A DNA stretch of 63,842 nucleotides, the filler included, from Nanobdellota archaeon (GTDB lineage: Archaea > Nanobdellota > Nanobdellia > B33-G15): NCBI GenBank assembly GCA_003660925.1. It is 3 parts of 3 records of this genome, joined end to end, with 100 filler letters (N's around TTAATTAATTAA, not from the genome) between each part and the next. Parts side by side here need not be neighbours in the genome. Positions count along the whole stretch, not along the records: positions 49,689 to 63,842 come from QMVD01000012.1; 2 more parts are not named here. One strand, given 5' to 3'. Positions 1 to 63,842 of this stretch are shown one piece after another; position 1 is the stretch's first letter, and each line of letters begins with the position of its first letter. The position numbers and the translations under genes are program-made. The notes under the pieces are model-generated. The model saw nothing but the letters and a program-made list of their open reading frames with translations. It ran no database searches and had not been told where the DNA came from.

Positions 1-714
1 AAGATGATAGACAAGCTATACGCCTCCATTGCCCACGAGATGGATATCTGGTTGAATTTAGATCGTTATGTCGAACACTTCGAGAGGTTGGCGAGGAAAG
101 AGGATTACATCTTCAAACGGATCCTCCCTTGGGTGGAGAAGGTTAAGGAAGAGGCTAAGGAGGAAGAGAAGAAGGAAGAGAAAGAAGAAAAAAAGGTGGA
201 AAAAGAAGCTGAAAAAGTCGAGAAGGGGCTGAAGAAGATCAGGGGCATCATTTCAAAGGAAGCACTGCATAGTGTGCCAAGTTTTCTTGCCAGGTTCTTG
301 AAAAAAAAGAATCCTGAAAAAGAGTTTGAGAGGTATGTTATCGGACCGATTGAGCAGATAAAGATAACTTTAGAAGTCTTGTACAAAGACTTGTACGAGA
401 TCGTTAGAGAAAAAAATGTTTGGACCGGCGATGAACAACAATTTTACCGTGCGGTAGACTGGTTCATAAAAGAATCTAAAAAGATAACGGAAGAGGCAAA
501 ACACTACATGGCCTCAAAAGTTCTTTCTGATCTGAAAAAAGGACTTGCTAAGGAAAACATCCCAATCAACGCGAGAGACGAAAACTTCATACAAAAACTC
601 AAGGATTGGGGCTACTATGACTACTTCAAGAAATTTATGGATAGGTATGAAAAACTCAGAGAAGAAGCAGTAGTCCTCCAAAGACTCCTCAATAAGGTTA
701 TCGAGAAACTTTAG
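1..714 (+). CDS. Hypothetical charged helical protein, possibly 5'-partial
   Basis: Frame is open from base 1 (first ATG at 4); E/K-rich stretch KEEAKEEEKKEEKEEKK; no family motif recognised. Confidence 0.6.
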   Translation, partial: KMIDKLYASIAHEMDIWLNLDRYVEHFERLARKEDYIFKRILPWVEKVKEEAKEEEKKEEKEEKKVEKEAEKVEKGLKKIRGIISKEALHSVPSFLARFLKKKNPEKEFERYVIGPIEQIKITLEVLYKDLYEIVREKNVWTGDEQQFYRAVDWFIKESKKITEEAKHYMASKVLSDLKKGLAKENIPINARDENFIQKLKDWGYYDYFKKFMDRYEKLREEAVVLQRLLNKVIEKL

Positions 715-720
715 TCGTTA

Positions 721-731
721 ACTTTTTATAC
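721..731 (+). promoter_or_regulatory. TATA box for the membrane-protein trio
   Basis: ACTTTTTATAC; TTTATA begins 28 nt before ATG 753. Confidence 0.6.
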
Positions 732-752
732 TTCTCTTGCGTAGAGAAAAGC

Positions 753-1271
753 ATGGCTGATGGCCTTTTTACGGGAGTTGTAGAGAGCTTACAACAAATG
801 GGCTTCTTCGACGTGCTCCTACCATTTCTACTGATCTTCGCTATCGTCTACGGGATCCTGGAAAAGACGAAGCTCTTCGAGGAAAGACACGACATCAATG
901 CTACCATCGCCTTCGTCATAGGCATGATAGTGATAGGGACCTCGTGGGTTTTAGGGGTCCTTTCAGGGTTCCTTCCATGGGTAGGACTGCTTTCAGTGTT
1001 GTTCGTGTCGTTCTTGTTGCTCATAGGGCTCTTCTGGGGAAAGGCGGAGGAGTTCTCCAAGAGCAATTTGTTAAGGTGGGGAGGGACCGCAGTGGTCCTG
1101 ATAGCGTTCATCTTCGTCCTACCTCCTTTGCTAGGATTCAACATATTCGGCACAGGGACCTTTGGTGGCATGACCACAGCTGACTGGGGAGCTCTCATAG
1201 CCATCTTCATCGTCTTCGGCCTCATACTTTACATAGCCAAGCCGAAGGAGGGAGGAAAGAAGGAGGGATGA
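753..1271 (+). CDS. Multi-TM membrane protein, paralogue 1 of 3
   Basis: GFFDVLLPFLLIFAIVYGILEKTKLF...INATIAFVIG; about 5 hydrophobic helices. Confidence 0.85.
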   Translation: MADGLFTGVVESLQQMGFFDVLLPFLLIFAIVYGILEKTKLFEERHDINATIAFVIGMIVIGTSWVLGVLSGFLPWVGLLSVLFVSFLLLIGLFWGKAEEFSKSNLLRWGGTAVVLIAFIFVLPPLLGFNIFGTGTFGGMTTADWGALIAIFIVFGLILYIAKPKEGGKKEG

Positions 1272-1274
1272 GCA

Positions 1275-1778
1275 ATGGTAGTGATGGAGTGGCTCAACGC
1301 TATATGGCAGGGCTTCCAGGTCCTGACGCCAGCAGGCATACAACCAGAGTACTTCTGGTCCACTTTTTTACTCATTTTTGCCCTCGTTTACGCATTGCTA
1401 AGTAAGGTGAAGCTTTTCGGGGAGGAGTTGGAGGAGAAAGGGAAGGGGATCAACGCGATCATAGCCCTCGTTTTTGCCTACTTCACCGCCAGTTCCGCTT
1501 TTGCAACCATAATCATCTCCAAGATGGCGCCGAACTTAGGGATGTTCTTGGTAGCCCTTCTCACTTTAGTCATGGTGTTCTCCTTCCTTTCGGAGAACTT
1601 CGAGAACTACAAGTGGTTAGTGATCATCATAAGCATCATAGGTTTTGCCTACGTCCTTTGGAGCGCGTTCTCAGGAGTTCCAGGAGTGACTGGTGTGAGC
1701 ATAACTAAGGAGGACTGGGGAGCCATCATAGCATTGGGGATCATCATAGGGTTGCTCGCCTACGCCTTCAAGAAGTGA
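1275..1778 (+). CDS. Multi-TM membrane protein, paralogue 2 of 3
   Basis: FLLIFALVYALLSKVKLF...INAIIALVFA; C-terminal DWGAIIA matches DWGALIA of paralogue 1. Confidence 0.85.
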   Translation: MVVMEWLNAIWQGFQVLTPAGIQPEYFWSTFLLIFALVYALLSKVKLFGEELEEKGKGINAIIALVFAYFTASSAFATIIISKMAPNLGMFLVALLTLVMVFSFLSENFENYKWLVIIISIIGFAYVLWSAFSGVPGVTGVSITKEDWGAIIALGIIIGLLAYAFKK

Positions 1779-1784
1779 TGAGAG

Positions 1785-2330
1785 ATGGCTGAGACCTTCA
1801 TGGAAGCAGTTGGGGTCTTCAGGTACTTCGGATTCCAGTACTTGATGGTCCCCCTTTTGATCTTCGTCTTAGTCTTGGGTTTCCTTCAGAGGACCAAACT
1901 TCTCGGGGACAAAGCAGATCTTAACGCCGCCGTAGCCCTGGCAGTAGCTTTCTTGAGCATGATGGTGCCTGGGTTTGTGGACTTCGTCTACGCTTTGATC
2001 CCTTTCTTCGTGGCCTTCGTAGTCATCCTCTTCGGGGCAGCCTTGGTCTTCATGCTCCTCGGAGCCAAGGCAGAAGACATCTTTGCCTTTACTAAAAGAC
2101 CAGAAGTGACAGTGTTTCTACTCGTTTTGTCAGTCATCATCACCTTTTACGTCATCGGTCAACAATTCGGTCATCTTTTCTCTCCCTACGCGAACGTGAC
2201 TAACGAGAGCCAAACTTTAGTCATGCGGGAAGCATCTCAACGCATATTCAATCCTAAAGTGCTCGGTACCATCATTTTCTTGGCCATAATCTCTATAGGA
2301 ATTTATCTCCTAACGGTCCCGAAGAAGTAG
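1785..2330 (+). CDS. Multi-TM membrane protein, paralogue 3 of 3
   Basis: VPLLIFVLVLGFLQRTKLL...LNAAVALAVA; same N-terminal motif as paralogues 1 and 2. Confidence 0.85.
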   Translation: MAETFMEAVGVFRYFGFQYLMVPLLIFVLVLGFLQRTKLLGDKADLNAAVALAVAFLSMMVPGFVDFVYALIPFFVAFVVILFGAALVFMLLGAKAEDIFAFTKRPEVTVFLLVLSVIITFYVIGQQFGHLFSPYANVTNESQTLVMREASQRIFNPKVLGTIIFLAIISIGIYLLTVPKK

Positions 2331-2331
2331 G

Positions 2332-2955
2332 TCACTTCTTGCTCTTGACGACTTCTTTCAACTCTTTTATGCTTTCACTTAGGGTGGGGATGAGTTTTCC
2401 CATCACCTTTTGAAGGGCTTGAATCTCCACGTTCACATCCTGCATGGCCTTACCGTATTCTTCCACCTTTGCTGCCATGCTCGCCTCTATCCCATCTATC
2501 CTGGATTTGAAGTCATCTATCCTCGCGTTCAGGTTCTCAATTTTCTTCTCGATTTCCGCCTTCCATTTTTCGAGGACGGACAGCTTTTCTTCCACCTCAT
2601 CCCACTTTTCTTCGATTATCTGTTCGAGTATCCTCTCGATTTCCTCCACGCTCTTCCTCTCGGGGGCCCCAACAGGGGCTGTCTCCAGGGTCGGAGCCAT
2701 GGGAGCGGCAAGGGTCTCTGTTCCAGGGGCAGGAGGTGTGGGGAGGGCTGGAGGGGTCTCTGGAGGAGTGACAGTGGTCTTCAAATCGGCCTGAGACAAG
2801 GCGTTCCTTATACTCTCGAAGTCATAACCCTCTGCCCTCAACTGATTGATGATTTGATCGTTAGTCAGTCCCCTACTCCTTAGGTCTAAGACCTCTTTTA
2901 CGGGAACTGGCTTGGGAGCGGGCTTCTCCTCTTTTTTCTTTCCGAAAGGAAACAT
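2332..2955 (-). CDS. Hypothetical protein: small helical N-domain, Pro-rich linker, coiled coil
   Basis: LRSRGLTNDQIINQLRAEGY; PPETPPALPTPPAP; EEIERILEQIIEEKW then heptad repeats. Confidence 0.8.
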   Translation of the reverse strand: MFPFGKKKEEKPAPKPVPVKEVLDLRSRGLTNDQIINQLRAEGYDFESIRNALSQADLKTTVTPPETPPALPTPPAPGTETLAAPMAPTLETAPVGAPERKSVEEIERILEQIIEEKWDEVEEKLSVLEKWKAEIEKKIENLNARIDDFKSRIDGIEASMAAKVEEYGKAMQDVNVEIQALQKVMGKLIPTLSESIKELKEVVKSKK

Positions 2956-3327
2956 TCACACCCTCCCCATCTCCTTCCTTATCAGCTGAATCGCCTCCTC
3001 CTTGGTCAAGTATCTAGTAGGGTCTAACAAGTTAATATATCTTTCCAAAACCTTGACGTCCTGAACCTTCGCCACATTCTCCAACTCTTTTATGATGTTT
3101 TTTACCACATTCTCCAACTCTTTCACCAATTTCTTCAACTCATCAACGTCCGCATTGAAGTCCGATATCATTTCTTTCATCTCCTTGTACCTGCTCAAGG
3201 AACTCTCGTCCACGATCTTTATCTTCGTAGATAGTTGGTCGTACCTCTCCTCTAATAATCTCACCCTGCTCATGAGTTGATTGACTTGCTGGTACAAAAA
3301 CTGCATGTAATTTTGTTGGTTTTCCAT
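2956..3327 (-). CDS. Hypothetical coiled-coil protein
   Basis: ATG 3327 (MENQQ); RVRLLEERY...DVKVLERYINLLDP; abuts the downstream gene. Confidence 0.8.
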   Translation of the reverse strand: MENQQNYMQFLYQQVNQLMSRVRLLEERYDQLSTKIKIVDESSLSRYKEMKEMISDFNADVDELKKLVKELENVVKNIIKELENVAKVQDVKVLERYINLLDPTRYLTKEEAIQLIRKEMGRV

Positions 3328-3399
3328 GAAGCACCACAATTTTTAAATCGCTAAGTATAAGACATATTGAGCGCATTTAATACTTTTCGATGATGAGCC

Positions 3400-5655
3400 A
3401 TGAAAAAACCGTGTTCTTACACCGTGGAAATCGAAGGGAACCAAAAGAACCTCATCGTGAACTGCGTGGGTTGCATGTTCTATCCGAGCTTAGAGGACAA
3501 CTTCGCCTGCATGGAGAGGGTGGTCAACTACATCCTGGAGGCAGGGACTCCCACCAACATCATCCTTTCCAGCACCAGGAACTTCATCTACCCAAAGGAA
3601 CAGGCAGAAATGTTGGCAGAGATAGCCACCACTTATAAGGTATTGACCAAGGAGAAGAATGTGCTGGACATAAACAAGTTGGCGCCCTTTAATCGAGCCG
3701 CTTTGGGGGAGAGGATAAGCATCGTTAGGGACATAGTGTTGGGCACTTTAAGGGGAGATCCTGTTGGAGCCTACGTTAAGGCATTGAGGGAATTGAGGAG
3801 GCAGAAGGCCAGGTATGAGTTGGCCCCACCAGGGGAGAAGAGGGACCTCCAATCCTTCATCTCTGTCCTGAACGATATCGTGGAGACCTTAGAAGGGACT
3901 AAGCTGATAAAGAGGGCCATGCCGAAGATCCCTGGATATTCTGTGGGCGATAGGTCAATTTACAGGGATATCTTCGAACCTCTCATAAAACCTAATTTCA
4001 TGCTCACCAGGCTCATGGCAGAACCCCCTGCTAAAGCTGTGGAGATAGACTCTTACACCATAGGGAAGTTCGACAAGTCAGACGTCACCATCTTAAAAGT
4101 CCCAAATAAAGTACAACTCCTCTACCACATCATCCCACCGGAATTCAGGTTAGATGAGGCAGAGTATGCCTTGCTGGATGAGGCGAGGAACATCCTGGCC
4201 AAACACAAGCCGACGGAGAAGGAGTTCGTTGATCCCAAGCGAACGAGGGACGTCTTCTTCAGCATAAGCAGGGACCTCCTAGAACAACTAGCGAAAAGTA
4301 AGGGGATGAACTTGAAATATAAGGAAATAGAAAGACTTGCGAGGATCTTGGTGAGGTTGACGGTGGGGTTTGGTTTAGTAGAGGTCTTGCTGGAAGACGA
4401 ACTGGTGGAGGACGTTTACATAAACGCGCCCATAGGTTCTGAACCTATTTTCGTGAAACACGCTAAATACGGTGAATGTTTCACTAACATCATACCGAGC
4501 TACACCGAAGCCGAGGCGTGGGCATCCAGGTTCAGGATGATCTCGGGGAGGCCATTGGACGAGGCCAATCCAGTATTAGACACAGAGATCATAACTCCAA
4601 CAGTGTTCGCCAGGGCCACCGCTGTCCAAAATCCCTTGAGCCCTCATGGCCTTTCCTTCGCTTTCAGGAGACATAGGGCTAAGCCGTGGACCCTCCCTTT
4701 ATTCGTGAAGAACAAGTTCCTTTCTCCCCTCGCTGCTGGACTGATCTCCTTCTTGGTGGACGGCGCGCGCACCATGCTCATAGGCGGGACCAGGGGTTCT
4801 GGGAAGACGAGCCTCCTCTCCGCCATAATGGTGGAGATCATGAGGAAGTACAGGATCATAACCGTGGAGGACACTTTGGAATTGCCAGTCTCCCAACTCA
4901 AAGATCTGGGCTTTAACATTCTTTCCATGAAGGTGAGGAGTGCCATAACTGGTGGGAAGGCGGAGATGAGCGCTTCTGATGGCATAAGGACCGCCTTGAG
5001 GTTGGGCGACTCATGTTTGGTTATAGGAGAGGTGAGGAGTAAGGAGGCAGTCGCCCTATACGAAGCGATGAGAGTGGGTGCTTTAGCAAACGTGGTCATG
5101 GGCACCATACACGGGGATAGTCCCTATGGGGTATTCGACAGGGTGGTGAATGATTTAGGAGTTCCTAGAACAAGTTTCAAGGCCACGGACATAATAATCA
5201 TCGCGAACAAGCTGAGGAGCCCGGGAATGATAGAGGAAATGAGAAGAGTGGTGAGCATAACTGAGGTGAGGAAGCATTGGGAAGAGGACCCCGTGAGGGA
5301 GAAGGGGTTCGTGAACTTGATGGAGTACAATGCGAAGAAAGATACCCTAGAACCAACGCCCGCTTTGTTAGAGGGAGAAAGCGAAGTGATAAAAGCTGTC
5401 GGTTCGAGGGTGAGGGAGTGGATAGGGAACTGGGATAGGATATGGGACAACATCTTATTGAGGGCCAAGATAAAGGAACTCATGGTGAAGTACTCGGAAA
5501 AGGACCCAAGCATCTTAGAGGCGGATTTCGTGGTCATAGCTAATGACATGTTCCACAACATCTTCACCAAACTGGCGGAGGAACAGGGGTATCCGGAAAG
5601 TGAAAGGGTGCTCGAGGAGTTCGAGTCTTGGTTGAAGAAGAAGGTGAGGAAATGA
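3400..5655 (+). CDS. Type II/IV secretion / type IV pilus assembly ATPase (TadA/CpaF/ArlI/VirB11 family) with N-terminal extension
   Basis: Walker A GGTRGSGKTS, Asp box TVEDTLEL, ALRLGDSCLVIGEVR, His box GTIHG. Confidence 0.93.
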   Translation: MKKPCSYTVEIEGNQKNLIVNCVGCMFYPSLEDNFACMERVVNYILEAGTPTNIILSSTRNFIYPKEQAEMLAEIATTYKVLTKEKNVLDINKLAPFNRAALGERISIVRDIVLGTLRGDPVGAYVKALRELRRQKARYELAPPGEKRDLQSFISVLNDIVETLEGTKLIKRAMPKIPGYSVGDRSIYRDIFEPLIKPNFMLTRLMAEPPAKAVEIDSYTIGKFDKSDVTILKVPNKVQLLYHIIPPEFRLDEAEYALLDEARNILAKHKPTEKEFVDPKRTRDVFFSISRDLLEQLAKSKGMNLKYKEIERLARILVRLTVGFGLVEVLLEDELVEDVYINAPIGSEPIFVKHAKYGECFTNIIPSYTEAEAWASRFRMISGRPLDEANPVLDTEIITPTVFARATAVQNPLSPHGLSFAFRRHRAKPWTLPLFVKNKFLSPLAAGLISFLVDGARTMLIGGTRGSGKTSLLSAIMVEIMRKYRIITVEDTLELPVSQLKDLGFNILSMKVRSAITGGKAEMSASDGIRTALRLGDSCLVIGEVRSKEAVALYEAMRVGALANVVMGTIHGDSPYGVFDRVVNDLGVPRTSFKATDIIIIANKLRSPGMIEEMRRVVSITEVRKHWEEDPVREKGFVNLMEYNAKKDTLEPTPALLEGESEVIKAVGSRVREWIGNWDRIWDNILLRAKIKELMVKYSEKDPSILEADFVVIANDMFHNIFTKLAEEQGYPESERVLEEFESWLKKKVRK

Positions 5656-7700
5656 AGGACGTAGAAGAGCTCTTCGAGAAATATCTTGGGAAGAAAGAGG
5701 GAGAAGTGAGCAGGGAGTTCAAGCTCTTCTTGAGGGACGAGAGGACAGAGTTCATGAAGAAGTTCGAGAAGTTATGTAGATGGGCAGGGAGGATAATTCA
5801 GGTCAAGTTGGACGAAGGGGAGAGGAAGAGGTTGGAGAGCGCGATTTCCATAACCGGGATGAAGATAAGGCCGGAGGACGTGGGGGCCCTCTCCCTCCTC
5901 TCCCTTTTGTTTATGGTCGTTTTCACCTCAATTCTCGCCCTGATCGCTTTTCTCTTCAACCTTTTGACGGGAGTTGTGCCCTTCGTCATCCTCGGGTTAG
6001 GTGTGGGAGCTGTGTTCGTCCACAATTACATCAGGAAACTTCCCATCTCTCTCATAGAACAGAGGAGGGTGAGGGCTTCTAACGAATTAGTGTTAGCGAT
6101 TTTGTACATCGTTTCTTACATGAGGCATACTTCCAACTTGGAGGAAGCGGTTAGGTTCGCAGCTTCGAACCTGGAAGGTCCCCTGGCAAACGATTTCACC
6201 AAACTCATATGGGACATCCAGGCAAGAAAATATTCTGACATAAACGACGCGTTGAACCACTACGTAATGAACTGGAAGGAGTTCAGCCCGGAGTTCGTGG
6301 ATGCCATATACCTCATAAGGAGCACTCTATACCAATCCGATGAGGCGAATAGGATTTCTCTCCTAAATGAGGCAGTGGAGAGGATACTCGACGGGACTTA
6401 CAGGCGCATGATAAACTACGCTTCTTCCCTGAGGAATCCCATAAACACTCTCTACATGCTGGGGATAGTCCTCCCAGTTTTGGGGATGGTGATGTTTCCC
6501 ATGCTTTCCACGTTCTTCGCCAAATCCGTCAGCGTGCTCAGCATCGCAATTGGTTATAACATCATCCTCCCCCTCATCGTGGCATTCCTCGCCAAGAACG
6601 TGCTCAAGAACAGACCCTCTGGCTTCCCCTACACCGATATAAGTAAGCACCCCAACATCCCGAAGAGGCATCACTTCTTCTTCGGTAAGAGGCAGTATCC
6701 CTCCATCATACCCGCTGCCTTGGTGGCCCTCATCTTCATCGCACCCTCCACTTACGCCTTGTCCTTCATTCAAGGCGTGAGCGAGCTTCAGGTATATCTG
6801 AGCATACCCATAGTGTTCGGGCTGGGAGTTGGCGTTTACGTCCACACCAAATTATCCACGGCAAGGGCAGTGGAACTCCTCAAACAAGTCAGGGACGTGG
6901 AGGAGGACTTCGCTCATGCAGCCTTCCAATTGGGTACTATCTTGATGCAAGACATTCCCCCAGAACAGGCATTCGTCAAGGTGAGCGATTCCATGAAGGG
7001 TTCTAGGACCGCCGCTTTCCTGGGCAAGGTAGTGAACAATGTGAAGAGGTTAGGCATGAGCATAAGGGACGCTCTCTTCGAGAAGAAGAACGGGGCAGTG
7101 TGGATGTACCCTTCTCCAATCATAAGGAGCACCATGCAGGTCCTAGTTGATACTTCTAAGAAGAGCTTGAAGGATGCCGGGGTCGCCCTCGTTTTCATCT
7201 CCAAGTACCTCAGAAACATAAAGAACGTAGACGATAAGGTCAGGGACGCCTTAGATGAGGTCCTCTCCTCCATGCACTTCCAAGTCGTCTTCTTAGGACC
7301 TATCATAAGCGGGATAGTCGTGGGTATGACAGCCCTTATAACCCTCGTCTTGACCATCTTAGGGGAGAGGATAACCAACCTCGCACAACTCTTAGGTACA
7401 GGGGGAGCTCAAGGTGTGCCTTCCCTCTTCTTCGTCAGCGGCCTGTTCAACATGACCCAGACGACCCCGTTACACCTCTTCCAACTCATGGTGGGATTAT
7501 ACACCATAGAGATCATCATCATAATCGGTTACATGATATCCAACATAGAGAGGCCCGGGGATCCGTACTACAGGGACTTCACCATATCCAGAATGATCCT
7601 CATCCCCTTAGTGATCTACTCCATAGTCACCTCAGCCATCACCATGATCTTGGGAGGACTGGCCAGGTTAGCCATTGGGGTTAGTGAGGTGTTCGCATGA
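5652..7700 (+). CDS. Pilus membrane platform protein (TadB/TadC/ArlJ, T2SS F-like)
   Basis: ATGA overlap with the ATPase stop and a GGTGAGG SD; many TMs with two cytoplasmic domains; NLEEAVRFA...GPLANDF. Confidence 0.85.
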   Translation: MKDVEELFEKYLGKKEGEVSREFKLFLRDERTEFMKKFEKLCRWAGRIIQVKLDEGERKRLESAISITGMKIRPEDVGALSLLSLLFMVVFTSILALIAFLFNLLTGVVPFVILGLGVGAVFVHNYIRKLPISLIEQRRVRASNELVLAILYIVSYMRHTSNLEEAVRFAASNLEGPLANDFTKLIWDIQARKYSDINDALNHYVMNWKEFSPEFVDAIYLIRSTLYQSDEANRISLLNEAVERILDGTYRRMINYASSLRNPINTLYMLGIVLPVLGMVMFPMLSTFFAKSVSVLSIAIGYNIILPLIVAFLAKNVLKNRPSGFPYTDISKHPNIPKRHHFFFGKRQYPSIIPAALVALIFIAPSTYALSFIQGVSELQVYLSIPIVFGLGVGVYVHTKLSTARAVELLKQVRDVEEDFAHAAFQLGTILMQDIPPEQAFVKVSDSMKGSRTAAFLGKVVNNVKRLGMSIRDALFEKKNGAVWMYPSPIIRSTMQVLVDTSKKSLKDAGVALVFISKYLRNIKNVDDKVRDALDEVLSSMHFQVVFLGPIISGIVVGMTALITLVLTILGERITNLAQLLGTGGAQGVPSLFFVSGLFNMTQTTPLHLFQLMVGLYTIEIIIIIGYMISNIERPGDPYYRDFTISRMILIPLVIYSIVTSAITMILGGLARLAIGVSEVFA

Positions 7701-8107
7701 AAGTGAACTTGTTACAGGTCATCCTGGGACTGATGGTGGGGGCGATGGTGCTCCTAGTCGTTTTCTCTTACATGGGGACCCACATGGCCAATGGTTTGTG
7801 CGAGAATAAGTACACGGAAGCGTTGAAGGGTTACAAGGATTATGGGGAAGGAGTGAGGTATCCAGCCTGGCTCACTGATTGTTGCTATGACTCTGATAGG
7901 GCATCGGATGTCTGTCAGGCCTATGCAGACGCCCTAGGGGAAGACCCGAGCGAGATCTGCTCGGACTTGTCAAAGGATAATCCAGCGACCCTCTTCGATT
8001 GTACGGAGAGCGATGACTTGTGCAATGATGAGGACTGCGTCCAATCGTGTGACAGGGATGAGATATGCGAAAAGGGGGAAGGCCCCTGGTGTGAGGACTG
8101 TTGGTGA
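7697..8107 (+). CDS. Pilin-like protein with Cys/Asp-rich C-terminal domain
   Basis: N-terminal hydrophobic helix, then 12 Cys in an acidic tail; ATGA-coupled to the platform gene. Confidence 0.7.
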   Translation: MKVNLLQVILGLMVGAMVLLVVFSYMGTHMANGLCENKYTEALKGYKDYGEGVRYPAWLTDCCYDSDRASDVCQAYADALGEDPSEICSDLSKDNPATLFDCTESDDLCNDEDCVQSCDRDEICEKGEGPWCEDCW

Positions 8108-8235
8108 TGATCCAAAGGGAGGTGAGGGATTGGCTCCTCTTTTTGGTAGCCCTAGTGATCCTGATCCTCTTCATTTATGCCTTTTATGAGGTGGTCGTGA
8201 AGAACGCTAACGTATCCTTTTGGGGGTTAATCTGA
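8107..8235 (+). CDS. 42-aa single-TM micro-protein, pilin-like (not in ORF track)
   Basis: MIQREVRDWLLFLVALVILILFIYAFYEVVVKNANVSFWGLI; TGATG overlaps at both ends. Confidence 0.7.
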   Translation: MIQREVRDWLLFLVALVILILFIYAFYEVVVKNANVSFWGLI

Positions 8236-9083
8236 TGCAGATGATAGTCAAGCTCATCGTGGCCGTGATCGCCCTAGCCCTTTTCCTGAGCGTGATCTTC
8301 TTGCTCATCCAACCATCGGACGTGATAGGTTTTGCCATTCAGATCTTCCCCGTGAAGCTCCTGAAAGGAGCGTACCTCTCCCTGGGAAATTGGCTGGGAT
8401 TGTTAGGCCAAATACTCTTCATCGCTTCCAATGCCCCAAGCATCTCCAGCGCCTGGACACCGCGCACCATAGAGTACTCAGGACTGCTTCAGGACCTTCC
8501 CTCCATCCTCGGGACGAGGATCCTCGCGTATTGGAACATCTTGAGGTATGGAGACGAGGATCCCCTGGTGAGGGAGAACACGCTCATGGAACTCTTCATC
8601 GTGAGGGTTGAGGACAAAAACCTCACTGAGGCCTTCCTCGAGTTGAACGACACCTACAACTTCACCGCAGTCCTCGTGAACAAGACGGACGACATCGCGG
8701 AATACGTGAACTTGAATGATTGGACGGAGTTCGGGAGTTTAGGGGACTTCAACGGCACGATCCACGTCTACTATAGCGACTGGTTTTTGTACGAATCAGG
8801 GAAGGATAAGAGCCCAGTGGCCACTTACTGTTATGTGAGCCCGAGTCAGAGGGATGCGCCTAAGGACAATGGACAGGCCTCTGGCTTCTTTGATGCCTTC
8901 ACCGAAGAACAGGAGTGGGAGGAATCTTGGCTCGATGAACTGTACGATTGGTTCGCCTCTATGGGCTTCTCTTTTTCAGATACCGACGAGGCCTGTGACA
9001 TTGCCCTCACTGCCTGCGGCTATCTCACGAAGTCAATGGTGTGTTGTGAGGACAAGATCATCATATGCTTGGTGAGAACATGA
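8235..9083 (+). CDS. Membrane-anchored pilin-like protein with Cys-rich C-terminus
   Basis: ATG 8235 in a TGATG overlap; MQMIVKLIVAVIALALF; ends CCEDKIIICL. Confidence 0.7.
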   Translation: MQMIVKLIVAVIALALFLSVIFLLIQPSDVIGFAIQIFPVKLLKGAYLSLGNWLGLLGQILFIASNAPSISSAWTPRTIEYSGLLQDLPSILGTRILAYWNILRYGDEDPLVRENTLMELFIVRVEDKNLTEAFLELNDTYNFTAVLVNKTDDIAEYVNLNDWTEFGSLGDFNGTIHVYYSDWFLYESGKDKSPVATYCYVSPSQRDAPKDNGQASGFFDAFTEEQEWEESWLDELYDWFASMGFSFSDTDEACDIALTACGYLTKSMVCCEDKIIICLVRT

Positions 9084-10552
9084 AAGGGCTGAGTAACATG
9101 ATAGTGGGCCTGATCTTAGGATTGATAGTTCTCGGCTTCCTCATCTTCTTAGGGTGGGAAATCACTTACCTTTCCTCCTCCTTTTCCAGCTCCTTCGTTT
9201 GTAGCCTCTCTTCAAGGTTTAGACACTTCCTCCATTCCTTCTCCCTTCAGTTCTACGGCGTTGAGGTCATCTCCCTATACGACATAGCTAGGTTCGACGT
9301 GCCCCTGATAGGGTGCGCCCCTACTAGTATTAGATATGGTGAGGTGAGGGCGGAGGACCTCATGAGGACCATCGCCTTCGAAGCGGGAAGGTGTTACCAA
9401 CAGTATGGTGGAGGGGAATGGAACGTGATGTGGCTCTCTGGGGAGAACCCAAGACCATGTTCTTCCATCTACGCGGACCTCGGCGACCAGATGATCACTT
9501 TTGAGGATCTCTCCAACTTCTTCAAGACCATCAAGTTCAGTTCCAGGTTGGATTGCAGGGACTGTGAACACGCCTGTCCTGAAGGGTTCGTCTGCGATTA
9601 TGAACACCCCGAGCAATGCGTGAGGAGCGAGGCAAACCCATTAATATGTGAGGCCTTCGGGGTTCCCCCGAAATGTTCCGAAGGTTCCCTGAAGAGGATA
9701 AGAGGGAGTGAAGAGGAGATATTTGACGTTTTGAGTGACTTCGCGTGTGAGCAATACGACTTTTCCACCTTCTTAGAAGAGGGCTGTTTCGACGGGACGG
9801 ATGCGGGAAGCACCTATCTCGGAGAGCCCGTGGGAGGGGTTTGCTCTTCTGGAGTCCTCCTGAGAAACGTATGCATCTCTTTCGGAGAGCTGGACGGAGA
9901 GGCCACCATCCCCGAGGACATGTGCGTATCTTATGGGGGAGATGGCGGGGCGGAGTACGAATGCATGTACTGCGAGGAAGTCGTGGATGGGAAGACTCAT
10001 CTTTACAAGACGGACTTTTGCTTGATTCATCAGCCCACGAACGATAGCTGTAGAAAGGAGATAACTTACTACGACTACTTGCTACCAGGGATCAAAACTA
10101 TATACACCTACAGGGATCCGAGCGAGTCTTTCGTTGTGTTGGAGAACGAGAGTAATCATCCCATCACAGGGAAAGTGAGGATCTTCATCGAATTCTTAGA
10201 TTCCTTCAGTGGGACGGGGAAGCACGAGGGCATAAGGTATCTCCCCCCAGAGTGTGGCGTGTTAACTTTTGTCGACTCCTGTGACATGTGTGAGGATGAG
10301 TGCCTTGGGGGTTTGTTTAAGACTTACTCCCTCATCTCTGGAGGAAAGAAAGTTTATGGGAATCCCCTCACTTACACGACAGGCCCCTTCTTCTTCGTCA
10401 TCTCCACGGCCTTATGGCAGTTCGGCACGAGTGCTTATTCCTCCCTCCTCTCCTGCGAGAATTGCATCTCCACCAATATAAGACAGACCTTCTCAGAAGC
10501 CGACCTCGTGGCTTGTAGGGACACTCTGTTGATCTGCTTCTACCAAGAATAG
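9080..10552 (+). CDS. Large Cys-rich class III signal-peptide protein (minor pilin/adhesin)
   Basis: MKG|LSNMIVGLILGLIVLGFLIF; more than 20 Cys; ends CRDTLLICF, like the preceding gene. Confidence 0.75.
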   Translation: MKGLSNMIVGLILGLIVLGFLIFLGWEITYLSSSFSSSFVCSLSSRFRHFLHSFSLQFYGVEVISLYDIARFDVPLIGCAPTSIRYGEVRAEDLMRTIAFEAGRCYQQYGGGEWNVMWLSGENPRPCSSIYADLGDQMITFEDLSNFFKTIKFSSRLDCRDCEHACPEGFVCDYEHPEQCVRSEANPLICEAFGVPPKCSEGSLKRIRGSEEEIFDVLSDFACEQYDFSTFLEEGCFDGTDAGSTYLGEPVGGVCSSGVLLRNVCISFGELDGEATIPEDMCVSYGGDGGAEYECMYCEEVVDGKTHLYKTDFCLIHQPTNDSCRKEITYYDYLLPGIKTIYTYRDPSESFVVLENESNHPITGKVRIFIEFLDSFSGTGKHEGIRYLPPECGVLTFVDSCDMCEDECLGGLFKTYSLISGGKKVYGNPLTYTTGPFFFVISTALWQFGTSAYSSLLSCENCISTNIRQTFSEADLVACRDTLLICFYQE

Positions 10553-10582
10553 ATTTAAATAAGAGGAGGGGGATGTAAGAGC

Positions 10583-10738
10583 ATGAGAGGGGTCGTGATG
10601 AGCGAGACCTTGAAGCTCTTGCTCGCCATCTTCACCTTGATAGTCTTCGTCCTCGTGCTCATCTTCCTATCACAAAAGGGAGGGGAATGGCTTGACCAAC
10701 TCAAGGAAACCCTCACCTTCTCCTGGCTCTTCCAGTAA
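10583..10738 (+). CDS. 51-aa class III prepilin (not in ORF track)
   Basis: MRG|VVMSETLKLLLAIFTLIVFVLVLIFL with Glu at +5; TTTAAATA 29 nt upstream. Confidence 0.8.
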   Translation: MRGVVMSETLKLLLAIFTLIVFVLVLIFLSQKGGEWLDQLKETLTFSWLFQ

Positions 10739-10877
10739 GGGGGCGGTGAGCATCGCCTTGAAGTACATCATCCCTCTAATCCTAGGGTTGTCAGTCCTAC
10801 TCTTCTACATGATCTTCTTCGGTGCCCCCAGGTTGATCAACATGTTGAATCAGAGCTTGAACGTCTCTCTCCAATAA
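10692..10877 (+). CDS. Small pilin-like protein (start uncertain: TTG 10692 or GTG 10746)
   Basis: SKG|AVSIALKYIIPLILGLSVLLF; NQS and NVS sequons. Confidence 0.65.
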   Translation: MTNSRKPSPSPGSSSKGAVSIALKYIIPLILGLSVLLFYMIFFGAPRLINMLNQSLNVSLQ

Positions 10878-10890
10878 ATTTATATAAAAA
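10878..10890 (+). promoter_or_regulatory. TATA box upstream of the probable major pilin
   Basis: ATTTATATAAAAA; TTTATA begins 29 nt before ATG 10908. Confidence 0.65.
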
Positions 10891-10907
10891 GCATACCTCT
10901 TTCTCTC

Positions 10908-11267
10908 ATGAAAGCCCAGGGTTTACCCTTGAATACTATTGTCTTGGGGGCTCTCGCTCTGTTAGTCTTGGTCTTACTAGCCGCAGCGTTCGTCCCTTCC
11001 ATCGGGAACATGTTCAGGAGCATGTTGGGGATCACTGGCACGGGGAATGAGACGTTCATCCAACAGTGTCAGCTCGCTTGCCAGAACTTGGACAACAAGT
11101 ACACGCAGAGCACTTTCACAACAGCAGCACAGGGAAGTTCGTTCTGCACGTCTACCTACGGTGGCAAGCACTGCTATCATGTGATCACTTGTACAGCTCA
11201 CACGATCGATGGGAAGACGGTAACCGTAGATAGCAGCTGTTGTGGGGGAAGTTGCACTTTCACTTGA
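10908..11267 (+). CDS. Type IV pilin, candidate major pilin
   Basis: MKA|QGLPLNTIVLGALALLVLVLL; CQLAC...FC...HCY Cys pattern; own TATA box. Confidence 0.85.
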   Translation: MKAQGLPLNTIVLGALALLVLVLLAAAFVPSIGNMFRSMLGITGTGNETFIQQCQLACQNLDNKYTQSTFTTAAQGSSFCTSTYGGKHCYHVITCTAHTIDGKTVTVDSSCCGGSCTFT

Positions 11268-11269
11268 AC

Positions 11270-11566
11270 ATGAGGGCACAGGAGCTCCCGATGAGCACGA
11301 TAGTAGTTGTGGCTTTAGGTCTTCTTCTTTTTCTTCTCGTGGGGACGATAGTCCTCAACATAGGCGGGTTAGGGGAAAGGTTCAATTTGTTTCATCCCTC
11401 GGAGAGTATGGTGGATGCATGTGAGAGGTATTGCATCCAATCCAATGGCTTTTCAGATATATCCGCTACCCCTTATTGTAAGAATGACTGCGAAAACTAT
11501 GGCGTCGATTGTTATGCCTACGATGAGAACGGGTCGACGCACGATTTAAAGGTGGAGTGCCCGTGA
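11270..11566 (+). CDS. Type IV pilin, paralogue of 10908
   Basis: MRA|QELPMSTIVVVALGLLLF; CERYC...YC...C pattern. Confidence 0.8.
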   Translation: MRAQELPMSTIVVVALGLLLFLLVGTIVLNIGGLGERFNLFHPSESMVDACERYCIQSNGFSDISATPYCKNDCENYGVDCYAYDENGSTHDLKVECP

Positions 11567-11736
11567 GAGGAGCGATACAACTCGGAGTTGAGACCATAAT
11601 CGTGATAGCCGTCGCCCTCATAGTCCTGGTCTTAGTCTTGGCCTTCATCTACCAACAATTCGTCGGGCCGGCAAGCCAACTCTCCAACTATTCCACATCT
11701 TTAAATATAAGTCTCCCGAAGATATTACCATGGTAA
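11563..11736 (+). CDS. 57-aa class III prepilin (not in ORF track)
   Basis: GTG start overlapping the previous stop; MRG|AIQLGVETIIVIAVALIVLVLVLAFIY; NYS and NIS sequons. Confidence 0.8.
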   Translation: MRGAIQLGVETIIVIAVALIVLVLVLAFIYQQFVGPASQLSNYSTSLNISLPKILPW

Positions 11737-11879
11737 GGGTCGGGCTCCAGACCATAGTCGCTATAGCCCTCGCTTTCGCCGTCCTCATTTTGTTATTCAC
11801 CTTGTTCAACAGGAACGTCTCTTGGATACCCGGCCTCCTCCAGAACATGAGCAAGAACGCGTCTTGGGGAACGCCATGA
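11730..11879 (+). CDS. 49-aa pilin-like protein (not in ORF track)
   Basis: MVRVGLQTIVAIALAFAVLILLFTLFNRNVSWIPGLLQNMSKNASWGTP; ATGA overlap with the next gene. Confidence 0.75.
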   Translation: MVRVGLQTIVAIALAFAVLILLFTLFNRNVSWIPGLLQNMSKNASWGTP

Positions 11880-12517
11880 AGGGAGTGACCAGCTTCACTA
11901 TCCTCTTCATAGGGATGCTCCTAGCTGTAGCAGGGGTCATAGCATTGACGTTCGCGGACATACTCATACCCTTTCTCTTCAGCGTTCACATCTTGAAGGT
12001 GGAGAGCCAAGCAGGACCTTTCTCGAAAATCGTGAACGTGGTTTATACCTCCCAACAAGACATGTTGGCTTCACTTACCCTGACGGAAGATGGATTCTTC
12101 ATCCAGATCTTCTGCGATGAGGATTGTAGGAGAGATTTGGTGGCCTTGTACGTGAACAACAAACTCCTTGGGGACCCCATCTGCGAGGGTTATTGCGTGT
12201 GCTTCGGGACGTATGAAGAGGGACAGGGGATTCCATCGAGTTACGCGAATTTGAGGAACATGTCGAATGTCTTTTTCTATTTAGATACTGACGACCCCCA
12301 GGGAGAGCTCCAATCCTTCTGGGAGGAGTTCATGGACATGGATAGAATCAACAGCATCATGTGTGAGTCCGTCCCCACTTACCTTTCAGCGAAGGCAGAG
12401 GAGTGCGTGGAAATCTGCGACAACTTTCCCATCCTTTACGCTGACATCCCTGGAACGGCCACCTTCACCCTGAAGCTGAGCCGCATAGGAAACTCGGTAA
12501 CGGTGGCGGTGACATGA
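11876..12517 (+). CDS. Class III signal-peptide protein, Cys-rich
   Basis: MKG|VTSFTILFIGMLLAVAG; CEGYCVC motif. Confidence 0.75.
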   Translation: MKGVTSFTILFIGMLLAVAGVIALTFADILIPFLFSVHILKVESQAGPFSKIVNVVYTSQQDMLASLTLTEDGFFIQIFCDEDCRRDLVALYVNNKLLGDPICEGYCVCFGTYEEGQGIPSSYANLRNMSNVFFYLDTDDPQGELQSFWEEFMDMDRINSIMCESVPTYLSAKAEECVEICDNFPILYADIPGTATFTLKLSRIGNSVTVAVT

Positions 12518-13140
12518 TACTCCCTTTCCTCAGAGAGCTGATAATCACGGGCATGATCATCCTCTTCCTAGTGACACTTCTTCCTTCCCTCCTTCCCCTT
12601 CCTCAGGATGTTTCCTCCATGTTCTACTCCTTGAGCAAGAAAGTGAATTTCGCTTGTGAACCAGGACATTATTCGGAGTTCTGGGACTTCAAATTGCCGA
12701 GGGGTTATTCAATAATTCAGATCTACGGTTCAGGGGATTGTATGAACAACTTGGAAATCCTCAACCAAACGGGGTGCTTCTACCCCCTTCGCAAGGAATA
12801 CGAGAGGTGTGCAGGCAAGTATTGCTTATGTTTGTTCCAGAGAGCGGCCGGCACGAGCGCGCCAAGCGAGAACATCGTCGCCCTAACCATAGAGGAGAAA
12901 GATTTCATGTCCAACAGGATACAGGCCTGTGTGGATCTCAAACCCGATCAAATAGAAAAGGGGACAATGATATGTCTCCCCATAGATTGCAAGTCCACCA
13001 CCATCCCCATCCGGCTCACCAACGGGACCGGGAGCTTGATAGATTCCATAAACGCCCTTGATGAGGATTTCACCATAAGGTACATGGAATTCGCCCGGTC
13101 CAACTCACCAAACATCCACATGTTCGTCATAAGGCGGTGA
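12514..13140 (+). CDS. Membrane-anchored Cys-rich pilin-like protein
   Basis: N-terminal TM; CAGKYCLCL resembles CEGYCVCF of the preceding gene. Confidence 0.7.
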   Translation: MILPFLRELIITGMIILFLVTLLPSLLPLPQDVSSMFYSLSKKVNFACEPGHYSEFWDFKLPRGYSIIQIYGSGDCMNNLEILNQTGCFYPLRKEYERCAGKYCLCLFQRAAGTSAPSENIVALTIEEKDFMSNRIQACVDLKPDQIEKGTMICLPIDCKSTTIPIRLTNGTGSLIDSINALDEDFTIRYMEFARSNSPNIHMFVIRR

Positions 13141-14135
13141 GGATGGAAGCCCTCTTTTATCGAAAGCTGAACGGAAAGGTGAAGTGCACTCTCTGCCCGA
13201 GGGGTTGCGTGATAGCCGAGGGAAAGAGGGGTTTTTGTAGGGTGAGGGAGAACAGGGAGGGTAAACTCTTCTCCCTCGTTTACGGGAGGCCCGTGAGCAT
13301 AGCCATAGACCCAATAGAGAAGAAACCCCTCTTCCACTTCTATCCAGGGACGGACTTCCTTTCCTATTCAACCGTTGGTTGCAACTTCGCTTGTAAGTTC
13401 TGTCAGAATTGGGAGATAAGCCAGGCGAGCCCGGAGGACTTCAACGTCCCCTACGTCTCGCCGGAGAGGATGGTGGAGCTAGCTAGGGGGACGAGGGGCA
13501 TAGCCCACACTTACACAGAGCCCACCGTCTTCTACGAGTATGCCTACGACATCTCGAAGCTCGCTCATGAGGTAGGGTTAGTAAACGTCTTCGTGACCAA
13601 TGGCTTCACAAACCCAAGGCCCTTGAGGAAGATATCCAAGTTCTTGGATGGAGCAAATATAGACCTCAAGGCTTTTGATGAAGATTTTTACCTGAAGGTG
13701 GTTTCCGCCCCACTGAAGCCCGTCTTGAAGTCCATAAAGCTCTACAAGAAGTTAGGCATATGGGTAGAGCTCACAAATCTCATCATTCCCGGATTGAACG
13801 ATGACCCGGATATGATAAGGGAGATGGTGAAGTGGATAAAGAAGAATGTGGGCAGTGAGACGCCTCTTCACTTCTCTAGGTTTTATCCACACTACAAGAT
13901 GGGGGACAAACCCATCACTCCTGTGGAGACCTTGGAAAGAGCAAGGGAAATTGCCAAGGAAGAGGGGTTAAAATATGTCTACTTGGGAAACGTGCCTCAT
14001 GAAGGGGAGAACACCTACTGCTGGAAGTGCGGAGAGTTACTGGTGGAAAGAAGAGGTTTCTACGTCTTGAGGAATGTGTTGACCCATGAGAAGAGGTGCC
14101 CAAAGTGCGGAGCAAAGCAGTACTTTGTGTTTTGA
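13137..14135 (+). CDS. amrS: AmmeMemoRadiSam system radical SAM enzyme
   Basis: CTLCPRGC...GFCRVREN, DPIEKKPLFHFYPG, CNFACKFC, PLHFSRFYP, C-terminal CxxC pairs. Confidence 0.9.
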   Translation: MRMEALFYRKLNGKVKCTLCPRGCVIAEGKRGFCRVRENREGKLFSLVYGRPVSIAIDPIEKKPLFHFYPGTDFLSYSTVGCNFACKFCQNWEISQASPEDFNVPYVSPERMVELARGTRGIAHTYTEPTVFYEYAYDISKLAHEVGLVNVFVTNGFTNPRPLRKISKFLDGANIDLKAFDEDFYLKVVSAPLKPVLKSIKLYKKLGIWVELTNLIIPGLNDDPDMIREMVKWIKKNVGSETPLHFSRFYPHYKMGDKPITPVETLERAREIAKEEGLKYVYLGNVPHEGENTYCWKCGELLVERRGFYVLRNVLTHEKRCPKCGAKQYFVF

Positions 14136-15190
14136 TGCTTTTTTCCATCTCCAAGGCCCAGTACATATATGTAAGCGTTCGCCCTCACGAGAGCTTCGGA
14201 GAGGTGCGGGTGAGATATGAGCTGGTGAATGGAAGTGACGTCCTTCAAGTGTTCCTCGTCAGGTGTTCGATCACGGATGAAGGCATTAGTTGTCCTTACT
14301 ACCATGATACTTGTCCCGGTGAACTGTTGTGGGAGGAAAGGATTAGTGGAGAAGGCGAATTCTCCATGTACTTGGACGAGGAGCCTGGTATGTACAAGAT
14401 ATGCGGGAGGCTGAAGAACACGGGGAAGTATGACTACGTGGATGGGTATTCGGGCGAGGACAATTATCTCCTCTTGAAGAACTACGTAGAGAAGGTGATC
14501 ACGAGGACGAGAACGAAAATCGTGGAGAGAAACGTGACCAAGATCGTGAGGGAACCCGAAATCGAGATCCTAGAGATGCCGACCGCGTTGAAACAATATC
14601 AACCCTTTAACGTGACCTATTTGATATCGAACCCAACGGAGAAGCCCATCAACGCGAAAGTGTATTCCTTTTCCTATCACAATGGTTCTCATGTGACGAG
14701 ATCTAAGCCGTGGGATTACCACTTGGTGCATGTGGGTGCCAATGCCACATTCGTTGGAAGATTGTCCAACGAGTTCCTGAAGCAAGGGAGGTTCCTCTTC
14801 AAGGTCAGGATGAGGGTGAACGACACGAGGTATACGGACTCTTTGTGGGTGAACGTGAGCTGTTACAACAAACCATCTCATAAGTTCATATTCAAAGAAG
14901 GAGTGGTTGGAGTTCTCCTGGAGAACCAGGGGACTTGCAATGAAAGTTATGAGGTGATATTTAATTCCAGGGAGAGGAAAGTGAGGCTCTCACCCAACTC
15001 TAGTGAAGAAGTGCTTTTCAACAGGACAGCTGGTTATTTGGTAGTCTCGTACCGAGGGATCACCGAGAGCAGGAGGGTCTATCCGAGGAGAGAGGTCACG
15101 GGCGCCTTCGCGATCGGAGAAAAGGATTTAAGCAGGGCCCTCATAGTGTTCTCAGCTTTGGTGTTGCTTTACGTGGTGTGGAGGACATGA
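14096..15190 (+). CDS. Secreted beta-rich protein with C-terminal membrane anchor
   Basis: Signal-like N-terminus (start uncertain), several NxS/T sequons, VTGAFA motif then a TM helix. Confidence 0.7.
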   Translation: MPKVRSKAVLCVLMLFSISKAQYIYVSVRPHESFGEVRVRYELVNGSDVLQVFLVRCSITDEGISCPYYHDTCPGELLWEERISGEGEFSMYLDEEPGMYKICGRLKNTGKYDYVDGYSGEDNYLLLKNYVEKVITRTRTKIVERNVTKIVREPEIEILEMPTALKQYQPFNVTYLISNPTEKPINAKVYSFSYHNGSHVTRSKPWDYHLVHVGANATFVGRLSNEFLKQGRFLFKVRMRVNDTRYTDSLWVNVSCYNKPSHKFIFKEGVVGVLLENQGTCNESYEVIFNSRERKVRLSPNSSEEVLFNRTAGYLVVSYRGITESRRVYPRREVTGAFAIGEKDLSRALIVFSALVLLYVVWRT

Positions 15191-15636
15191 AAATAAGATG
15201 CATGCTTAATGTGCTCGGGAAGCCCAGAGAGTTCGTTAAGGAAGTCATGGAAAAGAAGTTGGAGAAGATCAAGAGAGAAAGGAAGGTGTATTCTTCCCAA
15301 TTATTCGAGCCTAAAAAAGTAGGCAGGAGTTTCTACTCCGTGCTGATGGAAGTAGAAACAGAAGTGAAGGATTTCACCGATTTAGTATCGTTCATCCTTG
15401 ATTACGTCCCAGTGAATATAGAAATCCTCGAAGAAGAAAATCTTAACTTTGAAGTGGCAGATTTCCAATCCGGCGTGAACGACTTGATCACGAGAATTCA
15501 AGAGTATGAGGAGGGGATTAGGGCTTTCAGTGCAAGTACTAAAATCCTTTCGGATAGGTTGAGACAAATTTTACAACAAAAAAATGATAAAAATGAAAAG
15601 CGTAAAAAACGCGGGAAAAAGTCTAATTCTGGTTAG
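15187..15636 (+). CDS. Hypothetical archaeal-type protein
   Basis: ATGA overlap; VLGKPREF...DLVSFILDYVPVNIEI. Confidence 0.75.
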   Translation: MKIRCMLNVLGKPREFVKEVMEKKLEKIKRERKVYSSQLFEPKKVGRSFYSVLMEVETEVKDFTDLVSFILDYVPVNIEILEEENLNFEVADFQSGVNDLITRIQEYEEGIRAFSASTKILSDRLRQILQQKNDKNEKRKKRGKKSNSG

Positions 15637-15685
15637 AAAAACATTTAAAAACCAATGAAATCTAGTAAGAAACGTACCTCCTATA

Positions 15686-15698
15686 GGAGGAAGGGTGA
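15686..15698 (+). promoter_or_regulatory. Shine-Dalgarno site of the S-layer gene
   Basis: GGAGGAAGGGTGA ending 6 nt before ATG 15705. Confidence 0.6.
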
Positions 15699-15704
15699 AA
15701 AAAC

Positions 15705-17957
15705 ATGAAGGCAAAAAAATTTGTGAAAAAGATTGTGGCACTAGCCGGTTCGGCAGCCATGGTCGGTGCGACAGTTGGAGGAGCAATGGCAGCTTTGAGT
15801 GACTTGCCAAGTCCATTCATAACCAATGGAATCTTTGACGCTTATGTGGTAGTGGGAGCAAATGCAGGGATCTCTGATGTGGTTGCAGCGATAGAGCTCG
15901 CGGCCGCTTTCGCGCAAAAAGCGACCAGCGGCGGGGCAGGGGTAGTGACATTCGAGAAGAACACGACCGCAGGGGTCCTGACCTCTGGTAGCCTAACTGA
16001 TGGAGCAGGGATAAAGAGTGTCTTGAATGGTGTGACTTTCACACCAGCGACTGATGGTTTCGACTGGTTGGAGAACAAGACCGTAACCAAGGACTACGGG
16101 AACGGCACTATAGTGTACCTCAAGGAAGAAGAGAAACTGGGCATCACGGATGGAACCGGTCAGACAGACGCCAAGGGTAACCTGATATTCTATGGCTATG
16201 GTATCATCTACAACGTGACCTTCAACCAAACCGTCCCTGAGGGAACGTCAGGGATTTCTTGGTTGGGAGACACCTATGAATTGGTGTCCTCGAGTTCAAC
16301 GGAGGTCATCCTCGGCCAGATAGAGGAGACCACGCTGAAGCTCGGAGAGGAGGTCACTGTAGGACAAGCGACCATAACAGCAACTGACATAGACTCTGTA
16401 CTCAATGAAGTTTACTTAGTGATAAAGGACGAGAACGGCAACATAGTGAAAGAGGACTGGTTCGCTCAGAACGAGGAGTACTCCAATGAGACCATAGGCA
16501 TTAAGAACGTGAAAGTGAAGTCGTTCCACTACAGCATCACGAAGCAAGAGGGAACGGTCGAACTTGAGATAAGGGCGAGCGCGGTAACCCTGAAGGACGG
16601 GAACACAACCACGGAGTATGGCGATAAGTGGGAAGTTGATCTGAGCGCTACTGATGATGGTGTTAACTGGATCGCCTTGAAGTCAAGGCTTTACTATCCA
16701 GAGTATCCCAACACCACGACCTTAGAGGGACTTACTCCTAACTCAGAGGTGGCAGGACCGAACAACTACTGGTATTTATACCACGATGGCTTCAAGATCT
16801 TAGATGATGGCGGTGAGACGACGATTCAAGTAAAGGACGACTTTGATGGTTCATCCATATGGGAAATACTCTATGTGGACAACAACGACGAGACGGTCAT
16901 GATTGACTTGGATAGTTACACCGTGACCGACTGGACAGAGTACCCGTCCGGGAGCCCTGTCTCAAACAGGTCTGCATACATAAACCTGCAGGGAAGCAGC
17001 TGGGTGTTTGAAGTATTCGACATATCAGGTGGCAGCTATGCCCACATAAACATCACAAAGGCGGGAGAGTCAACACCAACGTACAGCTACATAAACATAA
17101 CCTCTGGCACGCCATACGCCTACTTCAACGTCAGCGACGTGTGGTACAGAATAGACATGGAGCCAGACTTCACTCCAAAGGAACTCAACTTAACAGTATG
17201 GAACGTGACCATTGACACCAATTCACTGAGGCCGCCCAAGTTCAATGGAGCTGCCTACAACCTGACTTACACGAATGCCACCAAGACAGTGACTATAAAT
17301 GACGCTGGTGATGAGGACATCACGATAGACCTCGGTGACAGAGAGGTCTATGTCGGGACCAAGAAAATGGCGATGGGAGAGACTCTTTACTCCAAGTGGG
17401 GAAGCAAGACTTCCTACGGCAGTACAGGTATCGTATCAGTTGGGGTGCCTGAGAACCAAAGAGTGCTCGTGATCTCTCTCGGTAGAAAGGCGCCATCTCA
17501 GTTCACAGTGAACGTCGGAGAATACAGCGAAGATATAGGGGCGAAGGTCGTAGCAGGGGGCGGAGAGGTCGTAAATAAGATCTCTCCAGAGTTCGCGTAC
17601 TTGGACAGCGAGTTGAGCACCGTGGACAAGCCAGTCATCCTGGTGGGAGGACCAGCCATCAACTCGTTGGTGGCTAGCCTCGGAAACAAGACTCTGACCT
17701 TGGACGAGTGGAGGAGCGGGAATTACACTGGCAAGGCCATCATAGACCTGATCGAGAATGCCTTTGACGGCAACACAGCATTAGTGGTCGCCGGTTACGA
17801 GGCAGACCAGACGAGGATCGCAGCCAGGCTCTTGGCCAAGGAGTTGCTCTTCGGCGGAACAGTACTCGGAGACAACTGGACTGGCAAGGACAAGATCATA
17901 TTGGACGCGAGCGGCTTGAATGTGGATGACTACACTAGTGCCACGGTAGTGGAGTAA
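15705..17957 (+). CDS. S-layer protein (Methanococcus/Thermococcus S_layer_N/C type)
   Basis: KKIVALAGSAAMVGATVGGAMAALSDLPSPF...VVVGANA..SDVVAA; C-terminal ILVGGPAINSL and ALVVAGYEADQT. Confidence 0.9.
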   Translation: MKAKKFVKKIVALAGSAAMVGATVGGAMAALSDLPSPFITNGIFDAYVVVGANAGISDVVAAIELAAAFAQKATSGGAGVVTFEKNTTAGVLTSGSLTDGAGIKSVLNGVTFTPATDGFDWLENKTVTKDYGNGTIVYLKEEEKLGITDGTGQTDAKGNLIFYGYGIIYNVTFNQTVPEGTSGISWLGDTYELVSSSSTEVILGQIEETTLKLGEEVTVGQATITATDIDSVLNEVYLVIKDENGNIVKEDWFAQNEEYSNETIGIKNVKVKSFHYSITKQEGTVELEIRASAVTLKDGNTTTEYGDKWEVDLSATDDGVNWIALKSRLYYPEYPNTTTLEGLTPNSEVAGPNNYWYLYHDGFKILDDGGETTIQVKDDFDGSSIWEILYVDNNDETVMIDLDSYTVTDWTEYPSGSPVSNRSAYINLQGSSWVFEVFDISGGSYAHINITKAGESTPTYSYINITSGTPYAYFNVSDVWYRIDMEPDFTPKELNLTVWNVTIDTNSLRPPKFNGAAYNLTYTNATKTVTINDAGDEDITIDLGDREVYVGTKKMAMGETLYSKWGSKTSYGSTGIVSVGVPENQRVLVISLGRKAPSQFTVNVGEYSEDIGAKVVAGGGEVVNKISPEFAYLDSELSTVDKPVILVGGPAINSLVASLGNKTLTLDEWRSGNYTGKAIIDLIENAFDGNTALVVAGYEADQTRIAARLLAKELLFGGTVLGDNWTGKDKIILDASGLNVDDYTSATVVE

Positions 17958-17965
17958 ACCTCCAT

Positions 17966-17986
17966 CCTTTTCTTTTATTGTCTTTT
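17966..17986 (+). terminator. T-rich archaeal terminator of the S-layer gene
   Basis: CCTTTTCTTTTATTGTCTTTT just after the stop. Confidence 0.45.
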
Positions 17987-18028
17987 CCAACCTACTAAGT
18001 TTAAATACGACTTCTCCCCTTTACGACC

Positions 18029-18355
18029 ATGAAACTCGAGCACAAACTCCTTCTCTTCTTCGGCTTCTCCATACTCCTCGGTTTCGTGATAATCAAGACC
18101 TACATCTTCCTCATGTGGAAAGAGGTTTTGGAGGAGAAGAACGCTTACTGCGAGGCCTATGGGGAGAACTTGACCTTGGAATTGCAGGAGGAGAAGAGCT
18201 ATGTGGTGAGGTGCGAGTGCTTTTATCAGAGAGTGAAGCTGGAAGACTTAGAATCAGAATGTGTCTGCAAATGCTACACGAATGGAACGGTGTGTCCTCA
18301 CTTTGAAGAAGGCAGGTGTTACTTCCTCATTCCTATCATCAAGAGCAAACCTTAG
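18029..18355 (+). CDS. Small membrane-anchored Cys-rich protein
   Basis: N-terminal TM; CEC and CVCKC...C...C. Confidence 0.7.
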   Translation: MKLEHKLLLFFGFSILLGFVIIKTYIFLMWKEVLEEKNAYCEAYGENLTLELQEEKSYVVRCECFYQRVKLEDLESECVCKCYTNGTVCPHFEEGRCYFLIPIIKSKP

Positions 18356-19010
18356 ATTTCTCGCACAGGACCTCTCCAAATTCATCCTTCGAGAGGAAAC
18401 CTTCATACTTGCTCCCATCCACGATGATGGTGGGGTATGTTCTGACATCATAGGCACTCAACAACGCGTTCACTAGGGTTACGTTTATGTCACTGTCTAT
18501 GGCGAAGATCAGAAGGGACTCCTTGTGGAGCAACTTATAATAATCAAGAACGTAACCCTGTTCCTTACAGTTGTCGCAGTACTTGTTGGAATAGAAGTAA
18601 ACGATGATAGTATAGTTGGCATTACACTGGTGTTTCACTTTTGAGAGGACCATCATGTCATTTATTAAAAATTTCATGTATTCCGCCTTCATCCTCATGT
18701 ATTCCTCAGTCATGATCTTTCCCTCTAACTCCATCAGGGTCACTTTCTTCCCTAGCTCTTCCGCCATGTCTCCCAAGTTAGAGGCAACCCTTCTCAACAA
18801 ATCACATGAAGCGCTTCTGTTTAGGGACTCTGACATGCTCAAGATCACGTTCAAACTAACTATCTCCTCAGTAGATTCTTTGAGTTTCTGCTCGAACTCG
18901 CTCATTTTCTGTTCCCCGAAGTTCAGGCCTATGATCAAGCCAGCGAAGAATAAGAAACTAGAGATTATCAAAGCGAAAAGGAAAACCTCTACATCTCCTC
19001 CCCTCTCCAT
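18339..19010 (-). CDS. Membrane-anchored thioredoxin-fold protein
   Basis: TM, coiled coil, then YFYSNKYCDNCKEQ (CxxC) and YDVRTYPTIIV (cis-Pro loop). Confidence 0.8.
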   Translation of the reverse strand: MERGGDVEVFLFALIISSFLFFAGLIIGLNFGEQKMSEFEQKLKESTEEIVSLNVILSMSESLNRSASCDLLRRVASNLGDMAEELGKKVTLMELEGKIMTEEYMRMKAEYMKFLINDMMVLSKVKHQCNANYTIIVYFYSNKYCDNCKEQGYVLDYYKLLHKESLLIFAIDSDINVTLVNALLSAYDVRTYPTIIVDGSKYEGFLSKDEFGEVLCEKSKVCS

Positions 19011-20239
19011 CGCGTACCACCACGCCTTACTGCTTTATAAATTATGGCAAAAAGATAGAAGAGGGACATCAGGCTGAAATAGACGAAAAAGTAGGCCACG
19101 AAATGAGGGACGTATTTCCTCTCTATCTTTTCCCCAGACATCCTGTAAGATAGGTAGATGATGAGCATACTGAGTAGGGTGAATAAGAGGCCAAAACCAA
19201 ATAACGGGTTCGTCCAATAGAGGGGTTCGAATCGAAATTCAGCGTTTCTTATGTAGGGCCACACGTCGAAGTTTATGGAGTACAACCAACTTATCTGATC
19301 GAACACCGACCTGGCGAGGTCCTTGAGAAAGAGGAAGAAGATGTAGAACAAAGCGAAGATCCAAATGAAGTTGGTTGGGAGGAGGAAGAGACCTAAGATG
19401 CCATATTCAGGGTTGAAGAGCATCGTCTTGTACTTGGCCACGTTCTCTAAGTAACCAGCGTACCATCTCGTCCTTTGTTTTATCAACTCCTTAAGCTTCG
19501 CTGGCGCTTCCGTGTAGGTGATAGCATTCTTAGAGTTTTCTATCTTGTAACCCCTACTCCTTATCCTGAACGCTATCTCCATGTCTTCAGTTATATTGCC
19601 TTCATCGAACCCCCCTAGTTTCACCAAGACCTCTTTTCTGTACACAGAACCAGGACCAGGAGTAACGTACTGACAACCTAGGATGGCGAAGAGCTTCCTG
19701 AGGTATATGGAGAAAAGGTATTCTATGAGTTGAATCTTCTGCCAGATCGTTTTGTCGCTTATCACCTTCATGGCCGGTGTGACTGCCGCCACCTTTTCGT
19801 CTTCGAAGTAACCGACCATGTACAACAATGCATCTTTGGTAAAGTAGGAGTCTGCGTCTAAACACGCCACTAACTCTCCAGTAGCATGTTTTAACCCCAC
19901 GTTCAACGCTGAGGCCTTCCCCCCATTTTCCTTGTTTATGAGTTTTATGAGGCCCTTTTCCGCGTACTTCTCACATACCTTCCTGGTGTTGTCCGTGGAA
20001 CCATCATTCACCACAATTATCTCCTTCTTCGGGTAGTTAAGCTCCAAGCAAGATTCTATGGCCCTCTCGATCACGTCTTCTCCGTTCCAGACAGGTATGA
20101 TGATGCTTACCTTCGGGAATCTCTTAGGTTTAGGATCTTTCATGTTTTTCCTGTACTTATAATAAACGAGGAGCCAAAAGATGCTAGAGAATATCATGAA
20201 ATAATAGAGGATAAAGAGGATGATGTATTGCACTTCCAT
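18989..20239 (-). CDS. GT2 processive-type glycosyltransferase (PgaC/BcsA-like)
   Basis: IPVWN, VNDGSTD, GKASALN, DADS, TED, QRTRW; multiple TMs. Confidence 0.9.
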   Translation of the reverse strand: MEVQYIILFILYYFMIFSSIFWLLVYYKYRKNMKDPKPKRFPKVSIIIPVWNGEDVIERAIESCLELNYPKKEIIVVNDGSTDNTRKVCEKYAEKGLIKLINKENGGKASALNVGLKHATGELVACLDADSYFTKDALLYMVGYFEDEKVAAVTPAMKVISDKTIWQKIQLIEYLFSIYLRKLFAILGCQYVTPGPGSVYRKEVLVKLGGFDEGNITEDMEIAFRIRSRGYKIENSKNAITYTEAPAKLKELIKQRTRWYAGYLENVAKYKTMLFNPEYGILGLFLLPTNFIWIFALFYIFFLFLKDLARSVFDQISWLYSINFDVWPYIRNAEFRFEPLYWTNPLFGFGLLFTLLSMLIIYLSYRMSGEKIERKYVPHFVAYFFVYFSLMSLFYLFAIIYKAVRRGGTRWRGEEM

Positions 20240-21474
20240 CAGCTCACCTTATAGACCCAGACCTGCTTGCAGAGGTCCGAGTAATTTCCCACCAGCTCGT
20301 ACTCGAACGGTCTTTTTGCGTAGTCTGGCCAACCATAAACATCTGAGGTCACTATATAGGTTATGTTATACTCCTCGATGAACTCATTTAAATCTTGGGG
20401 GTCTGGTGGGAAGGCCTTGACTGGGACGTCGGAGTAATAAGCGGTCAAAGGCCAACCCGTTGACAACACCCTTCCCTCCAACTCTCCTACCTTGGAGAAG
20501 GCATCTTTCCCGCAATTTATGGGTTCGAAATAGATGAAATCTAAGACGAGACAGAGGAACACCAAGAGGTAGGCGTACTTCACTTGCCTCTCCTTCAGGC
20601 CGAAGGAAGAGAGCAACAACACGAAAGGGATGATAGGTAATAGGTATCTCTCTTCCTTGTGAGAGAACAATTGATGGGATGTTAAGAAGAGGAGGACGAA
20701 GGTCACGAGCAGGATCCTACTCCTGTTCTCCTTCCTGAACGCGAGGGGCAACAAGAGCAGTTGAAGAGAAAAGATGCGGTGGAGGGATTTGAGGTAAGTT
20801 AATGGGTCAGAGGGGTGATAACCTCCCCAGTAGAGACCCCACTTGAAGGAATAAAAGGGGTCGCCTGTCTCCGCGTGGTTATAACCGAGCCAGATGAGGA
20901 TAGGGATGGAAGCGAGGAACAGCCCGAGGAAGACATCTTTTCCGAACTTTTTCTTCGCGAACAGAACCAAAAGTTCAGAGACGAGGAGGATCCCCATAAC
21001 ATACCTCGTGAGGAAGGAAAGCGAGGCGAGGAAGAGGGCCAAGTGAAGGTGGATTTTCTCCTTTCCTTTCAAATAACGAAGGAGGAAGAGGACGCTCGCG
21101 AGGGCAAGCGCTGTGGAAGGTATTTCCGTGTAGATGTTGTGGGACCAGACGAAAAACAAAGGGTTCACCGCGATCAAGCTAGCGGCTAAGAGCCCTTGCT
21201 TCTCCTTCCCGTAGAACTCAGCTATCTCGTATGCTAAGAAAGAACAGGAGAGGGCGAACAAGGAGTAGACGAGCCTGGAAGCGATCAGGGAGTGCTGAAA
21301 TGGGATGAGGAGAAAGGAGAGGAGGGGAGGTCTTATGAGCTCCACGAACACCCTTTGACCGGAGAAGTACCTCGCGTTCATCAGGTAGATGGCCTCATCC
21401 CACATGACGTTCAAGTTGCTGAGCGCATTAAGGGAAAAGAGCAGGAAAATAGGGATGAATATCTTCTTATCCAC
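20239..21474 (-). CDS. GT-C glycosyltransferase (PMT/ArnT-like)
   Basis: WDEAIY...RPPLL, many TMs, HKEERYLLP. Confidence 0.85.
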   Translation of the reverse strand: MDKKIFIPIFLLFSLNALSNLNVMWDEAIYLMNARYFSGQRVFVELIRPPLLSFLLIPFQHSLIASRLVYSLFALSCSFLAYEIAEFYGKEKQGLLAASLIAVNPLFFVWSHNIYTEIPSTALALASVLFLLRYLKGKEKIHLHLALFLASLSFLTRYVMGILLVSELLVLFAKKKFGKDVFLGLFLASIPILIWLGYNHAETGDPFYSFKWGLYWGGYHPSDPLTYLKSLHRIFSLQLLLLPLAFRKENRSRILLVTFVLLFLTSHQLFSHKEERYLLPIIPFVLLLSSFGLKERQVKYAYLLVFLCLVLDFIYFEPINCGKDAFSKVGELEGRVLSTGWPLTAYYSDVPVKAFPPDPQDLNEFIEEYNITYIVTSDVYGWPDYAKRPFEYELVGNYSDLCKQVWVYKVS

Positions 21475-22348
21475 TTTTCATCAACTCCCTTAGCAAGACG
21501 GTCGCATAGCTCCCCTTCGGTAACTCAAACCTCAATAAGAGGTCCCCATCGAAGAACTTATAACCCAACCATCTTGGCTTGAAGAAGGACCTCCTCCAAT
21601 CACCCCTCGCCTTGAACCTCCTGAAATCCTCAGGTTTCACGCCATCCTTTCTCAGTTCTTCTAAGGTGTATTCATCCCACCTCTTGTATCCCGGGAGGGC
21701 AATGTACCTCGGAGCATCCCAGCCCAACTTGTTCAAGACTCTGTTGAACACCCAAGCCTGATAAGCATCCACGTACATCCTTTCCATGGGCAATCTCCTC
21801 CTTTTTACCTCTCCCCTCAACAGTTTTAAGCCCATGCTCTCGTTTCCCCCGAACCTCTGCTCTCCAAAGAGATTCGGAAGTCTCTCATACCTCATGAACT
21901 CAAATAAGGGCTTTTTCCTCCTGATTCCCCTGATGATCACCGTGAACCTGTTTCCGGCCAAACTACCTATCCTTATCTTCCTTCTCTCATGAGAGAAGTT
22001 CTTGAGGAAGGCGTCCTTTAACTTCACCTTCTTGAAGTACTTCCTGGGAATCGAGATCCTCTGAGCGGTCAGCGCCCTCTTGTCCTTCAACCCAGCATAT
22101 CCCAAGTATCTCACTGCGATCCCCAACTTCTTGGCGATCTCTCTGAGGACGTCCAACGTGTTCCTATTCCTCTTCACCAAAGTGGCGTGTACGTGTTCTC
22201 CCTCTCCTCTCACGAACAGGTCAGAGATCCTCTCGAGTGGCGAATAGCCTATCTTCCAGACCCTCCCGTCCTTTATCTCCTCGACGATGAAGTCCTCTGG
22301 TCTTCGCTTTATCTTCCCACCTATCCCTTTGGTCTCCGTCCAATACAT
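21467..22348 (-). CDS. truD: tRNA pseudouridine(13) synthase TruD, compact form
   Basis: PEDFIVEE, YAGLKDKRALTAQ, GNRF, NLFGEQRFG, FELPKGSYAT. Confidence 0.92.
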   Translation of the reverse strand: MYWTETKGIGGKIKRRPEDFIVEEIKDGRVWKIGYSPLERISDLFVRGEGEHVHATLVKRNRNTLDVLREIAKKLGIAVRYLGYAGLKDKRALTAQRISIPRKYFKKVKLKDAFLKNFSHERRKIRIGSLAGNRFTVIIRGIRRKKPLFEFMRYERLPNLFGEQRFGGNESMGLKLLRGEVKRRRLPMERMYVDAYQAWVFNRVLNKLGWDAPRYIALPGYKRWDEYTLEELRKDGVKPEDFRRFKARGDWRRSFFKPRWLGYKFFDGDLLLRFELPKGSYATVLLRELMKSG

Positions 22349-22385
22349 GGTTAGAGTTATTAATGGTGGCTTTTAATTTCATTCC

Positions 22386-22895
22386 ATGATCTTGGTCTTG
22401 AGGCTGGGGCATCGAAGGAAGAGGGACAAGCGCATGACTACCCACTGCGGATTAGTGGCGAGGGCCTTTGGGGCGGATGGAATCGTGTTATCAGGCGAGA
22501 GGGACGAGAACGTGCTGAAGAGTTTGAGGGACGTCGTCAAGAGGTGGGGAGGACCCTTCCGCATCTCGTACGAGAGGAACTGGAGGAAATTCTTGAAGGA
22601 GAAGAAGAAAGAAGGATACGAGATAGTTCACCTCACCATGTACGGCCTCCCCTTCGAGAAGAAGTTGGGGGAATTGAAGGGGAAGAACTTAGTTGTGGTC
22701 GTTGGCTCGGAGAAAGTGCCCCCGGACCTTTACGAAATGGCAGATTACAACTTAGCCATAGGGAATCAACCCCATTCTGAGGTGGCAGCCATAGCGATCC
22801 TCCTCTACGAGCTAGTGGGGATCAAGGAAGATTTCGAGGGGCGGAAGATGAAGGTCATCCCGAGGGGAAAGGGGAAAGAGGTCAAGAAACAGTAG
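22386..22895 (+). CDS. trm56: tRNA (cytidine56-2'-O)-methyltransferase
   Basis: LRLGHR..RDKRMTTH, VHLTMYG, VGSEKVP, GNQPHSEVAA. Confidence 0.93.
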   Translation: MILVLRLGHRRKRDKRMTTHCGLVARAFGADGIVLSGERDENVLKSLRDVVKRWGGPFRISYERNWRKFLKEKKKEGYEIVHLTMYGLPFEKKLGELKGKNLVVVVGSEKVPPDLYEMADYNLAIGNQPHSEVAAIAILLYELVGIKEDFEGRKMKVIPRGKGKEVKKQ

Positions 22896-24840
22896 AGACG
22901 CCTTTCACCTTCTCGACCTCGAACTTATGGTCCGCTGCCTCTTTTAACGAGGCCTCGTGGGTCACTATGATGATCTGTGGGATGTGTCTTATGTTCCTCA
23001 AGACCTCGGGCAGCGCTTTTATGTCCTCCTCATCGAATCCAGTTGTGGGTTCGTCCAACAACAACACCTCCGACCTCATGATCCCTCCGAGTTGGGCCGC
23101 TATGTCAGAAAGGGCGAGCCTGTAAGCGAGGGCGACGCTCGTCTTTTCTCCTCCAGATAAAGAGGCTATGGGGACCTCCTCCCCCTCCGCCGTGTACGCC
23201 ACCGGCTCGTAATCGTCCTTGACGTCCACTATGTACTCTCCCGTCCTCCTTATCTCCTCAAACCTCTTCTGAAACTCTGCCCTGAAGTCCCCGAGGAAGA
23301 TGTTCCTCACGATGCTCCTTATACTCCTTATATCTTCCCTCAGCCTCGAGAGGAGCATCAATACTTCTTTTAGCTTCCCCAACCTTTCCTTTGACCTCTC
23401 CAGTTCTCTCAACCTCTCCCCTAACCTCTTCGCTCGATTCTCTAACTCCAATAACCTCTCCTTCAGACCAGTCATCCTCTCCTTTAACCTCTCGTATTCC
23501 CTCCCGACCTTCTCCTTCTCCTCCAACAACATTTCATACTCCTTCTTGACCTTCTCGAGGAGTTCGTAATCGAATGGCTCCTTTATCTCTTCCTTTAAAG
23601 AATCTATCTCAGACCTCAACTCCTTGACCTTTCCCTCCTTGAACCCGAGCTCATCCATCTTCTTCTCCCTTGCCTTTTGTTTCTCCCTGGCTTCCCTAGC
23701 CCTCTCCAGTTTCCTTCCCATCTCCACCAGCGCGCGCTCCTTCTCCTCCTTCTCCTTCCTCAATCCATCCCTTTTCTTCTCGTACTCTTCCCTTATCCTT
23801 CCCATGTGTTCCTCAGAGATCTCCTGTTTACAGAAGGGGCACCTTGCCCCAGCTTTCATGCTCAGGACCTCCTCATATTCCCTTTCCAGTTCCCTCAACC
23901 TCTCCTCATATCCGTTCACTTTCTCCTTGAGGCTCGTGTATTCCCTTAGGATTTCGTCGTAATCGATTTCCTCGACCTTCATCCCATCTATTTCCTTCTT
24001 GAGTTGGAGGATCTCCTCCTCCAGACATCTCAGCTCTTTTTCCTTGCCCTCCACTAAACTCTTGGCGTTCTCATATCTCCTCCTCTTCTCCTCTAGAGCA
24101 TCTAACTTCTCTCTGGCTCTCCTGAATCTCTCACCGATTTCCACGTACTTCTTCTCACTCTCCTTCTCCTCTTCCTGGAGCTCGCGAAGCTCTTTCCTCA
24201 CCCTTTCGCTCTCCTCCTCCGTTTTTCTCATCTCCTCTCTCAAGAAGGGTTCTTCCTTCAACTCCCCTTCGATCTCGCTCACGTCCCTCTCCAAGTCCCT
24301 GAGAACTTCCCTCATGTTCTCCCAAACCAACTCATATTTGGATAACTGGAGGATCTCATCTATGTACTTCTGCCTCTCCATCTTGCTCATCGTCAACAAT
24401 TTCCTTATCTCGTCCTGCTTCGTGTAAATGGTGGTCTCGAACAGGTCCCTTGCCCTTTCCGGGAATCCGAGGGAAAGGGCTATCTGGTGATTCAAGTCCA
24501 TCTCTCTCTTCATCCCCAACCTCTCCACCCCGTCCACTCTGAAGGAGAACCCCTTGGAGAGGATGCTCTTCCCTTCCCTCACGAAGACCCTTTCTATGGT
24601 AATCAAGTGCCCACCATGCTCCACATCTAACACGACCCTCCCCCTCAGTTCCCTCCTCCTCAGGAGGAGCTCCTTTGGGATCCTAGACTCTGACCCGAAC
24701 AAGGCATACTCTATCGCCATGAGGATGCTCGATTTCCCTGACCCCGTCCTCCCCGAGATCACGGTTATCCCATCGTCGAAGCACACCTCCGTGTACTTGT
24801 GAGACCTTATGTTCTCCAGGATCACCCTCCTTATCCTCAT
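22882..24840 (-). CDS. rad50: Rad50-like SMC ATPase
   Basis: ENIRSH, GRTGSGKSS, Q-loop, CPFC zinc hook, LSGGE, LLDEPT, VTH. Confidence 0.9.
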   Translation of the reverse strand: MRIRRVILENIRSHKYTEVCFDDGITVISGRTGSGKSSILMAIEYALFGSESRIPKELLLRRRELRGRVVLDVEHGGHLITIERVFVREGKSILSKGFSFRVDGVERLGMKREMDLNHQIALSLGFPERARDLFETTIYTKQDEIRKLLTMSKMERQKYIDEILQLSKYELVWENMREVLRDLERDVSEIEGELKEEPFLREEMRKTEEESERVRKELRELQEEEKESEKKYVEIGERFRRAREKLDALEEKRRRYENAKSLVEGKEKELRCLEEEILQLKKEIDGMKVEEIDYDEILREYTSLKEKVNGYEERLRELEREYEEVLSMKAGARCPFCKQEISEEHMGRIREEYEKKRDGLRKEKEEKERALVEMGRKLERAREAREKQKAREKKMDELGFKEGKVKELRSEIDSLKEEIKEPFDYELLEKVKKEYEMLLEEKEKVGREYERLKERMTGLKERLLELENRAKRLGERLRELERSKERLGKLKEVLMLLSRLREDIRSIRSIVRNIFLGDFRAEFQKRFEEIRRTGEYIVDVKDDYEPVAYTAEGEEVPIASLSGGEKTSVALAYRLALSDIAAQLGGIMRSEVLLLDEPTTGFDEEDIKALPEVLRNIRHIPQIIIVTHEASLKEAADHKFEVEKVKGVSTVS

Positions 24841-24856
24841 AGCCCTAGCATCCCGA

Positions 24857-24956
24857 NNNNNNNNNNNNNNNNNNNNNNNNNNNNNNNNNNNNNNNNNNNN
24901 TTAATTAATTAANNNNNNNNNNNNNNNNNNNNNNNNNNNNNNNNNNNNNNNNNNNN
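24857..24956. other. Artificial contig-joining spacer
   Basis: N44 + TTAATTAATTAA (stops in all six frames) + N44. Confidence 0.97.
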
Positions 24957-25813
24957 AAGGAAGAGGGGAACTCTGGCACTTTGTAATCGTACTTGAAGAT
25001 GTCCTTCAAGACCCAGGAGAGGATCAAAAACGGGGTGGAAAGGAGGAAGATGGCGAAGAGGCTCGCCAAGATATCCCCCTTCATACTTTCCGTGGCTATT
25101 TCTTCCACCTCCCCATCTAGGGCACCCACGAACGCCAGGGCAAAGCCAAAATAAATGAGGAAGCAGAAGAACATGGCGAGTAGGATCACCTTCTTCATCC
25201 TCTTCTTGTCCTTCTCCATGATCCTTTCCAGGTTTGGTATCACCGTGTAACCGCTCCAGGCGAACATCAAGACCCCATATGGATAGAGCCAGAGCCTCAG
25301 GTCGAACTGAGAGAGGTTTTCCAGCTTGATTTCAGGCAACAAGAGGAGGCAAAGGATGGAGATAAGGAGCACCTTTATCACGAGGAGAAAGCCTTCCACC
25401 TCTTCTATCATCCTCAGCCCCTTGTACACCACCGGAAAGGCGAAGATCAAGAATATAGTGGAGTAGAGCAAGCTATCTCCTCCCAGGATGTCCCGAAAGG
25501 ACACACCTATTCCAGCGAGGTAGGCCATGAGAGCTCCATAGATCCCAATGACCTGTAAGGCGAGCATGAAGTGCTTCCCACGCTTCCCGAGGTATTTTCC
25601 CGCTAGCCCTGGCATTTGTCTTATCTCCCTCGTCCTGAGCACGATCTCCGCGGTGTACAGCATCACCAAGGTGCTCATGAACCCCACGATGATGAGGGTC
25701 AAGAGCCCTGTCAAAAAACCTGATTGGGCGAAGACGTAGGGGATCCCAAGAGTTCCCGCCCCCACCACTGTCCCCACGATGGCAGCTATCCCCCTCAGTT
25801 CCTCCTTCCTCAT
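24957..25813 (-). CDS. Amino acid permease (TyrP/HAAAP-like), 3'-truncated by the spacer
   Basis: MRKEELRGIAAIVGTVVGAGTLGIPYVFAQSG; multiple TMs. Confidence 0.85.
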
Positions 25814-25931
25814 GCCCTTTCCCAAGAAGTCGGGATTTAAATCATTTGGGTTAGGTCCCACGCTTCCCCAAATAAAGTTCCTAGATTACCTTTTTGGAAA
25901 AGATTTTAAACATCCTTGCCCGGTTAAAATT

Positions 25932-26006
25932 GCCCCCGTCGTCTAGTCCGGTCAAGGATGCGAGCCTCTCGAGCTCGAGACCCGGGTTCAAATCCCGGCG
26001 GGGGCA
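25932..26006 (+). tRNA. tRNA-Glu(CTC)
   Basis: Acceptor GCCCCCG/CGGGGGC; CGAGC-CTCTCGA-GCTCG; GTTCAAATC; no encoded CCA. Confidence 0.95.
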
Positions 26007-26037
26007 AAAAATTAAATCCACCACTTCCCTTCAAATC

Positions 26038-26703
26038 ATGCGATACGATGGGAAAAGGTTTCTAGTGACGGCTGGCCCCACCATAGAATACATAGATCCC
26101 ATCAGGGTCATTTCGAACAGGAGCAGTGGGAGGATGGGCATCATCTTCTCAGAGGAAGTCTTGAAGAGGGGAGGAGAAGTCAACCTGGTTTTAGGCCACA
26201 CCCCTCTCTCACCTCCAAACGAGGTAAAGCTTTACAGGGTAGAGACCACTGAAGAGATGAAGAAGAAAGTCGAGGAGCTCCTGAGGGAGGGGAAGTTCGA
26301 CATCTTCTTCTCCGCAGCAGCAGTGGCCGACTATAAACCCAGCTCCTCTTATTCTAGGAAGTTGAGCACTAGGGAGGAGAAGGAGATCGTGGTGAGGCTC
26401 GTGCCGACCCCGAAGATCATAAGGAGCGTGAAGCGCATATCACCTGATATAATTCTGGTAGCCTTCAAGGCAGAACTGACTCCTGATGAGAAGGTCTTGG
26501 AAGAGAGGGCGAGGCTGTTGATGAAGGAGTCGAAGTGCGATGTAGTGATCTCCCATGACGTCTCGAGAAAAGAGGCTGGGTTCCTCGTTGACAGGATTTC
26601 TGGCCTAATAGTGACCCACGAGGGGGTCACACCTTTTGATGGGGGTAAAAGGGAACTATCCGTTCTCCTCCTGGACGAGATCATCCCGGGGTTCATGAGA
26701 TGA
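26038..26703 (+). CDS. coaB: Phosphopantothenate-cysteine ligase, stand-alone CoaB
   Basis: LVTAGPTIEYIDPIRVISNRSSGRMG, AAAVADY, PTPKII, FKAE. Confidence 0.88.
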   Translation: MRYDGKRFLVTAGPTIEYIDPIRVISNRSSGRMGIIFSEEVLKRGGEVNLVLGHTPLSPPNEVKLYRVETTEEMKKKVEELLREGKFDIFFSAAAVADYKPSSSYSRKLSTREEKEIVVRLVPTPKIIRSVKRISPDIILVAFKAELTPDEKVLEERARLLMKESKCDVVISHDVSRKEAGFLVDRISGLIVTHEGVTPFDGGKRELSVLLLDEIIPGFMR

Positions 26704-27122
26704 GGGGCATCTACGTGTTATTAATCGAAGTGAAGAAAGACCTAAGGATAAGGATAGGGAAGCTCGGGACAATAGACTTCAGAAAGGGAACGTATGCCTA
26801 TGTCGGTTCTGCCCAAAACAGCTTGGAGAAGAGGGTGGAGAGACACCTGAAGAGGAGGAAAAGGAGGTTCTGGCACATAGATCACCTCCTTTCTAATCCT
26901 CATGTAAAGGTCTTGAAGGTGTTCTGGAAGGAGGAAAGGAGGGAATGGGAGTGTCTCCTGGCGAGGAAGTTGGGAGAGAAATACGAGGCAGTAAGAGGGT
27001 TTGGCTGTTCCGATTGTAAGTGCACTTCTCATCTCTTCAAGGTTGGGAAAAGGTTTAAACTCCCTGGTTTCAGCATTCTATCATGTGGTGGGAGGAGAGG
27101 AGAAAAGAGCTCAGCAAGATAA
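26700..27122 (+). CDS. GIY-YIG-like nuclease (DUF123 type)
   Basis: GIYVL...YAYVGSA...RVERH...WHID...EC...GFGCSDCKCTSHL. Confidence 0.88.
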   Translation: MRGIYVLLIEVKKDLRIRIGKLGTIDFRKGTYAYVGSAQNSLEKRVERHLKRRKRRFWHIDHLLSNPHVKVLKVFWKEERREWECLLARKLGEKYEAVRGFGCSDCKCTSHLFKVGKRFKLPGFSILSCGGRRGEKSSAR

Positions 27123-27649
27123 TAGATGGGACGCCTTTCAAGAAGTACAAGCGGAAGATCCTGCGAGAATACGAGAGGATCTGCAATAAAGGTGTGCCGA
27201 AGAGGTATACCCTGGCAGCGGCTACTTTAGAGGTACTAGTGAGCGAGGGGGAGGCGGTTTCCCTAGAAGATGTGGTCTCAGCATTAGGAATCTCGAGGGG
27301 AGGGGTCACGAAGGTCATCAAGAGGCTCTACGGGAGGGTCCCTTCTTCAAGTGTGGATAATTACGTGGAAAGGGCATTGCACCTGCTCGGCCTCCCTTCT
27401 TCCTTCAAAGAGGGAATCATGCGCGTTTATAGGGAGCACGAATCCTTATTAAAGAGATACAAACCGACTGTGAGAGCAGCGACTTGTATATGCTTGTATT
27501 TGGAGGAGATGGGCATGTTGGGGAGGAAAGCCATAACCAAGAAGAAGGTGGTGAGGAGCCTGAACGTGGGCTACTCCACCATCAGGACCGTCCTCAACCT
27601 CATTGAGAAATCACGTAGGAAGGTGGTAGAACCCCTTCTCCTCACTTGA
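27083..27649 (+). CDS. Truncated TFB/TFIIB-like protein (cyclin repeats only)
   Basis: AAATL...SLEDVVSALGIS; YVERA..LGL; KPTVRAATCI...ITKKKVVRSLNVGYSTIR; no Zn ribbon. Confidence 0.6.
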   Translation: MWWEERRKELSKIIDGTPFKKYKRKILREYERICNKGVPKRYTLAAATLEVLVSEGEAVSLEDVVSALGISRGGVTKVIKRLYGRVPSSSVDNYVERALHLLGLPSSFKEGIMRVYREHESLLKRYKPTVRAATCICLYLEEMGMLGRKAITKKKVVRSLNVGYSTIRTVLNLIEKSRRKVVEPLLLT

Positions 27650-29948
27650 TGTTGTGCATCCTCCTTAAGTCTCCTTCAAAAGGCTTCAACTCCTTCGGAA
27701 CCTCCGTCTTTATCTCGCTCTTCAAGGACAATCCCCTCTCCTTCTTCTCCTTCCAAATCTTCTCGTTAAACCCCACAATCCTTTCGGTGTATTTCCTGTA
27801 TTTCTCGTACTTCCTATCAACCTTCGGGAACTTCTCCTTGTGGACGCTCCCTTCGTATAAGCTCCTCCAGATGTAATCGGTTATGGCCGGGACTATTGGA
27901 GCGAGGAGCCTTAAAACATCCTTTAGGACTTGATGCAAGGTGTACCACACAGCCTTCGCCTTCTCATCGTTCTCCCTCGCCCTTTCCTTGGTCATCTCTA
28001 TGTAATGAGAGGCAAATAATTCGTGAGTGAACTTCCTCAGGTGGTGGATCCCTTTATGAGGGTCGAATTCGTCATAAGCTTTTAACATCCTCTCCTTGGC
28101 CTCGTTCAATTCAGAGAGTATCCACTTATCCGTTTCCTCCAACTCTACCTCCTCCACCTGAGGAAACATGGAGACGTACCTGGCTATGTTCAGCAACTTC
28201 GTCAAGGACTTGAAGGCCCCTTCTATCCTCTCCTTGGATATCCTATAGTCATCCCCCACTGCCCCTTCCATGACGCTGTAAAACCTCAACGCATCCCCTC
28301 CATATTCGTCCAAGATCTCCTCGGGATAGATGACGTTCCCCAAGCTCTTGCTCATCTTCCTCCCCTTCTCGTCCAAACCCATTCCATTTATCCACACGTG
28401 CTCGAAGGCCCTCTTTCCCGTCAGCTGGTAGACCCTTAACAAGGAGTAGTACAACCAAGTCCTTATGATGTCTGTCCCCTGAGGCCTCAGCTTCTCCCCC
28501 TTTAAGAAGGTTCGCTTGAACTTCTCCTCATCCTTTTTGTATCCAGTTATGTAGAGCACGGAGATGCTCGAGTCCATCCAGGTATCAAGGGTTCTCTCCT
28601 CCCCCTTCCAATCTTCCGACCCACACTTCGGGCACTTGATCCCAGGCTTCTCCTTCCAAGGCTTATAATACCTCCCGGGCTTAGGGACGTGGATGTAACC
28701 ACATTTCTTGCAATACCACAAGGGGATCTCCGTCCCATAATATCTCCTCCTGCTTATGGGCCAATCCATTGTTATGGAATTCAACCAATCCAGCAATCTC
28801 TGCTTGTGCTTCTTCGGGTACCACTTCATTTCATCAGCTATCTTCTTCAACTCCTCCACGAACTCTACTTGTTTCAGGTAATATTCAGGCATGGAGATTA
28901 TCTCGATCTCACTCTTGCACTTATCGTGTATGGGGACTTTATGCTCTATCTCTTCCACCTTCTCCAACAGACCTTCCTTCCTCAGGTCCTCGACGATCTT
29001 CTCCCTCGCCTCCTTCACGCTCAGCCCCGCGTATTTCCCTGCTTCTTCCGTTAATTTCCCGTCGATGTCTAAAACCTTCCTCTCCTTGAGCCTCCACTTC
29101 CTGAAGAGCCTCACGTCCACCGAATCCCCATAGCTACAGACCATCTCCATGCCCGTCCCGAACTCAGGGTCCACCTCTTTATCAGCAGCTATCTTGACTT
29201 CCCTCCCGTAAATGGGGAGGATGACTTTTTTCCCTATCAAGTCCTTATACCTATCATCCTCGGGATGAACGAGGACCAAATCACATCCTGCTATCAACTC
29301 CGGTCTCGTGGTGGCTATTAGGACGTGACCCCCTTTCTTTAAGGGGAACTTTATGTAGTAGAGCTTCCCCTTCTCTGTCTTGTATTCCACCTCTGCATCC
29401 GCGATGGTGGTCCTACAACGAGGGCACCAGTTATTCGGCCTGTTCGCCTCGTATATCAGCCCCCTCTTCCACAGTTCTATGAAAGTGGCTTGGGTCAAGG
29501 CCCTGTATTCGTCTAGGTCGGTCCTATATCTGTGATCTATGTCTCCTGATAACATCAACCTCCTCATGATGTTGGCCATGTTATCATCATACTTATCCAG
29601 AGCGGTCCTACATAACTCGACGAACTTCTCCCTAGGATATTTCCACATGTCTATCCCTTCGTACTTCTCTACGTACCATTCCACCGGGATCCCGTTCCTA
29701 TCTATCCCTATGGGATATAACACGTTGTAGCCCTTCATCCTCCTACTCCTAGCTATGATATCTTGCTGAGCATAGCTTATGGCCGCGCCTATATGCCAAA
29801 AGGGACCGGGGTAAGGGGGAGGGGTATCTATGACGAAGATGGGTTCCTTCTCCTCGAACTCGTACCACCCTTCCTTCATCCAAAGTTCTATCATCCCTTT
29901 TTCTATATCCACTGACCAGACCTTCTCCTTTATCTTGGGCTGGAACAT
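27642..29948 (-). CDS. valS: Valine--tRNA ligase (archaeal type)
   Basis: DTPPPY, HIGA, ATTRPE, DWPISRRRYYG, DTWMDSS, DIIRTW, KMSKS; TATA 27 nt before ATG 29948. Confidence 0.95.
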   Translation of the reverse strand: MFQPKIKEKVWSVDIEKGMIELWMKEGWYEFEEKEPIFVIDTPPPYPGPFWHIGAAISYAQQDIIARSRRMKGYNVLYPIGIDRNGIPVEWYVEKYEGIDMWKYPREKFVELCRTALDKYDDNMANIMRRLMLSGDIDHRYRTDLDEYRALTQATFIELWKRGLIYEANRPNNWCPRCRTTIADAEVEYKTEKGKLYYIKFPLKKGGHVLIATTRPELIAGCDLVLVHPEDDRYKDLIGKKVILPIYGREVKIAADKEVDPEFGTGMEMVCSYGDSVDVRLFRKWRLKERKVLDIDGKLTEEAGKYAGLSVKEAREKIVEDLRKEGLLEKVEEIEHKVPIHDKCKSEIEIISMPEYYLKQVEFVEELKKIADEMKWYPKKHKQRLLDWLNSITMDWPISRRRYYGTEIPLWYCKKCGYIHVPKPGRYYKPWKEKPGIKCPKCGSEDWKGEERTLDTWMDSSISVLYITGYKKDEEKFKRTFLKGEKLRPQGTDIIRTWLYYSLLRVYQLTGKRAFEHVWINGMGLDEKGRKMSKSLGNVIYPEEILDEYGGDALRFYSVMEGAVGDDYRISKERIEGAFKSLTKLLNIARYVSMFPQVEEVELEETDKWILSELNEAKERMLKAYDEFDPHKGIHHLRKFTHELFASHYIEMTKERARENDEKAKAVWYTLHQVLKDVLRLLAPIVPAITDYIWRSLYEGSVHKEKFPKVDRKYEKYRKYTERIVGFNEKIWKEKKERGLSLKSEIKTEVPKELKPFEGDLRRMHNIK

Positions 29949-29981
29949 GGCATCAGAACGAGTAGAACTATTAAAAAGTTT

Positions 29982-30033
29982 TTCAGAGTACCCGGCCACC
30001 ACCCTTCATGCTGAAAGTTCATCTTTCACCCTT
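29982..30033 (-). ncRNA. Candidate box C/D guide sRNA
   Basis: Minus strand: AAGATGA (C) - ACTTTCAGC - ATGA (D') - GTGGTGG (C') - CCGGGTACT - CTGA (D); TTTTTAA upstream. Confidence 0.4.
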
Positions 30034-30086
30034 ATTAAACTTTTCGAACCTGGAAAAGTTAAAAAGGTCAAGAGGATAGTAACAAC

Positions 30087-30434
30087 ATGCGCTTCACGAA
30101 GAGGGTACGGAGGGAGCTCCTGCTCGAGGTGCTCCTCTTCTGCTTCGGGATGCTCTTCATATCCCTCTTCTACTTGGACAACATCCTTCTCACCCTCCTC
30201 TTGATCATGGGATGGTCCGTTGGAATTAAATTCTGGCACAGGAAGGACGACTTCTATTTCTTCCTCAGCGGTGCCGTGGTGGGACCGATCGGGGAGATCG
30301 TGTGCATTCATTTCGGTGCTTGGAAGTATACCAACCCGTCTTTTTTAGGCATCCCTATTTGGTTGCCCTTCGCCTGGGGCCTAGCCACGATGTTGATCAA
30401 GAGGGTAGCGGAAACGTTCCTGAAGGTCAAGTAA
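30087..30434 (+). CDS. Small membrane protein (DUF2878-like)
   Basis: GPIGEIVCIHFGAWKY...GIPIWLPFAWG. Confidence 0.75.
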   Translation: MRFTKRVRRELLLEVLLFCFGMLFISLFYLDNILLTLLLIMGWSVGIKFWHRKDDFYFFLSGAVVGPIGEIVCIHFGAWKYTNPSFLGIPIWLPFAWGLATMLIKRVAETFLKVK

Positions 30435-30466
30435 CCTTTATCTTTTAAGTGGTTCTTTAGGAACTC

Positions 30467-31306
30467 ATGAGGCCAAAATTCCTGGAGGCGGATATGGAGG
30501 AGAAGATAGCTCTAGCTAGGGAGCTCATGGAAAAGTGTGAGCTGTGTGAGAGAAAGTGTGGGGTCAATCGGTTGGAGGGAGAGGTGGGGTTCTGCGGCGT
30601 GAAGGAGGCCAGGATATCCACTTACTTCTTTCACTACGGAGAGGAGCCCGAGATAATCCCGAGCTTCACCATCTTCTTCTCTGGATGTAACTTCAACTGC
30701 GTTTATTGCCAGAACTGGGACATAAGCCAGTTCCCGGAGAGAGGAGAAGTGATAGAACCAGAGGTCATAGCGAGGATAATAGAAGGGGCTTATGAGAACG
30801 GGGCCAAGAACGTGAACTGGGTGGGAGGGGAGCCCACCCCCAGCTTGTTGTACATCTTAGAAGTCCTGAAGCACGTGAGGGTTCCCATTCCCATCATCTG
30901 GAACTCCAACTTCTACATGACCAGGAAATGCATGAAGATTTTGGACGGGGTTATAGATATCTATCTCCCAGATTTTAAGTATGGGAACGACGAATGTGCT
31001 TTGAGATTAAGTAACGTCCCGAACTACTTCAAGGTCGTCTCAAGGAATCACAAGCTCGCCCAGAAACAGGGAGAGTTGATGATAAGGCATCTGGTGCTCC
31101 CAAATCACTTGGAATGCTGCACGAAGCCTGTCCTGGATTGGATAGCGGACAACCTCGGGACCGATGTTTATCTGAACGTCATGGGACAATACAGACCTGA
31201 ATACAAGGCGATGAAGTTCAAGGACATAGACAGGAGGATAACTTGGAAGGAGTACGAGGAGGCATTGGAATACGCGAGGAAGCTGGGATTTAGAGTGAGG
31301 GGATGA
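30467..31306 (+). CDS. PflX-like radical SAM protein
   Basis: CELCERKCGVNR, HYGEEP, CNFNCVYCQN, DFKYGN, IRHLVLP, MGQYRP. Confidence 0.88.
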   Translation: MRPKFLEADMEEKIALARELMEKCELCERKCGVNRLEGEVGFCGVKEARISTYFFHYGEEPEIIPSFTIFFSGCNFNCVYCQNWDISQFPERGEVIEPEVIARIIEGAYENGAKNVNWVGGEPTPSLLYILEVLKHVRVPIPIIWNSNFYMTRKCMKILDGVIDIYLPDFKYGNDECALRLSNVPNYFKVVSRNHKLAQKQGELMIRHLVLPNHLECCTKPVLDWIADNLGTDVYLNVMGQYRPEYKAMKFKDIDRRITWKEYEEALEYARKLGFRVRG

Positions 31307-31343
31307 GGAAAGTTTTATTATCCTCTTCTACCCACATTCTTTC

Positions 31344-32168
31344 ATGTTGCTCTTCGGCACAGCGGGCGTCCCCTTGAGCACCAAGAAACGTTCCACCATA
31401 GAGGGGGTTAAGAGGGTGAGGGAATTAGGGTTGGACGCCATGGAGATAGAGTTCGTCAGGGGGGTCAAGATGGGAAAGGAGATGGCGGAGGAGGTGAGGA
31501 AGGTAGCAGAGGAGAACAAGGTGGCCCTGACGGCCCACGGGCCCTACTACATCAACCTCAACTCCAAGGAGAAGGCCAAGGTGGAGAAGAGCAAGCTGAA
31601 CATCTACCAGACAGCGGTGATAGCCTACATAGCCGGAGGGACTTCGATAACCTTCCATTCGGGGTATTACATGGACATGAAAAAAGAGAAGGTCTACGAG
31701 ATCGTGAAAGAGAACCTTAAAGATGTCTTGAAGAGGCTAGAAGAGGAAGGGGTGAAGATATGGGTGAGGCCAGAGTTGACGGGGAAGCCCACCCAATTCG
31801 GGGATCTTGACGAGTTGATCAGGCTAAGTCAAGAGTTAGAAGGAGTCCTCCCGTGTATCGACTTCGCCCACCTTCACGCGAGGTACAACGGGAAGTACAA
31901 CAGCATCGAGGAGTGGAGAGAAGTCCTCTCTAAATTGGAAAAGGGGTTGGGAAGGGAAGTCTTAAAGAACATGCACATCCACATGTCGGGGATAAATTAC
32001 AGCGAGAAGGGGGAGAGGAATCACCTGAACTTAGAGGATTCTGATTTGAGGTATAAGGACCTCTTAAAAGTATGGAAGGAGTTCAAGATAGAAGGGATAG
32101 TCATATCGGAGAGTCCGAACATAGAAGGGGATGCCCTCCTGTTGAAAGAGACCTTCAAACGAACTTAG
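31344..32168 (+). CDS. nfo: Endonuclease IV-like AP endonuclease
   Basis: FGTAG, EIEFV, HGPYYINL, PELTGK..QFG, DFAH, GERNH, ISESP. Confidence 0.88.
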   Translation: MLLFGTAGVPLSTKKRSTIEGVKRVRELGLDAMEIEFVRGVKMGKEMAEEVRKVAEENKVALTAHGPYYINLNSKEKAKVEKSKLNIYQTAVIAYIAGGTSITFHSGYYMDMKKEKVYEIVKENLKDVLKRLEEEGVKIWVRPELTGKPTQFGDLDELIRLSQELEGVLPCIDFAHLHARYNGKYNSIEEWREVLSKLEKGLGREVLKNMHIHMSGINYSEKGERNHLNLEDSDLRYKDLLKVWKEFKIEGIVISESPNIEGDALLLKETFKRT

Positions 32169-32355
32169 ATAGGGGTTCCTTGAGCCTTGCCACCTTTACC
32201 CTTCCTTTTCTCTCCCTCTTCAACAGCCCCTCCTCTTCCAAGCGTTTCAACCACCTATAAACCGTCCCCTTACTTATCCTCAACTCCCTAGCGATCCTAG
32301 CTCCGTAGGGTTCTTCGTCCTTTCTTATAAAGCTCAAGATGACCTTCTCGTACAT
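32155..32355 (-). CDS. Winged-HTH protein
   Basis: IARELRISKGTVYRWLKRLEEEGLL. Confidence 0.8.
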   Translation of the reverse strand: MYEKVILSFIRKDEEPYGARIARELRISKGTVYRWLKRLEEEGLLKRERKGRVKVARLKEPLSKFV

Positions 32356-32406
32356 GGTTACAAAGCATGCTCAACCTTTATTAATCCTATTTTTCAACTC
32401 TTTATT

Positions 32407-32492
32407 GCGGGGGTGCCCGAGCCAGGTCAAAGGGGCAGGACTTAAGATCCTGTGCCTTAGTGGCTGCGTGGGTTCAAATCCCACCCCCCGCA
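32407..32492 (+). tRNA. tRNA-Leu(TAA)
   Basis: GCGGGGG/CCCCCGC; CAGGA-CTTAAGA-TCCTG; long variable arm. Confidence 0.95.
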
Positions 32493-32507
32493 TCTTTCCC
32501 TTCAGAG

Positions 32508-34037
32508 CTACTTCAGGACGGCGACCTCTTCGTAAATCACACAGCTGTTGTCAACAGGTTCCTTGTAATAGCTGGTGAGGTCAAACGAGCCCTTCAGGGG
32601 GTTTGGATCCGAAAACGCGTGGACGAGTTCACCATCGAGATAAATGGCGAAATCGTTTCCGTTCCTGGAAATCTCGAGGAGATAACTTCTGTTCGGCCTG
32701 ATCTCCCTGCGGGGTTCTGCTATGATAAAATGTCCTTCCTGCCCGCTCTTATATATTGCTATTCGCGAGGCTTCGATTATCTGGATCTCGTACATGTCCG
32801 AATTTCTCTCGAAGAATATCAATGCGCCTCCATCGATGATCCTGAACTTCACCTTCACGGTGTAATTCGTGCCCTGCACTTCGAATTTGTATCCTTTCGT
32901 CCCGTTCTTCGACTCGAATCCCATTCCCCCGAAATCTTCCCTGAAGACGAGTTCTTTCGCTTCAGGGATCCGTGATGCGACGTCTGTGGGATCAAATATC
33001 TCGACATCCTTGAGCGACGTGTTGGATATGTCGTGTCTTCTCGTGAAGTAATCCTTCGCCACTTTCTTGCAGTCGTTCGAATAATCATTCAGGGACCAGA
33101 GGAACCACCCATCCACTTTTCCATAATTCTCCCTGAAGAACAGATCGAACACATCGCTTGAAGTGCCTGCTGGGTGACTCATCTCGCCGTAGAAGACCCC
33201 CCTCGCGTCGTACTTATCCCTCATCTCTATGGACTTATTTATAGTCGCAATTATGCATTTGAGGATGTTTTCCTCTGTCGGGACTTTTTCTATCCCTATG
33301 CAGTAGAAGTCACTCGTTATGTAGTCCCACCCGGAAAAGTTGAACTCAGTGTTCTTCGATGCGAATGGTCTTTCGGAAAACGGGTCGAAGTAGTAGAATT
33401 GAAGGCCCCTTGGAGCGAGATATCCGTTGTACACCTTCTTGAGTTCAGGTAAAATTTCCTCGTGCCACCTGTTCGCCTTTTTTTCACCGACCCATAAGAA
33501 TAGCTCATTGACGGGCGAGAACATCTCCACGTCGTTCTCCTCAGCTATCCTCGCCCATTTTAACGAGAGATTCTTCATCTCCTCGAGGAACTTGTCCGGA
33601 TTCTTCATCCCTGTCCCATACGCCTCGTGGAACCCCGTCCTTTCCGGATAGATCACTAAGTAAACCTTATACCCAAGCTCATGCGCTTTCCTTATCCTCC
33701 TCACGATTATCTCCTCCGTGTTCTCCGATAATCTCCTGAGCTTTTCTACGGGTATGATGTCCTCTGGTCTCGCCAAGCTCTCGTAAAACTCTACCACTTC
33801 ACCGTCCTTCGTCACTTGAGGCCAGACGACAACCTGTACATAGTTGCATCCCATTTCGGATATTTGCTGAAAGTCAAAATCGTTCAGGACAGTACACCCC
33901 CTTATTGGAATTAGTTCTTCTATTTCCCCCGAAACTCCAATGGCTTTAGGTGGGAAGTACAATCTTAGGAAGAGGGCAAGGAGCACCATGAGAATTAAGA
34001 GAGGGATAAAGAAAAAGGCTCTCTTCATAAAGTTCAC
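32508..34037 (-). CDS. Membrane-anchored glycoside hydrolase-like TIM barrel (GH113/clan A-like) with C-terminal ConA-like domain
   Basis: Signal anchor; ARIAEENDVEMFSPVNEL (putative acid/base), FYGEM (putative nucleophile), GWFLW; beta-rich tail ending IYLDGELV. Confidence 0.6.
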   Translation of the reverse strand: MNFMKRAFFFIPLLILMVLLALFLRLYFPPKAIGVSGEIEELIPIRGCTVLNDFDFQQISEMGCNYVQVVVWPQVTKDGEVVEFYESLARPEDIIPVEKLRRLSENTEEIIVRRIRKAHELGYKVYLVIYPERTGFHEAYGTGMKNPDKFLEEMKNLSLKWARIAEENDVEMFSPVNELFLWVGEKKANRWHEEILPELKKVYNGYLAPRGLQFYYFDPFSERPFASKNTEFNFSGWDYITSDFYCIGIEKVPTEENILKCIIATINKSIEMRDKYDARGVFYGEMSHPAGTSSDVFDLFFRENYGKVDGWFLWSLNDYSNDCKKVAKDYFTRRHDISNTSLKDVEIFDPTDVASRIPEAKELVFREDFGGMGFESKNGTKGYKFEVQGTNYTVKVKFRIIDGGALIFFERNSDMYEIQIIEASRIAIYKSGQEGHFIIAEPRREIRPNRSYLLEISRNGNDFAIYLDGELVHAFSDPNPLKGSFDLTSYYKEPVDNSCVIYEEVAVLK

Positions 34038-34318
34038 CTCTTAGGGATGTCGGTGGGGCGCAATTCCTTCACTTCCTCTTCCCCGATGGGCCAGGGCCTC
34101 TTGTTCACGACCAGGTCCAAGTATGTCCTGACCTCATACGCGTAGCTTAGGTACTTATTGGTGAACTTGGCTATCCCCTCGTGCCTCCTCCCCAAGATCA
34201 AGGCGTAGAACCAGTGGAACACGACTGCGATGCTCACCACTAGTCCCCATACCCCCAAGATGATGCCGTAAACAAGGGAAAGGGGGATCCTCAAGAGAAC
34301 TTCGAGTCTTTCTCCCAT
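34034..34318 (-). CDS. DUF4389-like membrane protein
   Basis: ERLEVLLRIP...HWFYALILGRRH...RPWP. Confidence 0.75.
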   Translation of the reverse strand: MGERLEVLLRIPLSLVYGIILGVWGLVVSIAVVFHWFYALILGRRHEGIAKFTNKYLSYAYEVRTYLDLVVNKRPWPIGEEEVKELRPTDIPKR

Positions 34319-34333
34319 TCTTGAAAATCACTT

Positions 34334-35464
34334 TCAGGGGTTAAAAACTTTCCTTTTGAAAGGAGGTTTCAACTCCCTCCCCAAATGATATTTTTCCCCA
34401 GAGACTTTCACCCACCTTACTTTCCTATATCTCAAGAGATCGGATGATATCCCAATCAGGGTGAGGGCCTGTAGAAAGGGGACTAGTAAGAGATAAGGTA
34501 ACACCCAGAGATATACTTCCCTCTTGGCCTCGAATCTCTTCAAGGATAGGAGGATGGAGGAGAGGTTCAGCAAGCAAGAGAGGAGAGCGAAGGGGTTTGA
34601 GAGAGAGAACAAGGACAGCAAGAACTGGAAGCTGAGGGTGTAGTTGATTACGGTCAGCGTTCCATAAACGATGTCCCCTTTATGAAGGAGGGAGGAGTGT
34701 ATGGTCCCATGAAGCCACCTCTTCCTTTCGTTCAGATAGGACTTCAAGTCTTCCACATCTTCCACCAACACGATCGCCCTATCGCAGAAGGAAGTCTTGA
34801 ATCTCGACATCACTTCGAGGGATAATTCCGCGTCTTCCGTTAACGTCTTCACGCTGTAATAACCTACTTTTCTCAAGACATCGAGCTTTATCCCGGTGTT
34901 GGAACCATATAGCGCGCTCTTTCCCAAGAGCCTGTATCTACCTAACATGCTCGCCCCGAAGAGCCAGAAGTCCTCCACGATCCTTATCTTGGACATCCAA
35001 GTCGTGAAGTTCCCCCCTATCACGGGAGCGCTCACAGCATCGCCCTCTTGGAGGTGTCTCACGAGCTCTCTCACCCACCCTTTTGGGAGGACCGCATCCA
35101 CGTCAGTGGCTAGGATTATTTCCCCAGTCGCCATTTCCTTGATGACCTTATTCATCAACTCCGCCTTCTTCTCGTGATGTCTCTTCGCCCTGTAGAACTT
35201 TATCAGCCCCTTCCTCGCGTATTTCTCACATATCTTGGGCGTGTCATCGGTAGAAGCATCATCAGCGATGATTATCTCTAAGTTGGGGTAATCTTGGTTC
35301 AAGCAGTTTTTTATGAACCTCTCTACCACTTCTTCATCGTCCCAGACCCTGCAGAGGATGGAGACCTTAGGGAACTCCCTTAACTTCCTTTTTTTCTCCC
35401 TCCCAAACGCAGCAAGTACGGTCAAGAGGTTCAGGAACGAAAACAAGAGGAGGAGCCACATCAT
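34334..35464 (-). CDS. GT2 glycosyltransferase
   Basis: DDASTD, TDVD, TEDAE, ERKRW; C-terminal TMs. Confidence 0.88.
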   Translation of the reverse strand: MMWLLLLFSFLNLLTVLAAFGREKKRKLREFPKVSILCRVWDDEEVVERFIKNCLNQDYPNLEIIIADDASTDDTPKICEKYARKGLIKFYRAKRHHEKKAELMNKVIKEMATGEIILATDVDAVLPKGWVRELVRHLQEGDAVSAPVIGGNFTTWMSKIRIVEDFWLFGASMLGRYRLLGKSALYGSNTGIKLDVLRKVGYYSVKTLTEDAELSLEVMSRFKTSFCDRAIVLVEDVEDLKSYLNERKRWLHGTIHSSLLHKGDIVYGTLTVINYTLSFQFLLSLFSLSNPFALLSCLLNLSSILLSLKRFEAKREVYLWVLPYLLLVPFLQALTLIGISSDLLRYRKVRWVKVSGEKYHLGRELKPPFKRKVFNP

Positions 35465-35901
35465 ACCTCAACTTCTATCCAAAACCTTGTGCTGAAATAT
35501 TCCTTCAGGTCAACCTTGCTCTCTTTAGCCTTTTCCTCGTATATCTCCCACAACTTCTTCCCTGCCTTGAGCACCTCCTTCTTTAGTCCCTTCGACTCCT
35601 TCACGATGGTCTTGTAGGCCTCGTTCACCGAAGTGTTCCCTTCCAAGTTCATCCTCTTCACGATCCCTTTCTTGCTCGCGTAAAGCAGGGCCATAGAGAG
35701 CAGATATCTCTCATCCGTTATCCCGCACTCCACCACCTTCTTGAACTTCTTCTGGTAAACCTCTGGCCAACTCTTCACTATTTCCTTCAAGTCTTTTTCC
35801 CCGCTCGATAAGATATCGAGCAACACCTCCAGCCTAAGCTTGAAGGGCTCCCTTTCAAACAAGGGATAAAACCCCTTCCTTATCCTCTCCTCGATCCCCA
35901 T
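35461..35901 (-). CDS. Hypothetical protein
   Basis: Typical codon usage; GGAGGT SD upstream; overlaps the GT2 start. Confidence 0.7.
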   Translation of the reverse strand: MGIEERIRKGFYPLFEREPFKLRLEVLLDILSSGEKDLKEIVKSWPEVYQKKFKKVVECGITDERYLLSMALLYASKKGIVKRMNLEGNTSVNEAYKTIVKESKGLKKEVLKAGKKLWEIYEEKAKESKVDLKEYFSTRFWIEVEV

Positions 35902-35980
35902 ATCCAGAACACCTCCTTCGGACTTTTAAAGTTTTGAGTTGAAGGTAACTTTAAATAATGAGGTCGACCCAAGAGAGTTT

Positions 35981-36340
35981 ATGGAGATCAAGGCGAAGTT
36001 CGGAGAAGTGGAGGTTGATGGCAAGAAATACGAGAGGGACATCATAATCTTCGGAAAAGAGATCAAGTTGAGAAGAAAGGACTTATCGGCCCCTAAGAAA
36101 CCATCTTATGGTCACACACCTTTGACGAGGGAGGAGCTAGAACCTTTCGAGACGAATTTGAAGAAATTCAAAAAGATAATCATAGGGAAGGGGTTCAGCG
36201 GTTTCTTGCCCATTGAAGAGGAGGCCTTGAACTACCTTAAGTCCCTAGGTTTGGAGGCAGTGTCCTTAAACACACCAGAAGCCATTGAGGAATTCAAGAA
36301 AGAAGAGGACGCGATCTTATTCCTACACATCACTTGTTGA
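35981..36340 (+). CDS. MTH938/DUF498-like protein
   Basis: FGEVEVDGKKYERDI, IIGKG..G.L, TPEAI, HITC. Confidence 0.82.
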   Translation: MEIKAKFGEVEVDGKKYERDIIIFGKEIKLRRKDLSAPKKPSYGHTPLTREELEPFETNLKKFKKIIIGKGFSGFLPIEEEALNYLKSLGLEAVSLNTPEAIEEFKKEEDAILFLHITC

Positions 36341-36384
36341 AATTTTAGGGAAGAATTTTTAACTTTTGAGTAACTAAGAAATTG

Positions 36385-37209
36385 ATGGTGGACTTCAAGC
36401 AAAGGATCATCCTGAAGCCGGGTAAACAGAGGGAGATCATAGAAGAGTACGTGAGGCTGGTGGGAGGTCTCAGGAAAGCTGCGAGGCGATTGGGGATCCA
36501 TCGATCCACGTTTTTCAATTACAAGATCGGAAAGGCCAAGAGTTTACCTCTCGAGATAGCGCGAAAGATCGCGGAAGAAATAGGTTATGACCTGAACGAG
36601 ATAGCTGAGGGGACAGCGACCTTGAAGGAGAGGACGGCCATGGGGTTCGCGAAGTGGAGGGAGAAGCATAAGGGCTTCTGGTCCTATATGCTTTACCTGT
36701 TCAACAAACATTATCGTTTGAGAAAGAGGAATGATGAGGAGAGCAAGGAACTCTTGCTCTGGGTCGAGAAAATGATCGAGACCATCAAGAAGAGGGGCAC
36801 TTTAGAGGACCTGTTGGAAGGCGCGTCTTCGGGGGACGGATTACTCGGGATCATCTCAAACAATTATGACATCTTCTCCAAGATATTTAAGATAGAATTG
36901 GAACGAGAGGATTTCCCTTTGTTCCTGAGGATTTATTTTTTGATCAGGGATAATCCCGGGATGACTGAGAGGGAACTAGGGGAGAAATTGAGGGTCCCGA
37001 AGGAGGAGGTGAGGAGGATCATTTACAAGACGAACAGATTCTTCGTCGGGAAAATCAAGAACGGATCGGAGTCCCGGTGGTGGGTGAAGAGACACCTATC
37101 TTCCGAGAACCTGTATAAAAGCTCGGCCAACCTGATATATGACAAAAAGTTGAAGTCAGCCATCCACGAGGAGATCGAGCTTAGGGGGGTCGTAAGGGAA
37201 AGCATTTAA
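36385..37209 (+). CDS. HTH-containing hypothetical protein
   Basis: GLRKAARRLGIHRSTFFNY; second HTH-like NPGMTERELGEKL. Confidence 0.7.
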   Translation: MVDFKQRIILKPGKQREIIEEYVRLVGGLRKAARRLGIHRSTFFNYKIGKAKSLPLEIARKIAEEIGYDLNEIAEGTATLKERTAMGFAKWREKHKGFWSYMLYLFNKHYRLRKRNDEESKELLLWVEKMIETIKKRGTLEDLLEGASSGDGLLGIISNNYDIFSKIFKIELEREDFPLFLRIYFLIRDNPGMTERELGEKLRVPKEEVRRIIYKTNRFFVGKIKNGSESRWWVKRHLSSENLYKSSANLIYDKKLKSAIHEEIELRGVVRESI

Positions 37210-37235
37210 GGAGGATGATGATTAATCTTATCCGT

Positions 37236-37309
37236 GCCCCGGTAGCTCAGCCTGGTGGAGCGCCACACTGGTAATGTGGAGGTCGCGGGTTCGAACCCCG
37301 CCCGGGGCT
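37236..37309 (+). tRNA. tRNA-Thr(GGT)
   Basis: GCCCCGG/CCGGGGC; CCACA-CTGGTAA-TGTGG; GTTCGAAC. Confidence 0.95.
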
Positions 37310-37314
37310 CTTCC

Positions 37315-37662
37315 ATGCGGGGGAGACTCAAGCGTGCGGATGCAGAAGTGATAAACCTCCTCAAGAAGGTGATCTCAAAAATTAAGGAGAAACCGGAATT
37401 AGTTAGGGGATACGATGTGAGTTGGAAAGAAGTATCCTTCATGGTTGAGATGGGCAAGGTGCCCGTTAGCGTCCTCATCCATGCTGGGGGAGATCACGCG
37501 TTTTTGATTGAGGAGAGGGAGAGACTCGGGCTGACTTTGAAAGAAGCTAAAAGATTGAAGGGATTCCTCAAAAGAGCAGACGAAGAGGATCTCCTGAAGT
37601 TGAAGGAGGACATCCCGTACCTTACATCCGAGGATGTCGAGGAATACTATGAAAAGACTTAG
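37315..37662 (+). CDS. Hypothetical protein directly after tRNA-Thr
   Basis: ATG 5 nt after the tRNA; typical codon usage. Confidence 0.65.
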   Translation: MRGRLKRADAEVINLLKKVISKIKEKPELVRGYDVSWKEVSFMVEMGKVPVSVLIHAGGDHAFLIEERERLGLTLKEAKRLKGFLKRADEEDLLKLKEDIPYLTSEDVEEYYEKT

Positions 37663-37749
37663 CCCTTGATTTTCAGCGATCATCTAAGTTCTCGAAGAAG
37701 GTCCTCGCGGAGACTGGCGTGGCGCCCATGGTTTTGGATTTTGAGCCTT

Positions 37750-38490
37750 TTATTTATGAACTTTCCTCTCGAGATATCCCTTCACGCTCTCGTACGTTTT
37801 CATAGCGTCTTCCCAAGTCCTCGTCTCAATTATGAGCTTTCCTGGGGAGATCTTCTTCATTAATTCTAAGAACTTCTCATTTTCTTCGGTTAAGAGGAAG
37901 GCGGAGTGGGAGTCATACTCCCCCTGATTGTCGTGGAGGTGCACGTAACTTATGTGCTTTTTCAATGAGTTGATGAACTCGAACTTGTCCTCCACGAACC
38001 CCCTCTTCTCAGCTAACTTTAAATGGCCCCAGTCCAGGCAAAACCCGAGTCCTGGGACTTTTTCTAAGGTCTCGAGGATCTCTTGATGTGAGGAGAACAG
38101 GCCCCGGTTGTTGTTCTCCAAGAGGAGTTTTCCGGAAAAGTTGCTTGTCAAGGTCTCGAGGAGCTTGAAGTCCACTCTCTTCACGTCCCTTGCGATGTGG
38201 AAGACCACTTCCTTTGCTCCGAAGATCTCAGCCACGTATAAATCCGCCTTTAACATCTTTTCCTCAGCATCGGCGAGGAGCTTGTTACCTGAAAATAAGT
38301 GATGGGTCCTCGAATGTAGGCTGAGATCGTATGCGGATAATTTCGGGGCGATTTTTTCCTTCAAGGTCTCCTCGATGAACGGTAAGTAGGATTTACTCAA
38401 GTTCACTTCTATGACTTTGGAGGGGAGCTTATTCAGCACGAAATTCCAACCGCTCCTCGGTAAACACGATGTGCTGAAACCTAATTTCAT
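37750..38490 (-). CDS. Sugar phosphate isomerase/epimerase-like TIM barrel (AP_endonuc_2 fold)
   Basis: LLENN, CLDWGH, HLHDN.G..DSH, IIE. Confidence 0.8.
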   Translation of the reverse strand: MKLGFSTSCLPRSGWNFVLNKLPSKVIEVNLSKSYLPFIEETLKEKIAPKLSAYDLSLHSRTHHLFSGNKLLADAEEKMLKADLYVAEIFGAKEVVFHIARDVKRVDFKLLETLTSNFSGKLLLENNNRGLFSSHQEILETLEKVPGLGFCLDWGHLKLAEKRGFVEDKFEFINSLKKHISYVHLHDNQGEYDSHSAFLLTEENEKFLELMKKISPGKLIIETRTWEDAMKTYESVKGYLERKVHK

Positions 38491-38494
38491 TCTT

Positions 38495-38914
38495 TCACCC
38501 CAATTTTAATGCTATCAAAACGGCTCCAACGATCATCAAGAGCGCCCCCAACATGTCCTTCAGGCTTAGGCTCTCCCCGAGGAAGAGGATGGAGAAGAAG
38601 AACACGAAAGCCAAGCTCAGCCTGTCCACGGAGGCCACCTTACTCGCTTCTCCGAACTTTAAAGCCACGAAATAGAAGAGCCAGGAGAGAGCCCCGGATA
38701 AAGCTGCTAAGAGGATGTAGAACAGGGCGTTCCTGTTCATGGTTTCCTTCCACTTCCCGGTTATCCCGATGATCCCCAACAAAAAGGCGAACATCACGCC
38801 AGCCCTTATGGCGCTCGCGAAGGTGGGGTCAACATCCTTTATCCCTATCTTCCCGAAGATGGTGACCAATGAGGCGAAGAGAGCAGAGAGCAAGGCGAAG
38901 AACAGCCATTCCAT
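38495..38914 (-). CDS. EamA/DMT family transporter (half-size)
   Basis: ALLSALFASLVTIFGKIG...SWLFYFVALKFGEASKVASVDRLS...FLGE. Confidence 0.88.
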   Translation of the reverse strand: MEWLFFALLSALFASLVTIFGKIGIKDVDPTFASAIRAGVMFAFLLGIIGITGKWKETMNRNALFYILLAALSGALSWLFYFVALKFGEASKVASVDRLSLAFVFFFSILFLGESLSLKDMLGALLMIVGAVLIALKLG

Positions 38915-38948
38915 GCCCTTTATAAGGTCTGCCTGCTTAAAAAATTTG

Positions 38949-39419
38949 ATGAGGATCACCCTCGGGTTCGAGTACGGAAGGTGCGACGTGTGTGGGGAGG
39001 AGAAGCAGGTGAGGATTCTATTAGATGACAAGAAGGCAGCTAGGATATGCGCTGATTGCGCGAACAGGTTGAGAGGGACGAGCGAAGAAGTCCTCTTAAA
39101 GTACGGGAAGCCCTACAAGAGGGTGGAGGAGGGGATAAGCATCTTTGACATAAAGCTGCTGGTGGTTGACGAGGACATGTGGGAGGGGTTTGGAGAGGAG
39201 TTAACGGAGTATCTAGAGGGAAAATATGAAGTGACCTTGGCAAAGGGGAGGAGGTTCGAGAAGAAGTTCAAGAAGGTGGAGAGGGGAGCCATAAGCAATT
39301 CCCTCTCCATTTTCAGGCAGGTGGACTTCAAATTAGCCATAGACCCTAAGTCAGAGAAGGTGAGGGAGAGGGCGGACGTGGTCGTAAATTCGCCGTCAGA
39401 GGTTATGCAGTACCTATGA
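38949..39419 (+). CDS. Hypothetical Zn-finger protein with degenerate HAD-like tail
   Basis: CDVC...ICADC; IKLLVVDED...ADVVVNS. Confidence 0.65.
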   Translation: MRITLGFEYGRCDVCGEEKQVRILLDDKKAARICADCANRLRGTSEEVLLKYGKPYKRVEEGISIFDIKLLVVDEDMWEGFGEELTEYLEGKYEVTLAKGRRFEKKFKKVERGAISNSLSIFRQVDFKLAIDPKSEKVRERADVVVNSPSEVMQYL

Positions 39420-40143
39420 GTTCCTTAAACCTCAGCGCGTCCTCTTTCATGTAGACGTTGTTGAACATCACGTAGATGTCCTTAGCTTCCAACCCTTCTA
39501 ACTTCTCCTTTAACTCTTTTAACTCCTTTTCTGAATACTTATGTTTGTAGTCTATCCTCCCTTTCTCGTAGCTCCCATGGAGCCTGAAGTAGACGATGTC
39601 TTTGATATAAGAGGGCATCTGAAGGAAGGGGTCGGTGACCTGAATCAAATCCAACTCCTTACAAATCTTCCCGAACGCTTCCAAGTCCCACCCCCTCAGC
39701 TCTAAGGCTATTTTTAACTCGTCTCTCTTGGCCTTCGAGAAGAATTCCTTGAGGTTTTGCAGGTTTTCCTCACTCTCCTTAAAACTCCTAGGTAACTGGA
39801 TAAGGCAGATTTCTGCCCCCAATACTTTACAGACCTCTAAGGTCTTTTCCCAGAAATTGAGGACCTCTCTGGTGGGCCTCAGGAAACCGACCTTTCCCTC
39901 GAGCCTTTCGAGTTCTTCTGGCTTTAATCCAGACCTCCTCCAAGTGGGGCTCTTGATGGGATGGGTGACTCCTTGATGACACTTGACCGAGAACTTGAAG
40001 TCTTCAGGGACCTTTTCCCTCCACCTCTCTGCGGTCTCTAGCTTGGGCAATTTGTAGAAGGTGGAGTTGATTTCTAAGACTTTGAACCTCTTGGCGTACT
40101 TCTCCAGGCCTTCAGGCAACCCACAACAACCGACCCATATCAT
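39403..40143 (-). CDS. DUF72 family protein
   Basis: VGCCG, EINSTFY, FSVK, QLP.SF, ELRG, YFRLHG, MFNN. Confidence 0.9.
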   Translation of the reverse strand: MIWVGCCGLPEGLEKYAKRFKVLEINSTFYKLPKLETAERWREKVPEDFKFSVKCHQGVTHPIKSPTWRRSGLKPEELERLEGKVGFLRPTREVLNFWEKTLEVCKVLGAEICLIQLPRSFKESEENLQNLKEFFSKAKRDELKIALELRGWDLEAFGKICKELDLIQVTDPFLQMPSYIKDIVYFRLHGSYEKGRIDYKHKYSEKELKELKEKLEGLEAKDIYVMFNNVYMKEDALRFKELIGTA

Positions 40144-40691
40144 AACCCCAACTCTTCGGAGACCTCCTTCATGGCGTTCAAACCTATCTCGAGGAACTCC
40201 TGAAGGGAGAGGCCCAGCTTCTCACAATACAAGATGTTCTCCCTGGAGACTTTCTTGGCGAAGTCCTTTGACTTGAACTTTTTCATCAAGGTCTCCACCC
40301 TTACTTCTTCCAATTTCTTGGAAGGCATGACCAAGGCAGAGGCAACTATTAATCCGGAGAGGGCATCAGAGGCTATCAGGGCGTAATCCATCTCCTTTTT
40401 GGGCATCACCCCAGTGTTCTCGAAGTTATGGGCTTTTATGGCGTACAGGGCCTCTTCGGGAAGTTTTCCCTCCAACATCTTCGCGCTCTTCAGGGCGTGT
40501 TCCTTCCAGTCATCCTTGGTCTCCTCATAGTCTATGTCGTGCAGGATGCCAACCACTTCCCACAAGTTCTCGTCCTCTCCCAGCCTTCTCGCCAACCCCT
40601 TCATGATGGCCCCCACAGCGATCATGTGTTTTATCAGGTTTTGATTGCTCACTTTTTCTTTTACGAGAACTAATGCTTCCTCCCGATTCAT
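40140..40691 (-). CDS. HD(IG)-domain hydrolase
   Basis: KHMIAV, GILHDIDYE, AIKAHN, DALSGLI. Confidence 0.9.
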   Translation of the reverse strand: MNREEALVLVKEKVSNQNLIKHMIAVGAIMKGLARRLGEDENLWEVVGILHDIDYEETKDDWKEHALKSAKMLEGKLPEEALYAIKAHNFENTGVMPKKEMDYALIASDALSGLIVASALVMPSKKLEEVRVETLMKKFKSKDFAKKVSRENILYCEKLGLSLQEFLEIGLNAMKEVSEELGL

Positions 40692-40710
40692 GCATTCTCA
40701 TACACAAATC

Positions 40711-40721
40711 TTTTTATAAAA
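40711..40721. promoter_or_regulatory. Bidirectional palindromic TATA box
   Basis: TTTTTATAAAA, 27 and 29 nt from the divergent ATGs at 40740 and 40691. Confidence 0.6.
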
Positions 40722-40739
40722 CTGTTTCGGAGTTTTTCC

Positions 40740-41288
40740 ATGCCCATCATAGGTGTCTTGGGCAAGATAGGCTCTGGAAAAGGGACCTTCTCCGAATACC
40801 TCAGGGACAAGTATGGGTATAAAGTCATCGTGATGGGAGACATCGTGAGGGAGATAGCCGCGAAGTTAGGGTTAGAGCCGAACAGGGAGAACTTACAAAG
40901 GATTCAGAAAGAGTTCACCTCGAGATATGGACAGGATTACTTCGCTAAAGAGGTGGTTCGGAGGATAAAGGAGGGAGGATGGGAGAACGTGGTGATAGAT
41001 GGTATGAGGAGACCGCTCGACGTGGAAGTTCCCAAGAAGGAGTTTGGGGACAAACTGATTGTGGTTTTGATAGAGGCGGACCCTAAAATAAGGTTCGAGC
41101 GGATGAGGAAGAGGAAGAGGGTAGGTGACCCACAAACCCTAGAGGAATTCTTGGCCCAAGAGAAGAGGGAGATGGAGCTCTTCAACTTGGAGAAGGCCTT
41201 CAGCTACGCTCAATACAAGATAGAGAACAACGGGACCCTCGAGGAGTTCTACAAGAGGATAGACGAGTTCATGAGGAAAATTTCTTAA
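40740..41288 (+). CDS. P-loop nucleotide kinase (dephospho-CoA kinase/UPF0200-like)
   Basis: GKIGSGKGT, MGDIVR, IDGMR, RFER, IENNGT. Confidence 0.82.
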   Translation: MPIIGVLGKIGSGKGTFSEYLRDKYGYKVIVMGDIVREIAAKLGLEPNRENLQRIQKEFTSRYGQDYFAKEVVRRIKEGGWENVVIDGMRRPLDVEVPKKEFGDKLIVVLIEADPKIRFERMRKRKRVGDPQTLEEFLAQEKREMELFNLEKAFSYAQYKIENNGTLEEFYKRIDEFMRKIS

Positions 41289-43107
41289 TCTTCACGTCAA
41301 CTACCTTGAGGTTCGGCTCCCTACTTAAGGGGTCTAGTTGGAACGGGATTAACTTGTTAACTAGGGCTTTTGGAAAGTGGAAGGGAATCACCACCACTCC
41401 ATCATCCACTTCCCTTTCTCCCTTCACCTTTATCCTTATCTTTCCTACCTCTGACTCGATTTCTACGAGATCCCCGTCCTTTAACTTGAGCTTCCTCATG
41501 TCTCTTGGGCTCATGTAGCAGTAAGGTTCTCCAGCGAACTTCTTCAACGTCTTGCTCCTTAAGGTCATATCTCCGGTGACGAAATGCCAGGGGAGCCTCT
41601 TCGTGGTCAGCACGAAGGGATACTTCCTAGTCTTCTCCTCCTCCACCGCGGTGAACTCCACGGGGACGAACTTCTCCCACTTGTGCTCCTTGTCCGCGAA
41701 GGCTCCCTCTATCCTGAACAAGTCCTCGAACTCTATGTGCTTAAAGGGCTCCACTTTCTCCAACATCTCCCTCGTGGTGTCCCAAACGCCTTTGTGCTTC
41801 AGAGGATAACCGAACGCTTCGAACAAGTCCTTCAGGATCTCCCAGTGGGTCTTTCCGCAGATGGGCTTTATCACCCTTTTGAAGGCTCTCACCCTCCTCT
41901 CAGCATTGGTTATCGTGCCGCTCGATTCCAGGATCGTGGTGGCTGGTAACACCACATCAGCGAACTTCAACATGCTATTCTCAAAGGGACCAGCGTACAC
42001 CACGAACATGTCCCTCAACTTTTCATGCACCTTATCCAACTCCGGGAAGGATTGGGCGATGTTGGAATCCATGACATAAATGGCCTTTATCACGTCCCCA
42101 AACAAGAGCTCTAAGATACCGTCTCCTCTCGGATAACAACCCACGTCCCCGCACCCTTGGATGTTCACCTTTCCCCTCATGCACACGACTCTTCCTCCCT
42201 TCAACAGGGCGAGGTTCGTGACCCCTAACACGTTCTTCGTCCCTGAGACGTGCTGGGTCATGGCCATCCCATACATTATCACCAACCTCTCACTCCTCCC
42301 TATGAGGGAAGCTGCCCTCTCCAAGAGCTTTTCCTTCACGTCACATTCCTTTGCTACTTTTCCCGACTCGTACTTCGAGACTAAGGATTGGAGCTCGTAA
42401 AAGCCGTCCGAGTAAGGGGCTTCTTCATCATAAAGCTTGTTCTCGATGACGTATTTCGCTAGGAAGTTCAATAAAGGCAGGAACCTACCACTCTTTATCT
42501 TGAGGTGGAGGTCAGCGTGTTTTGACGAGAAGCTGAAACTGTCTTCCACCACTATCAACTTCGCCCCTCTCTGCTTAGCTCCCAACACCTTGTTGAAGGC
42601 GACTGGATAATCTGATTTTGGGTCAGAGCCTATGATCAATATGCAGTCAGCATCTTTTATGTCATCTATGCACGCGCTCATGGCCCCTAACCCGAAGGCC
42701 ATCTCGAACGCCTTTATGGTGGAGGCATGACACAACCTCGCGGAAGAGTCTATGTTTCCCGTCTTGATCACCCTCCTCGCGAACTTCTGTAGCAAGTAAT
42801 TGGCCTCATTAGTTGTCAGCCCAGAGCCATAGAAGGCTATCTCCTTTGGCCTGAGCTTTGAGAACTCCTCCTCAATCTTCCTGTAAGCTTCTCTCCAAGA
42901 GGTGGGGACTAACTTGTTACCCTTCCTGAGCATGGGTTTCCTTATCCTCCTTATGCTCAAGGGCTCATGACAGGTCAGCCCTTTGATGCAAGGCTTCCCC
43001 TCACTTATAGGATCTTCCTTACAAGGCAACACCTTCTTTATCTTCCCCCTCTCCACCACGAATTCCAACAAGCAGCCACAACCGCAATAAGGACAGATGC
43101 TTCTCAT
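41269..43107 (-). CDS. Molybdopterin oxidoreductase, formate dehydrogenase alpha (FdhF)-like
   Basis: CPYCGCGC...CIKG 4Fe-4S site, ARLCHAS, MRGKVNIQG, ADVVLP, GTITNAERR; TATA 28 nt before ATG 43107. Confidence 0.85.
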   Translation of the reverse strand: MRSICPYCGCGCLLEFVVERGKIKKVLPCKEDPISEGKPCIKGLTCHEPLSIRRIRKPMLRKGNKLVPTSWREAYRKIEEEFSKLRPKEIAFYGSGLTTNEANYLLQKFARRVIKTGNIDSSARLCHASTIKAFEMAFGLGAMSACIDDIKDADCILIIGSDPKSDYPVAFNKVLGAKQRGAKLIVVEDSFSFSSKHADLHLKIKSGRFLPLLNFLAKYVIENKLYDEEAPYSDGFYELQSLVSKYESGKVAKECDVKEKLLERAASLIGRSERLVIMYGMAMTQHVSGTKNVLGVTNLALLKGGRVVCMRGKVNIQGCGDVGCYPRGDGILELLFGDVIKAIYVMDSNIAQSFPELDKVHEKLRDMFVVYAGPFENSMLKFADVVLPATTILESSGTITNAERRVRAFKRVIKPICGKTHWEILKDLFEAFGYPLKHKGVWDTTREMLEKVEPFKHIEFEDLFRIEGAFADKEHKWEKFVPVEFTAVEEEKTRKYPFVLTTKRLPWHFVTGDMTLRSKTLKKFAGEPYCYMSPRDMRKLKLKDGDLVEIESEVGKIRIKVKGEREVDDGVVVIPFHFPKALVNKLIPFQLDPLSREPNLKVVDVKIKKFSS

Positions 43108-43197
43108 CACATCTTTTAACAAATCACGACTTAAATTAATTTCCCAGATTTGACCAGAAAACTTTTAAGATTTCTCGACCAAATCCTTCCTTATGCG

Positions 43198-43245
43198 AGG
43201 GGTGCCTACACGCTCTGAGCTCTTCCTTATCGGGTAGGCACCCCC
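43198..43245 (+). promoter_or_regulatory. GC-rich 12-bp hairpin in a putative 5' leader
   Basis: AGGGGTGCCTAC (43198-43209) / GTAGGCACCCCT (43234-43245), perfect inverted repeat. Confidence 0.6.
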
Positions 43246-43263
43246 TTCTAAAATTCTAAGGGG

Positions 43264-43512
43264 GTGATGAAGGTGAACAAGAGAGAGGGCTCTCGAGGCG
43301 AAAACCCTGGTGGACTGGAAAGGATTATAGAAATCCTGGAAAAGGAGGGCAAGATCTCTGTCGAGGATGCCAGGGAACAGTGCAAGAAGGGATATGGCTT
43401 CAGCTTTTCCACGAGAGCTATCCTAGTGGAGCTCTTGGACGCCGGTTACTGGGTGAAATTGGAAAAGGGATACATAGTGAAGGAAGAACCTAAGAGGGCC
43501 TATGAGGTCTGA
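43264..43512 (+). CDS. Small hypothetical protein (start uncertain: 43264, 43267 or 43273)
   Basis: GGGGTGA SD-like site; typical codons; wHTH-like size. Confidence 0.6.
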   Translation: MMKVNKREGSRGENPGGLERIIEILEKEGKISVEDAREQCKKGYGFSFSTRAILVELLDAGYWVKLEKGYIVKEEPKRAYEV

Positions 43513-43738
43513 GGAACTGAGGTCAGCGATGCTCATCTTATTACTTTATCTAGAAGGCATGACCTTCTCGAGGGCAGCTAGGGAAATATCCAAGGTCCTA
43601 GGAGTCTCGGAGTCCACTGTGAGGTGGAACTTAAGGAAGTTAAGGGATCAAGGATTCGTGATCTGCGGGAGCAAGGAGGAGAAGTTCGTGCCTTTAAGGT
43701 TGACCAGAAAAGGCATGAGGTTGCTGAAGAACTTGTAA
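43502..43738 (+). CDS. Winged-HTH transcription regulator
   Basis: SRAAREISKVLGVSESTVRWNLRKLRDQG...LTRKG. Confidence 0.8.
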   Translation: MRSEELRSAMLILLLYLEGMTFSRAAREISKVLGVSESTVRWNLRKLRDQGFVICGSKEEKFVPLRLTRKGMRLLKNL

Positions 43739-43775
43739 GAAAACTTTATTTACTTCTCCTTTTTCTTCCCCTTGA

Positions 43776-43851
43776 GGGGCCGTGATCTAGCTTGGTCCAG
43801 GATGCCACCCTGGGGCGGTGGTAGTCCCGGGTTCAAATCCCGGCGGCCCCA
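43776..43851 (+). tRNA. tRNA-Pro(GGG)
   Basis: GGGGCCG/CGGCCCC; CCACC-CTGGGGC-GGTGG; GTTCAAATC. Confidence 0.95.
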
Positions 43852-44250
43852 TTGATAAGGAAAGGGAAGAAGGAAGACACTGGCCAAGTTTTGAGGATAT
43901 TCAAGGAGAATTGCGAGGAGATATACGAGGAGGAGAAGCTCGGGAAGGCGATAGAAGAAGGGGAGCTGAAGTTGTTGGTTTATGAGGAAAAGGGAGAGAT
44001 CCTTGGCTTCTTAGCCTACCTGGAGAAACCTTATGGGATAGTTATCGATGAAATACACGTGAAGAAGGGGTTTAGGGGGAGAGGAATAGGTAAAAAGCTG
44101 GTGAAAGAGCTGGAGAATCTAGGGAGGGATCTCATAACCTATGCCAGAGAAGAGGTGATCCCTTTCTTCGAGGAGCTTGGGTTCGAGCGAAAGGACAAGT
44201 ACTACCCTTACATGGGGATCAAGTTCTGGAAGCTCGTGAAGAAGAAATAA
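43852..44250 (+). CDS. GNAT acetyltransferase
   Basis: IHVKKGFRGRGIGKKL, FFEELGF; TTG start directly after the tRNA. Confidence 0.85.
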   Translation: MIRKGKKEDTGQVLRIFKENCEEIYEEEKLGKAIEEGELKLLVYEEKGEILGFLAYLEKPYGIVIDEIHVKKGFRGRGIGKKLVKELENLGRDLITYAREEVIPFFEELGFERKDKYYPYMGIKFWKLVKKK

Positions 44251-44304
44251 ACTTTTTAAGTCAGGACGATTAAACGTAATTAAGCGGGGGAGCAAGCATG
44301 GGAG

Positions 44305-44670
44305 ATGAGGAAGGTCGTGGGTTACCACATGGTGATAGAACTACAGGGCTCTCCCCTATTCAAGAGTAGGGCGGAAGATATCTTGGATTCTTTGATGGAG
44401 ATCTCTAAAAAAGCTGGCCTCTCCATCGTGGGAGGGCTAAAGCACCAGTTCAACCCAGAGGGGGCGACTGCCATAGTTTTGTTGAAAGAGTCTCACATTT
44501 CCATCCACACCTGGCCAGAGCATGATTACGCTGCCCTTGACATCTTCACCTGTGGAAAGGAAGGTAAAGAGAAGTCCGAGAGGGTCTTGGAGCTCATCAA
44601 GGAGACCTTCAAACCCAAGCACATAGAGATACACATGAGCAGGACGAGGGGGCCAAGCAAAAATATTTAA
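44305..44670 (+). CDS. speD: S-adenosylmethionine decarboxylase proenzyme
   Basis: HQFNPEG.T..LL.E|SHISIHTWPE, DIFTCG. Confidence 0.9.
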   Translation: MRKVVGYHMVIELQGSPLFKSRAEDILDSLMEISKKAGLSIVGGLKHQFNPEGATAIVLLKESHISIHTWPEHDYAALDIFTCGKEGKEKSERVLELIKETFKPKHIEIHMSRTRGPSKNI

Positions 44671-44694
44671 CTGTCCTGGCTTTATGAAAGAAAC

Positions 44695-46044
44695 ATGCGG
44701 AAGTCCTTGATGTTCGTCCTATTTCTACTGTTCTCTACTTCCCACGCTATGCTTATCACCTATCAAACGGTCAAAGGGAGCGCGTATCCTGGGGAACAAA
44801 CCATATACAAGGTGTACATAAAGAACAACGAGAACGTGTCTAAGAGGGTTTATATACTGAGGACATCTCTCTGGCCTTCTTCGGTGGAGCCCAGCTACAT
44901 CCTGGACTTGGGGCCTTACGAGAACGAGACGGTCACCGTGAGGTTCAGCGTCCCCTCCGACGCGAATAGGGGAGGGGTCTTGCATCAGATAGAGGTGAGG
45001 TGGGATTCTGAGAGCATGCTCATTCCCATCATCTCCATGGTGGAGATCCCGGCCTATGGAAAGGTCTTCATAAGCGACCTGAAGGTCTCCCCTTCTGTTG
45101 ACCCAAGGGAAGGAGTTCACTACAACCTCTCTGTCACGAACAATTATGGGGACTTGACGATAGAGGTGAATGTGAGCGTCTTCGATGAGTTTATGGTGAG
45201 CTCAGAGAGCTTTAATCTCTCCTTGGAAAAAGGGGTGAACGAGATATCCGATAAACTGCTGATCCCGAGGTTCACGAGGCCCGGCAATTACACCTTCAAA
45301 GCAGCCTTATTCTATCACGGGCTCCTTTCGGAGAGAGAGGAGAATTTCTCGGTCGTAGGCTATGCGGAGCTCGTGAAGAGCGTGAAGGAGGAGTACAACT
45401 TGTTGGGAAAGAGCTATGTCATCGTGGTGGAGAACAGGGGAACCGTATCCGGTAGCACCTCGATATCAGAGGAACTCTCCCCCATGGACAGGTATCTCAT
45501 GTTGAGTACGAACGGAAAGAGGGAGGGGAACAACATAACTTGGGAGGCGGAGTTGGGACCATGGGAGACCAAGAGCTTTTACTACTACGTCACCTTCCTC
45601 CCATTCTGGTTTGTTCTTTTCTTCATCTTCCTCTTGCTCTTTGTGTTATATAGGATGCTCCAAAGAGTGGAGGTGGACAAAGAGGTGGTGGAGTACTCCA
45701 TCAGCGAACAGGGGATAAACATGAAGATTCAGGTGAAGGTGAAGAATGTGTGGAAAGGTTCAGTCAAGGACGTGAAGATATACGATCCCCTCCCAAACAT
45801 CTCTTGCAAGGTCTTAGGATATGGCGTGGTGGAGGGAACTGTGGTCAAAAGAAAGGGGAAGAACTACGTGCATTGGACCATAGAAGAGATAAGGCAGGGG
45901 GAGGAAGTCATCCTGTTCTATCACCTGAGGATAAACGTGGGGATCATTGGAAAGTTGGTGATAGAGCCGACAGAGGTTGAGTACGTGTCCGCTGGGAGGC
46001 AGTTCTTGAAGAAGTCCAACCTCCTCATCCTGAAGTCGGAGTAA
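44695..46044 (+). CDS. Single-pass membrane protein with Ig-like domains on both sides
   Basis: Signal peptide; beta-rich extracellular part with sequons; TM FLPFWFVLFFIFLLLFVL; cytoplasmic VKVKN...KDVKIYDPLP. Confidence 0.75.
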   Translation: MRKSLMFVLFLLFSTSHAMLITYQTVKGSAYPGEQTIYKVYIKNNENVSKRVYILRTSLWPSSVEPSYILDLGPYENETVTVRFSVPSDANRGGVLHQIEVRWDSESMLIPIISMVEIPAYGKVFISDLKVSPSVDPREGVHYNLSVTNNYGDLTIEVNVSVFDEFMVSSESFNLSLEKGVNEISDKLLIPRFTRPGNYTFKAALFYHGLLSEREENFSVVGYAELVKSVKEEYNLLGKSYVIVVENRGTVSGSTSISEELSPMDRYLMLSTNGKREGNNITWEAELGPWETKSFYYYVTFLPFWFVLFFIFLLLFVLYRMLQRVEVDKEVVEYSISEQGINMKIQVKVKNVWKGSVKDVKIYDPLPNISCKVLGYGVVEGTVVKRKGKNYVHWTIEEIRQGEEVILFYHLRINVGIIGKLVIEPTEVEYVSAGRQFLKKSNLLILKSE

Positions 46045-46077
46045 ATATTTAAAAAAGGACTACCTTCTCTTCTTCGT

Positions 46078-46198
46078 CCCGCCCTAGCTCAATGGTAGAG
46101 CGCTCGGCTGTAGTTGTGGTCGGAGCAGGTGAAGAACCATCGATGAGAGACCATCAGCCGAGACCGAGAGGTTCCCGGTTCGAATCCGGGGGGCGGGA
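46078..46198 (+). tRNA. tRNA-Tyr(GTA) with a 49-nt intron (46114-46162)
   Basis: CCCGCCC/GGGCGGG (C1-G72); CTCGG-CTGTAG[intron]A-CCGAG; GTTCGAATC. Confidence 0.9.
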
Positions 46199-46278
46199 CA
46201 TCATATCTCATAGGATCTTGGACGGGTGTAAAACTATCCCCTTGACTTCCACTCCTTTCACGCTCTTTTTAATCTTCC

Positions 46279-46977
46279 CTACGAATTCAACAATTTCCTC
46301 TCATCTCTTAGGATTTCATAGGATTTTGGAAAATTTTCCCTCAATTTCCTCGTGAACACCTTCCCACTCGCTCTTAGGTTCAAAAGCTCTATCCAGTAGA
46401 AGTCCACGAATTTCTTGGTTTTTCTCACCAACCTCTTAACATTCGTCATCCCAGGGATCACAGGACTTATGAAGCCATAGGTCCTTATCCCTTCTTCCTT
46501 CAGTCTCCTCAACGCTTCTATCCTCCTCTCGTTGTCTGGGGCGACAGGCTCAAAATTTTCCTTGACCTTCTCATCGTTTATAGTCAGTCCTATCTCAATC
46601 TTCTCGAACCTCTTGAACAAACCGATGTCCCTCAACACCAAGTCAGACTTCGTTAAGATAGAGAGGTTTACTTTCTTGTTCATGTTCTCTAATATCTTCC
46701 TCGTCAGCTTCAGTTCCCTTTCAATGGGTTGATAGGGGTCAGAGACGGTGGACATGACCACCCAACCATCCACATATCTCCTCGCCAATTCCGGGGCATT
46801 TGTCTTTACCTCCACCCAGCTTCCCCATCTCCCGTACCTTTTCCACCTGCATATGAACTTGGCATAACAGTAAAGACAAGTGTGTCCACACCCCACGTAT
46901 TGGTTTATTACCCATTTAGCTCCAGGTATCCCACTCCTCACGAACAACTTCTTGGCTTTTACCTCAATTACTTTCAT
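46279..46977 (-). CDS. Radical SAM protein (SplB/Rv2578c-like); possible frameshift near the 3' end
   Basis: INQYVGCGHTCLYCYA, SDPYQ.IE, LTKS, EP.AP. Confidence 0.82.
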   Translation of the reverse strand: MKVIEVKAKKLFVRSGIPGAKWVINQYVGCGHTCLYCYAKFICRWKRYGRWGSWVEVKTNAPELARRYVDGWVVMSTVSDPYQPIERELKLTRKILENMNKKVNLSILTKSDLVLRDIGLFKRFEKIEIGLTINDEKVKENFEPVAPDNERRIEALRRLKEEGIRTYGFISPVIPGMTNVKRLVRKTKKFVDFYWIELLNLRASGKVFTRKLRENFPKSYEILRDERKLLNS

Positions 46978-47594
46978 AGTCCGAGCATGAGTTTGTAAAA
47001 TAAAAACAATATGGGCTGATGGATCAAATAAATGGTCAGGGAGTGTCTTCCCATCTTTGCGATCAGGTCTAACTCTTTCAAGATGATGTTGTTCTTTGTT
47101 AGATACTCAGAAACATACTCTCCAAAATATAAACCAAAGAAGTAAACACTTAGCCAAGGGATAAGTGGGTAGTAATCCAAAGAACAGAAGTTAGGGTGCT
47201 TCACGAAGGGGCTCAAGGCCAGGACGAAAAAGGCAGCGAGCAAGTTCCATTTCCCCTTATCTAGGAAGAAGTAGACTATGGGGGTGGAGAAGGCGAAGAA
47301 GTGGAGGATGCCGAACTTCACGAAACAGTTGGGGTAAAACAGGAAGGTGACCCCTGAGATCAACAGGGCGTAGGAAAAGAGTTTCAAGAACCTCTTCGCG
47401 AACTTTTTCGCGTCCTTTTTCGAGTTATATAGGGCGAGCCCTGAAATGAAGATGAAGGAGAAGCCGATGGGGTAGGCGAGGGAAGAGTAATTGAACTCCT
47501 GACCAGTCAAGAAGTAGTAATCGAAGGTGGCGTGGAATATTATCATGGCGATCACCGCTATCCCTCTGGAGAAGTCGATGAGCCAGAGCCTCAT
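46974..47594 (-). CDS. DUF1624/HGSNAT-like membrane acyltransferase
   Basis: IDFSRGIAVIAMIIFH, FGILH, DYYPLIPW, GRHSL.IYL.HQP. Confidence 0.85.
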   Translation of the reverse strand: MRLWLIDFSRGIAVIAMIIFHATFDYYFLTGQEFNYSSLAYPIGFSFIFISGLALYNSKKDAKKFAKRFLKLFSYALLISGVTFLFYPNCFVKFGILHFFAFSTPIVYFFLDKGKWNLLAAFFVLALSPFVKHPNFCSLDYYPLIPWLSVYFFGLYFGEYVSEYLTKNNIILKELDLIAKMGRHSLTIYLIHQPILFLFYKLMLGL

Positions 47595-47635
47595 GTCAGG
47601 AAAACGTTTTAAAACCTCATAAAACTTGCCATCTC

Positions 47636-48733
47636 ATGCATTTCTTCCTCCACCTAACGACGAGGTGTGACCTTAATTGTAAGTATTGTGCCCAAGAAGC
47701 TCTGGAGGACCTGAAATTCGGGAAGAGGAGGTGGGAGTTGGATTATCCTCCTCCTGAGGTTTCTTATGAGGTGAGAGACTTGAAGGGGTTCCTGGAAAAG
47801 GATGATGACCCTTGGGTAATCTTCTATGGAGGAGAACCTCTCTTGAGGACGGATTTGATAAAAGAGATTATGGATGAGATAAGAGCCAACTACATCATCC
47901 AGACGAACGGGATGAGGTTAGAAGAGTTGGGAGACTACGTGAGGAGGTTTCACACCATCATCCTTTCCATAGATGGTAAGAAGGAGACCACGGACTATTT
48001 CAGGGGAAGAGGGGTTTACGATAAGGTCATCAAGTCAGCGAGGTGGGCGAGGGAGATGGGATTCAAAGGAGAGCTCATAGCCAGGATGACGGTTATGGAA
48101 CCTGTGGACGTTAAAGAAGAGGTGCTTCATCTGTTAAATTTGGGCCTCTTCGATTCGGTTCACTGGCAATTGAATGCCCTCTTCTGGGAAGATCTCGAGA
48201 GGAGAAATTTCAAGGAGTGGTTGAAAGATTATAACAAAGGGGTCAGAGAGCTCATAAACTTGTGGGTGGAAAACATGAAGAAAGGAAAGGTGTGGCGCAT
48301 CTATCCTTTTTTGGGTGTCATGGACTCCCTCTTGAGAGATGAACCTTCCCTCTTAAGGTGTGGCGCGGGCTGGGCCCAATATGCCATCCTCACCGATGGG
48401 AACATCTCTCCTTGCGTCGCCATGGCTGGGATGAAGGAGTATTATGTGGGGAACATATGGGAATCGGATCCCAAGAACTTGAAAAAGGTGTTAGTGGGGG
48501 AACCCTGCACTTCTTGTGACATTTATCCCCTTTGCGGGGGAAGATGTCTCTTCGCTAACAAGACGAAGCTTTGGGGGGAGGAGGGATTCAAACTGGTTTG
48601 CACGAGCATCCGTAACTTAATTTCCTCCCTTCAGGAGAAACTACCCGAAGTGAGGTCCTTGATTCAGGAGGGGAAGATAAAACTCTCGCACCTTAACTAT
48701 CACAAATTCAATTCTTGTGAGATCATTCCCTAA
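47636..48733 (+). CDS. Radical SAM/SPASM protein (AF0577-like)
   Basis: CDLNCKYC, FYGGEP, CGAG...DG.ISPC, CTSC...CGGRC, ends SCEIIP. Confidence 0.85.
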   Translation: MHFFLHLTTRCDLNCKYCAQEALEDLKFGKRRWELDYPPPEVSYEVRDLKGFLEKDDDPWVIFYGGEPLLRTDLIKEIMDEIRANYIIQTNGMRLEELGDYVRRFHTIILSIDGKKETTDYFRGRGVYDKVIKSARWAREMGFKGELIARMTVMEPVDVKEEVLHLLNLGLFDSVHWQLNALFWEDLERRNFKEWLKDYNKGVRELINLWVENMKKGKVWRIYPFLGVMDSLLRDEPSLLRCGAGWAQYAILTDGNISPCVAMAGMKEYYVGNIWESDPKNLKKVLVGEPCTSCDIYPLCGGRCLFANKTKLWGEEGFKLVCTSIRNLISSLQEKLPEVRSLIQEGKIKLSHLNYHKFNSCEIIP

Positions 48734-48764
48734 AGTATAAAACCTCTGAGAGAGATTAAACTTA

Positions 48765-49475
48765 ATGCTAGCCAGATGTTATGATGTGGCTTTTAGCTAC
48801 AGGAATTTTAAGAGGGAAGTCTCCTTAATCGAAAATATCTTCAAGAAGCACTCGAGGAGGAAAGTGAGGAAGATCCTGGACGTGGGGTGCGGGACTGGGA
48901 GGCACGCGGAAGTTTTCGTGAAGAGGGGTTATGAGGTTGTTGGAATAGATAAGTCAAAGGAGATGATAAAGCTCGCTGAGGAGAGGGTTCCCAATGCCAG
49001 GTTTAGGGTCATGGACATGAGGAAGATCACCTTGAGGGAGAAGTTCGACGGAGCCATATGCATGCTTAACACCTTCGCTTACTTGTTGAAGAACCAAGAG
49101 ATAATCTCTCACCTGAGATCCATGAGGAAAGTTCTGAGAGGACCTTACGTCGTGGAGTTGGCGAACCCCTATGATTGGTTGTTGGTCAGAAGGAGGACGA
49201 AGATAAATGAGTGGGACATGGAGGAAGATGGCTTCCAAGTGATCACTTCCTACATTCAATATCCTCCCAAGGGCCTTGAACAAGTAGTCCCTTGGGAGCT
49301 GAGGTTCAATGCGAGAGGAAAGGTGATCACGCAGAAGCACCTCTCCCGCATGCTATTTCCAAGGGAGTTGGAGCTACTCTCTCAGATCACCGGATTTAAA
49401 GTGAACTTCTATGGCTCCTTATCCATGACCCCGTTCAACGTGAACTCGAAGAGATTGGTGGCAGTGTTCTCATAA
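48765..49475 (+). CDS. Class I SAM-dependent methyltransferase
   Basis: ILDVGCGTGRH, GIDKS.EM, DMR, FDGAIC. Confidence 0.9.
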   Translation: MLARCYDVAFSYRNFKREVSLIENIFKKHSRRKVRKILDVGCGTGRHAEVFVKRGYEVVGIDKSKEMIKLAEERVPNARFRVMDMRKITLREKFDGAICMLNTFAYLLKNQEIISHLRSMRKVLRGPYVVELANPYDWLLVRRRTKINEWDMEEDGFQVITSYIQYPPKGLEQVVPWELRFNARGKVITQKHLSRMLFPRELELLSQITGFKVNFYGSLSMTPFNVNSKRLVAVFS

Positions 49476-49507
49476 AGGTAATAAACCCCCTCCGCTTAGA
49501 TTTCTTC

Positions 49508-49588
49508 ATGTTCCAACTCCTGCTGGGTGTGGTAATTGGGATGGTGCTCTCCTTTCTCCTCCTCAAGTTCCTGATCTTCCCCTACTGG
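49508..49588 (+). CDS. 5' fragment of a membrane protein, cut by the spacer
   Basis: MFQLLLGVVIGMVLSFLLLKFLIFPYW... Confidence 0.5.
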
Positions 49589-49688
49589 NNNNNNNNNNNN
49601 NNNNNNNNNNNNNNNNNNNNNNNNNNNNNNNNTTAATTAATTAANNNNNNNNNNNNNNNNNNNNNNNNNNNNNNNNNNNNNNNNNNNN
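49589..49688. other. Artificial contig-joining spacer
   Basis: N44 + TTAATTAATTAA + N44. Confidence 0.97.
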
Positions 49689-52600
49689 ACCCTTACCATA
49701 TGGGGAACCATCACCAACTACTTGGAGGAGCCGATAAACAACGTGACTTTGAAGGGATACAACATAACCATAAGGTCCAACCTCACATCAGATTGTCCGT
49801 CTGAAGTGTTGTCATCTGCCACCGTTAATTACACCATGATTCACGTGGATACCGGAGCACCTTTCTACTGCGCACCCATAAACGATGAAGGGAATGGTTA
49901 CTACAACTGCACCTTCAACACCTCGGACATGCCAGCTAAGTGGTACGACTTGAGGATAAATTCCTCCAAGGAATATTACATCAATGAGTCCACACTGTTC
50001 ACCAACTCCTTCTTCATAGAGACAGAACCGGAACTGAGCAATGTCAAGGTGGACCCAGAGAGCATGAGTGCTGGTTACTCCTATCCGTGGCAGTTCAACG
50101 TGACGGTCTATGATGAGGATAATGATACGGTCACGGTTTACTTCTGGCTGAAAAAAGAAGGGGACACTTGGACCTCCCCTGCTGACTCGAAGACCGTGAA
50201 AGGAGCGAACAACGAGACCGTGTCATTTACTTACACCTTCTCCTGCTCTGACATTGGGAACTGGAACTTCAAGTTCACCGCAGAGGACGATCCCAACTCC
50301 CCGTTGTTGGGCGGAAATAAGTACAATGACTCCACCATCGTCTACAACATAACTGTGGAGAGGAATCCTATAGAGATAATCCTCATAGAAGGAAATAATA
50401 GTCACGTGAACAGAATAGGTTCTGAATCACAGGATTATAAAGTGCAGATAAGGGATGCGGCCACCCAAGAGTTAGTGAGTGGGGTCACAGCGTACTTGTA
50501 CATGACCAAGAACCACACGGATTTCGAGCAAATCGATTTCAAGATAACTGATACTGGTGGATATGCAAACTTCACCGTCGACCCCGATTGTACCTATGAG
50601 GTAGGAAAACAGCTATGGCGCGTAGTAGCGTCAGAAGGAACTTGCACCTACGGGGGTAACTCCAGTGATTACACCACCTTCATACACTCTAACTTGATAT
50701 CTGAATTGGAACAGCCTAGGGAACAAAGCTTTTTGAGAGGGGCGGATGATGTGTTCTTGAGAGGAAACGTGACAGATCTGGAGTGCGGTTACGTCACAGA
50801 TGCTACAGTTAAGTTCACGGCTTGGGATGGAAGTACGATGGAGTGCACTAATGTGAAGAATGAGTCCAATGGTTATTATAACTGCACCATCTTAGCAGCG
50901 GACACAGATACAATGGATTATGGGTGGTACAACGTCACCATGAACGCGAGCAGAGCCTATTACAACAATTATTTATATACATACAATCATTCCTTCTTCC
51001 TGGCGTCCAGACCCCTGCTCACGAGCCCCTCCGTCAGCCCAACGACAGAGGGTTGGGGAAAGGAATTCAACTTCTCGGTGGAAGTGACTGATTTGGATGG
51101 GAATTTCGTGAACGTGAGCTTCTGGTACTCCAGGAAACCCGATGGGCCGTGGATATATGGAGGGAGCAATAATTGTACTGGTTGTTCCTACACGAAGCTC
51201 ATATTCCCGAAGGGGGACTTCACTTGCGATGACATAGGAGACTGGTATTACTTCTTCAATGCCACGGACGAGTTCGGTTACACAGCAAACACTTCGGTCC
51301 AAAGTCTGACCATCCAAAAAGATGACGTGGAGGTGCTTTATGTCGACTACTATCCGCTGACCGTGGACAGGGATGGGCCTTACAACCTCACTACCATAAC
51401 TAAGGTGAGAGATCTGGACAGGAGCCAGAGGTATGGATATGACGTGTACGTGGAGGAGAACGTCTCGGGTAAGTTGTGGGTTACCACAGACGGGAGCACT
51501 TGGGACTCTGGGACCAACATAATCACCAACGCTTCCGGTTACTTCGTTGCCCTCTTCGACCCCGTCTGCGGGTACGATGTCGGACAACAATATTGGAAGT
51601 CAGGAGTGTTCAACGATACTTGTTACAAGGACGCCAACATCTCCATTTCCTACCCATTCAACATAAGGGGGCAGCTGAAGATCAACTTGACCTATCCAGA
51701 GTTTAATCAAACGATTCCGGTAGGGCAGTTAGTCAACTTTTCCTTCGATGTGTTCACTGACTGTCCCCAGGATGGCTTCATCTCTGGAGCGACCACGAGC
51801 CTTGACCTAACCGCACCAGACGGCACTAGTGAGTCCCATGATGGAGTTGATATAGGAAACGGAACCTACTACTACGAGTGGAACACCTCAAAGAAGCAAG
51901 GAGGCTACTGGAACATAACAGTGAACGCGAGTTACACATCTGATTGGAATTCCAACTCCACCCTATACGTCAACTGGATATATTTGAAGAACACGCCCCC
52001 GAACATAACCTACATGAACTTCACGCCCACCGAAGCCGGATGGGGAGATGTGTTCACTTATGAAGTAGGAGTAAATGACTTGCAGAACGATAATGTCACT
52101 TGCACGCTCTTCGTCTCTAAAGACAACTCGACGTGGGTGCCGAAAGGGAATGACACCGTGATAAATGGTGTGGGGACCTGTCAGGTGAATGTGACAGACT
52201 TCACTTGTGATTGGATAGGAGCCACTTACTTCATGTGGCAGATAGATGACGGGACGCTGGAGAACCTCTTCAACACCACTGGAGAGTATGGTCCGAACTT
52301 GACGGCAGATGTGATAACCATCTTCCACATCTCAGGAGATGGCCTTCCCGTGAACAGGTCTGGTACCTCTTACACGACCTTGAAGGTGAGGATTTACGAC
52401 AACTCCTCCGATTCCTACGTGCCAGCGGACGTGAATGCTTCCTTCTGGGTGACCACGAACCAGAGCAACTGGGGACCTGGAAACTTTACCCAGACGGATG
52501 ACGATGGGTACCTCACTTACTACTTCGACCCCGGCTGTACTCCACTCTATGAAAAGGGACTCCAGTGGTGGAAAGTAAACGTGAGCGATGCTTGTTACCA

Positions 52601-55600
52601 GAACATCAATTCCGATAATTTCACGCTCTATATCATAGCGGACCTCGTCAATTCCATAACCCAACCTAACGGAGAGGACTACCTCAGAGGATCGTCGATA
52701 CCTTTGAGAGGTCATGTGACAGACGACTGTGACCAAGCAGTTGAGGACGCCGACGTGCACTTCAACGTGACCAATGAAAATGGTCAAGAGTTCTCCTGTA
52801 GCCCAACAGTTAACTATGGGCTCGGGGACTACGGTTGTGATTGGGACTCCACGGGAAAGCCGGCCAGGTGGTACAATATCACCATGTTTTCCAATGGGAC
52901 TAACATGAATCCTTCCCTTGTGATAGGAGAGGATAAGTTCTTCATAGAGACGAAACCAGAATTGTTTAATCACAGTGTGAGTCCCGAAGAAGGGGGTTGG
53001 GGAGAGTTATTTAACTTCACGGTCATCCTTGACGACGAAGACCTAGATAATGTCACTGTTAGGGTTTGGATAAGGGAACAAGGTTCTTCGTCTTGGACGA
53101 AGGCCAATGAGACTTATGTGGTTGCCCCAGTGAATGAGACCATTTCCTTGACCTACAGAGGGTTTGATGGCTCCGACATAGGGGTTTGGGAATTTTACTT
53201 CGAGGCCATAGACAACAGGAGTTACACCAACACCACTTCTGTCAAACAATTCAACGTGACTAAAGATGAAGTCGTATTTGAGATGATCTCAGGGGATGGC
53301 TCTGAAGTTTGGAGGGATATACCTTCAAATTATACCACTCTTAAGGTTAGAGTGTATGACGTGGACAAAGAGGAATACCTACCCTCTTCCCAGAACATTT
53401 ACTTCTGGGTCACCAAGGACGGCAGTACTTGGGACTCTGGGACCTTGAAGGTCACGGATTCGGACGGTTATGCCGCGTTCAACTTCACTCCAACCTGTGA
53501 CTATGAGGTCATGCAGCAAAAGTGGAAGGCAGGGACTCTTGGAAACCCCTACTACGAAGACACTAACTCTACTAACTACACCTTACACATCTGGTCTCAC
53601 TTTAGGCCCTACATCCTAGAACCAGACAACATATCCATCTTAAGTGGGAATGATTTGTTCATAAGGGCCAACTTGACGGATAATTGTGGTGGAGTGGAGA
53701 ATCCCGACTCGATCACCATAGCGGTAGAGAAAGGGACATACACCTCTTATTGTACGCCCATAAACGAGGAAGGAGGGGGATTCTACAACTGTACTTGGTC
53801 CACTTCTGGAAGGTCTTTGAGGTGGTGGAACATAACCCTCTCCGCATCAAAATCCCACTACGTGGACAACTCCACCCTTAAGGAAAACGCGTTCTTCATA
53901 GCCACCAAACCCGAGTTGAGCAACCCGAGCGTGGACCCCACGCTTGGAGGGTGGGGGGAGAACTTCCACTTCGTAGTTTACCTCACGGACAGGGATTATA
54001 CCCCAGTCAATGTGAGCCTGTGGAAGAGGAAGTATGGAGAGACCGAGTGGACCTACTTGGACTCTCAGATTTCCTCTGGGGTGAGCATAGAGGTGCCATT
54101 CGACTTGAGCTTCCTCTGTTCGGATATAGGTGTGAACGAGTACAAGTTCAACGCCACTGATAGTTGCGAGACGTCGGACGGTTGTGGTTACACCAACGAG
54201 TCCATAATCCTGAACTTCACCATTGAAAAGGACAATGTGACGTTGACCAAGACTTATGGAGATGGGGCAACGGTCACCAGAGGGACATCCCAAAAGTTCG
54301 AAGTGAGGATATACGATGCGGATATAGGGGATTACGTGGGAGGGGACGTGAATTGCTCTTTCTGGATAACGGAAGACGGGACGAACTATTCGGTCGTACT
54401 GAACACGACCTCTAACACAGATGGTTACTGTGCCGTCTTCTACACCCCCGACTGTAACACCTCGGTTGGACCTCAAAAGTGGGTGGGAGGGGTCTTCAAC
54501 GATGAATGTTATGATTCGGAGAACAGCACGGAAGGGAGCTGGACAGCCCTCGGGAGCTTGAAGGTCACTATCCTGAGCCCAGCGAATGAGACCTCGGTAG
54601 GTAAGTGGCAAACTCTGTGGTTCAACTCAACGGTCAACGATTCCTTGTGCGATTACTACGTGAACGATGGGAGCGTGACGTGGTACAATGAATCTGATGA
54701 CGTCCTCGCTACTGGTTACAACACCACTTGGACAGTGCCAGGAGATTACAAGACAGGGCCCACTTACATAAGAGCCTATGCTTCTAGGCAGTACTACAAC
54801 CCCGGGACGAGCGAAGAGATAACCTTGTACATATACAGTTGGAGCTACGTGGGAGAGATGGAACCCCCCAATGGCTCGACCTATTTAGCGGGAGACATAG
54901 TCCCCGTGAGTTGTATGGTGAGGGACGCCTCCTCGGGACAAGGGATCTACAACTACGAGGTGAAGTTCTACAAGGACGGCGTGTGGCAATTCACGGATTA
55001 CACCGATGAAACGGGCAAGGCTTCATGGGCATGGGACACTTCCGACGAGAGCGCTGGTTATTACAACATCTCATGTAACATAACTGATGATGATGCTAAG
55101 TACTACTTCGCCTCCGAGAACAACACGAATTTCACCATTGTGAGGATAAAGAGACCCCTTATCCTGACGGACATCATCGTGGAACCGAGCACTATTTACA
55201 GGAACGATTCCTTCGCGCCCTATCAGGCCAATATCACTGTGCACGTGAACGATGCCAATGTGGGAGACGCTGAGAATGCGACCGTCTGGTTCTACAACCA
55301 GTCCGGATACCTCTTCGATAATTGCACCACTAATGCCACTGGTTGGTGCACCGGCATTTACAACCCTCAGGACGACATCCTCCCAGGGGTCTACACGATC
55401 TACATAAATGCCACTAAGTCCGGACAAGATCCATCTTCCACGAATACAACCCAAGTGACCGTGAAAGGAAAGATATTCATTACCATCACGAGCCCCGAAG
55501 AGAACTCAACCTGGTCCAAAGAGGACACCATACCTTTAACGGCCCAAGTTAAGGATGAGAACAACCAACAGGTCTCTGCCACGGTTGAATGGTTCGACCA

Positions 55601-58600
55601 GTTCAACCAGAAGATCGCTGAGGGCGTGAGCACCACCTGGAATCCTAAAGATGCCATCCCGGGGTATCAGAACATATCCGCGAAGGCCACGAGGACTTAT
55701 TATGATACGGGAGAAGATGTGATCTGGATAACCATAAACTCCATCGCAGACGTCTATATGTATGAGCCCATTGATGGGAACGTTTATCCATATCCTGACA
55801 ACATAACCATAAGGTGCAAGGTGGAGGACTCCTATTCATTTGAGGGAATCGCCAATTACACGGTTGATATCTGGTACAACAGGACGCCTACGGAGATCTA
55901 TCACATAGTCACCTTGAATACCTCAGCGGATGGATTCGTACAATACAACTGGACACCAGATGATAAGGGAAACACCACCTTTATGTGTAACATCACAGAT
56001 GACCCAGCGAAATATTATGAGGCAGGTAAGAAGGAAGATTCGGTTATGGTATGGGTGAAGGACACGAGGCCACCTTGGTTCGAGGACCCGTTGATCACGC
56101 CGAATCAGAGCATAGAGGCGAACAAGGACCAAGTTAAGATAAACGTCACGGTCTGGGACAATTATGGCATCCAAGAGGTCAAGGCGATTATCGGGCTACC
56201 GAATGGCAGTTTTGAGAACCTCACCATGGGATACCTGGGGACGTGGCCCAACAAGACGGGAGCTTATCAAGTGTTCTATGCACCCTACATGGACGGAGAA
56301 CACAATGTCACCATATGGGCGATGGACAGGGCGCCAGAAAATAACACGAACACGACCTTCGCCGGTTACTTCTACGTGTGGGGAAAAACCTATGGAAAGG
56401 TGACTCAACTAAGTTACATAGAAGTACCCAACATAACCCAGGAGGATAGTTTCTCCTTCGACCTCGTGATCAATTTCACCAACATAGGATTCATCACCGC
56501 CTACAACACGGTACTGAACGTCACGGAGAGCACGGGCTACGTGGTTTTCAATACCACCACTCGGAATTGCGGGGACGTGGGAGTAAATGAGAGCTGTGTT
56601 TGGCCCGTCAGGGTGACGGTCCTAGAAGGTACCCCACACATGTTGATAGAAGTCTACGGGTACGCGAAATGGGATAACGCGGATGGGACAACCGGAATAA
56701 CTTATAACATAACCAGGATAAACGTGGCATCCAATCCCGAGATCAGGATAAGGACACCACTAGATCTGACCATATGGCACGGGAATTCCACGACTCAAGC
56801 CATAATCGTGGAATCCTACGGAAACGACTACGTCAAGGACATAAACTTACTCGTGGAGGGAGGGAACCTTTCGGTGGGTTGTCCTGGTTGCACCGTGGAC
56901 TTCGATCCAGAGGTCTGGGGAGTGTTGGATGCTGGCAAGAACTTCACCTCCTTGGTCACCATAAACATCCCCTATGGTCAGGCCCCAGGCTTCTACTGGA
57001 CTTACACCGCTGCCAACACGAGCAACGCGGGTGTCAACTACCAGTGGTTGAACATAACGATCCCGGTTGACATGAACTGGACCATAAGCCCGACGGACTT
57101 TGGGACAGTTCTATTACCAGTTAACACCTCCGGGAGGCTAGGACAGCTGAATCTGACCAACGTCGGGAACGTCAAGATGTGGTATCACGTCTATAGGAGC
57201 GAGAATGGCTCCCAATTCGTGTCAGAGATAAAGCCCGATTACCTCTCCGCTGAACCGACCGCCTCGAGGCTGATAAACCTGAGTTACATAGCTCCAATAG
57301 ACGCGACGAGAGGCATGTACCTCTTGGAGATAAGGGTGGAAGAGAACAGCACCTTCGCCACGAAGACGGCATATATGTGGCTGAACGTTTCCAACCCCCC
57401 ACCCACCATACAGAATTTCACCTTGAGCTCCCACTTCATAGAGAACGGGTATGAGAACCTCACCATAAGCGCGAACGTCACGGACAACTTAGCAGTGAGC
57501 TTAGTCTGGACTAACATAACCGATCCGGATAATTACACCATTCAGACCTTCCTGAACGGGACGAACGATATATACACTCAAACATTCTCACCGAATAAAA
57601 CGGGCAACTATACCATCCTTCTCTGCGCCAACGACACGGAGAATGTGGTGGGTTGCGTCTCCGACATCTTCGAAGTGGTGGACGTCACCAACATAACCAT
57701 CATCTCCTACTCTGATACGGTCATAACTGGCGTCACCGCTTATGAGAGCAGGAACGCTACAGTGCTGTTCACCATAAACAACACAGGACACGCTAGAGGG
57801 TTCTACGTGAACGTGACCTTTGGGTTACCTGAGAACTGGACCGCCACTCCAGACGTATTCTACTACGGGACAGTCCTGAGAGGAACCTCTATAAGCAACA
57901 CGACAGTGATAACCGTCCCAGCAGGAACCTCTGACGGTAACTACACGGTGAACTTGACGGTCACTTGGACCAACATAAATGGAAGTGTTTGGAACGACAC
58001 GACGACCATAATCTTTGAGATAAAACCATATCCCATCCTCGAGATATATGAAGACGTGATAAACGTGTTCGCAAATGGCCTCACGGTCAATCAGACTTTC
58101 CACATAAACTCGACTGGGAGTGAGCCCCTGAACAATATAACCTTCACCTGCCTCACTGGAGATGTCTGTAACTTCTCCCCCGCGTTCTATCCTTCACTCA
58201 TTCCTCAGCTCAACGTGACGGAGAGCATGGAAGTTAACCTGAGCGTGAGCCCAACACCTCATCATCCCATAGGGACGGTCACGGGATATATAGAAGCGAG
58301 GTCCGCAGAAGACGCATACGATGTGGCCTTGGTTAATGTTACTGTGGCTCCTAACTGGGAACACAACACCTCGTGGATGTATAAGAAAGTAGCACAAGGA
58401 AACAGCGGTACAGTGGGGTGGGTCACAGTAAACAACACCGGGGCACCCGACCTGGTCCTTTTAGTGAACACTTCTGAATACTTGAGTTCTGATGTGAGCT
58501 CCTTGTTCATTCCCTACAATGGAACGGGCCAGGTCGAGGTGCTCTATCATGCTCCTGAAACTACCGTCAGGGCAAACCACACCCAATACCTCTTCACCTT

Positions 58601-61600
58601 CAACTCCTCAGGAATGCCTCAGCAGAAGAACACGACCGTGATACTCGAAGTGGTTCCCTTAATAGTCAACATAACCTCTCCCACGGAGAACAACCCGCTG
58701 GTTAACGTCTCCTCTGGAGATCTCATATACTTCTACGTAAAGGTCCAGTACGGGACGAACGACATAACGGATGCAGCGGATATCAATTTCCACGTCAGAA
58801 TAGGGAACAGGTGGCTCAGTGAGGATGAGTACTTGGGAGCCAGTTACTCCTCGGGGAGGTGGAGGCTGGTCATCTCGGCCCCCACTATGAAGGAAAACAA
58901 AGGATATGACATAGAGGTGAAAGTGGACTACTTGCCAGACAATGTGACGAAGTCCGATGTGGAGGGGAAGGCAGTTCTTTACAAAGATACAGTTCCTCCT
59001 GTCGTAAAGGCCCTTGCGATACCCGACAAACTCACCTCTGGCCAAAGCGTCTTAATCCAAGCCAACATAACTGAAGAGGGGGCGGTGAAAGAGGCCAGGG
59101 TGAGCATAACGAGGCCAGACGGCTCCGAGCTATCCAACCTCCTCATGAATTACGTCGGGAGGGAAGGGGACGTTTACTACTACGAATATTATTTGGACGG
59201 AAGCTGGGTAAACCAAAATGGCTCCTACGTGGCGGAGATCATAGCAGAGGACTACGCTGGGATGGAAGGGGTGGGTTATGCGTACTTTGACGCCATAGAG
59301 TCAACGGTGTGGTTCGGAGGGTTCTTGGTGGACATAGAGCACAATAACCAACCAATTCCAGGTTGGGTTGACCTTTACAGGAACAAGACCAACAGCGTGA
59401 TGTATCATCTCACGACGAATGAATCCACGGGAGAATTCGGGGATTACGTGGCGGTGAGAGCCTATGACATCGATGTGAAACTCGAGGGTTACAGAGCCAT
59501 GATACTTAGGGACACCATGATAGATCAGGGATACGCGGACCCATTCATAGTCGGCTTGATAGACAAGGAATCCGTTGGTTCTGGTGCCGGAGTCGTCACA
59601 GCTTTCGCCTTCAACACCTCTCAACTCGTGTACCCGAACGCCACCATATGGTTCAACTACTCCAACCTCTCCTTAGGTGATGTCTCCCCCATCTACCTTG
59701 GCATCTACGAGTGTAGGAGATGGCTATTCGGCAACAATACGTGTAAAGAAAACGACTGGAGGAGATTAAACAGTCACATAGACTTCGCCCAAGAGATAGT
59801 GTGGGCAGACAGAGAGTTCGTGGGAGGGGCATATGCCTTAGCCCAATACGTGTGTGGTAACCAACAGTGTGAGTTGGAGTTCGCGGAGTCCGCAGCAAAT
59901 TGTCCAACGGATTGTCCCTTAGTGGGGGGAGGAGGGGCGGGTGGAGCAGGAGAGGAAGCCGCACCTGCTGAAGAGGAAGAAGAGGTAACAGTGGCACCAG
60001 CACCGGCGCCCGCGCCACCACCAGCAGGATATGTACTAGGAGGCGGAGGGGGAGGAATAACTGCTGAGACAGTCAGGCCGGCGAGCGCCTTGATATCCAA
60101 AAACTCCATAGAGTTAGAGTTAGAGATAGGTGAATATAAGATAGTGTCCCTGGACATAACCAACAACAAAGACACAGCCATGAGGGTGAACGCCTACGTA
60201 GAGGGAGACATCTGGCAGTTCATCCAGATAGCCAATCCAACCTTCTCCATCCCACCGAAGTCAGGGGCTGCCTTGAAGATGAAGTATTACACCCTACCCA
60301 CCAGCAACATAGGGATATACACGGGAGACATCGTGTTGAGGTTGGATAATGAGGAGAGAAGGGTAGCCACCACTTTGAAGGTGGTTCCCGTTAAGGAGGC
60401 CCTATTGGACGTCAAGGTGACCGTCCTGACACCCGAGGTGAGGCCAGGAGGCAAGCTCAAGTTCACCACCCAGTTGTTCAACTTGGGAAACACGAAGAGG
60501 GTTGATGTCTGGCTGAATTACACCATAAGGGAGGTAGAGACGGGGAGGATCATAAAGAGCAGCGAGGAGACTAGGGCGATAACGACCACTTTAGAGATCT
60601 CAAAAGAGGAGGAGATCCCTGAGGATGTGGAGGCGGGATTGTACGTCATTGAGGCGGTCGCCCACTACAGCGGCAAGATAGCGAGTAGCCTTGACACGTT
60701 CAAGGTGGTGATAACCTCACCGATCTTGGCCTTCCTCTACACAGCCTTCACTTCTATATGGGTCTACATAGGGATCATAGTCATCATCCTGCTGGGAAGG
60801 AACTTCTACAGGGCGTGGAAGGAGAGGAGAGAGAAAGCAGCGAGGTACGTGTTCCCTATTGACTTGGATAAGGTGCCGAAGGCTGGACCTGATACCATAT
60901 GGTTGGGAAAGATAGCTGAGAGAGATGCTAAAGCGTACTTAGAGATAAATCAGCTCATGATGCACGGCATCGCGGCAGGGGCCACCGGAGCTGGGAAGAC
61001 AGTTTCGGTCATGGTGATCGCCGAGGAGCTCCTGAAAAAAGGCATCCCAGTGATAGTCTTCGACCCAACCCTCCAGTGGACAGGATTCATAAAGCCGTGC
61101 AAGGACGAGCACATGTTGAAGAGATATCCTATGTTCGGCATGAGGAGAGAACAGGCTACTGGATTCAAGGTCAACATCATAGATGCGAGCAGCGAGGAGT
61201 TCGAGTTCGACATAAGGAAGCACTGGGACAAGCCTGAGATGACCATATTCGCCATTAACAGGTTGCCTCCAGAGAAGCTGGACGACTTCGTGAGGAAGAC
61301 CATAGATTCCATCTTCAAGCTCTCCCTCCCAGAGTCGAAGAAGTTAAAAGTCTTGATAGTGTACGACGAGGTCCACAGGTTGTTACCGAAGTATGGAGGT
61401 AAGGGAGGATATGTGGCATTGGAGAGGGGAGCGAGGGAGTTCAGGAAGTGGGGAATAGGGCTGTTCATGCTCTCTCAGGTCCTCATGGACTTCAGGGGGG
61501 CCATAAGGGCCAACATAGGGACGGAGATACAGCTGAGGACCAAGTACGAGGGAGACATAAACAGGGTGAAGCAGAAGTACGGCTCCCACTACGCTTCCCT

Positions 61601-61922
61601 GATACCCAAGTTGGAGACCGGAACCGGACTGTTCCAGAACCCAGAATATAACAACGGTAAGCCTTACTTCATCCAGTTCAGGCCACTCCTCCACGACACT
61701 TCGAGGTTGACCGACGAGGAGATAAACACCTATTACAGCATAAAGAAGAGGATAGAGGAAATAGAGGAGAGGGTAAAGAAATTAAAGGAAAAGGGAGTAG
61801 ATACTTATGACATTGAGGTCGAGCTCAACCTCGCGAAGGACAGGCTCAAGGAAGGGTCGTTCAACATGGCGACCGCTTACCTCGACTCGGTTGACACTCG
61901 CCTCAAAAAGCTAGGAGCGTGA
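49689..61922 (+). CDS. Giant surface glycoprotein fused to a cytoplasmic HerA/FtsK/VirB4-class (DUF87-like) ATPase; 5'-partial, at least 4077 aa
   Basis: Frame open from 49689 (TLTIWGTITNYLEEP); beta-sandwich repeats; TM about 60725-60795; Walker A GATGAGKT (60978-61001), VFDP, Walker B IVYDEVH, REFRKWG, LSQ, IRAN. Confidence 0.92.
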   Translation, partial: TLTIWGTITNYLEEPINNVTLKGYNITIRSNLTSDCPSEVLSSATVNYTMIHVDTGAPFYCAPINDEGNGYYNCTFNTSDMPAKWYDLRINSSKEYYINESTLFTNSFFIETEPELSNVKVDPESMSAGYSYPWQFNVTVYDEDNDTVTVYFWLKKEGDTWTSPADSKTVKGANNETVSFTYTFSCSDIGNWNFKFTAEDDPNSPLLGGNKYNDSTIVYNITVERNPIEIILIEGNNSHVNRIGSESQDYKVQIRDAATQELVSGVTAYLYMTKNHTDFEQIDFKITDTGGYANFTVDPDCTYEVGKQLWRVVASEGTCTYGGNSSDYTTFIHSNLISELEQPREQSFLRGADDVFLRGNVTDLECGYVTDATVKFTAWDGSTMECTNVKNESNGYYNCTILAADTDTMDYGWYNVTMNASRAYYNNYLYTYNHSFFLASRPLLTSPSVSPTTEGWGKEFNFSVEVTDLDGNFVNVSFWYSRKPDGPWIYGGSNNCTGCSYTKLIFPKGDFTCDDIGDWYYFFNATDEFGYTANTSVQSLTIQKDDVEVLYVDYYPLTVDRDGPYNLTTITKVRDLDRSQRYGYDVYVEENVSGKLWVTTDGSTWDSGTNIITNASGYFVALFDPVCGYDVGQQYWKSGVFNDTCYKDANISISYPFNIRGQLKINLTYPEFNQTIPVGQLVNFSFDVFTDCPQDGFISGATTSLDLTAPDGTSESHDGVDIGNGTYYYEWNTSKKQGGYWNITVNASYTSDWNSNSTLYVNWIYLKNTPPNITYMNFTPTEAGWGDVFTYEVGVNDLQNDNVTCTLFVSKDNSTWVPKGNDTVINGVGTCQVNVTDFTCDWIGATYFMWQIDDGTLENLFNTTGEYGPNLTADVITIFHISGDGLPVNRSGTSYTTLKVRIYDNSSDSYVPADVNASFWVTTNQSNWGPGNFTQTDDDGYLTYYFDPGCTPLYEKGLQWWKVNVSDACYQNINSDNFTLYIIADLVNSITQPNGEDYLRGSSIPLRGHVTDDCDQAVEDADVHFNVTNENGQEFSCSPTVNYGLGDYGCDWDSTGKPARWYNITMFSNGTNMNPSLVIGEDKFFIETKPELFNHSVSPEEGGWGELFNFTVILDDEDLDNVTVRVWIREQGSSSWTKANETYVVAPVNETISLTYRGFDGSDIGVWEFYFEAIDNRSYTNTTSVKQFNVTKDEVVFEMISGDGSEVWRDIPSNYTTLKVRVYDVDKEEYLPSSQNIYFWVTKDGSTWDSGTLKVTDSDGYAAFNFTPTCDYEVMQQKWKAGTLGNPYYEDTNSTNYTLHIWSHFRPYILEPDNISILSGNDLFIRANLTDNCGGVENPDSITIAVEKGTYTSYCTPINEEGGGFYNCTWSTSGRSLRWWNITLSASKSHYVDNSTLKENAFFIATKPELSNPSVDPTLGGWGENFHFVVYLTDRDYTPVNVSLWKRKYGETEWTYLDSQISSGVSIEVPFDLSFLCSDIGVNEYKFNATDSCETSDGCGYTNESIILNFTIEKDNVTLTKTYGDGATVTRGTSQKFEVRIYDADIGDYVGGDVNCSFWITEDGTNYSVVLNTTSNTDGYCAVFYTPDCNTSVGPQKWVGGVFNDECYDSENSTEGSWTALGSLKVTILSPANETSVGKWQTLWFNSTVNDSLCDYYVNDGSVTWYNESDDVLATGYNTTWTVPGDYKTGPTYIRAYASRQYYNPGTSEEITLYIYSWSYVGEMEPPNGSTYLAGDIVPVSCMVRDASSGQGIYNYEVKFYKDGVWQFTDYTDETGKASWAWDTSDESAGYYNISCNITDDDAKYYFASENNTNFTIVRIKRPLILTDIIVEPSTIYRNDSFAPYQANITVHVNDANVGDAENATVWFYNQSGYLFDNCTTNATGWCTGIYNPQDDILPGVYTIYINATKSGQDPSSTNTTQVTVKGKIFITITSPEENSTWSKEDTIPLTAQVKDENNQQVSATVEWFDQFNQKIAEGVSTTWNPKDAIPGYQNISAKATRTYYDTGEDVIWITINSIADVYMYEPIDGNVYPYPDNITIRCKVEDSYSFEGIANYTVDIWYNRTPTEIYHIVTLNTSADGFVQYNWTPDDKGNTTFMCNITDDPAKYYEAGKKEDSVMVWVKDTRPPWFEDPLITPNQSIEANKDQVKINVTVWDNYGIQEVKAIIGLPNGSFENLTMGYLGTWPNKTGAYQVFYAPYMDGEHNVTIWAMDRAPENNTNTTFAGYFYVWGKTYGKVTQLSYIEVPNITQEDSFSFDLVINFTNIGFITAYNTVLNVTESTGYVVFNTTTRNCGDVGVNESCVWPVRVTVLEGTPHMLIEVYGYAKWDNADGTTGITYNITRINVASNPEIRIRTPLDLTIWHGNSTTQAIIVESYGNDYVKDINLLVEGGNLSVGCPGCTVDFDPEVWGVLDAGKNFTSLVTINIPYGQAPGFYWTYTAANTSNAGVNYQWLNITIPVDMNWTISPTDFGTVLLPVNTSGRLGQLNLTNVGNVKMWYHVYRSENGSQFVSEIKPDYLSAEPTASRLINLSYIAPIDATRGMYLLEIRVEENSTFATKTAYMWLNVSNPPPTIQNFTLSSHFIENGYENLTISANVTDNLAVSLVWTNITDPDNYTIQTFLNGTNDIYTQTFSPNKTGNYTILLCANDTENVVGCVSDIFEVVDVTNITIISYSDTVITGVTAYESRNATVLFTINNTGHARGFYVNVTFGLPENWTATPDVFYYGTVLRGTSISNTTVITVPAGTSDGNYTVNLTVTWTNINGSVWNDTTTIIFEIKPYPILEIYEDVINVFANGLTVNQTFHINSTGSEPLNNITFTCLTGDVCNFSPAFYPSLIPQLNVTESMEVNLSVSPTPHHPIGTVTGYIEARSAEDAYDVALVNVTVAPNWEHNTSWMYKKVAQGNSGTVGWVTVNNTGAPDLVLLVNTSEYLSSDVSSLFIPYNGTGQVEVLYHAPETTVRANHTQYLFTFNSSGMPQQKNTTVILEVVPLIVNITSPTENNPLVNVSSGDLIYFYVKVQYGTNDITDAADINFHVRIGNRWLSEDEYLGASYSSGRWRLVISAPTMKENKGYDIEVKVDYLPDNVTKSDVEGKAVLYKDTVPPVVKALAIPDKLTSGQSVLIQANITEEGAVKEARVSITRPDGSELSNLLMNYVGREGDVYYYEYYLDGSWVNQNGSYVAEIIAEDYAGMEGVGYAYFDAIESTVWFGGFLVDIEHNNQPIPGWVDLYRNKTNSVMYHLTTNESTGEFGDYVAVRAYDIDVKLEGYRAMILRDTMIDQGYADPFIVGLIDKESVGSGAGVVTAFAFNTSQLVYPNATIWFNYSNLSLGDVSPIYLGIYECRRWLFGNNTCKENDWRRLNSHIDFAQEIVWADREFVGGAYALAQYVCGNQQCELEFAESAANCPTDCPLVGGGGAGGAGEEAAPAEEEEEVTVAPAPAPAPPPAGYVLGGGGGGITAETVRPASALISKNSIELELEIGEYKIVSLDITNNKDTAMRVNAYVEGDIWQFIQIANPTFSIPPKSGAALKMKYYTLPTSNIGIYTGDIVLRLDNEERRVATTLKVVPVKEALLDVKVTVLTPEVRPGGKLKFTTQLFNLGNTKRVDVWLNYTIREVETGRIIKSSEETRAITTTLEISKEEEIPEDVEAGLYVIEAVAHYSGKIASSLDTFKVVITSPILAFLYTAFTSIWVYIGIIVIILLGRNFYRAWKERREKAARYVFPIDLDKVPKAGPDTIWLGKIAERDAKAYLEINQLMMHGIAAGATGAGKTVSVMVIAEELLKKGIPVIVFDPTLQWTGFIKPCKDEHMLKRYPMFGMRREQATGFKVNIIDASSEEFEFDIRKHWDKPEMTIFAINRLPPEKLDDFVRKTIDSIFKLSLPESKKLKVLIVYDEVHRLLPKYGGKGGYVALERGAREFRKWGIGLFMLSQVLMDFRGAIRANIGTEIQLRTKYEGDINRVKQKYGSHYASLIPKLETGTGLFQNPEYNNGKPYFIQFRPLLHDTSRLTDEEINTYYSIKKRIEEIEERVKKLKEKGVDTYDIEVELNLAKDRLKEGSFNMATAYLDSVDTRLKKLGA
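50010..54560 (+). repeat. Five diverged protein-level repeat units of about 320-330 aa
   Basis: Units begin near 50010, 50994, 51978, 52938, 53892; FF..T.P.L..P.V.P..GWG..F.F / VR.YD.D / FWVT.DG..W / GYYNCTW.T motifs recur. Confidence 0.85.
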
Positions 61923-61926
61923 TGAA

Positions 61927-62640
61927 ATGAACCTCAAATCCCTGGCGGAAAAGGCGAAGGGTTTGTTCAAAAAGAAGGAAGAGGAAGGGGTTGAAGTGAA
62001 AAAGAAACCGGAAGAGCTCCTCACTGAAATCAAGAAATACGAGGAGAAAATAGCTAAGAGGGAGGAAAAGACGCCTCCCGCGATGGGTGAGTTGAGGGAG
62101 GAAGTGGAGACCGGGACCATCTCGGAAAAAAGTTATGAGGAGGTCTTGAAGGCGTTGGGGTTGAAAAAAGAACCTGTGTCTCCTGAACACAAAGAGGAGA
62201 AACCCGAGGTTAAGCCAGAAGCAAAACCGGAAGTAAAGCCGGGAGTCAAACCTGAGGAAAAGCCCGAGGTGAAGGAAGAGAAGCCCGAGGAGGCCAAACC
62301 AGAGGTTGAAAAGAAGCCCGAGGAGAAGCCAGAAGAGCCAAAGCCCGAAGCGAAGCCAGAAGTCAAAGAAGAAGAACTACCCGAACCGGAGAAGGGAGTG
62401 GAGATAAAGCCAAAAGTAGAGAAGTTGGAAGAGCCAAAAAAAGAGGAAAGAATCAGGGAGGAAGAGAAAGAGGAGGAGCCAAAGGACAAGCTGGACGTGG
62501 TGATCTCCCTCTTGACCGAGATAAGGGACCTCCTCAAGACCAAACGAACCAAGAAGGCTAAGAAAACGAAGAAGAAGGTCAAGAAGAAAGCTAAGAAAAA
62601 GCAGAAGAAAAAGGCGAAGAAGAAAGGGCGCGGAAAATAA
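61927..62640 (+). CDS. Highly charged protein with KPE(V/A/E) repeats and a Lys-rich tail
   Basis: GTISEKSYEE; KPEVKPEAKPEVKPGVKPEEKPEV; LLTEIRDLL; KKAKKTKKKVKKKAKK. Confidence 0.8.
   Translation: MNLKSLAEKAKGLFKKKEEEGVEVKKKPEELLTEIKKYEEKIAKREEKTPPAMGELREEVETGTISEKSYEEVLKALGLKKEPVSPEHKEEKPEVKPEAKPEVKPGVKPEEKPEVKEEKPEEAKPEVEKKPEEKPEEPKPEAKPEVKEEELPEPEKGVEIKPKVEKLEEPKKEERIREEEKEEEPKDKLDVVISLLTEIRDLLKTKRTKKAKKTKKKVKKKAKKKQKKKAKKKGRGK
62200..62367 (+). repeat. KPEx tetrapeptide low-complexity repeat
   Basis: About ten KP-E/G-x units with synonymous codon variation. Confidence 0.75.
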
Positions 62641-62643
62641 CCC

Positions 62644-63842
62644 ATGGGAGATACGTATGAAGAAGTGTTAGAAGTACTTTCAGAGATAGAGAAGATGAGC
62701 GAGGAGGGAAAAACTGTGTCTGAGGAACACAAAGAGGTGAAGGAAGAGAAGGCGGAAGAGAAAGCTCCTGAAAAGCCAGAGGTTAAAGAACCTGAAAAGA
62801 AGGAAGAGGAGCCGAAGGAGGAAAAGCCAGTAGAGAAGAAGGAAGAGGGGAAATCGAAGGAGGAGGCAAAAAAAGAAAAGAAAGAGGAGAAGCGGAAGGA
62901 AGAAAAGAAGGAAAAACCAGAGGGAAAGCCGGAAACGAAGAAGCCCGAAGAGATGGAACCACTGGAACTTCTTAATGCTAAGATAGAGGCACTTGAGAGA
63001 GAGGTTAAGATGCTCAGGGAGTCGGTTAAAGAGTTTCGTGAAAAGACCGATGTCTACGCGGAGCGAATAGGAGAGATAAGGGGACTAGTGATGGAGAGGG
63101 AGACCACCATAAGGGAAGCCTTGATATCCTTGAAGAAGATGGGGGAGATCATTTCTGAGTTAGATCCGATGAAGCTCATCAAGGAAAAGAGGACATTGAA
63201 GACTGAGCTCACCATCTTACAGTCCAAGGTGGAAGAGTACGAAAGGGTGGTAAGAGACCTGTCCAAGAAATTCTCAATGATGAAGGAGTCCTTCGAGGCC
63301 CTTTCCGACATACACACCATTTTAGAATTGGGGAAAGATGTGGGAAAAAAATTAGCCGCCATAGAGGAGGTTAAGAGGGAAATAGAGCGCATTTATCACA
63401 AGATCGAGAACATGTATATGGAGATAAATAAGAGGGTGGAGGAGTTCCCATTACTAGTTTCCAAAGTCGAGAAGTTGGACAAGCTTTCCTTAGAGATCAT
63501 AAAGGTGTTGGATGAATACAAGGTCAAGATGGAGAACTTCCTGACTAGGGATGACCTAACGCCCATAGAAGGGGAAATAAGCAACCTGAAGAAAGAGCTG
63601 AAGAAGCTCGAGGAAATGGCCGTCAAAAGGCCCATCACCAGGGGGGAGAGAAAGGAGTTGAAGAATTATTTGAAGATGCTCCAAGACATCATAAGCAGCA
63701 TAGAGGCCACCAATTCCATAATCGAGGAGCAATACAGGGAAGCCCTGATCTCGGAGAAGGCTTACAACGAGCTCATCGGAAAGAACAAGGAAAAGGAGAG
63801 CGCTCTGAAGAAGTTAGTGGAGGACGTGAGGGAAATCTTGGA
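62644..63842 (+). CDS. Long coiled-coil protein, 3'-partial (not in ORF track)
   Basis: ATG 62644 with no stop to the window end; E/K/P-rich N-terminus, then heptads (ERIGEIRGLVMERE...EEQYREALISEKAYNEL). Confidence 0.85.
   Translation, partial: MGDTYEEVLEVLSEIEKMSEEGKTVSEEHKEVKEEKAEEKAPEKPEVKEPEKKEEEPKEEKPVEKKEEGKSKEEAKKEKKEEKRKEEKKEKPEGKPETKKPEEMEPLELLNAKIEALEREVKMLRESVKEFREKTDVYAERIGEIRGLVMERETTIREALISLKKMGEIISELDPMKLIKEKRTLKTELTILQSKVEEYERVVRDLSKKFSMMKESFEALSDIHTILELGKDVGKKLAAIEEVKREIERIYHKIENMYMEINKRVEEFPLLVSKVEKLDKLSLEIIKVLDEYKVKMENFLTRDDLTPIEGEISNLKKELKKLEEMAVKRPITRGERKELKNYLKMLQDIISSIEATNSIIEEQYREALISEKAYNELIGKNKEKESALKKLVEDVREIL

What the first reader, a model, noticed from the sequence alone, without database searches (positions are those of the whole stretch)
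49689..61922. Giant (>4000 aa) surface protein fused through one TM to a HerA/FtsK/VirB4-type ATPase: candidate contact-and-translocation machine
Seen: one ORF with about 3670 aa of extracellular beta-rich, sequon-dense, Cys-paired modules, then a single TM (about 60725-60795). The cytoplasmic part has intact Walker A (GATGAGKT), Walker B (IVYDEVH), arginine-finger-type REFRKWG, sensor SQ and a terminal coiled coil. Known: HerA/FtsK-superfamily ATPases (VirB4, VirD4/TraD, FtsK, CedB) are hexameric DNA or protein pumps, normally separate from adhesins. Inference: ATPase oligomerisation would bundle several giant stalks into a long energised appendage crossing the S-layer. It could attach to a host and move macromolecules or exert force. 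I know of no characterised protein with this architecture.
Basis: partly seen in the sequence, partly recalled or inferred. Interest (0 to 1): 0.92.

Follow-up and report, generated by a model that had tools for sequence, protein, structure and literature searches.

The report
SPEARE-type giant surface protein with ATPase
This is the rear 4,077 residues of an enormous sugar-coated surface protein of a tiny symbiotic (DPANN) archaeon, anchored by one membrane helix to an internal ring-type motor ATPase; the design is real and widespread, but it has already been described in salt-loving relatives as "SPEARE" proteins.

Summary
Window 49689-61922 (+) is one stop-free frame of 4,077 aa with a sequon-dense, Cys-bearing ectodomain, one TM helix (aa 3677-3705) and a cytoplasmic P-loop ATPase with intact Walker A and B motifs plus a C-terminal helical tail.

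The frame is cut at a contig edge. The N run before it is an artificial scaffold linker, so the upstream genes in the window are not neighbours.

The fusion is not chimeric:
- a near-identical 2,539-aa copy spans the junction;
- a 4.7-kb contig from another study also spans it;
- hundreds of DPANN homologues share the layout.

The ATPase lies in the HerA/VirB4 branch of the FtsK-HerA superfamily. It is not an orthologue of HerA, VirB4, FtsK or TraD.

The architecture is in print: SPEARE proteins (Hamm 2019) and the 9,409-aa SVXNc_0300 (Reva 2023). Both papers leave the function hypothetical, so this is a new member of a known kind, in a Jingweiarchaeum-like lineage.

New here:
- a coiled-coil gene (d2) conserved downstream in 15 of 17 related loci;
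- three more giant-ORF fragments in the same MAG (12,498 aa with this one);
- a complete 12,055-aa ORF in a relative.

Host adhesion combined with an ATP-driven polymer pump remains inference.

The parts
49589..49688 (.). Artificial scaffold linker (N run, TTAATTAATTAA, N run). It is not part of the gene and marks where contig C12 begins.
   Evidence: A second identical linker lies at 24857-24956.
49689..61922 (+). Giant ORF, 5'-truncated at the contig edge. 4,077 aa are held; the stop codon is at 61920-61922.
   Evidence: It is collinear with residues 7945-12054 of a 12,055-aa ORF in relative G015 (47% identity over 3,451 columns; 66% over the last 620).
49689..54608 (+). About five tandem super-modules of ~320 aa (aa 1-1640) with Ig-like character, six recurrent Cys columns and many sequons.
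   Evidence: self-BLAST shifts of ~320/640/966/1290 aa at 25-41% identity; module alignment; Atlas look-alikes carry Big_7/Big_3_5/MG domains.
54543..56018 (+). A second repeat pair of ~305 aa (aa 1619-1792 against 1924-2110), with Big_1 and Big_7 hits.
57756..57971 (+). NPCBM_assoc/NEW3 beta-sandwich domain (aa 2690-2761).
   Evidence: Pfam 3e-9, above cut-off. The same family is precomputed for most homologues.
59901..60068 (+). Low-complexity Gly/Ala/Glu/Pro linker (aa ~3405-3460) after a Cys-rich stretch. Its length varies between strains.
   Evidence: sequence. An independent contig carries a net +9 nt at 59935-59984 with the frame kept.
60069..60716 (+). Conserved membrane-proximal ectodomain (aa 3461-3676). 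Its last beta-hairpin belongs to the conserved core.
   Evidence: 66% identity to the relative over the last 620 aa. Strands E11-21 and E24-34 of the AF2 model. Conserved columns before the TM helix in A1.
60717..60803 (+). Single transmembrane helix (aa 3677-3705), followed by a basic juxtamembrane helix (RAWKERREKAARY). Orientation is N-out, C-in.
   Evidence: hydropathy; AF2 helices 39-79; sequons only on the N-terminal side.
60894..61679 (+). RecA-like ATPase core of the HerA/VirB4 branch (aa 3736-3997). Walker A 60978-61001, Walker B 61356-61376, REFRKWG 61434-61454, SQ 61473-61478.
   Evidence: Pfam DUF87 and HerA_C in 21 of 21 aligned members. PDB profile hit to HerA 4d2i at 7.9e-11. 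Foldseek top hit 4d2i at 6.7e-12. VIA Z 24.9 for HerA and 22.9 for VirB4. Motifs invariant in A1.
61713..61919 (+). C-terminal three-helix tail, possibly coiled coil (aa 4009-4077).
   Evidence: AF2 helices 370-395, 401-415 and 419-437 at pLDDT ~90. 78% identical to the relative over the last 174 aa.
61927..62640 (+). d1: a 237-aa highly charged protein with KPE-type repeats and a polybasic C-terminal tail. It starts 5 nt after the giant ORF's stop.
   Evidence: Homologues at 47% and 40% identity at the same place in the two same-family genomes. The polybasic tail is present in 4 of 5 positional counterparts. No family hit.
62644..63840 (+). d2: an all-helical coiled-coil protein with the conserved ERIGE[IL]R...P.KL motif. 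399 aa are held; by comparison with homologues about 24 aa are missing at the contig end.
   Evidence: homologue directly downstream in 8 of 9 loci and 7 of 8 loci. Alignment A2 has invariant E133, E140, R146 and P175. AF2 model is all helices.

Best explanation
What it is. This is the C-terminal 4,077 residues of a SPEARE-type giant cell-surface protein of a small-genome DPANN archaeon. Its closest named relatives come from Candidatus Jingweiarchaeum tengchongense.

Anatomy (shown):
- A very long chain of Ig-like modules that is heavily N-glycosylated, probably disulfide-bonded, and variable between lineages.
- A conserved core: a membrane-proximal beta-sandwich, one TM helix, a HerA/VirB4-branch P-loop ATPase and a helical tail.
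- This core recurs across DPANN lineages, attached to ectodomains from a few hundred to about 12,000 residues.
- It is followed by a conserved cytoplasmic coiled-coil gene (d2) and, in close relatives, a polybasic-tailed gene (d1).

Mechanism (inferred):
- The variable stalk reaches through the symbiont's envelope and binds the host cell surface.
- The ATPase domains assemble, like every solved relative, into a ring. Its N-terminal TM helices hold the ring flat against the inner face of the membrane, with the pore axis perpendicular to it. FtsK/SpoIIIE and coupling proteins have the same geometry.
- The ring uses ATP to thread a polymer across or along the membrane at the contact site. DNA is the most likely polymer and polypeptide is the alternative.
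- d2 and d1 would act as cytoplasmic accessory subunits.

Confidence. About 0.9 that it belongs to the SPEARE-like family with this topology. About 0.35 that it works as a ring translocase coupled to host contact.
For: Real, single gene:
- No stops in 4,077 aa.
- A 2,539-aa near-identical copy from another assembly spans ectodomain, TM helix and ATPase.
- A 4,681-nt contig of run X3 (another study, ~93% identical) covers 57478-62149 with the frame kept. A 592-nt contig of X5 bridges the TM helix to Walker A.

Family:
- Among proteins of 2,242-7,135 aa, 243 of 1,822 scored candidates match the C-terminal 438 aa at E<=1e-3. Named hits are from Aenigm-, Micr-, Woese-, Pace-, Nano- and Parvarchaeota.
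- Among shorter proteins, 970 of 8,000 scored candidates match, including complete forms of ~720-730 aa.
- Among 1.84 billion cluster representatives, 422 match at E<=1e-30. In the best 150, 140 have more than 150 aa N-terminal to the module and 70 are 2,000 aa or longer.
- The C-terminal region is 48% identical to a Nanohaloarchaeota protein over TM helix, ATPase and tail.
- The Pfam ResIII hit (2e-5) lies over Walker A to Walker B. Hamm 2019 labelled the conserved cytoplasmic SPEARE region as type III restriction-enzyme-like.

Topology and glycosylation: sequon and Cys asymmetry across the TM helix.

ATPase class:
- PDB profile hits to HerA only, at 1e-7 to 8e-11.
- Foldseek top hits are HerA.
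- VIA Z scores: HerA 24.9 (rmsd 3.4, 255 aligned), DndH-C 23.5, VirB4 22.9 (rmsd 2.7, 234 aligned), TrwB 19.1, FtsK 17.5.
- Catalytic motifs are invariant in 21 of 21 aligned sequences.
- The cytoplasmic part is more conserved than the stalk: 64-78% against 33-55% identity to the relative in 300-aa windows.

Partners: a d2 homologue lies directly downstream in 15 of 17 loci.

Published context: SPEARE protein detected by proteomics; cytoplasmic bridges reported between a nanohaloarchaeon and its host (passage in PMC11001535).
Against: - No experiment bears on this protein.
- Ring assembly, substrate and direction of transport are all inferred from homology.
- One TM helix per protomer gives only six helices per ring. 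That is few for a DNA- or protein-conducting pore, and no conserved polytopic membrane partner lies in the 1.9 kb downstream.
- No nuclease, DNA-binding domain or other T4SS component was detected in the ORF or its two neighbours.
- Direct homology to the named SPEARE proteins (NAR1_1133, AOV94740.1, SVXNc_0300) could not be tested, because their sequences were out of reach.
- No Laminin_G hit was found in this ORF or in the three other fragments. Hamm 2019 reports at least one in every SPEARE ectodomain.
- The downstream gene is not a VirB4-family ATPase, unlike the nanohaloarchaeal loci of Reva 2023.
- Strong matches occur in only 8 of 41 same-class genomes, so the protein is accessory rather than universal.
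Confidence: 0.6

Rival explanations
1. Secretion 'straw' (the proposal of Reva et al. 2023). The giant protein is part of a type-IV-secretion-like apparatus. The Ig-like stalk binds the host and the VirB4-like ATPase powers export of effector proteins into the host.
For: The fold match to VirB4 (4ag6, Z 22.9) is within 2 Z units of HerA. There are weak Pfam hits to T4SS-DNA_transf in 18 of 21 aligned members and to TrwB_AAD_bind in 9 of 21. The proposal and the neighbouring VirB4-family gene in nanohaloarchaea are described in PMC10266531 section 11.
Against: No CagE_TrbE_VirB domain and no other T4SS component was found in the ORF or in the two downstream genes here. The downstream genes are charged coiled-coil proteins without TM helices. 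Sequence profiles hit HerA only among solved structures at E<=1, besides FtsK at 0.17. The contig ends 1.9 kb downstream, so more distant genes are unseen. In the same-family relatives the next genes are a ~300-aa protein with no Pfam match and housekeeping genes.
Confidence: 0.2
2. Energised adhesin without transport. ATP-dependent ring assembly clusters six stalks, or couples them through the helical tail and d2 to a cytoplasmic scaffold. This tunes avidity or tension, or holds the symbiont on the host. Nothing crosses the membrane.
For: There is a single TM helix per protomer and no conserved channel partner. A cytoplasmic coiled-coil neighbour (d2) and a helical tail are conserved. The core recurs on ectodomains of any length, including ~720-aa forms.
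Against: Every solved relative listed in the fold searches is a polymer translocase or a secretion/assembly ATPase. No binding between the ATPase and d2 has been shown. The top fold hits of d2 (CdvA filament, E 0.42) are not significant.
Confidence: 0.2
3. Envelope or defence role unrelated to a host. It is a giant S-layer-like coat protein, or a surface sensor whose HerA-type ATPase acts as in HerA-based anti-virus systems.
For: PADLOC HerA models give the best defence-library hits (6.8e-14, partial). Solved anti-phage HerA complexes are among the top fold matches. Distribution among relatives is patchy and some genomes hold several copies, for example three places in G015.
Against: No effector partner (Sir2, DUF4297, NurA-like nuclease) lies next to it. 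The named hits are overwhelmingly DPANN lineages, whose cultivated members are all host-attached according to the abstract of 10.1101/2023.02.24.529834 (search listing). A genome of about 0.67 Mb spends at least 12 kb, and perhaps 37 kb, on it.
Confidence: 0.08
4. Assembly artefact: the ectodomain and the ATPase are joined by mis-assembly, or the frame is a pseudogene.
For: The ORF touches a contig edge in a 77-contig MAG, and the window itself is an artificial concatenation of contigs.
Against: The junction lies 11 kb inside the contig. It is present in a second assembly, in contigs of two other studies and in hundreds of homologues. There are no stops in 12.2 kb.
Confidence: 0.01

Closest known systems
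SPEARE proteins of Nanohaloarchaeota (Ca. Nanohaloarchaeum antarcticus NAR1_1133, 5,998 aa; Ca. Nanopetramus SG9, up to 8,553 aa), Hamm et al. 2019, PMC6642349
   Same: A very long extracytoplasmic N-terminal part with adhesion-type domains. A single TM helix near the C terminus. A conserved cytoplasmic region that scores as ResIII/P-loop. The 717-aa 'mini' form parallels the ~720-730-aa forms found here. Homologues are reported in other DPANN phyla.
   Different: No serine-protease, laminin-G or toxin-like domain was detected here. The ectodomain is instead built from ~320-aa Ig-like super-modules dense in sequons. The authors read the cytoplasmic domain as a restriction enzyme, whereas here it is a HerA/VirB4-branch ATPase with no nuclease. 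They reported no homologues in Nanoarchaeota or Parvarchaeota, but named hits here include both. Their SI Fig. S17 and Table S3 were not seen. Direct alignment to their proteins was not possible.
Giant proteins SVXNc_0300 (9,409 aa) and BNXNv_0298 (8,880 aa) of cultivated nanohaloarchaea, Reva et al. 2023, PMC10266531
   Same: The described order is identical: signal peptide, Ig-like repeats, TM helix, cytoplasmic FtsK-HerA-superfamily ATPase, then a C-terminal coiled coil. The proposed role is also the same: host binding plus ATP-driven transfer.
   Different: There the next gene is a VirB4-family ATPase. Here, and in 15 of 17 related loci, it is a coiled-coil protein, d2, preceded in close relatives by d1. 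The ATPase was called VirB4/TraG-like, but sequence profiles here favour HerA and structure cannot separate HerA from VirB4. This lineage is not halophilic; the DNA occurs in runs labelled as hydrothermal vent, sediment and seawater metagenomes.
HerA (archaeal HerA-NurA end-resection translocase; PDB 4d2i, 9x1m) and bacterial anti-phage HerA
   Same: The best sequence and fold matches are to these. They share the RecA-like core with DUF87/HerA_C signatures and all solved forms are ring assemblies.
   Different: A TM helix and a giant ectodomain replace the N-terminal part of HerA. No Pfam family other than the ATPase-type ones was listed over the segment between the TM helix and Walker A. There is no NurA, Sir2 or DUF4297 neighbour. 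NCBIfam HerA models score 29-32 bits against cut-offs of 800-970. The genome has a separate soluble DUF87 protein on contig C19.
Membrane-anchored DNA pumps and coupling proteins: FtsK/SpoIIIE, TrwB/TraD/VirD4, TcpA
   Same: A ring ATPase of the same superfamily is tethered to the membrane by N-terminal TM helices, so the pore faces the membrane. This geometry motivates the translocase reading (fold matches at Z 16.8-19.1).
   Different: The similarity is lower than to HerA or VirB4. The Pfam FtsK_SpoIIIE and T4SS-DNA_transf hits fall below their cut-offs. There is one TM helix rather than two to five (the numbers for those families are recalled, not from a call). None of these carries a giant ectodomain.

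Membership tests
SPEARE-like giant DPANN surface proteins | Most of the length is extracytoplasmic, with adhesion-type repeats | tested here: met
   3,676 aa lie before the TM helix, with Ig-like/NEW3 Pfam hits, ~320-aa tandem modules and 185 sequons.
SPEARE-like giant DPANN surface proteins | A single TM helix near the C terminus, with the C-terminal region cytoplasmic | tested here: met
   One hydrophobic segment at aa 3677-3705. Basic residues follow it, and sequons and Cys lie only on the N-terminal side.
SPEARE-like giant DPANN surface proteins | Conserved cytoplasmic P-loop domain (called 'type III restriction' by Hamm 2019 and 'VirB4/TraG-like ATPase' by Reva 2023) | tested here: met
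   Pfam ResIII at 2e-5 above cut-off, plus DUF87 and HerA_C. 48% identity over 456 columns to a Nanohaloarchaeota protein, P0230.
SPEARE-like giant DPANN surface proteins | C-terminal coiled coil after the ATPase (Reva 2023) | tested here: met
   AF2 helices 370-437 of the C-terminal model at pLDDT ~90. These columns are conserved in A1.
SPEARE-like giant DPANN surface proteins | Direct sequence homology to the named proteins (NAR1_1133, AOV94740.1, SVXNc_0300) | not testable with these tools
   Their sequences could not be fetched. The link rests on P0230 and on the shared architecture.
SPEARE-like giant DPANN surface proteins | At least one laminin-G domain in the ectodomain (Hamm 2019) | tested here: not met
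   No Laminin_G family was found at E<=0.01 in the 4,077 aa or at E<=0.001 in the three other fragments. The gene is incomplete. Several homologues do carry PF02210/PF13385.
SPEARE-like giant DPANN surface proteins | VirB4-family ATPase gene immediately downstream (nanohaloarchaeal loci, Reva 2023) | tested here: not met
   The downstream genes are d1 and d2, charged coiled-coil proteins without a P-loop family hit. The contig ends inside d2.
HerA (HerA-NurA repair translocase) | RecA-like core with DUF87/HerA_C signature and a HerA-like fold | tested here: met
   (Z 24.9, rmsd 3.4, 255 residues aligned to 4d2i).
HerA (HerA-NurA repair translocase) | Orthology by curated full-length models | tested here: not met
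   NCBIfam HerA_Thermprot scores 32.2 bits against a cut-off of 800. helicase_HerA scores 28.6 against 970. HerA_antiphage scores 20.6 against 800.
HerA (HerA-NurA repair translocase) | Soluble protein with an N-terminal barrel domain and a NurA (or other nuclease) neighbour | tested here: not met
   The N-terminal side is a TM helix plus a giant ectodomain. The neighbours are d1 and d2. That the barrel domain defines HerA is recalled, not from a call.
VirB4 / type IV secretion ATPase | VirB4-like fold of the ATPase domain | tested here: inconclusive
   4ag6 gives Z 22.9 (rmsd 2.7, 234 aligned), within 2 Z units of HerA. No VirB4 chain appeared among PDB profile hits at E<=1.
VirB4 / type IV secretion ATPase | N-terminal CagE_TrbE_VirB domain and T4SS partner genes | tested here: not met
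   No PF03135 hit in the ORF. No T4SS family in d1 or d2. Only 1.9 kb downstream is available.
FtsK/SpoIIIE | FtsK_SpoIIIE motor-domain signature | tested here: not met
   PF01580 scores 16.6 bits against a cut-off of 24. FtsK scores E 0.17 in the PDB profile search and Z 17.5.
Type IV coupling proteins (TraD/VirD4/TrwB) | T4SS-DNA_transf / TrwB signature | tested here: not met
   PF02534 scores 19.5 bits against a cut-off of 20.1. TIGR SXT_TraD scores 20.9 against 366. TrwB gives Z 19.1.
Ced DNA-import system ATPase | Match to the curated model | tested here: not met
   NCBIfam NF053655 'CedD' is the best NCBIfam hit, but it scores 33.1 bits against a cut-off of 600 and covers only aa 100-160 around Walker A.

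The most novel reading that the evidence does not exclude
The conserved core (membrane-proximal beta-sandwich, one TM helix, HerA/VirB4-branch ring ATPase and helical tail), together with the DPANN-specific coiled-coil protein d2 and the polybasic d1, forms a previously unrecognised contact-dependent import machine. It would be shared by most DPANN phyla and unrelated in composition to T4SS or Ced. The machine would sit at the base of a single polypeptide stalk of ~10,000-12,000 residues, larger than the 9,409-aa protein that Reva 2023 calls the largest in a cultivated archaeon. It would pump host DNA or other polymers into the symbiont.
Probability: 0.15. Interest if true: 0.85.

Novelty: new member of a known kind. 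Interest (0 to 1): 0.45.

Why it matters
DPANN archaea have tiny genomes and depend on host cells, and how they hold on to the host and draw material from it is an open question. This MAG is 0.67 Mb and 88.5% complete. It spends at least 12 kb, and possibly 37 kb (5.6% of the assembly), on this kind of protein. The motor end is far better conserved than the stalk.

The SPEARE layout is therefore not a nanohaloarchaeal oddity. It is one conserved core that recurs across DPANN, with 422 clusters at 50% identity scoring E<=1e-30. That core has a conserved cytoplasmic coiled-coil partner.

This gives experimenters a compact, soluble target: the ~370-aa cytoplasmic domain together with d1 and d2. 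It is suitable for ATPase, oligomerisation, DNA-binding and cryo-EM work, and the stalk would not need to be expressed. It also corrects the domain labels in print ('restriction endonuclease', 'VirB4/TraG').

Tried and rejected
Complex prediction. Complex prediction of the cytoplasmic domain (A1 residues 85-438) with d2 (A2 residues 100-399) scored 0.00 in both runs. The tool's verdict was 'no answer', so no conclusion is drawn either way.

Identity of d2. All of these gave nothing specific:
- Pfam, NCBIfam, PADLOC and PHROGs;
- a PDB profile search, which returned only generic coiled coils;
- Foldseek on its AF2 model, with no match at E<=0.001 and CdvA filament on top at E 0.42;
- the ESM Atlas, which returned only unnamed DPANN clusters.

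Ectodomain fold. phmmer of one super-module and of the membrane-proximal 676 aa against PDB sequences found nothing at E<0.1.

Missing 5' end. No suffix-prefix overlap of 12 nt or more was found among C12, C13, C27 and C65 or any other contig end. The metagenome scan with a 41-nt pattern returned only the window's own contig. Whether C27, C13, C65 and C12 are one gene therefore stays open. C65, C13 (aa 200-1277) and C27 (aa 1583-2631) are three paralogous copies of one block at 46-49% identity. This fits either tandem blocks within one gene or several genes.

Reaching the named SPEARE proteins. Repeating it with P0230 as query covered only 3,729-5,000 aa and returned no nanohaloarchaeal name.

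Expression. No RNA holder is listed among the 11 runs that hold the stretch or part of it.

Fold absences. Neither VirB4 nor TrwB appeared among PDB sequence-profile hits at E<=1. This absence is not evidence against kinship.

Literature searches that found nothing on target:
- DPANN + DUF87: 0 papers;
- DPANN + FtsK + 'surface protein' + transmembrane: 0 papers;
- DPANN + HerA + giant: 5 papers, judged off-topic from titles and abstracts only;
- the Jingweiarchaeum paper PMC10134863: 0 occurrences of giant, 'large protein', HerA, DUF853, 'surface protein' or adhesi-.

Third gene. The ~300-aa gene after d2 is probably synteny only. It is conserved in 6 of 8 close loci, in 0 of 9 distant loci, and is absent from this assembly.

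Full report
1. What is in the window

The window is not one piece of DNA. Two N...TTAATTAATTAA...N linkers, at 24857-24956 and 49589-49688, join three contigs of a MAG of 77 contigs and 671,958 bp. C2 is 1-24856, C3 is 24957-49588 and C12 is 49689-63842.

The MAG is rated 88.5% complete with 0.79% contamination. The giant ORF therefore begins at the first base of contig C12. Its 5' end is missing, and the methyltransferase and radical-SAM genes upstream in the window are not its neighbours.

From 49689 the frame runs 4,077 codons without a stop, to the stop codon at 61920-61922.

2. Checking the observation

- One hydrophobic segment only, at aa 3677-3705 (nt 60717-60803).
- GATGAGKT at aa 3764, IVYDEVH at aa 3890, REFRKWG at aa 3916 and LSQV at aa 3928.
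- Three terminal helices in the AF2 model (mean pLDDT 85.1, pTM 0.76).

The two sides of the TM helix differ sharply.
- The ectodomain has 185 N-X-S/T sequons. Shuffling gives 51.6 +/- 6.2, with a maximum of 69 in 500 trials.
- That is 5.03 sequons per 100 aa, against 0.43 in other six-frame ORFs of 200 aa or more in this genome.
- The ectodomain has 55 Cys. The cytoplasmic 372 aa have no sequons and one Cys.

This fits an N-out, C-in topology with heavy N-glycosylation and extracellular disulfides. That would fit, but I did not test it.

Residues 1-1640 are about five tandem super-modules of ~320 aa, 25-41% identical to one another. They share six recurrent Cys columns. A second repeat pair follows (aa 1619-2110).

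Pfam recognises Big_7, Big_1 (below cut-off) and NPCBM_assoc/NEW3. Atlas look-alikes are archaeal proteins with Ig-like Big_7, Big_3_5 or MG domains. The ectodomain fold itself was not predicted.

3. The fusion is real

Three independent lines exclude a chimeric join.
- A 2,539-aa protein (P0002) on a 20,246-nt contig differs at only a few residues and runs through ectodomain, TM helix and ATPase.
- Logan contigs of other studies cover the junction. Run X3 has one 4,681-nt contig over 57478-62149 with 309 differing letters. Its indels cancel or add 9 nt within the Gly/Ala/Glu/Pro linker, so the frame is kept. Run X5 has a 592-nt contig over 60677-61268.
- The same layout recurs widely: 243 of 1,822 scored candidates among proteins of 2,242-7,135 aa; 970 of 8,000 among shorter proteins; and 2,853, 711 and 422 cluster representatives at E<=1e-3, 1e-10 and 1e-30 in an exhaustive profile search.

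In the best 150 representatives:
- 140 have more than 150 aa before the module;
- 70 are 2,000 aa or longer and 20 are 4,000 aa or longer;
- 78 end within 25 aa of the module, and 63 carry a further C-terminal extension of 100 aa or more.

Named hits are almost all DPANN: Aenigm-, Micr-, Woese-, Pace-, Nano-, Parv- and Nanohaloarchaeota. A few are labelled Thermococcus, Thor- or Heimdallarchaeia MAGs.

4. Which ATPase

A profile of 21 C-terminal regions (A1) hits only HerA-type chains in the PDB at E<1e-6. The best is 4d2i at 7.9e-11, and FtsK scores 0.17.

Foldseek puts Sulfolobus HerA first, followed by anti-phage HerA complexes and then TcpA and FtsK. VIA-align scores:

| Structure | Z |
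|---|---|
| HerA 4d2i | 24.9 |
| Thermococcus HerA | 24.4 |
| Anti-phage HerA | 23.7 |
| DndH-C | 23.5 |
| VirB4 4ag6 | 22.9 |
| TrwB | 19.1 |
| FtsK | 17.5 |
| EssC/EccC | ~16 |

DUF87 and HerA_C match 21 of 21 members. FtsK_SpoIIIE, T4SS-DNA_transf and TrwB_AAD_bind match only weakly. All curated NCBIfam models (CedD, HerA, TraD, TraC) fall far below their cut-offs.

So the domain belongs to the HerA/VirB4 branch of the superfamily but is an orthologue of none of the named enzymes. Its own signature is invariant in A1: VFDPT.QWTGF, DE[VI]HRLLPK, ER..REFRKWG, SQV..DF, E.Q.RTKY.GD and RPL.H.

The ResIII hit (2e-5) lies over Walker A to Walker B. This is presumably the basis of the 'restriction endonuclease' label in Hamm 2019. 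I found no nuclease domain.

5. It is already described

Hamm et al. 2019 (PMC6642349; passages read) named the SPEARE proteins of Nanohaloarchaeota.
- They are up to 8,553 aa and mostly extracytoplasmic, with a TM helix near the C terminus and a conserved cytoplasmic region.
- A 717-aa version exists.
[quoted passage not shown] Reva et al. 2023 (PMC10266531; section 11 read in full) re-analysed them and the 9,409-aa SVXNc_0300.
- The order they describe is Sec signal, ~75 Ig-like domains, TM helix, 'VirB4/TraG-like' ATPase and C-terminal coiled coil.
- A VirB4-family gene lies downstream.
- They proposed secretion 'straws'.

Later papers repeat these ideas (passages in PMC11001535 and 10.1101/2025.05.02.651781).

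The C-terminal 438 aa here are 48% identical to a Nanohaloarchaeota protein over TM helix, ATPase and tail. I could not fetch the named SPEARE sequences, so that last link is indirect.

My searches found no paper that:
- joins DPANN with DUF87;
- describes this protein in Jingweiarchaeales or Parvarchaeales.

No paper I read mentions d2, but I ran no search for it. The SI of Hamm 2019 was not seen and may list more lineages.

6. Lineage and size

The closest full-length relative in the protein database is P0003. It is 6,495 aa, is named Candidatus Jingweiarchaeum tengchongense or 'Parvarchaeota', and is 70% identical in the C-terminal region.

In genome G015, of the same class, an uninterrupted ORF of 12,055 codons lies well inside a 95-kb contig (C3:5724-41891, minus strand; no N; 666 sequons). 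P0003 appears to be its C-terminal part, because the BLAST statistics are identical.

Our C12 protein aligns collinearly to residues 7945-12054 of that ORF. Identity is 47% over 3,451 columns and 66% over the last 620. In 300-aa windows it ranges from 33% to 78% and is highest at the cytoplasmic end.

The MAG holds three more fragments made of the same modules.
- C27: bases 578-8509, 2,644 aa, with a hydrophobic N-terminal signal-like start. It lies downstream of a ParA/MinD-like gene.
- C13: the whole contig is one open frame of 4,696 aa.
- C65: the whole contig is one open frame of 1,081 aa.

C13 aligns collinearly to residues 2171-6937 of the G015 ORF at 44% identity over 4,831 columns. That ends about 1,000 residues before the point where C12 begins to align. 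C13 and C12 are therefore probably one gene of about 9,800 aa or more.

Adding C27 and C65 would give 12,498 aa, or 37.5 kb, which is 5.6% of the assembly. However, C65, C13 (aa 200-1277) and C27 (aa 1583-2631) are 46-49% identical copies of the same block. They may be tandem blocks in one gene or parts of paralogous genes. Contig ends do not overlap, so this remains open.

Strong matches to the core occur in 8 of 41 same-class genomes, counting G000 itself, with up to three places in one genome. The family is accessory and expandable.

7. Conserved neighbours

Five bases after the stop begins d1 (61927-62640). It is a 237-aa charged protein with KPE-type repeats and a polybasic tail.

Next comes d2 (62644-63840, 3' open). 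It has a low-complexity N terminus followed by about 300 aa of long helices.

A d2 homologue lies immediately downstream of the giant gene in:
- 8 of 9 loci from species-representative genomes of Micr-, Woese- and Altiarchaeales and unnamed archaea (L007 lacks it);
- 7 of 8 loci from same-class relatives (the G017 locus, L038, lacks it).

The alignment shows invariant E133, E140, R146 and P175 in an ERIGE[IL]R...P.KL motif.

d1 is recognisable by sequence only in the two same-family genomes. Small charged proteins of 189-224 aa occupy its place in three more loci, and 4 of 5 counterparts end in a polybasic tail.

A third gene of ~300 aa follows in 6 of 8 close loci but in 0 of 9 distant ones, and it is missing from this assembly. 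I treat it as synteny.

No family, fold or Atlas search names d2 (see Tried and rejected).

8. How it most likely works

Shown:
- the topology;
- the glycosylation-type sequon bias;
- an intact and strongly conserved HerA/VirB4-branch ATPase directly behind one TM helix;
- a hypervariable stalk on a constant core;
- a conserved cytoplasmic coiled-coil neighbour.

Inferred:
- The stalk is the host-binding, lineage-specific part.
- The ATPase forms a ring like its solved relatives. The N-terminal TM helices hold the ring with its pore facing the membrane.
- The ring moves a polymer at the contact site. I favour DNA, because the nearest enzymes (HerA, DndH, FtsK, TrwB) act on DNA and because d1's polybasic tail would suit nucleic acid. 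This is weak evidence.

Against a self-sufficient channel: six TM helices per ring are few, and no polytopic partner is conserved nearby.

Alternatives:
- effector export (Reva's 'straw');
- an envelope or defence role.

9. Verdict

This is a new member of a known but mechanistically uncharacterised kind. The useful additions are:
- a corrected ATPase classification;
- the breadth of the family;
- the conserved d2 partner;
- evidence that versions of about 12,000 residues exist, and probably include this one.

Noticed in passing
window 24857-24956 and 49589-49688: The window is three contigs (C2, C3, C12) glued with N...TTAATTAATTAA...N linkers. Gene neighbourhoods across these points are artificial.
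   Followed up: yes
G015:C3:5724-41891 (loci L047 + L048), minus strand: A same-class relative has an uninterrupted 12,055-codon ORF of this family, with no N and 666 sequons, inside a 95-kb contig. That is longer than the 9,409-aa protein called the largest of cultivated archaea in PMC10266531. The first 65 codons look like a small winged-helix protein, so the true start may be the Met at codon 67.
   Followed up: partly
G000 contigs C27 (L044: 578-8509 +), C13 (L043: 2-14089 +), C65 (L045: 3-3245 -): Three more giant-ORF fragments made of the same modules (2,644, 4,696 and 1,081 aa). C27 carries the N-terminal signal-like start. Each of the three holds a 46-49% identical copy of one ~1,100-aa block.
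   Followed up: partly
window 62644-63840 and alignment A2: d2 defines a DPANN-wide family of coiled-coil proteins with the motif ERIGE[IL]R...P.KL. It is always found just downstream of the giant ATPase gene and has no name in any library searched.
   Followed up: partly
L034:3243-8381 (+) and L008:12874-18789 (+): In two loci a second large NEW3-bearing surface protein (1,712 and 1,971 aa) follows d2. Its C-terminal ~80 aa resemble the C-terminal part of d2. In L034 a ParA/MinD-like gene follows, and in this MAG a ParA/MinD-like gene precedes the C27 giant ORF.
   Followed up: no
L035-L041, about 250-300 nt after d2 (e.g. L039:4081-4989 +): A conserved ~292-315-aa protein without a Pfam match lies downstream in 6 of 8 close relatives. 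It is not found in 9 distant loci or in this assembly.
   Followed up: partly
G000:C19:7370-8677 (L042:3370-4677 +): A second, soluble DUF87/HerA_C protein (435 aa) in the same genome. It is preceded by a 282-aa protein with no Pfam match and sits next to a CWB2-domain protein.
   Followed up: partly
window 59935-59984: The Gly/Ala/Glu/Pro linker before the membrane-proximal domains differs by a net +9 nt in a ~93% identical strain from another study. It is a length-variable hinge.
   Followed up: no
window 49500-49588 (end of contig C3): An ATG followed by a strongly hydrophobic 27-codon stretch runs off the end of contig C3. It looks like the start of a membrane or secreted protein. It is not connected to the giant ORF by any evidence.
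   Followed up: no
window 44695-46044 (+): A 449-aa protein with weak Ig_VWA7/DUF11-type hits (below cut-offs), possibly another surface protein on contig C3.
   Followed up: no
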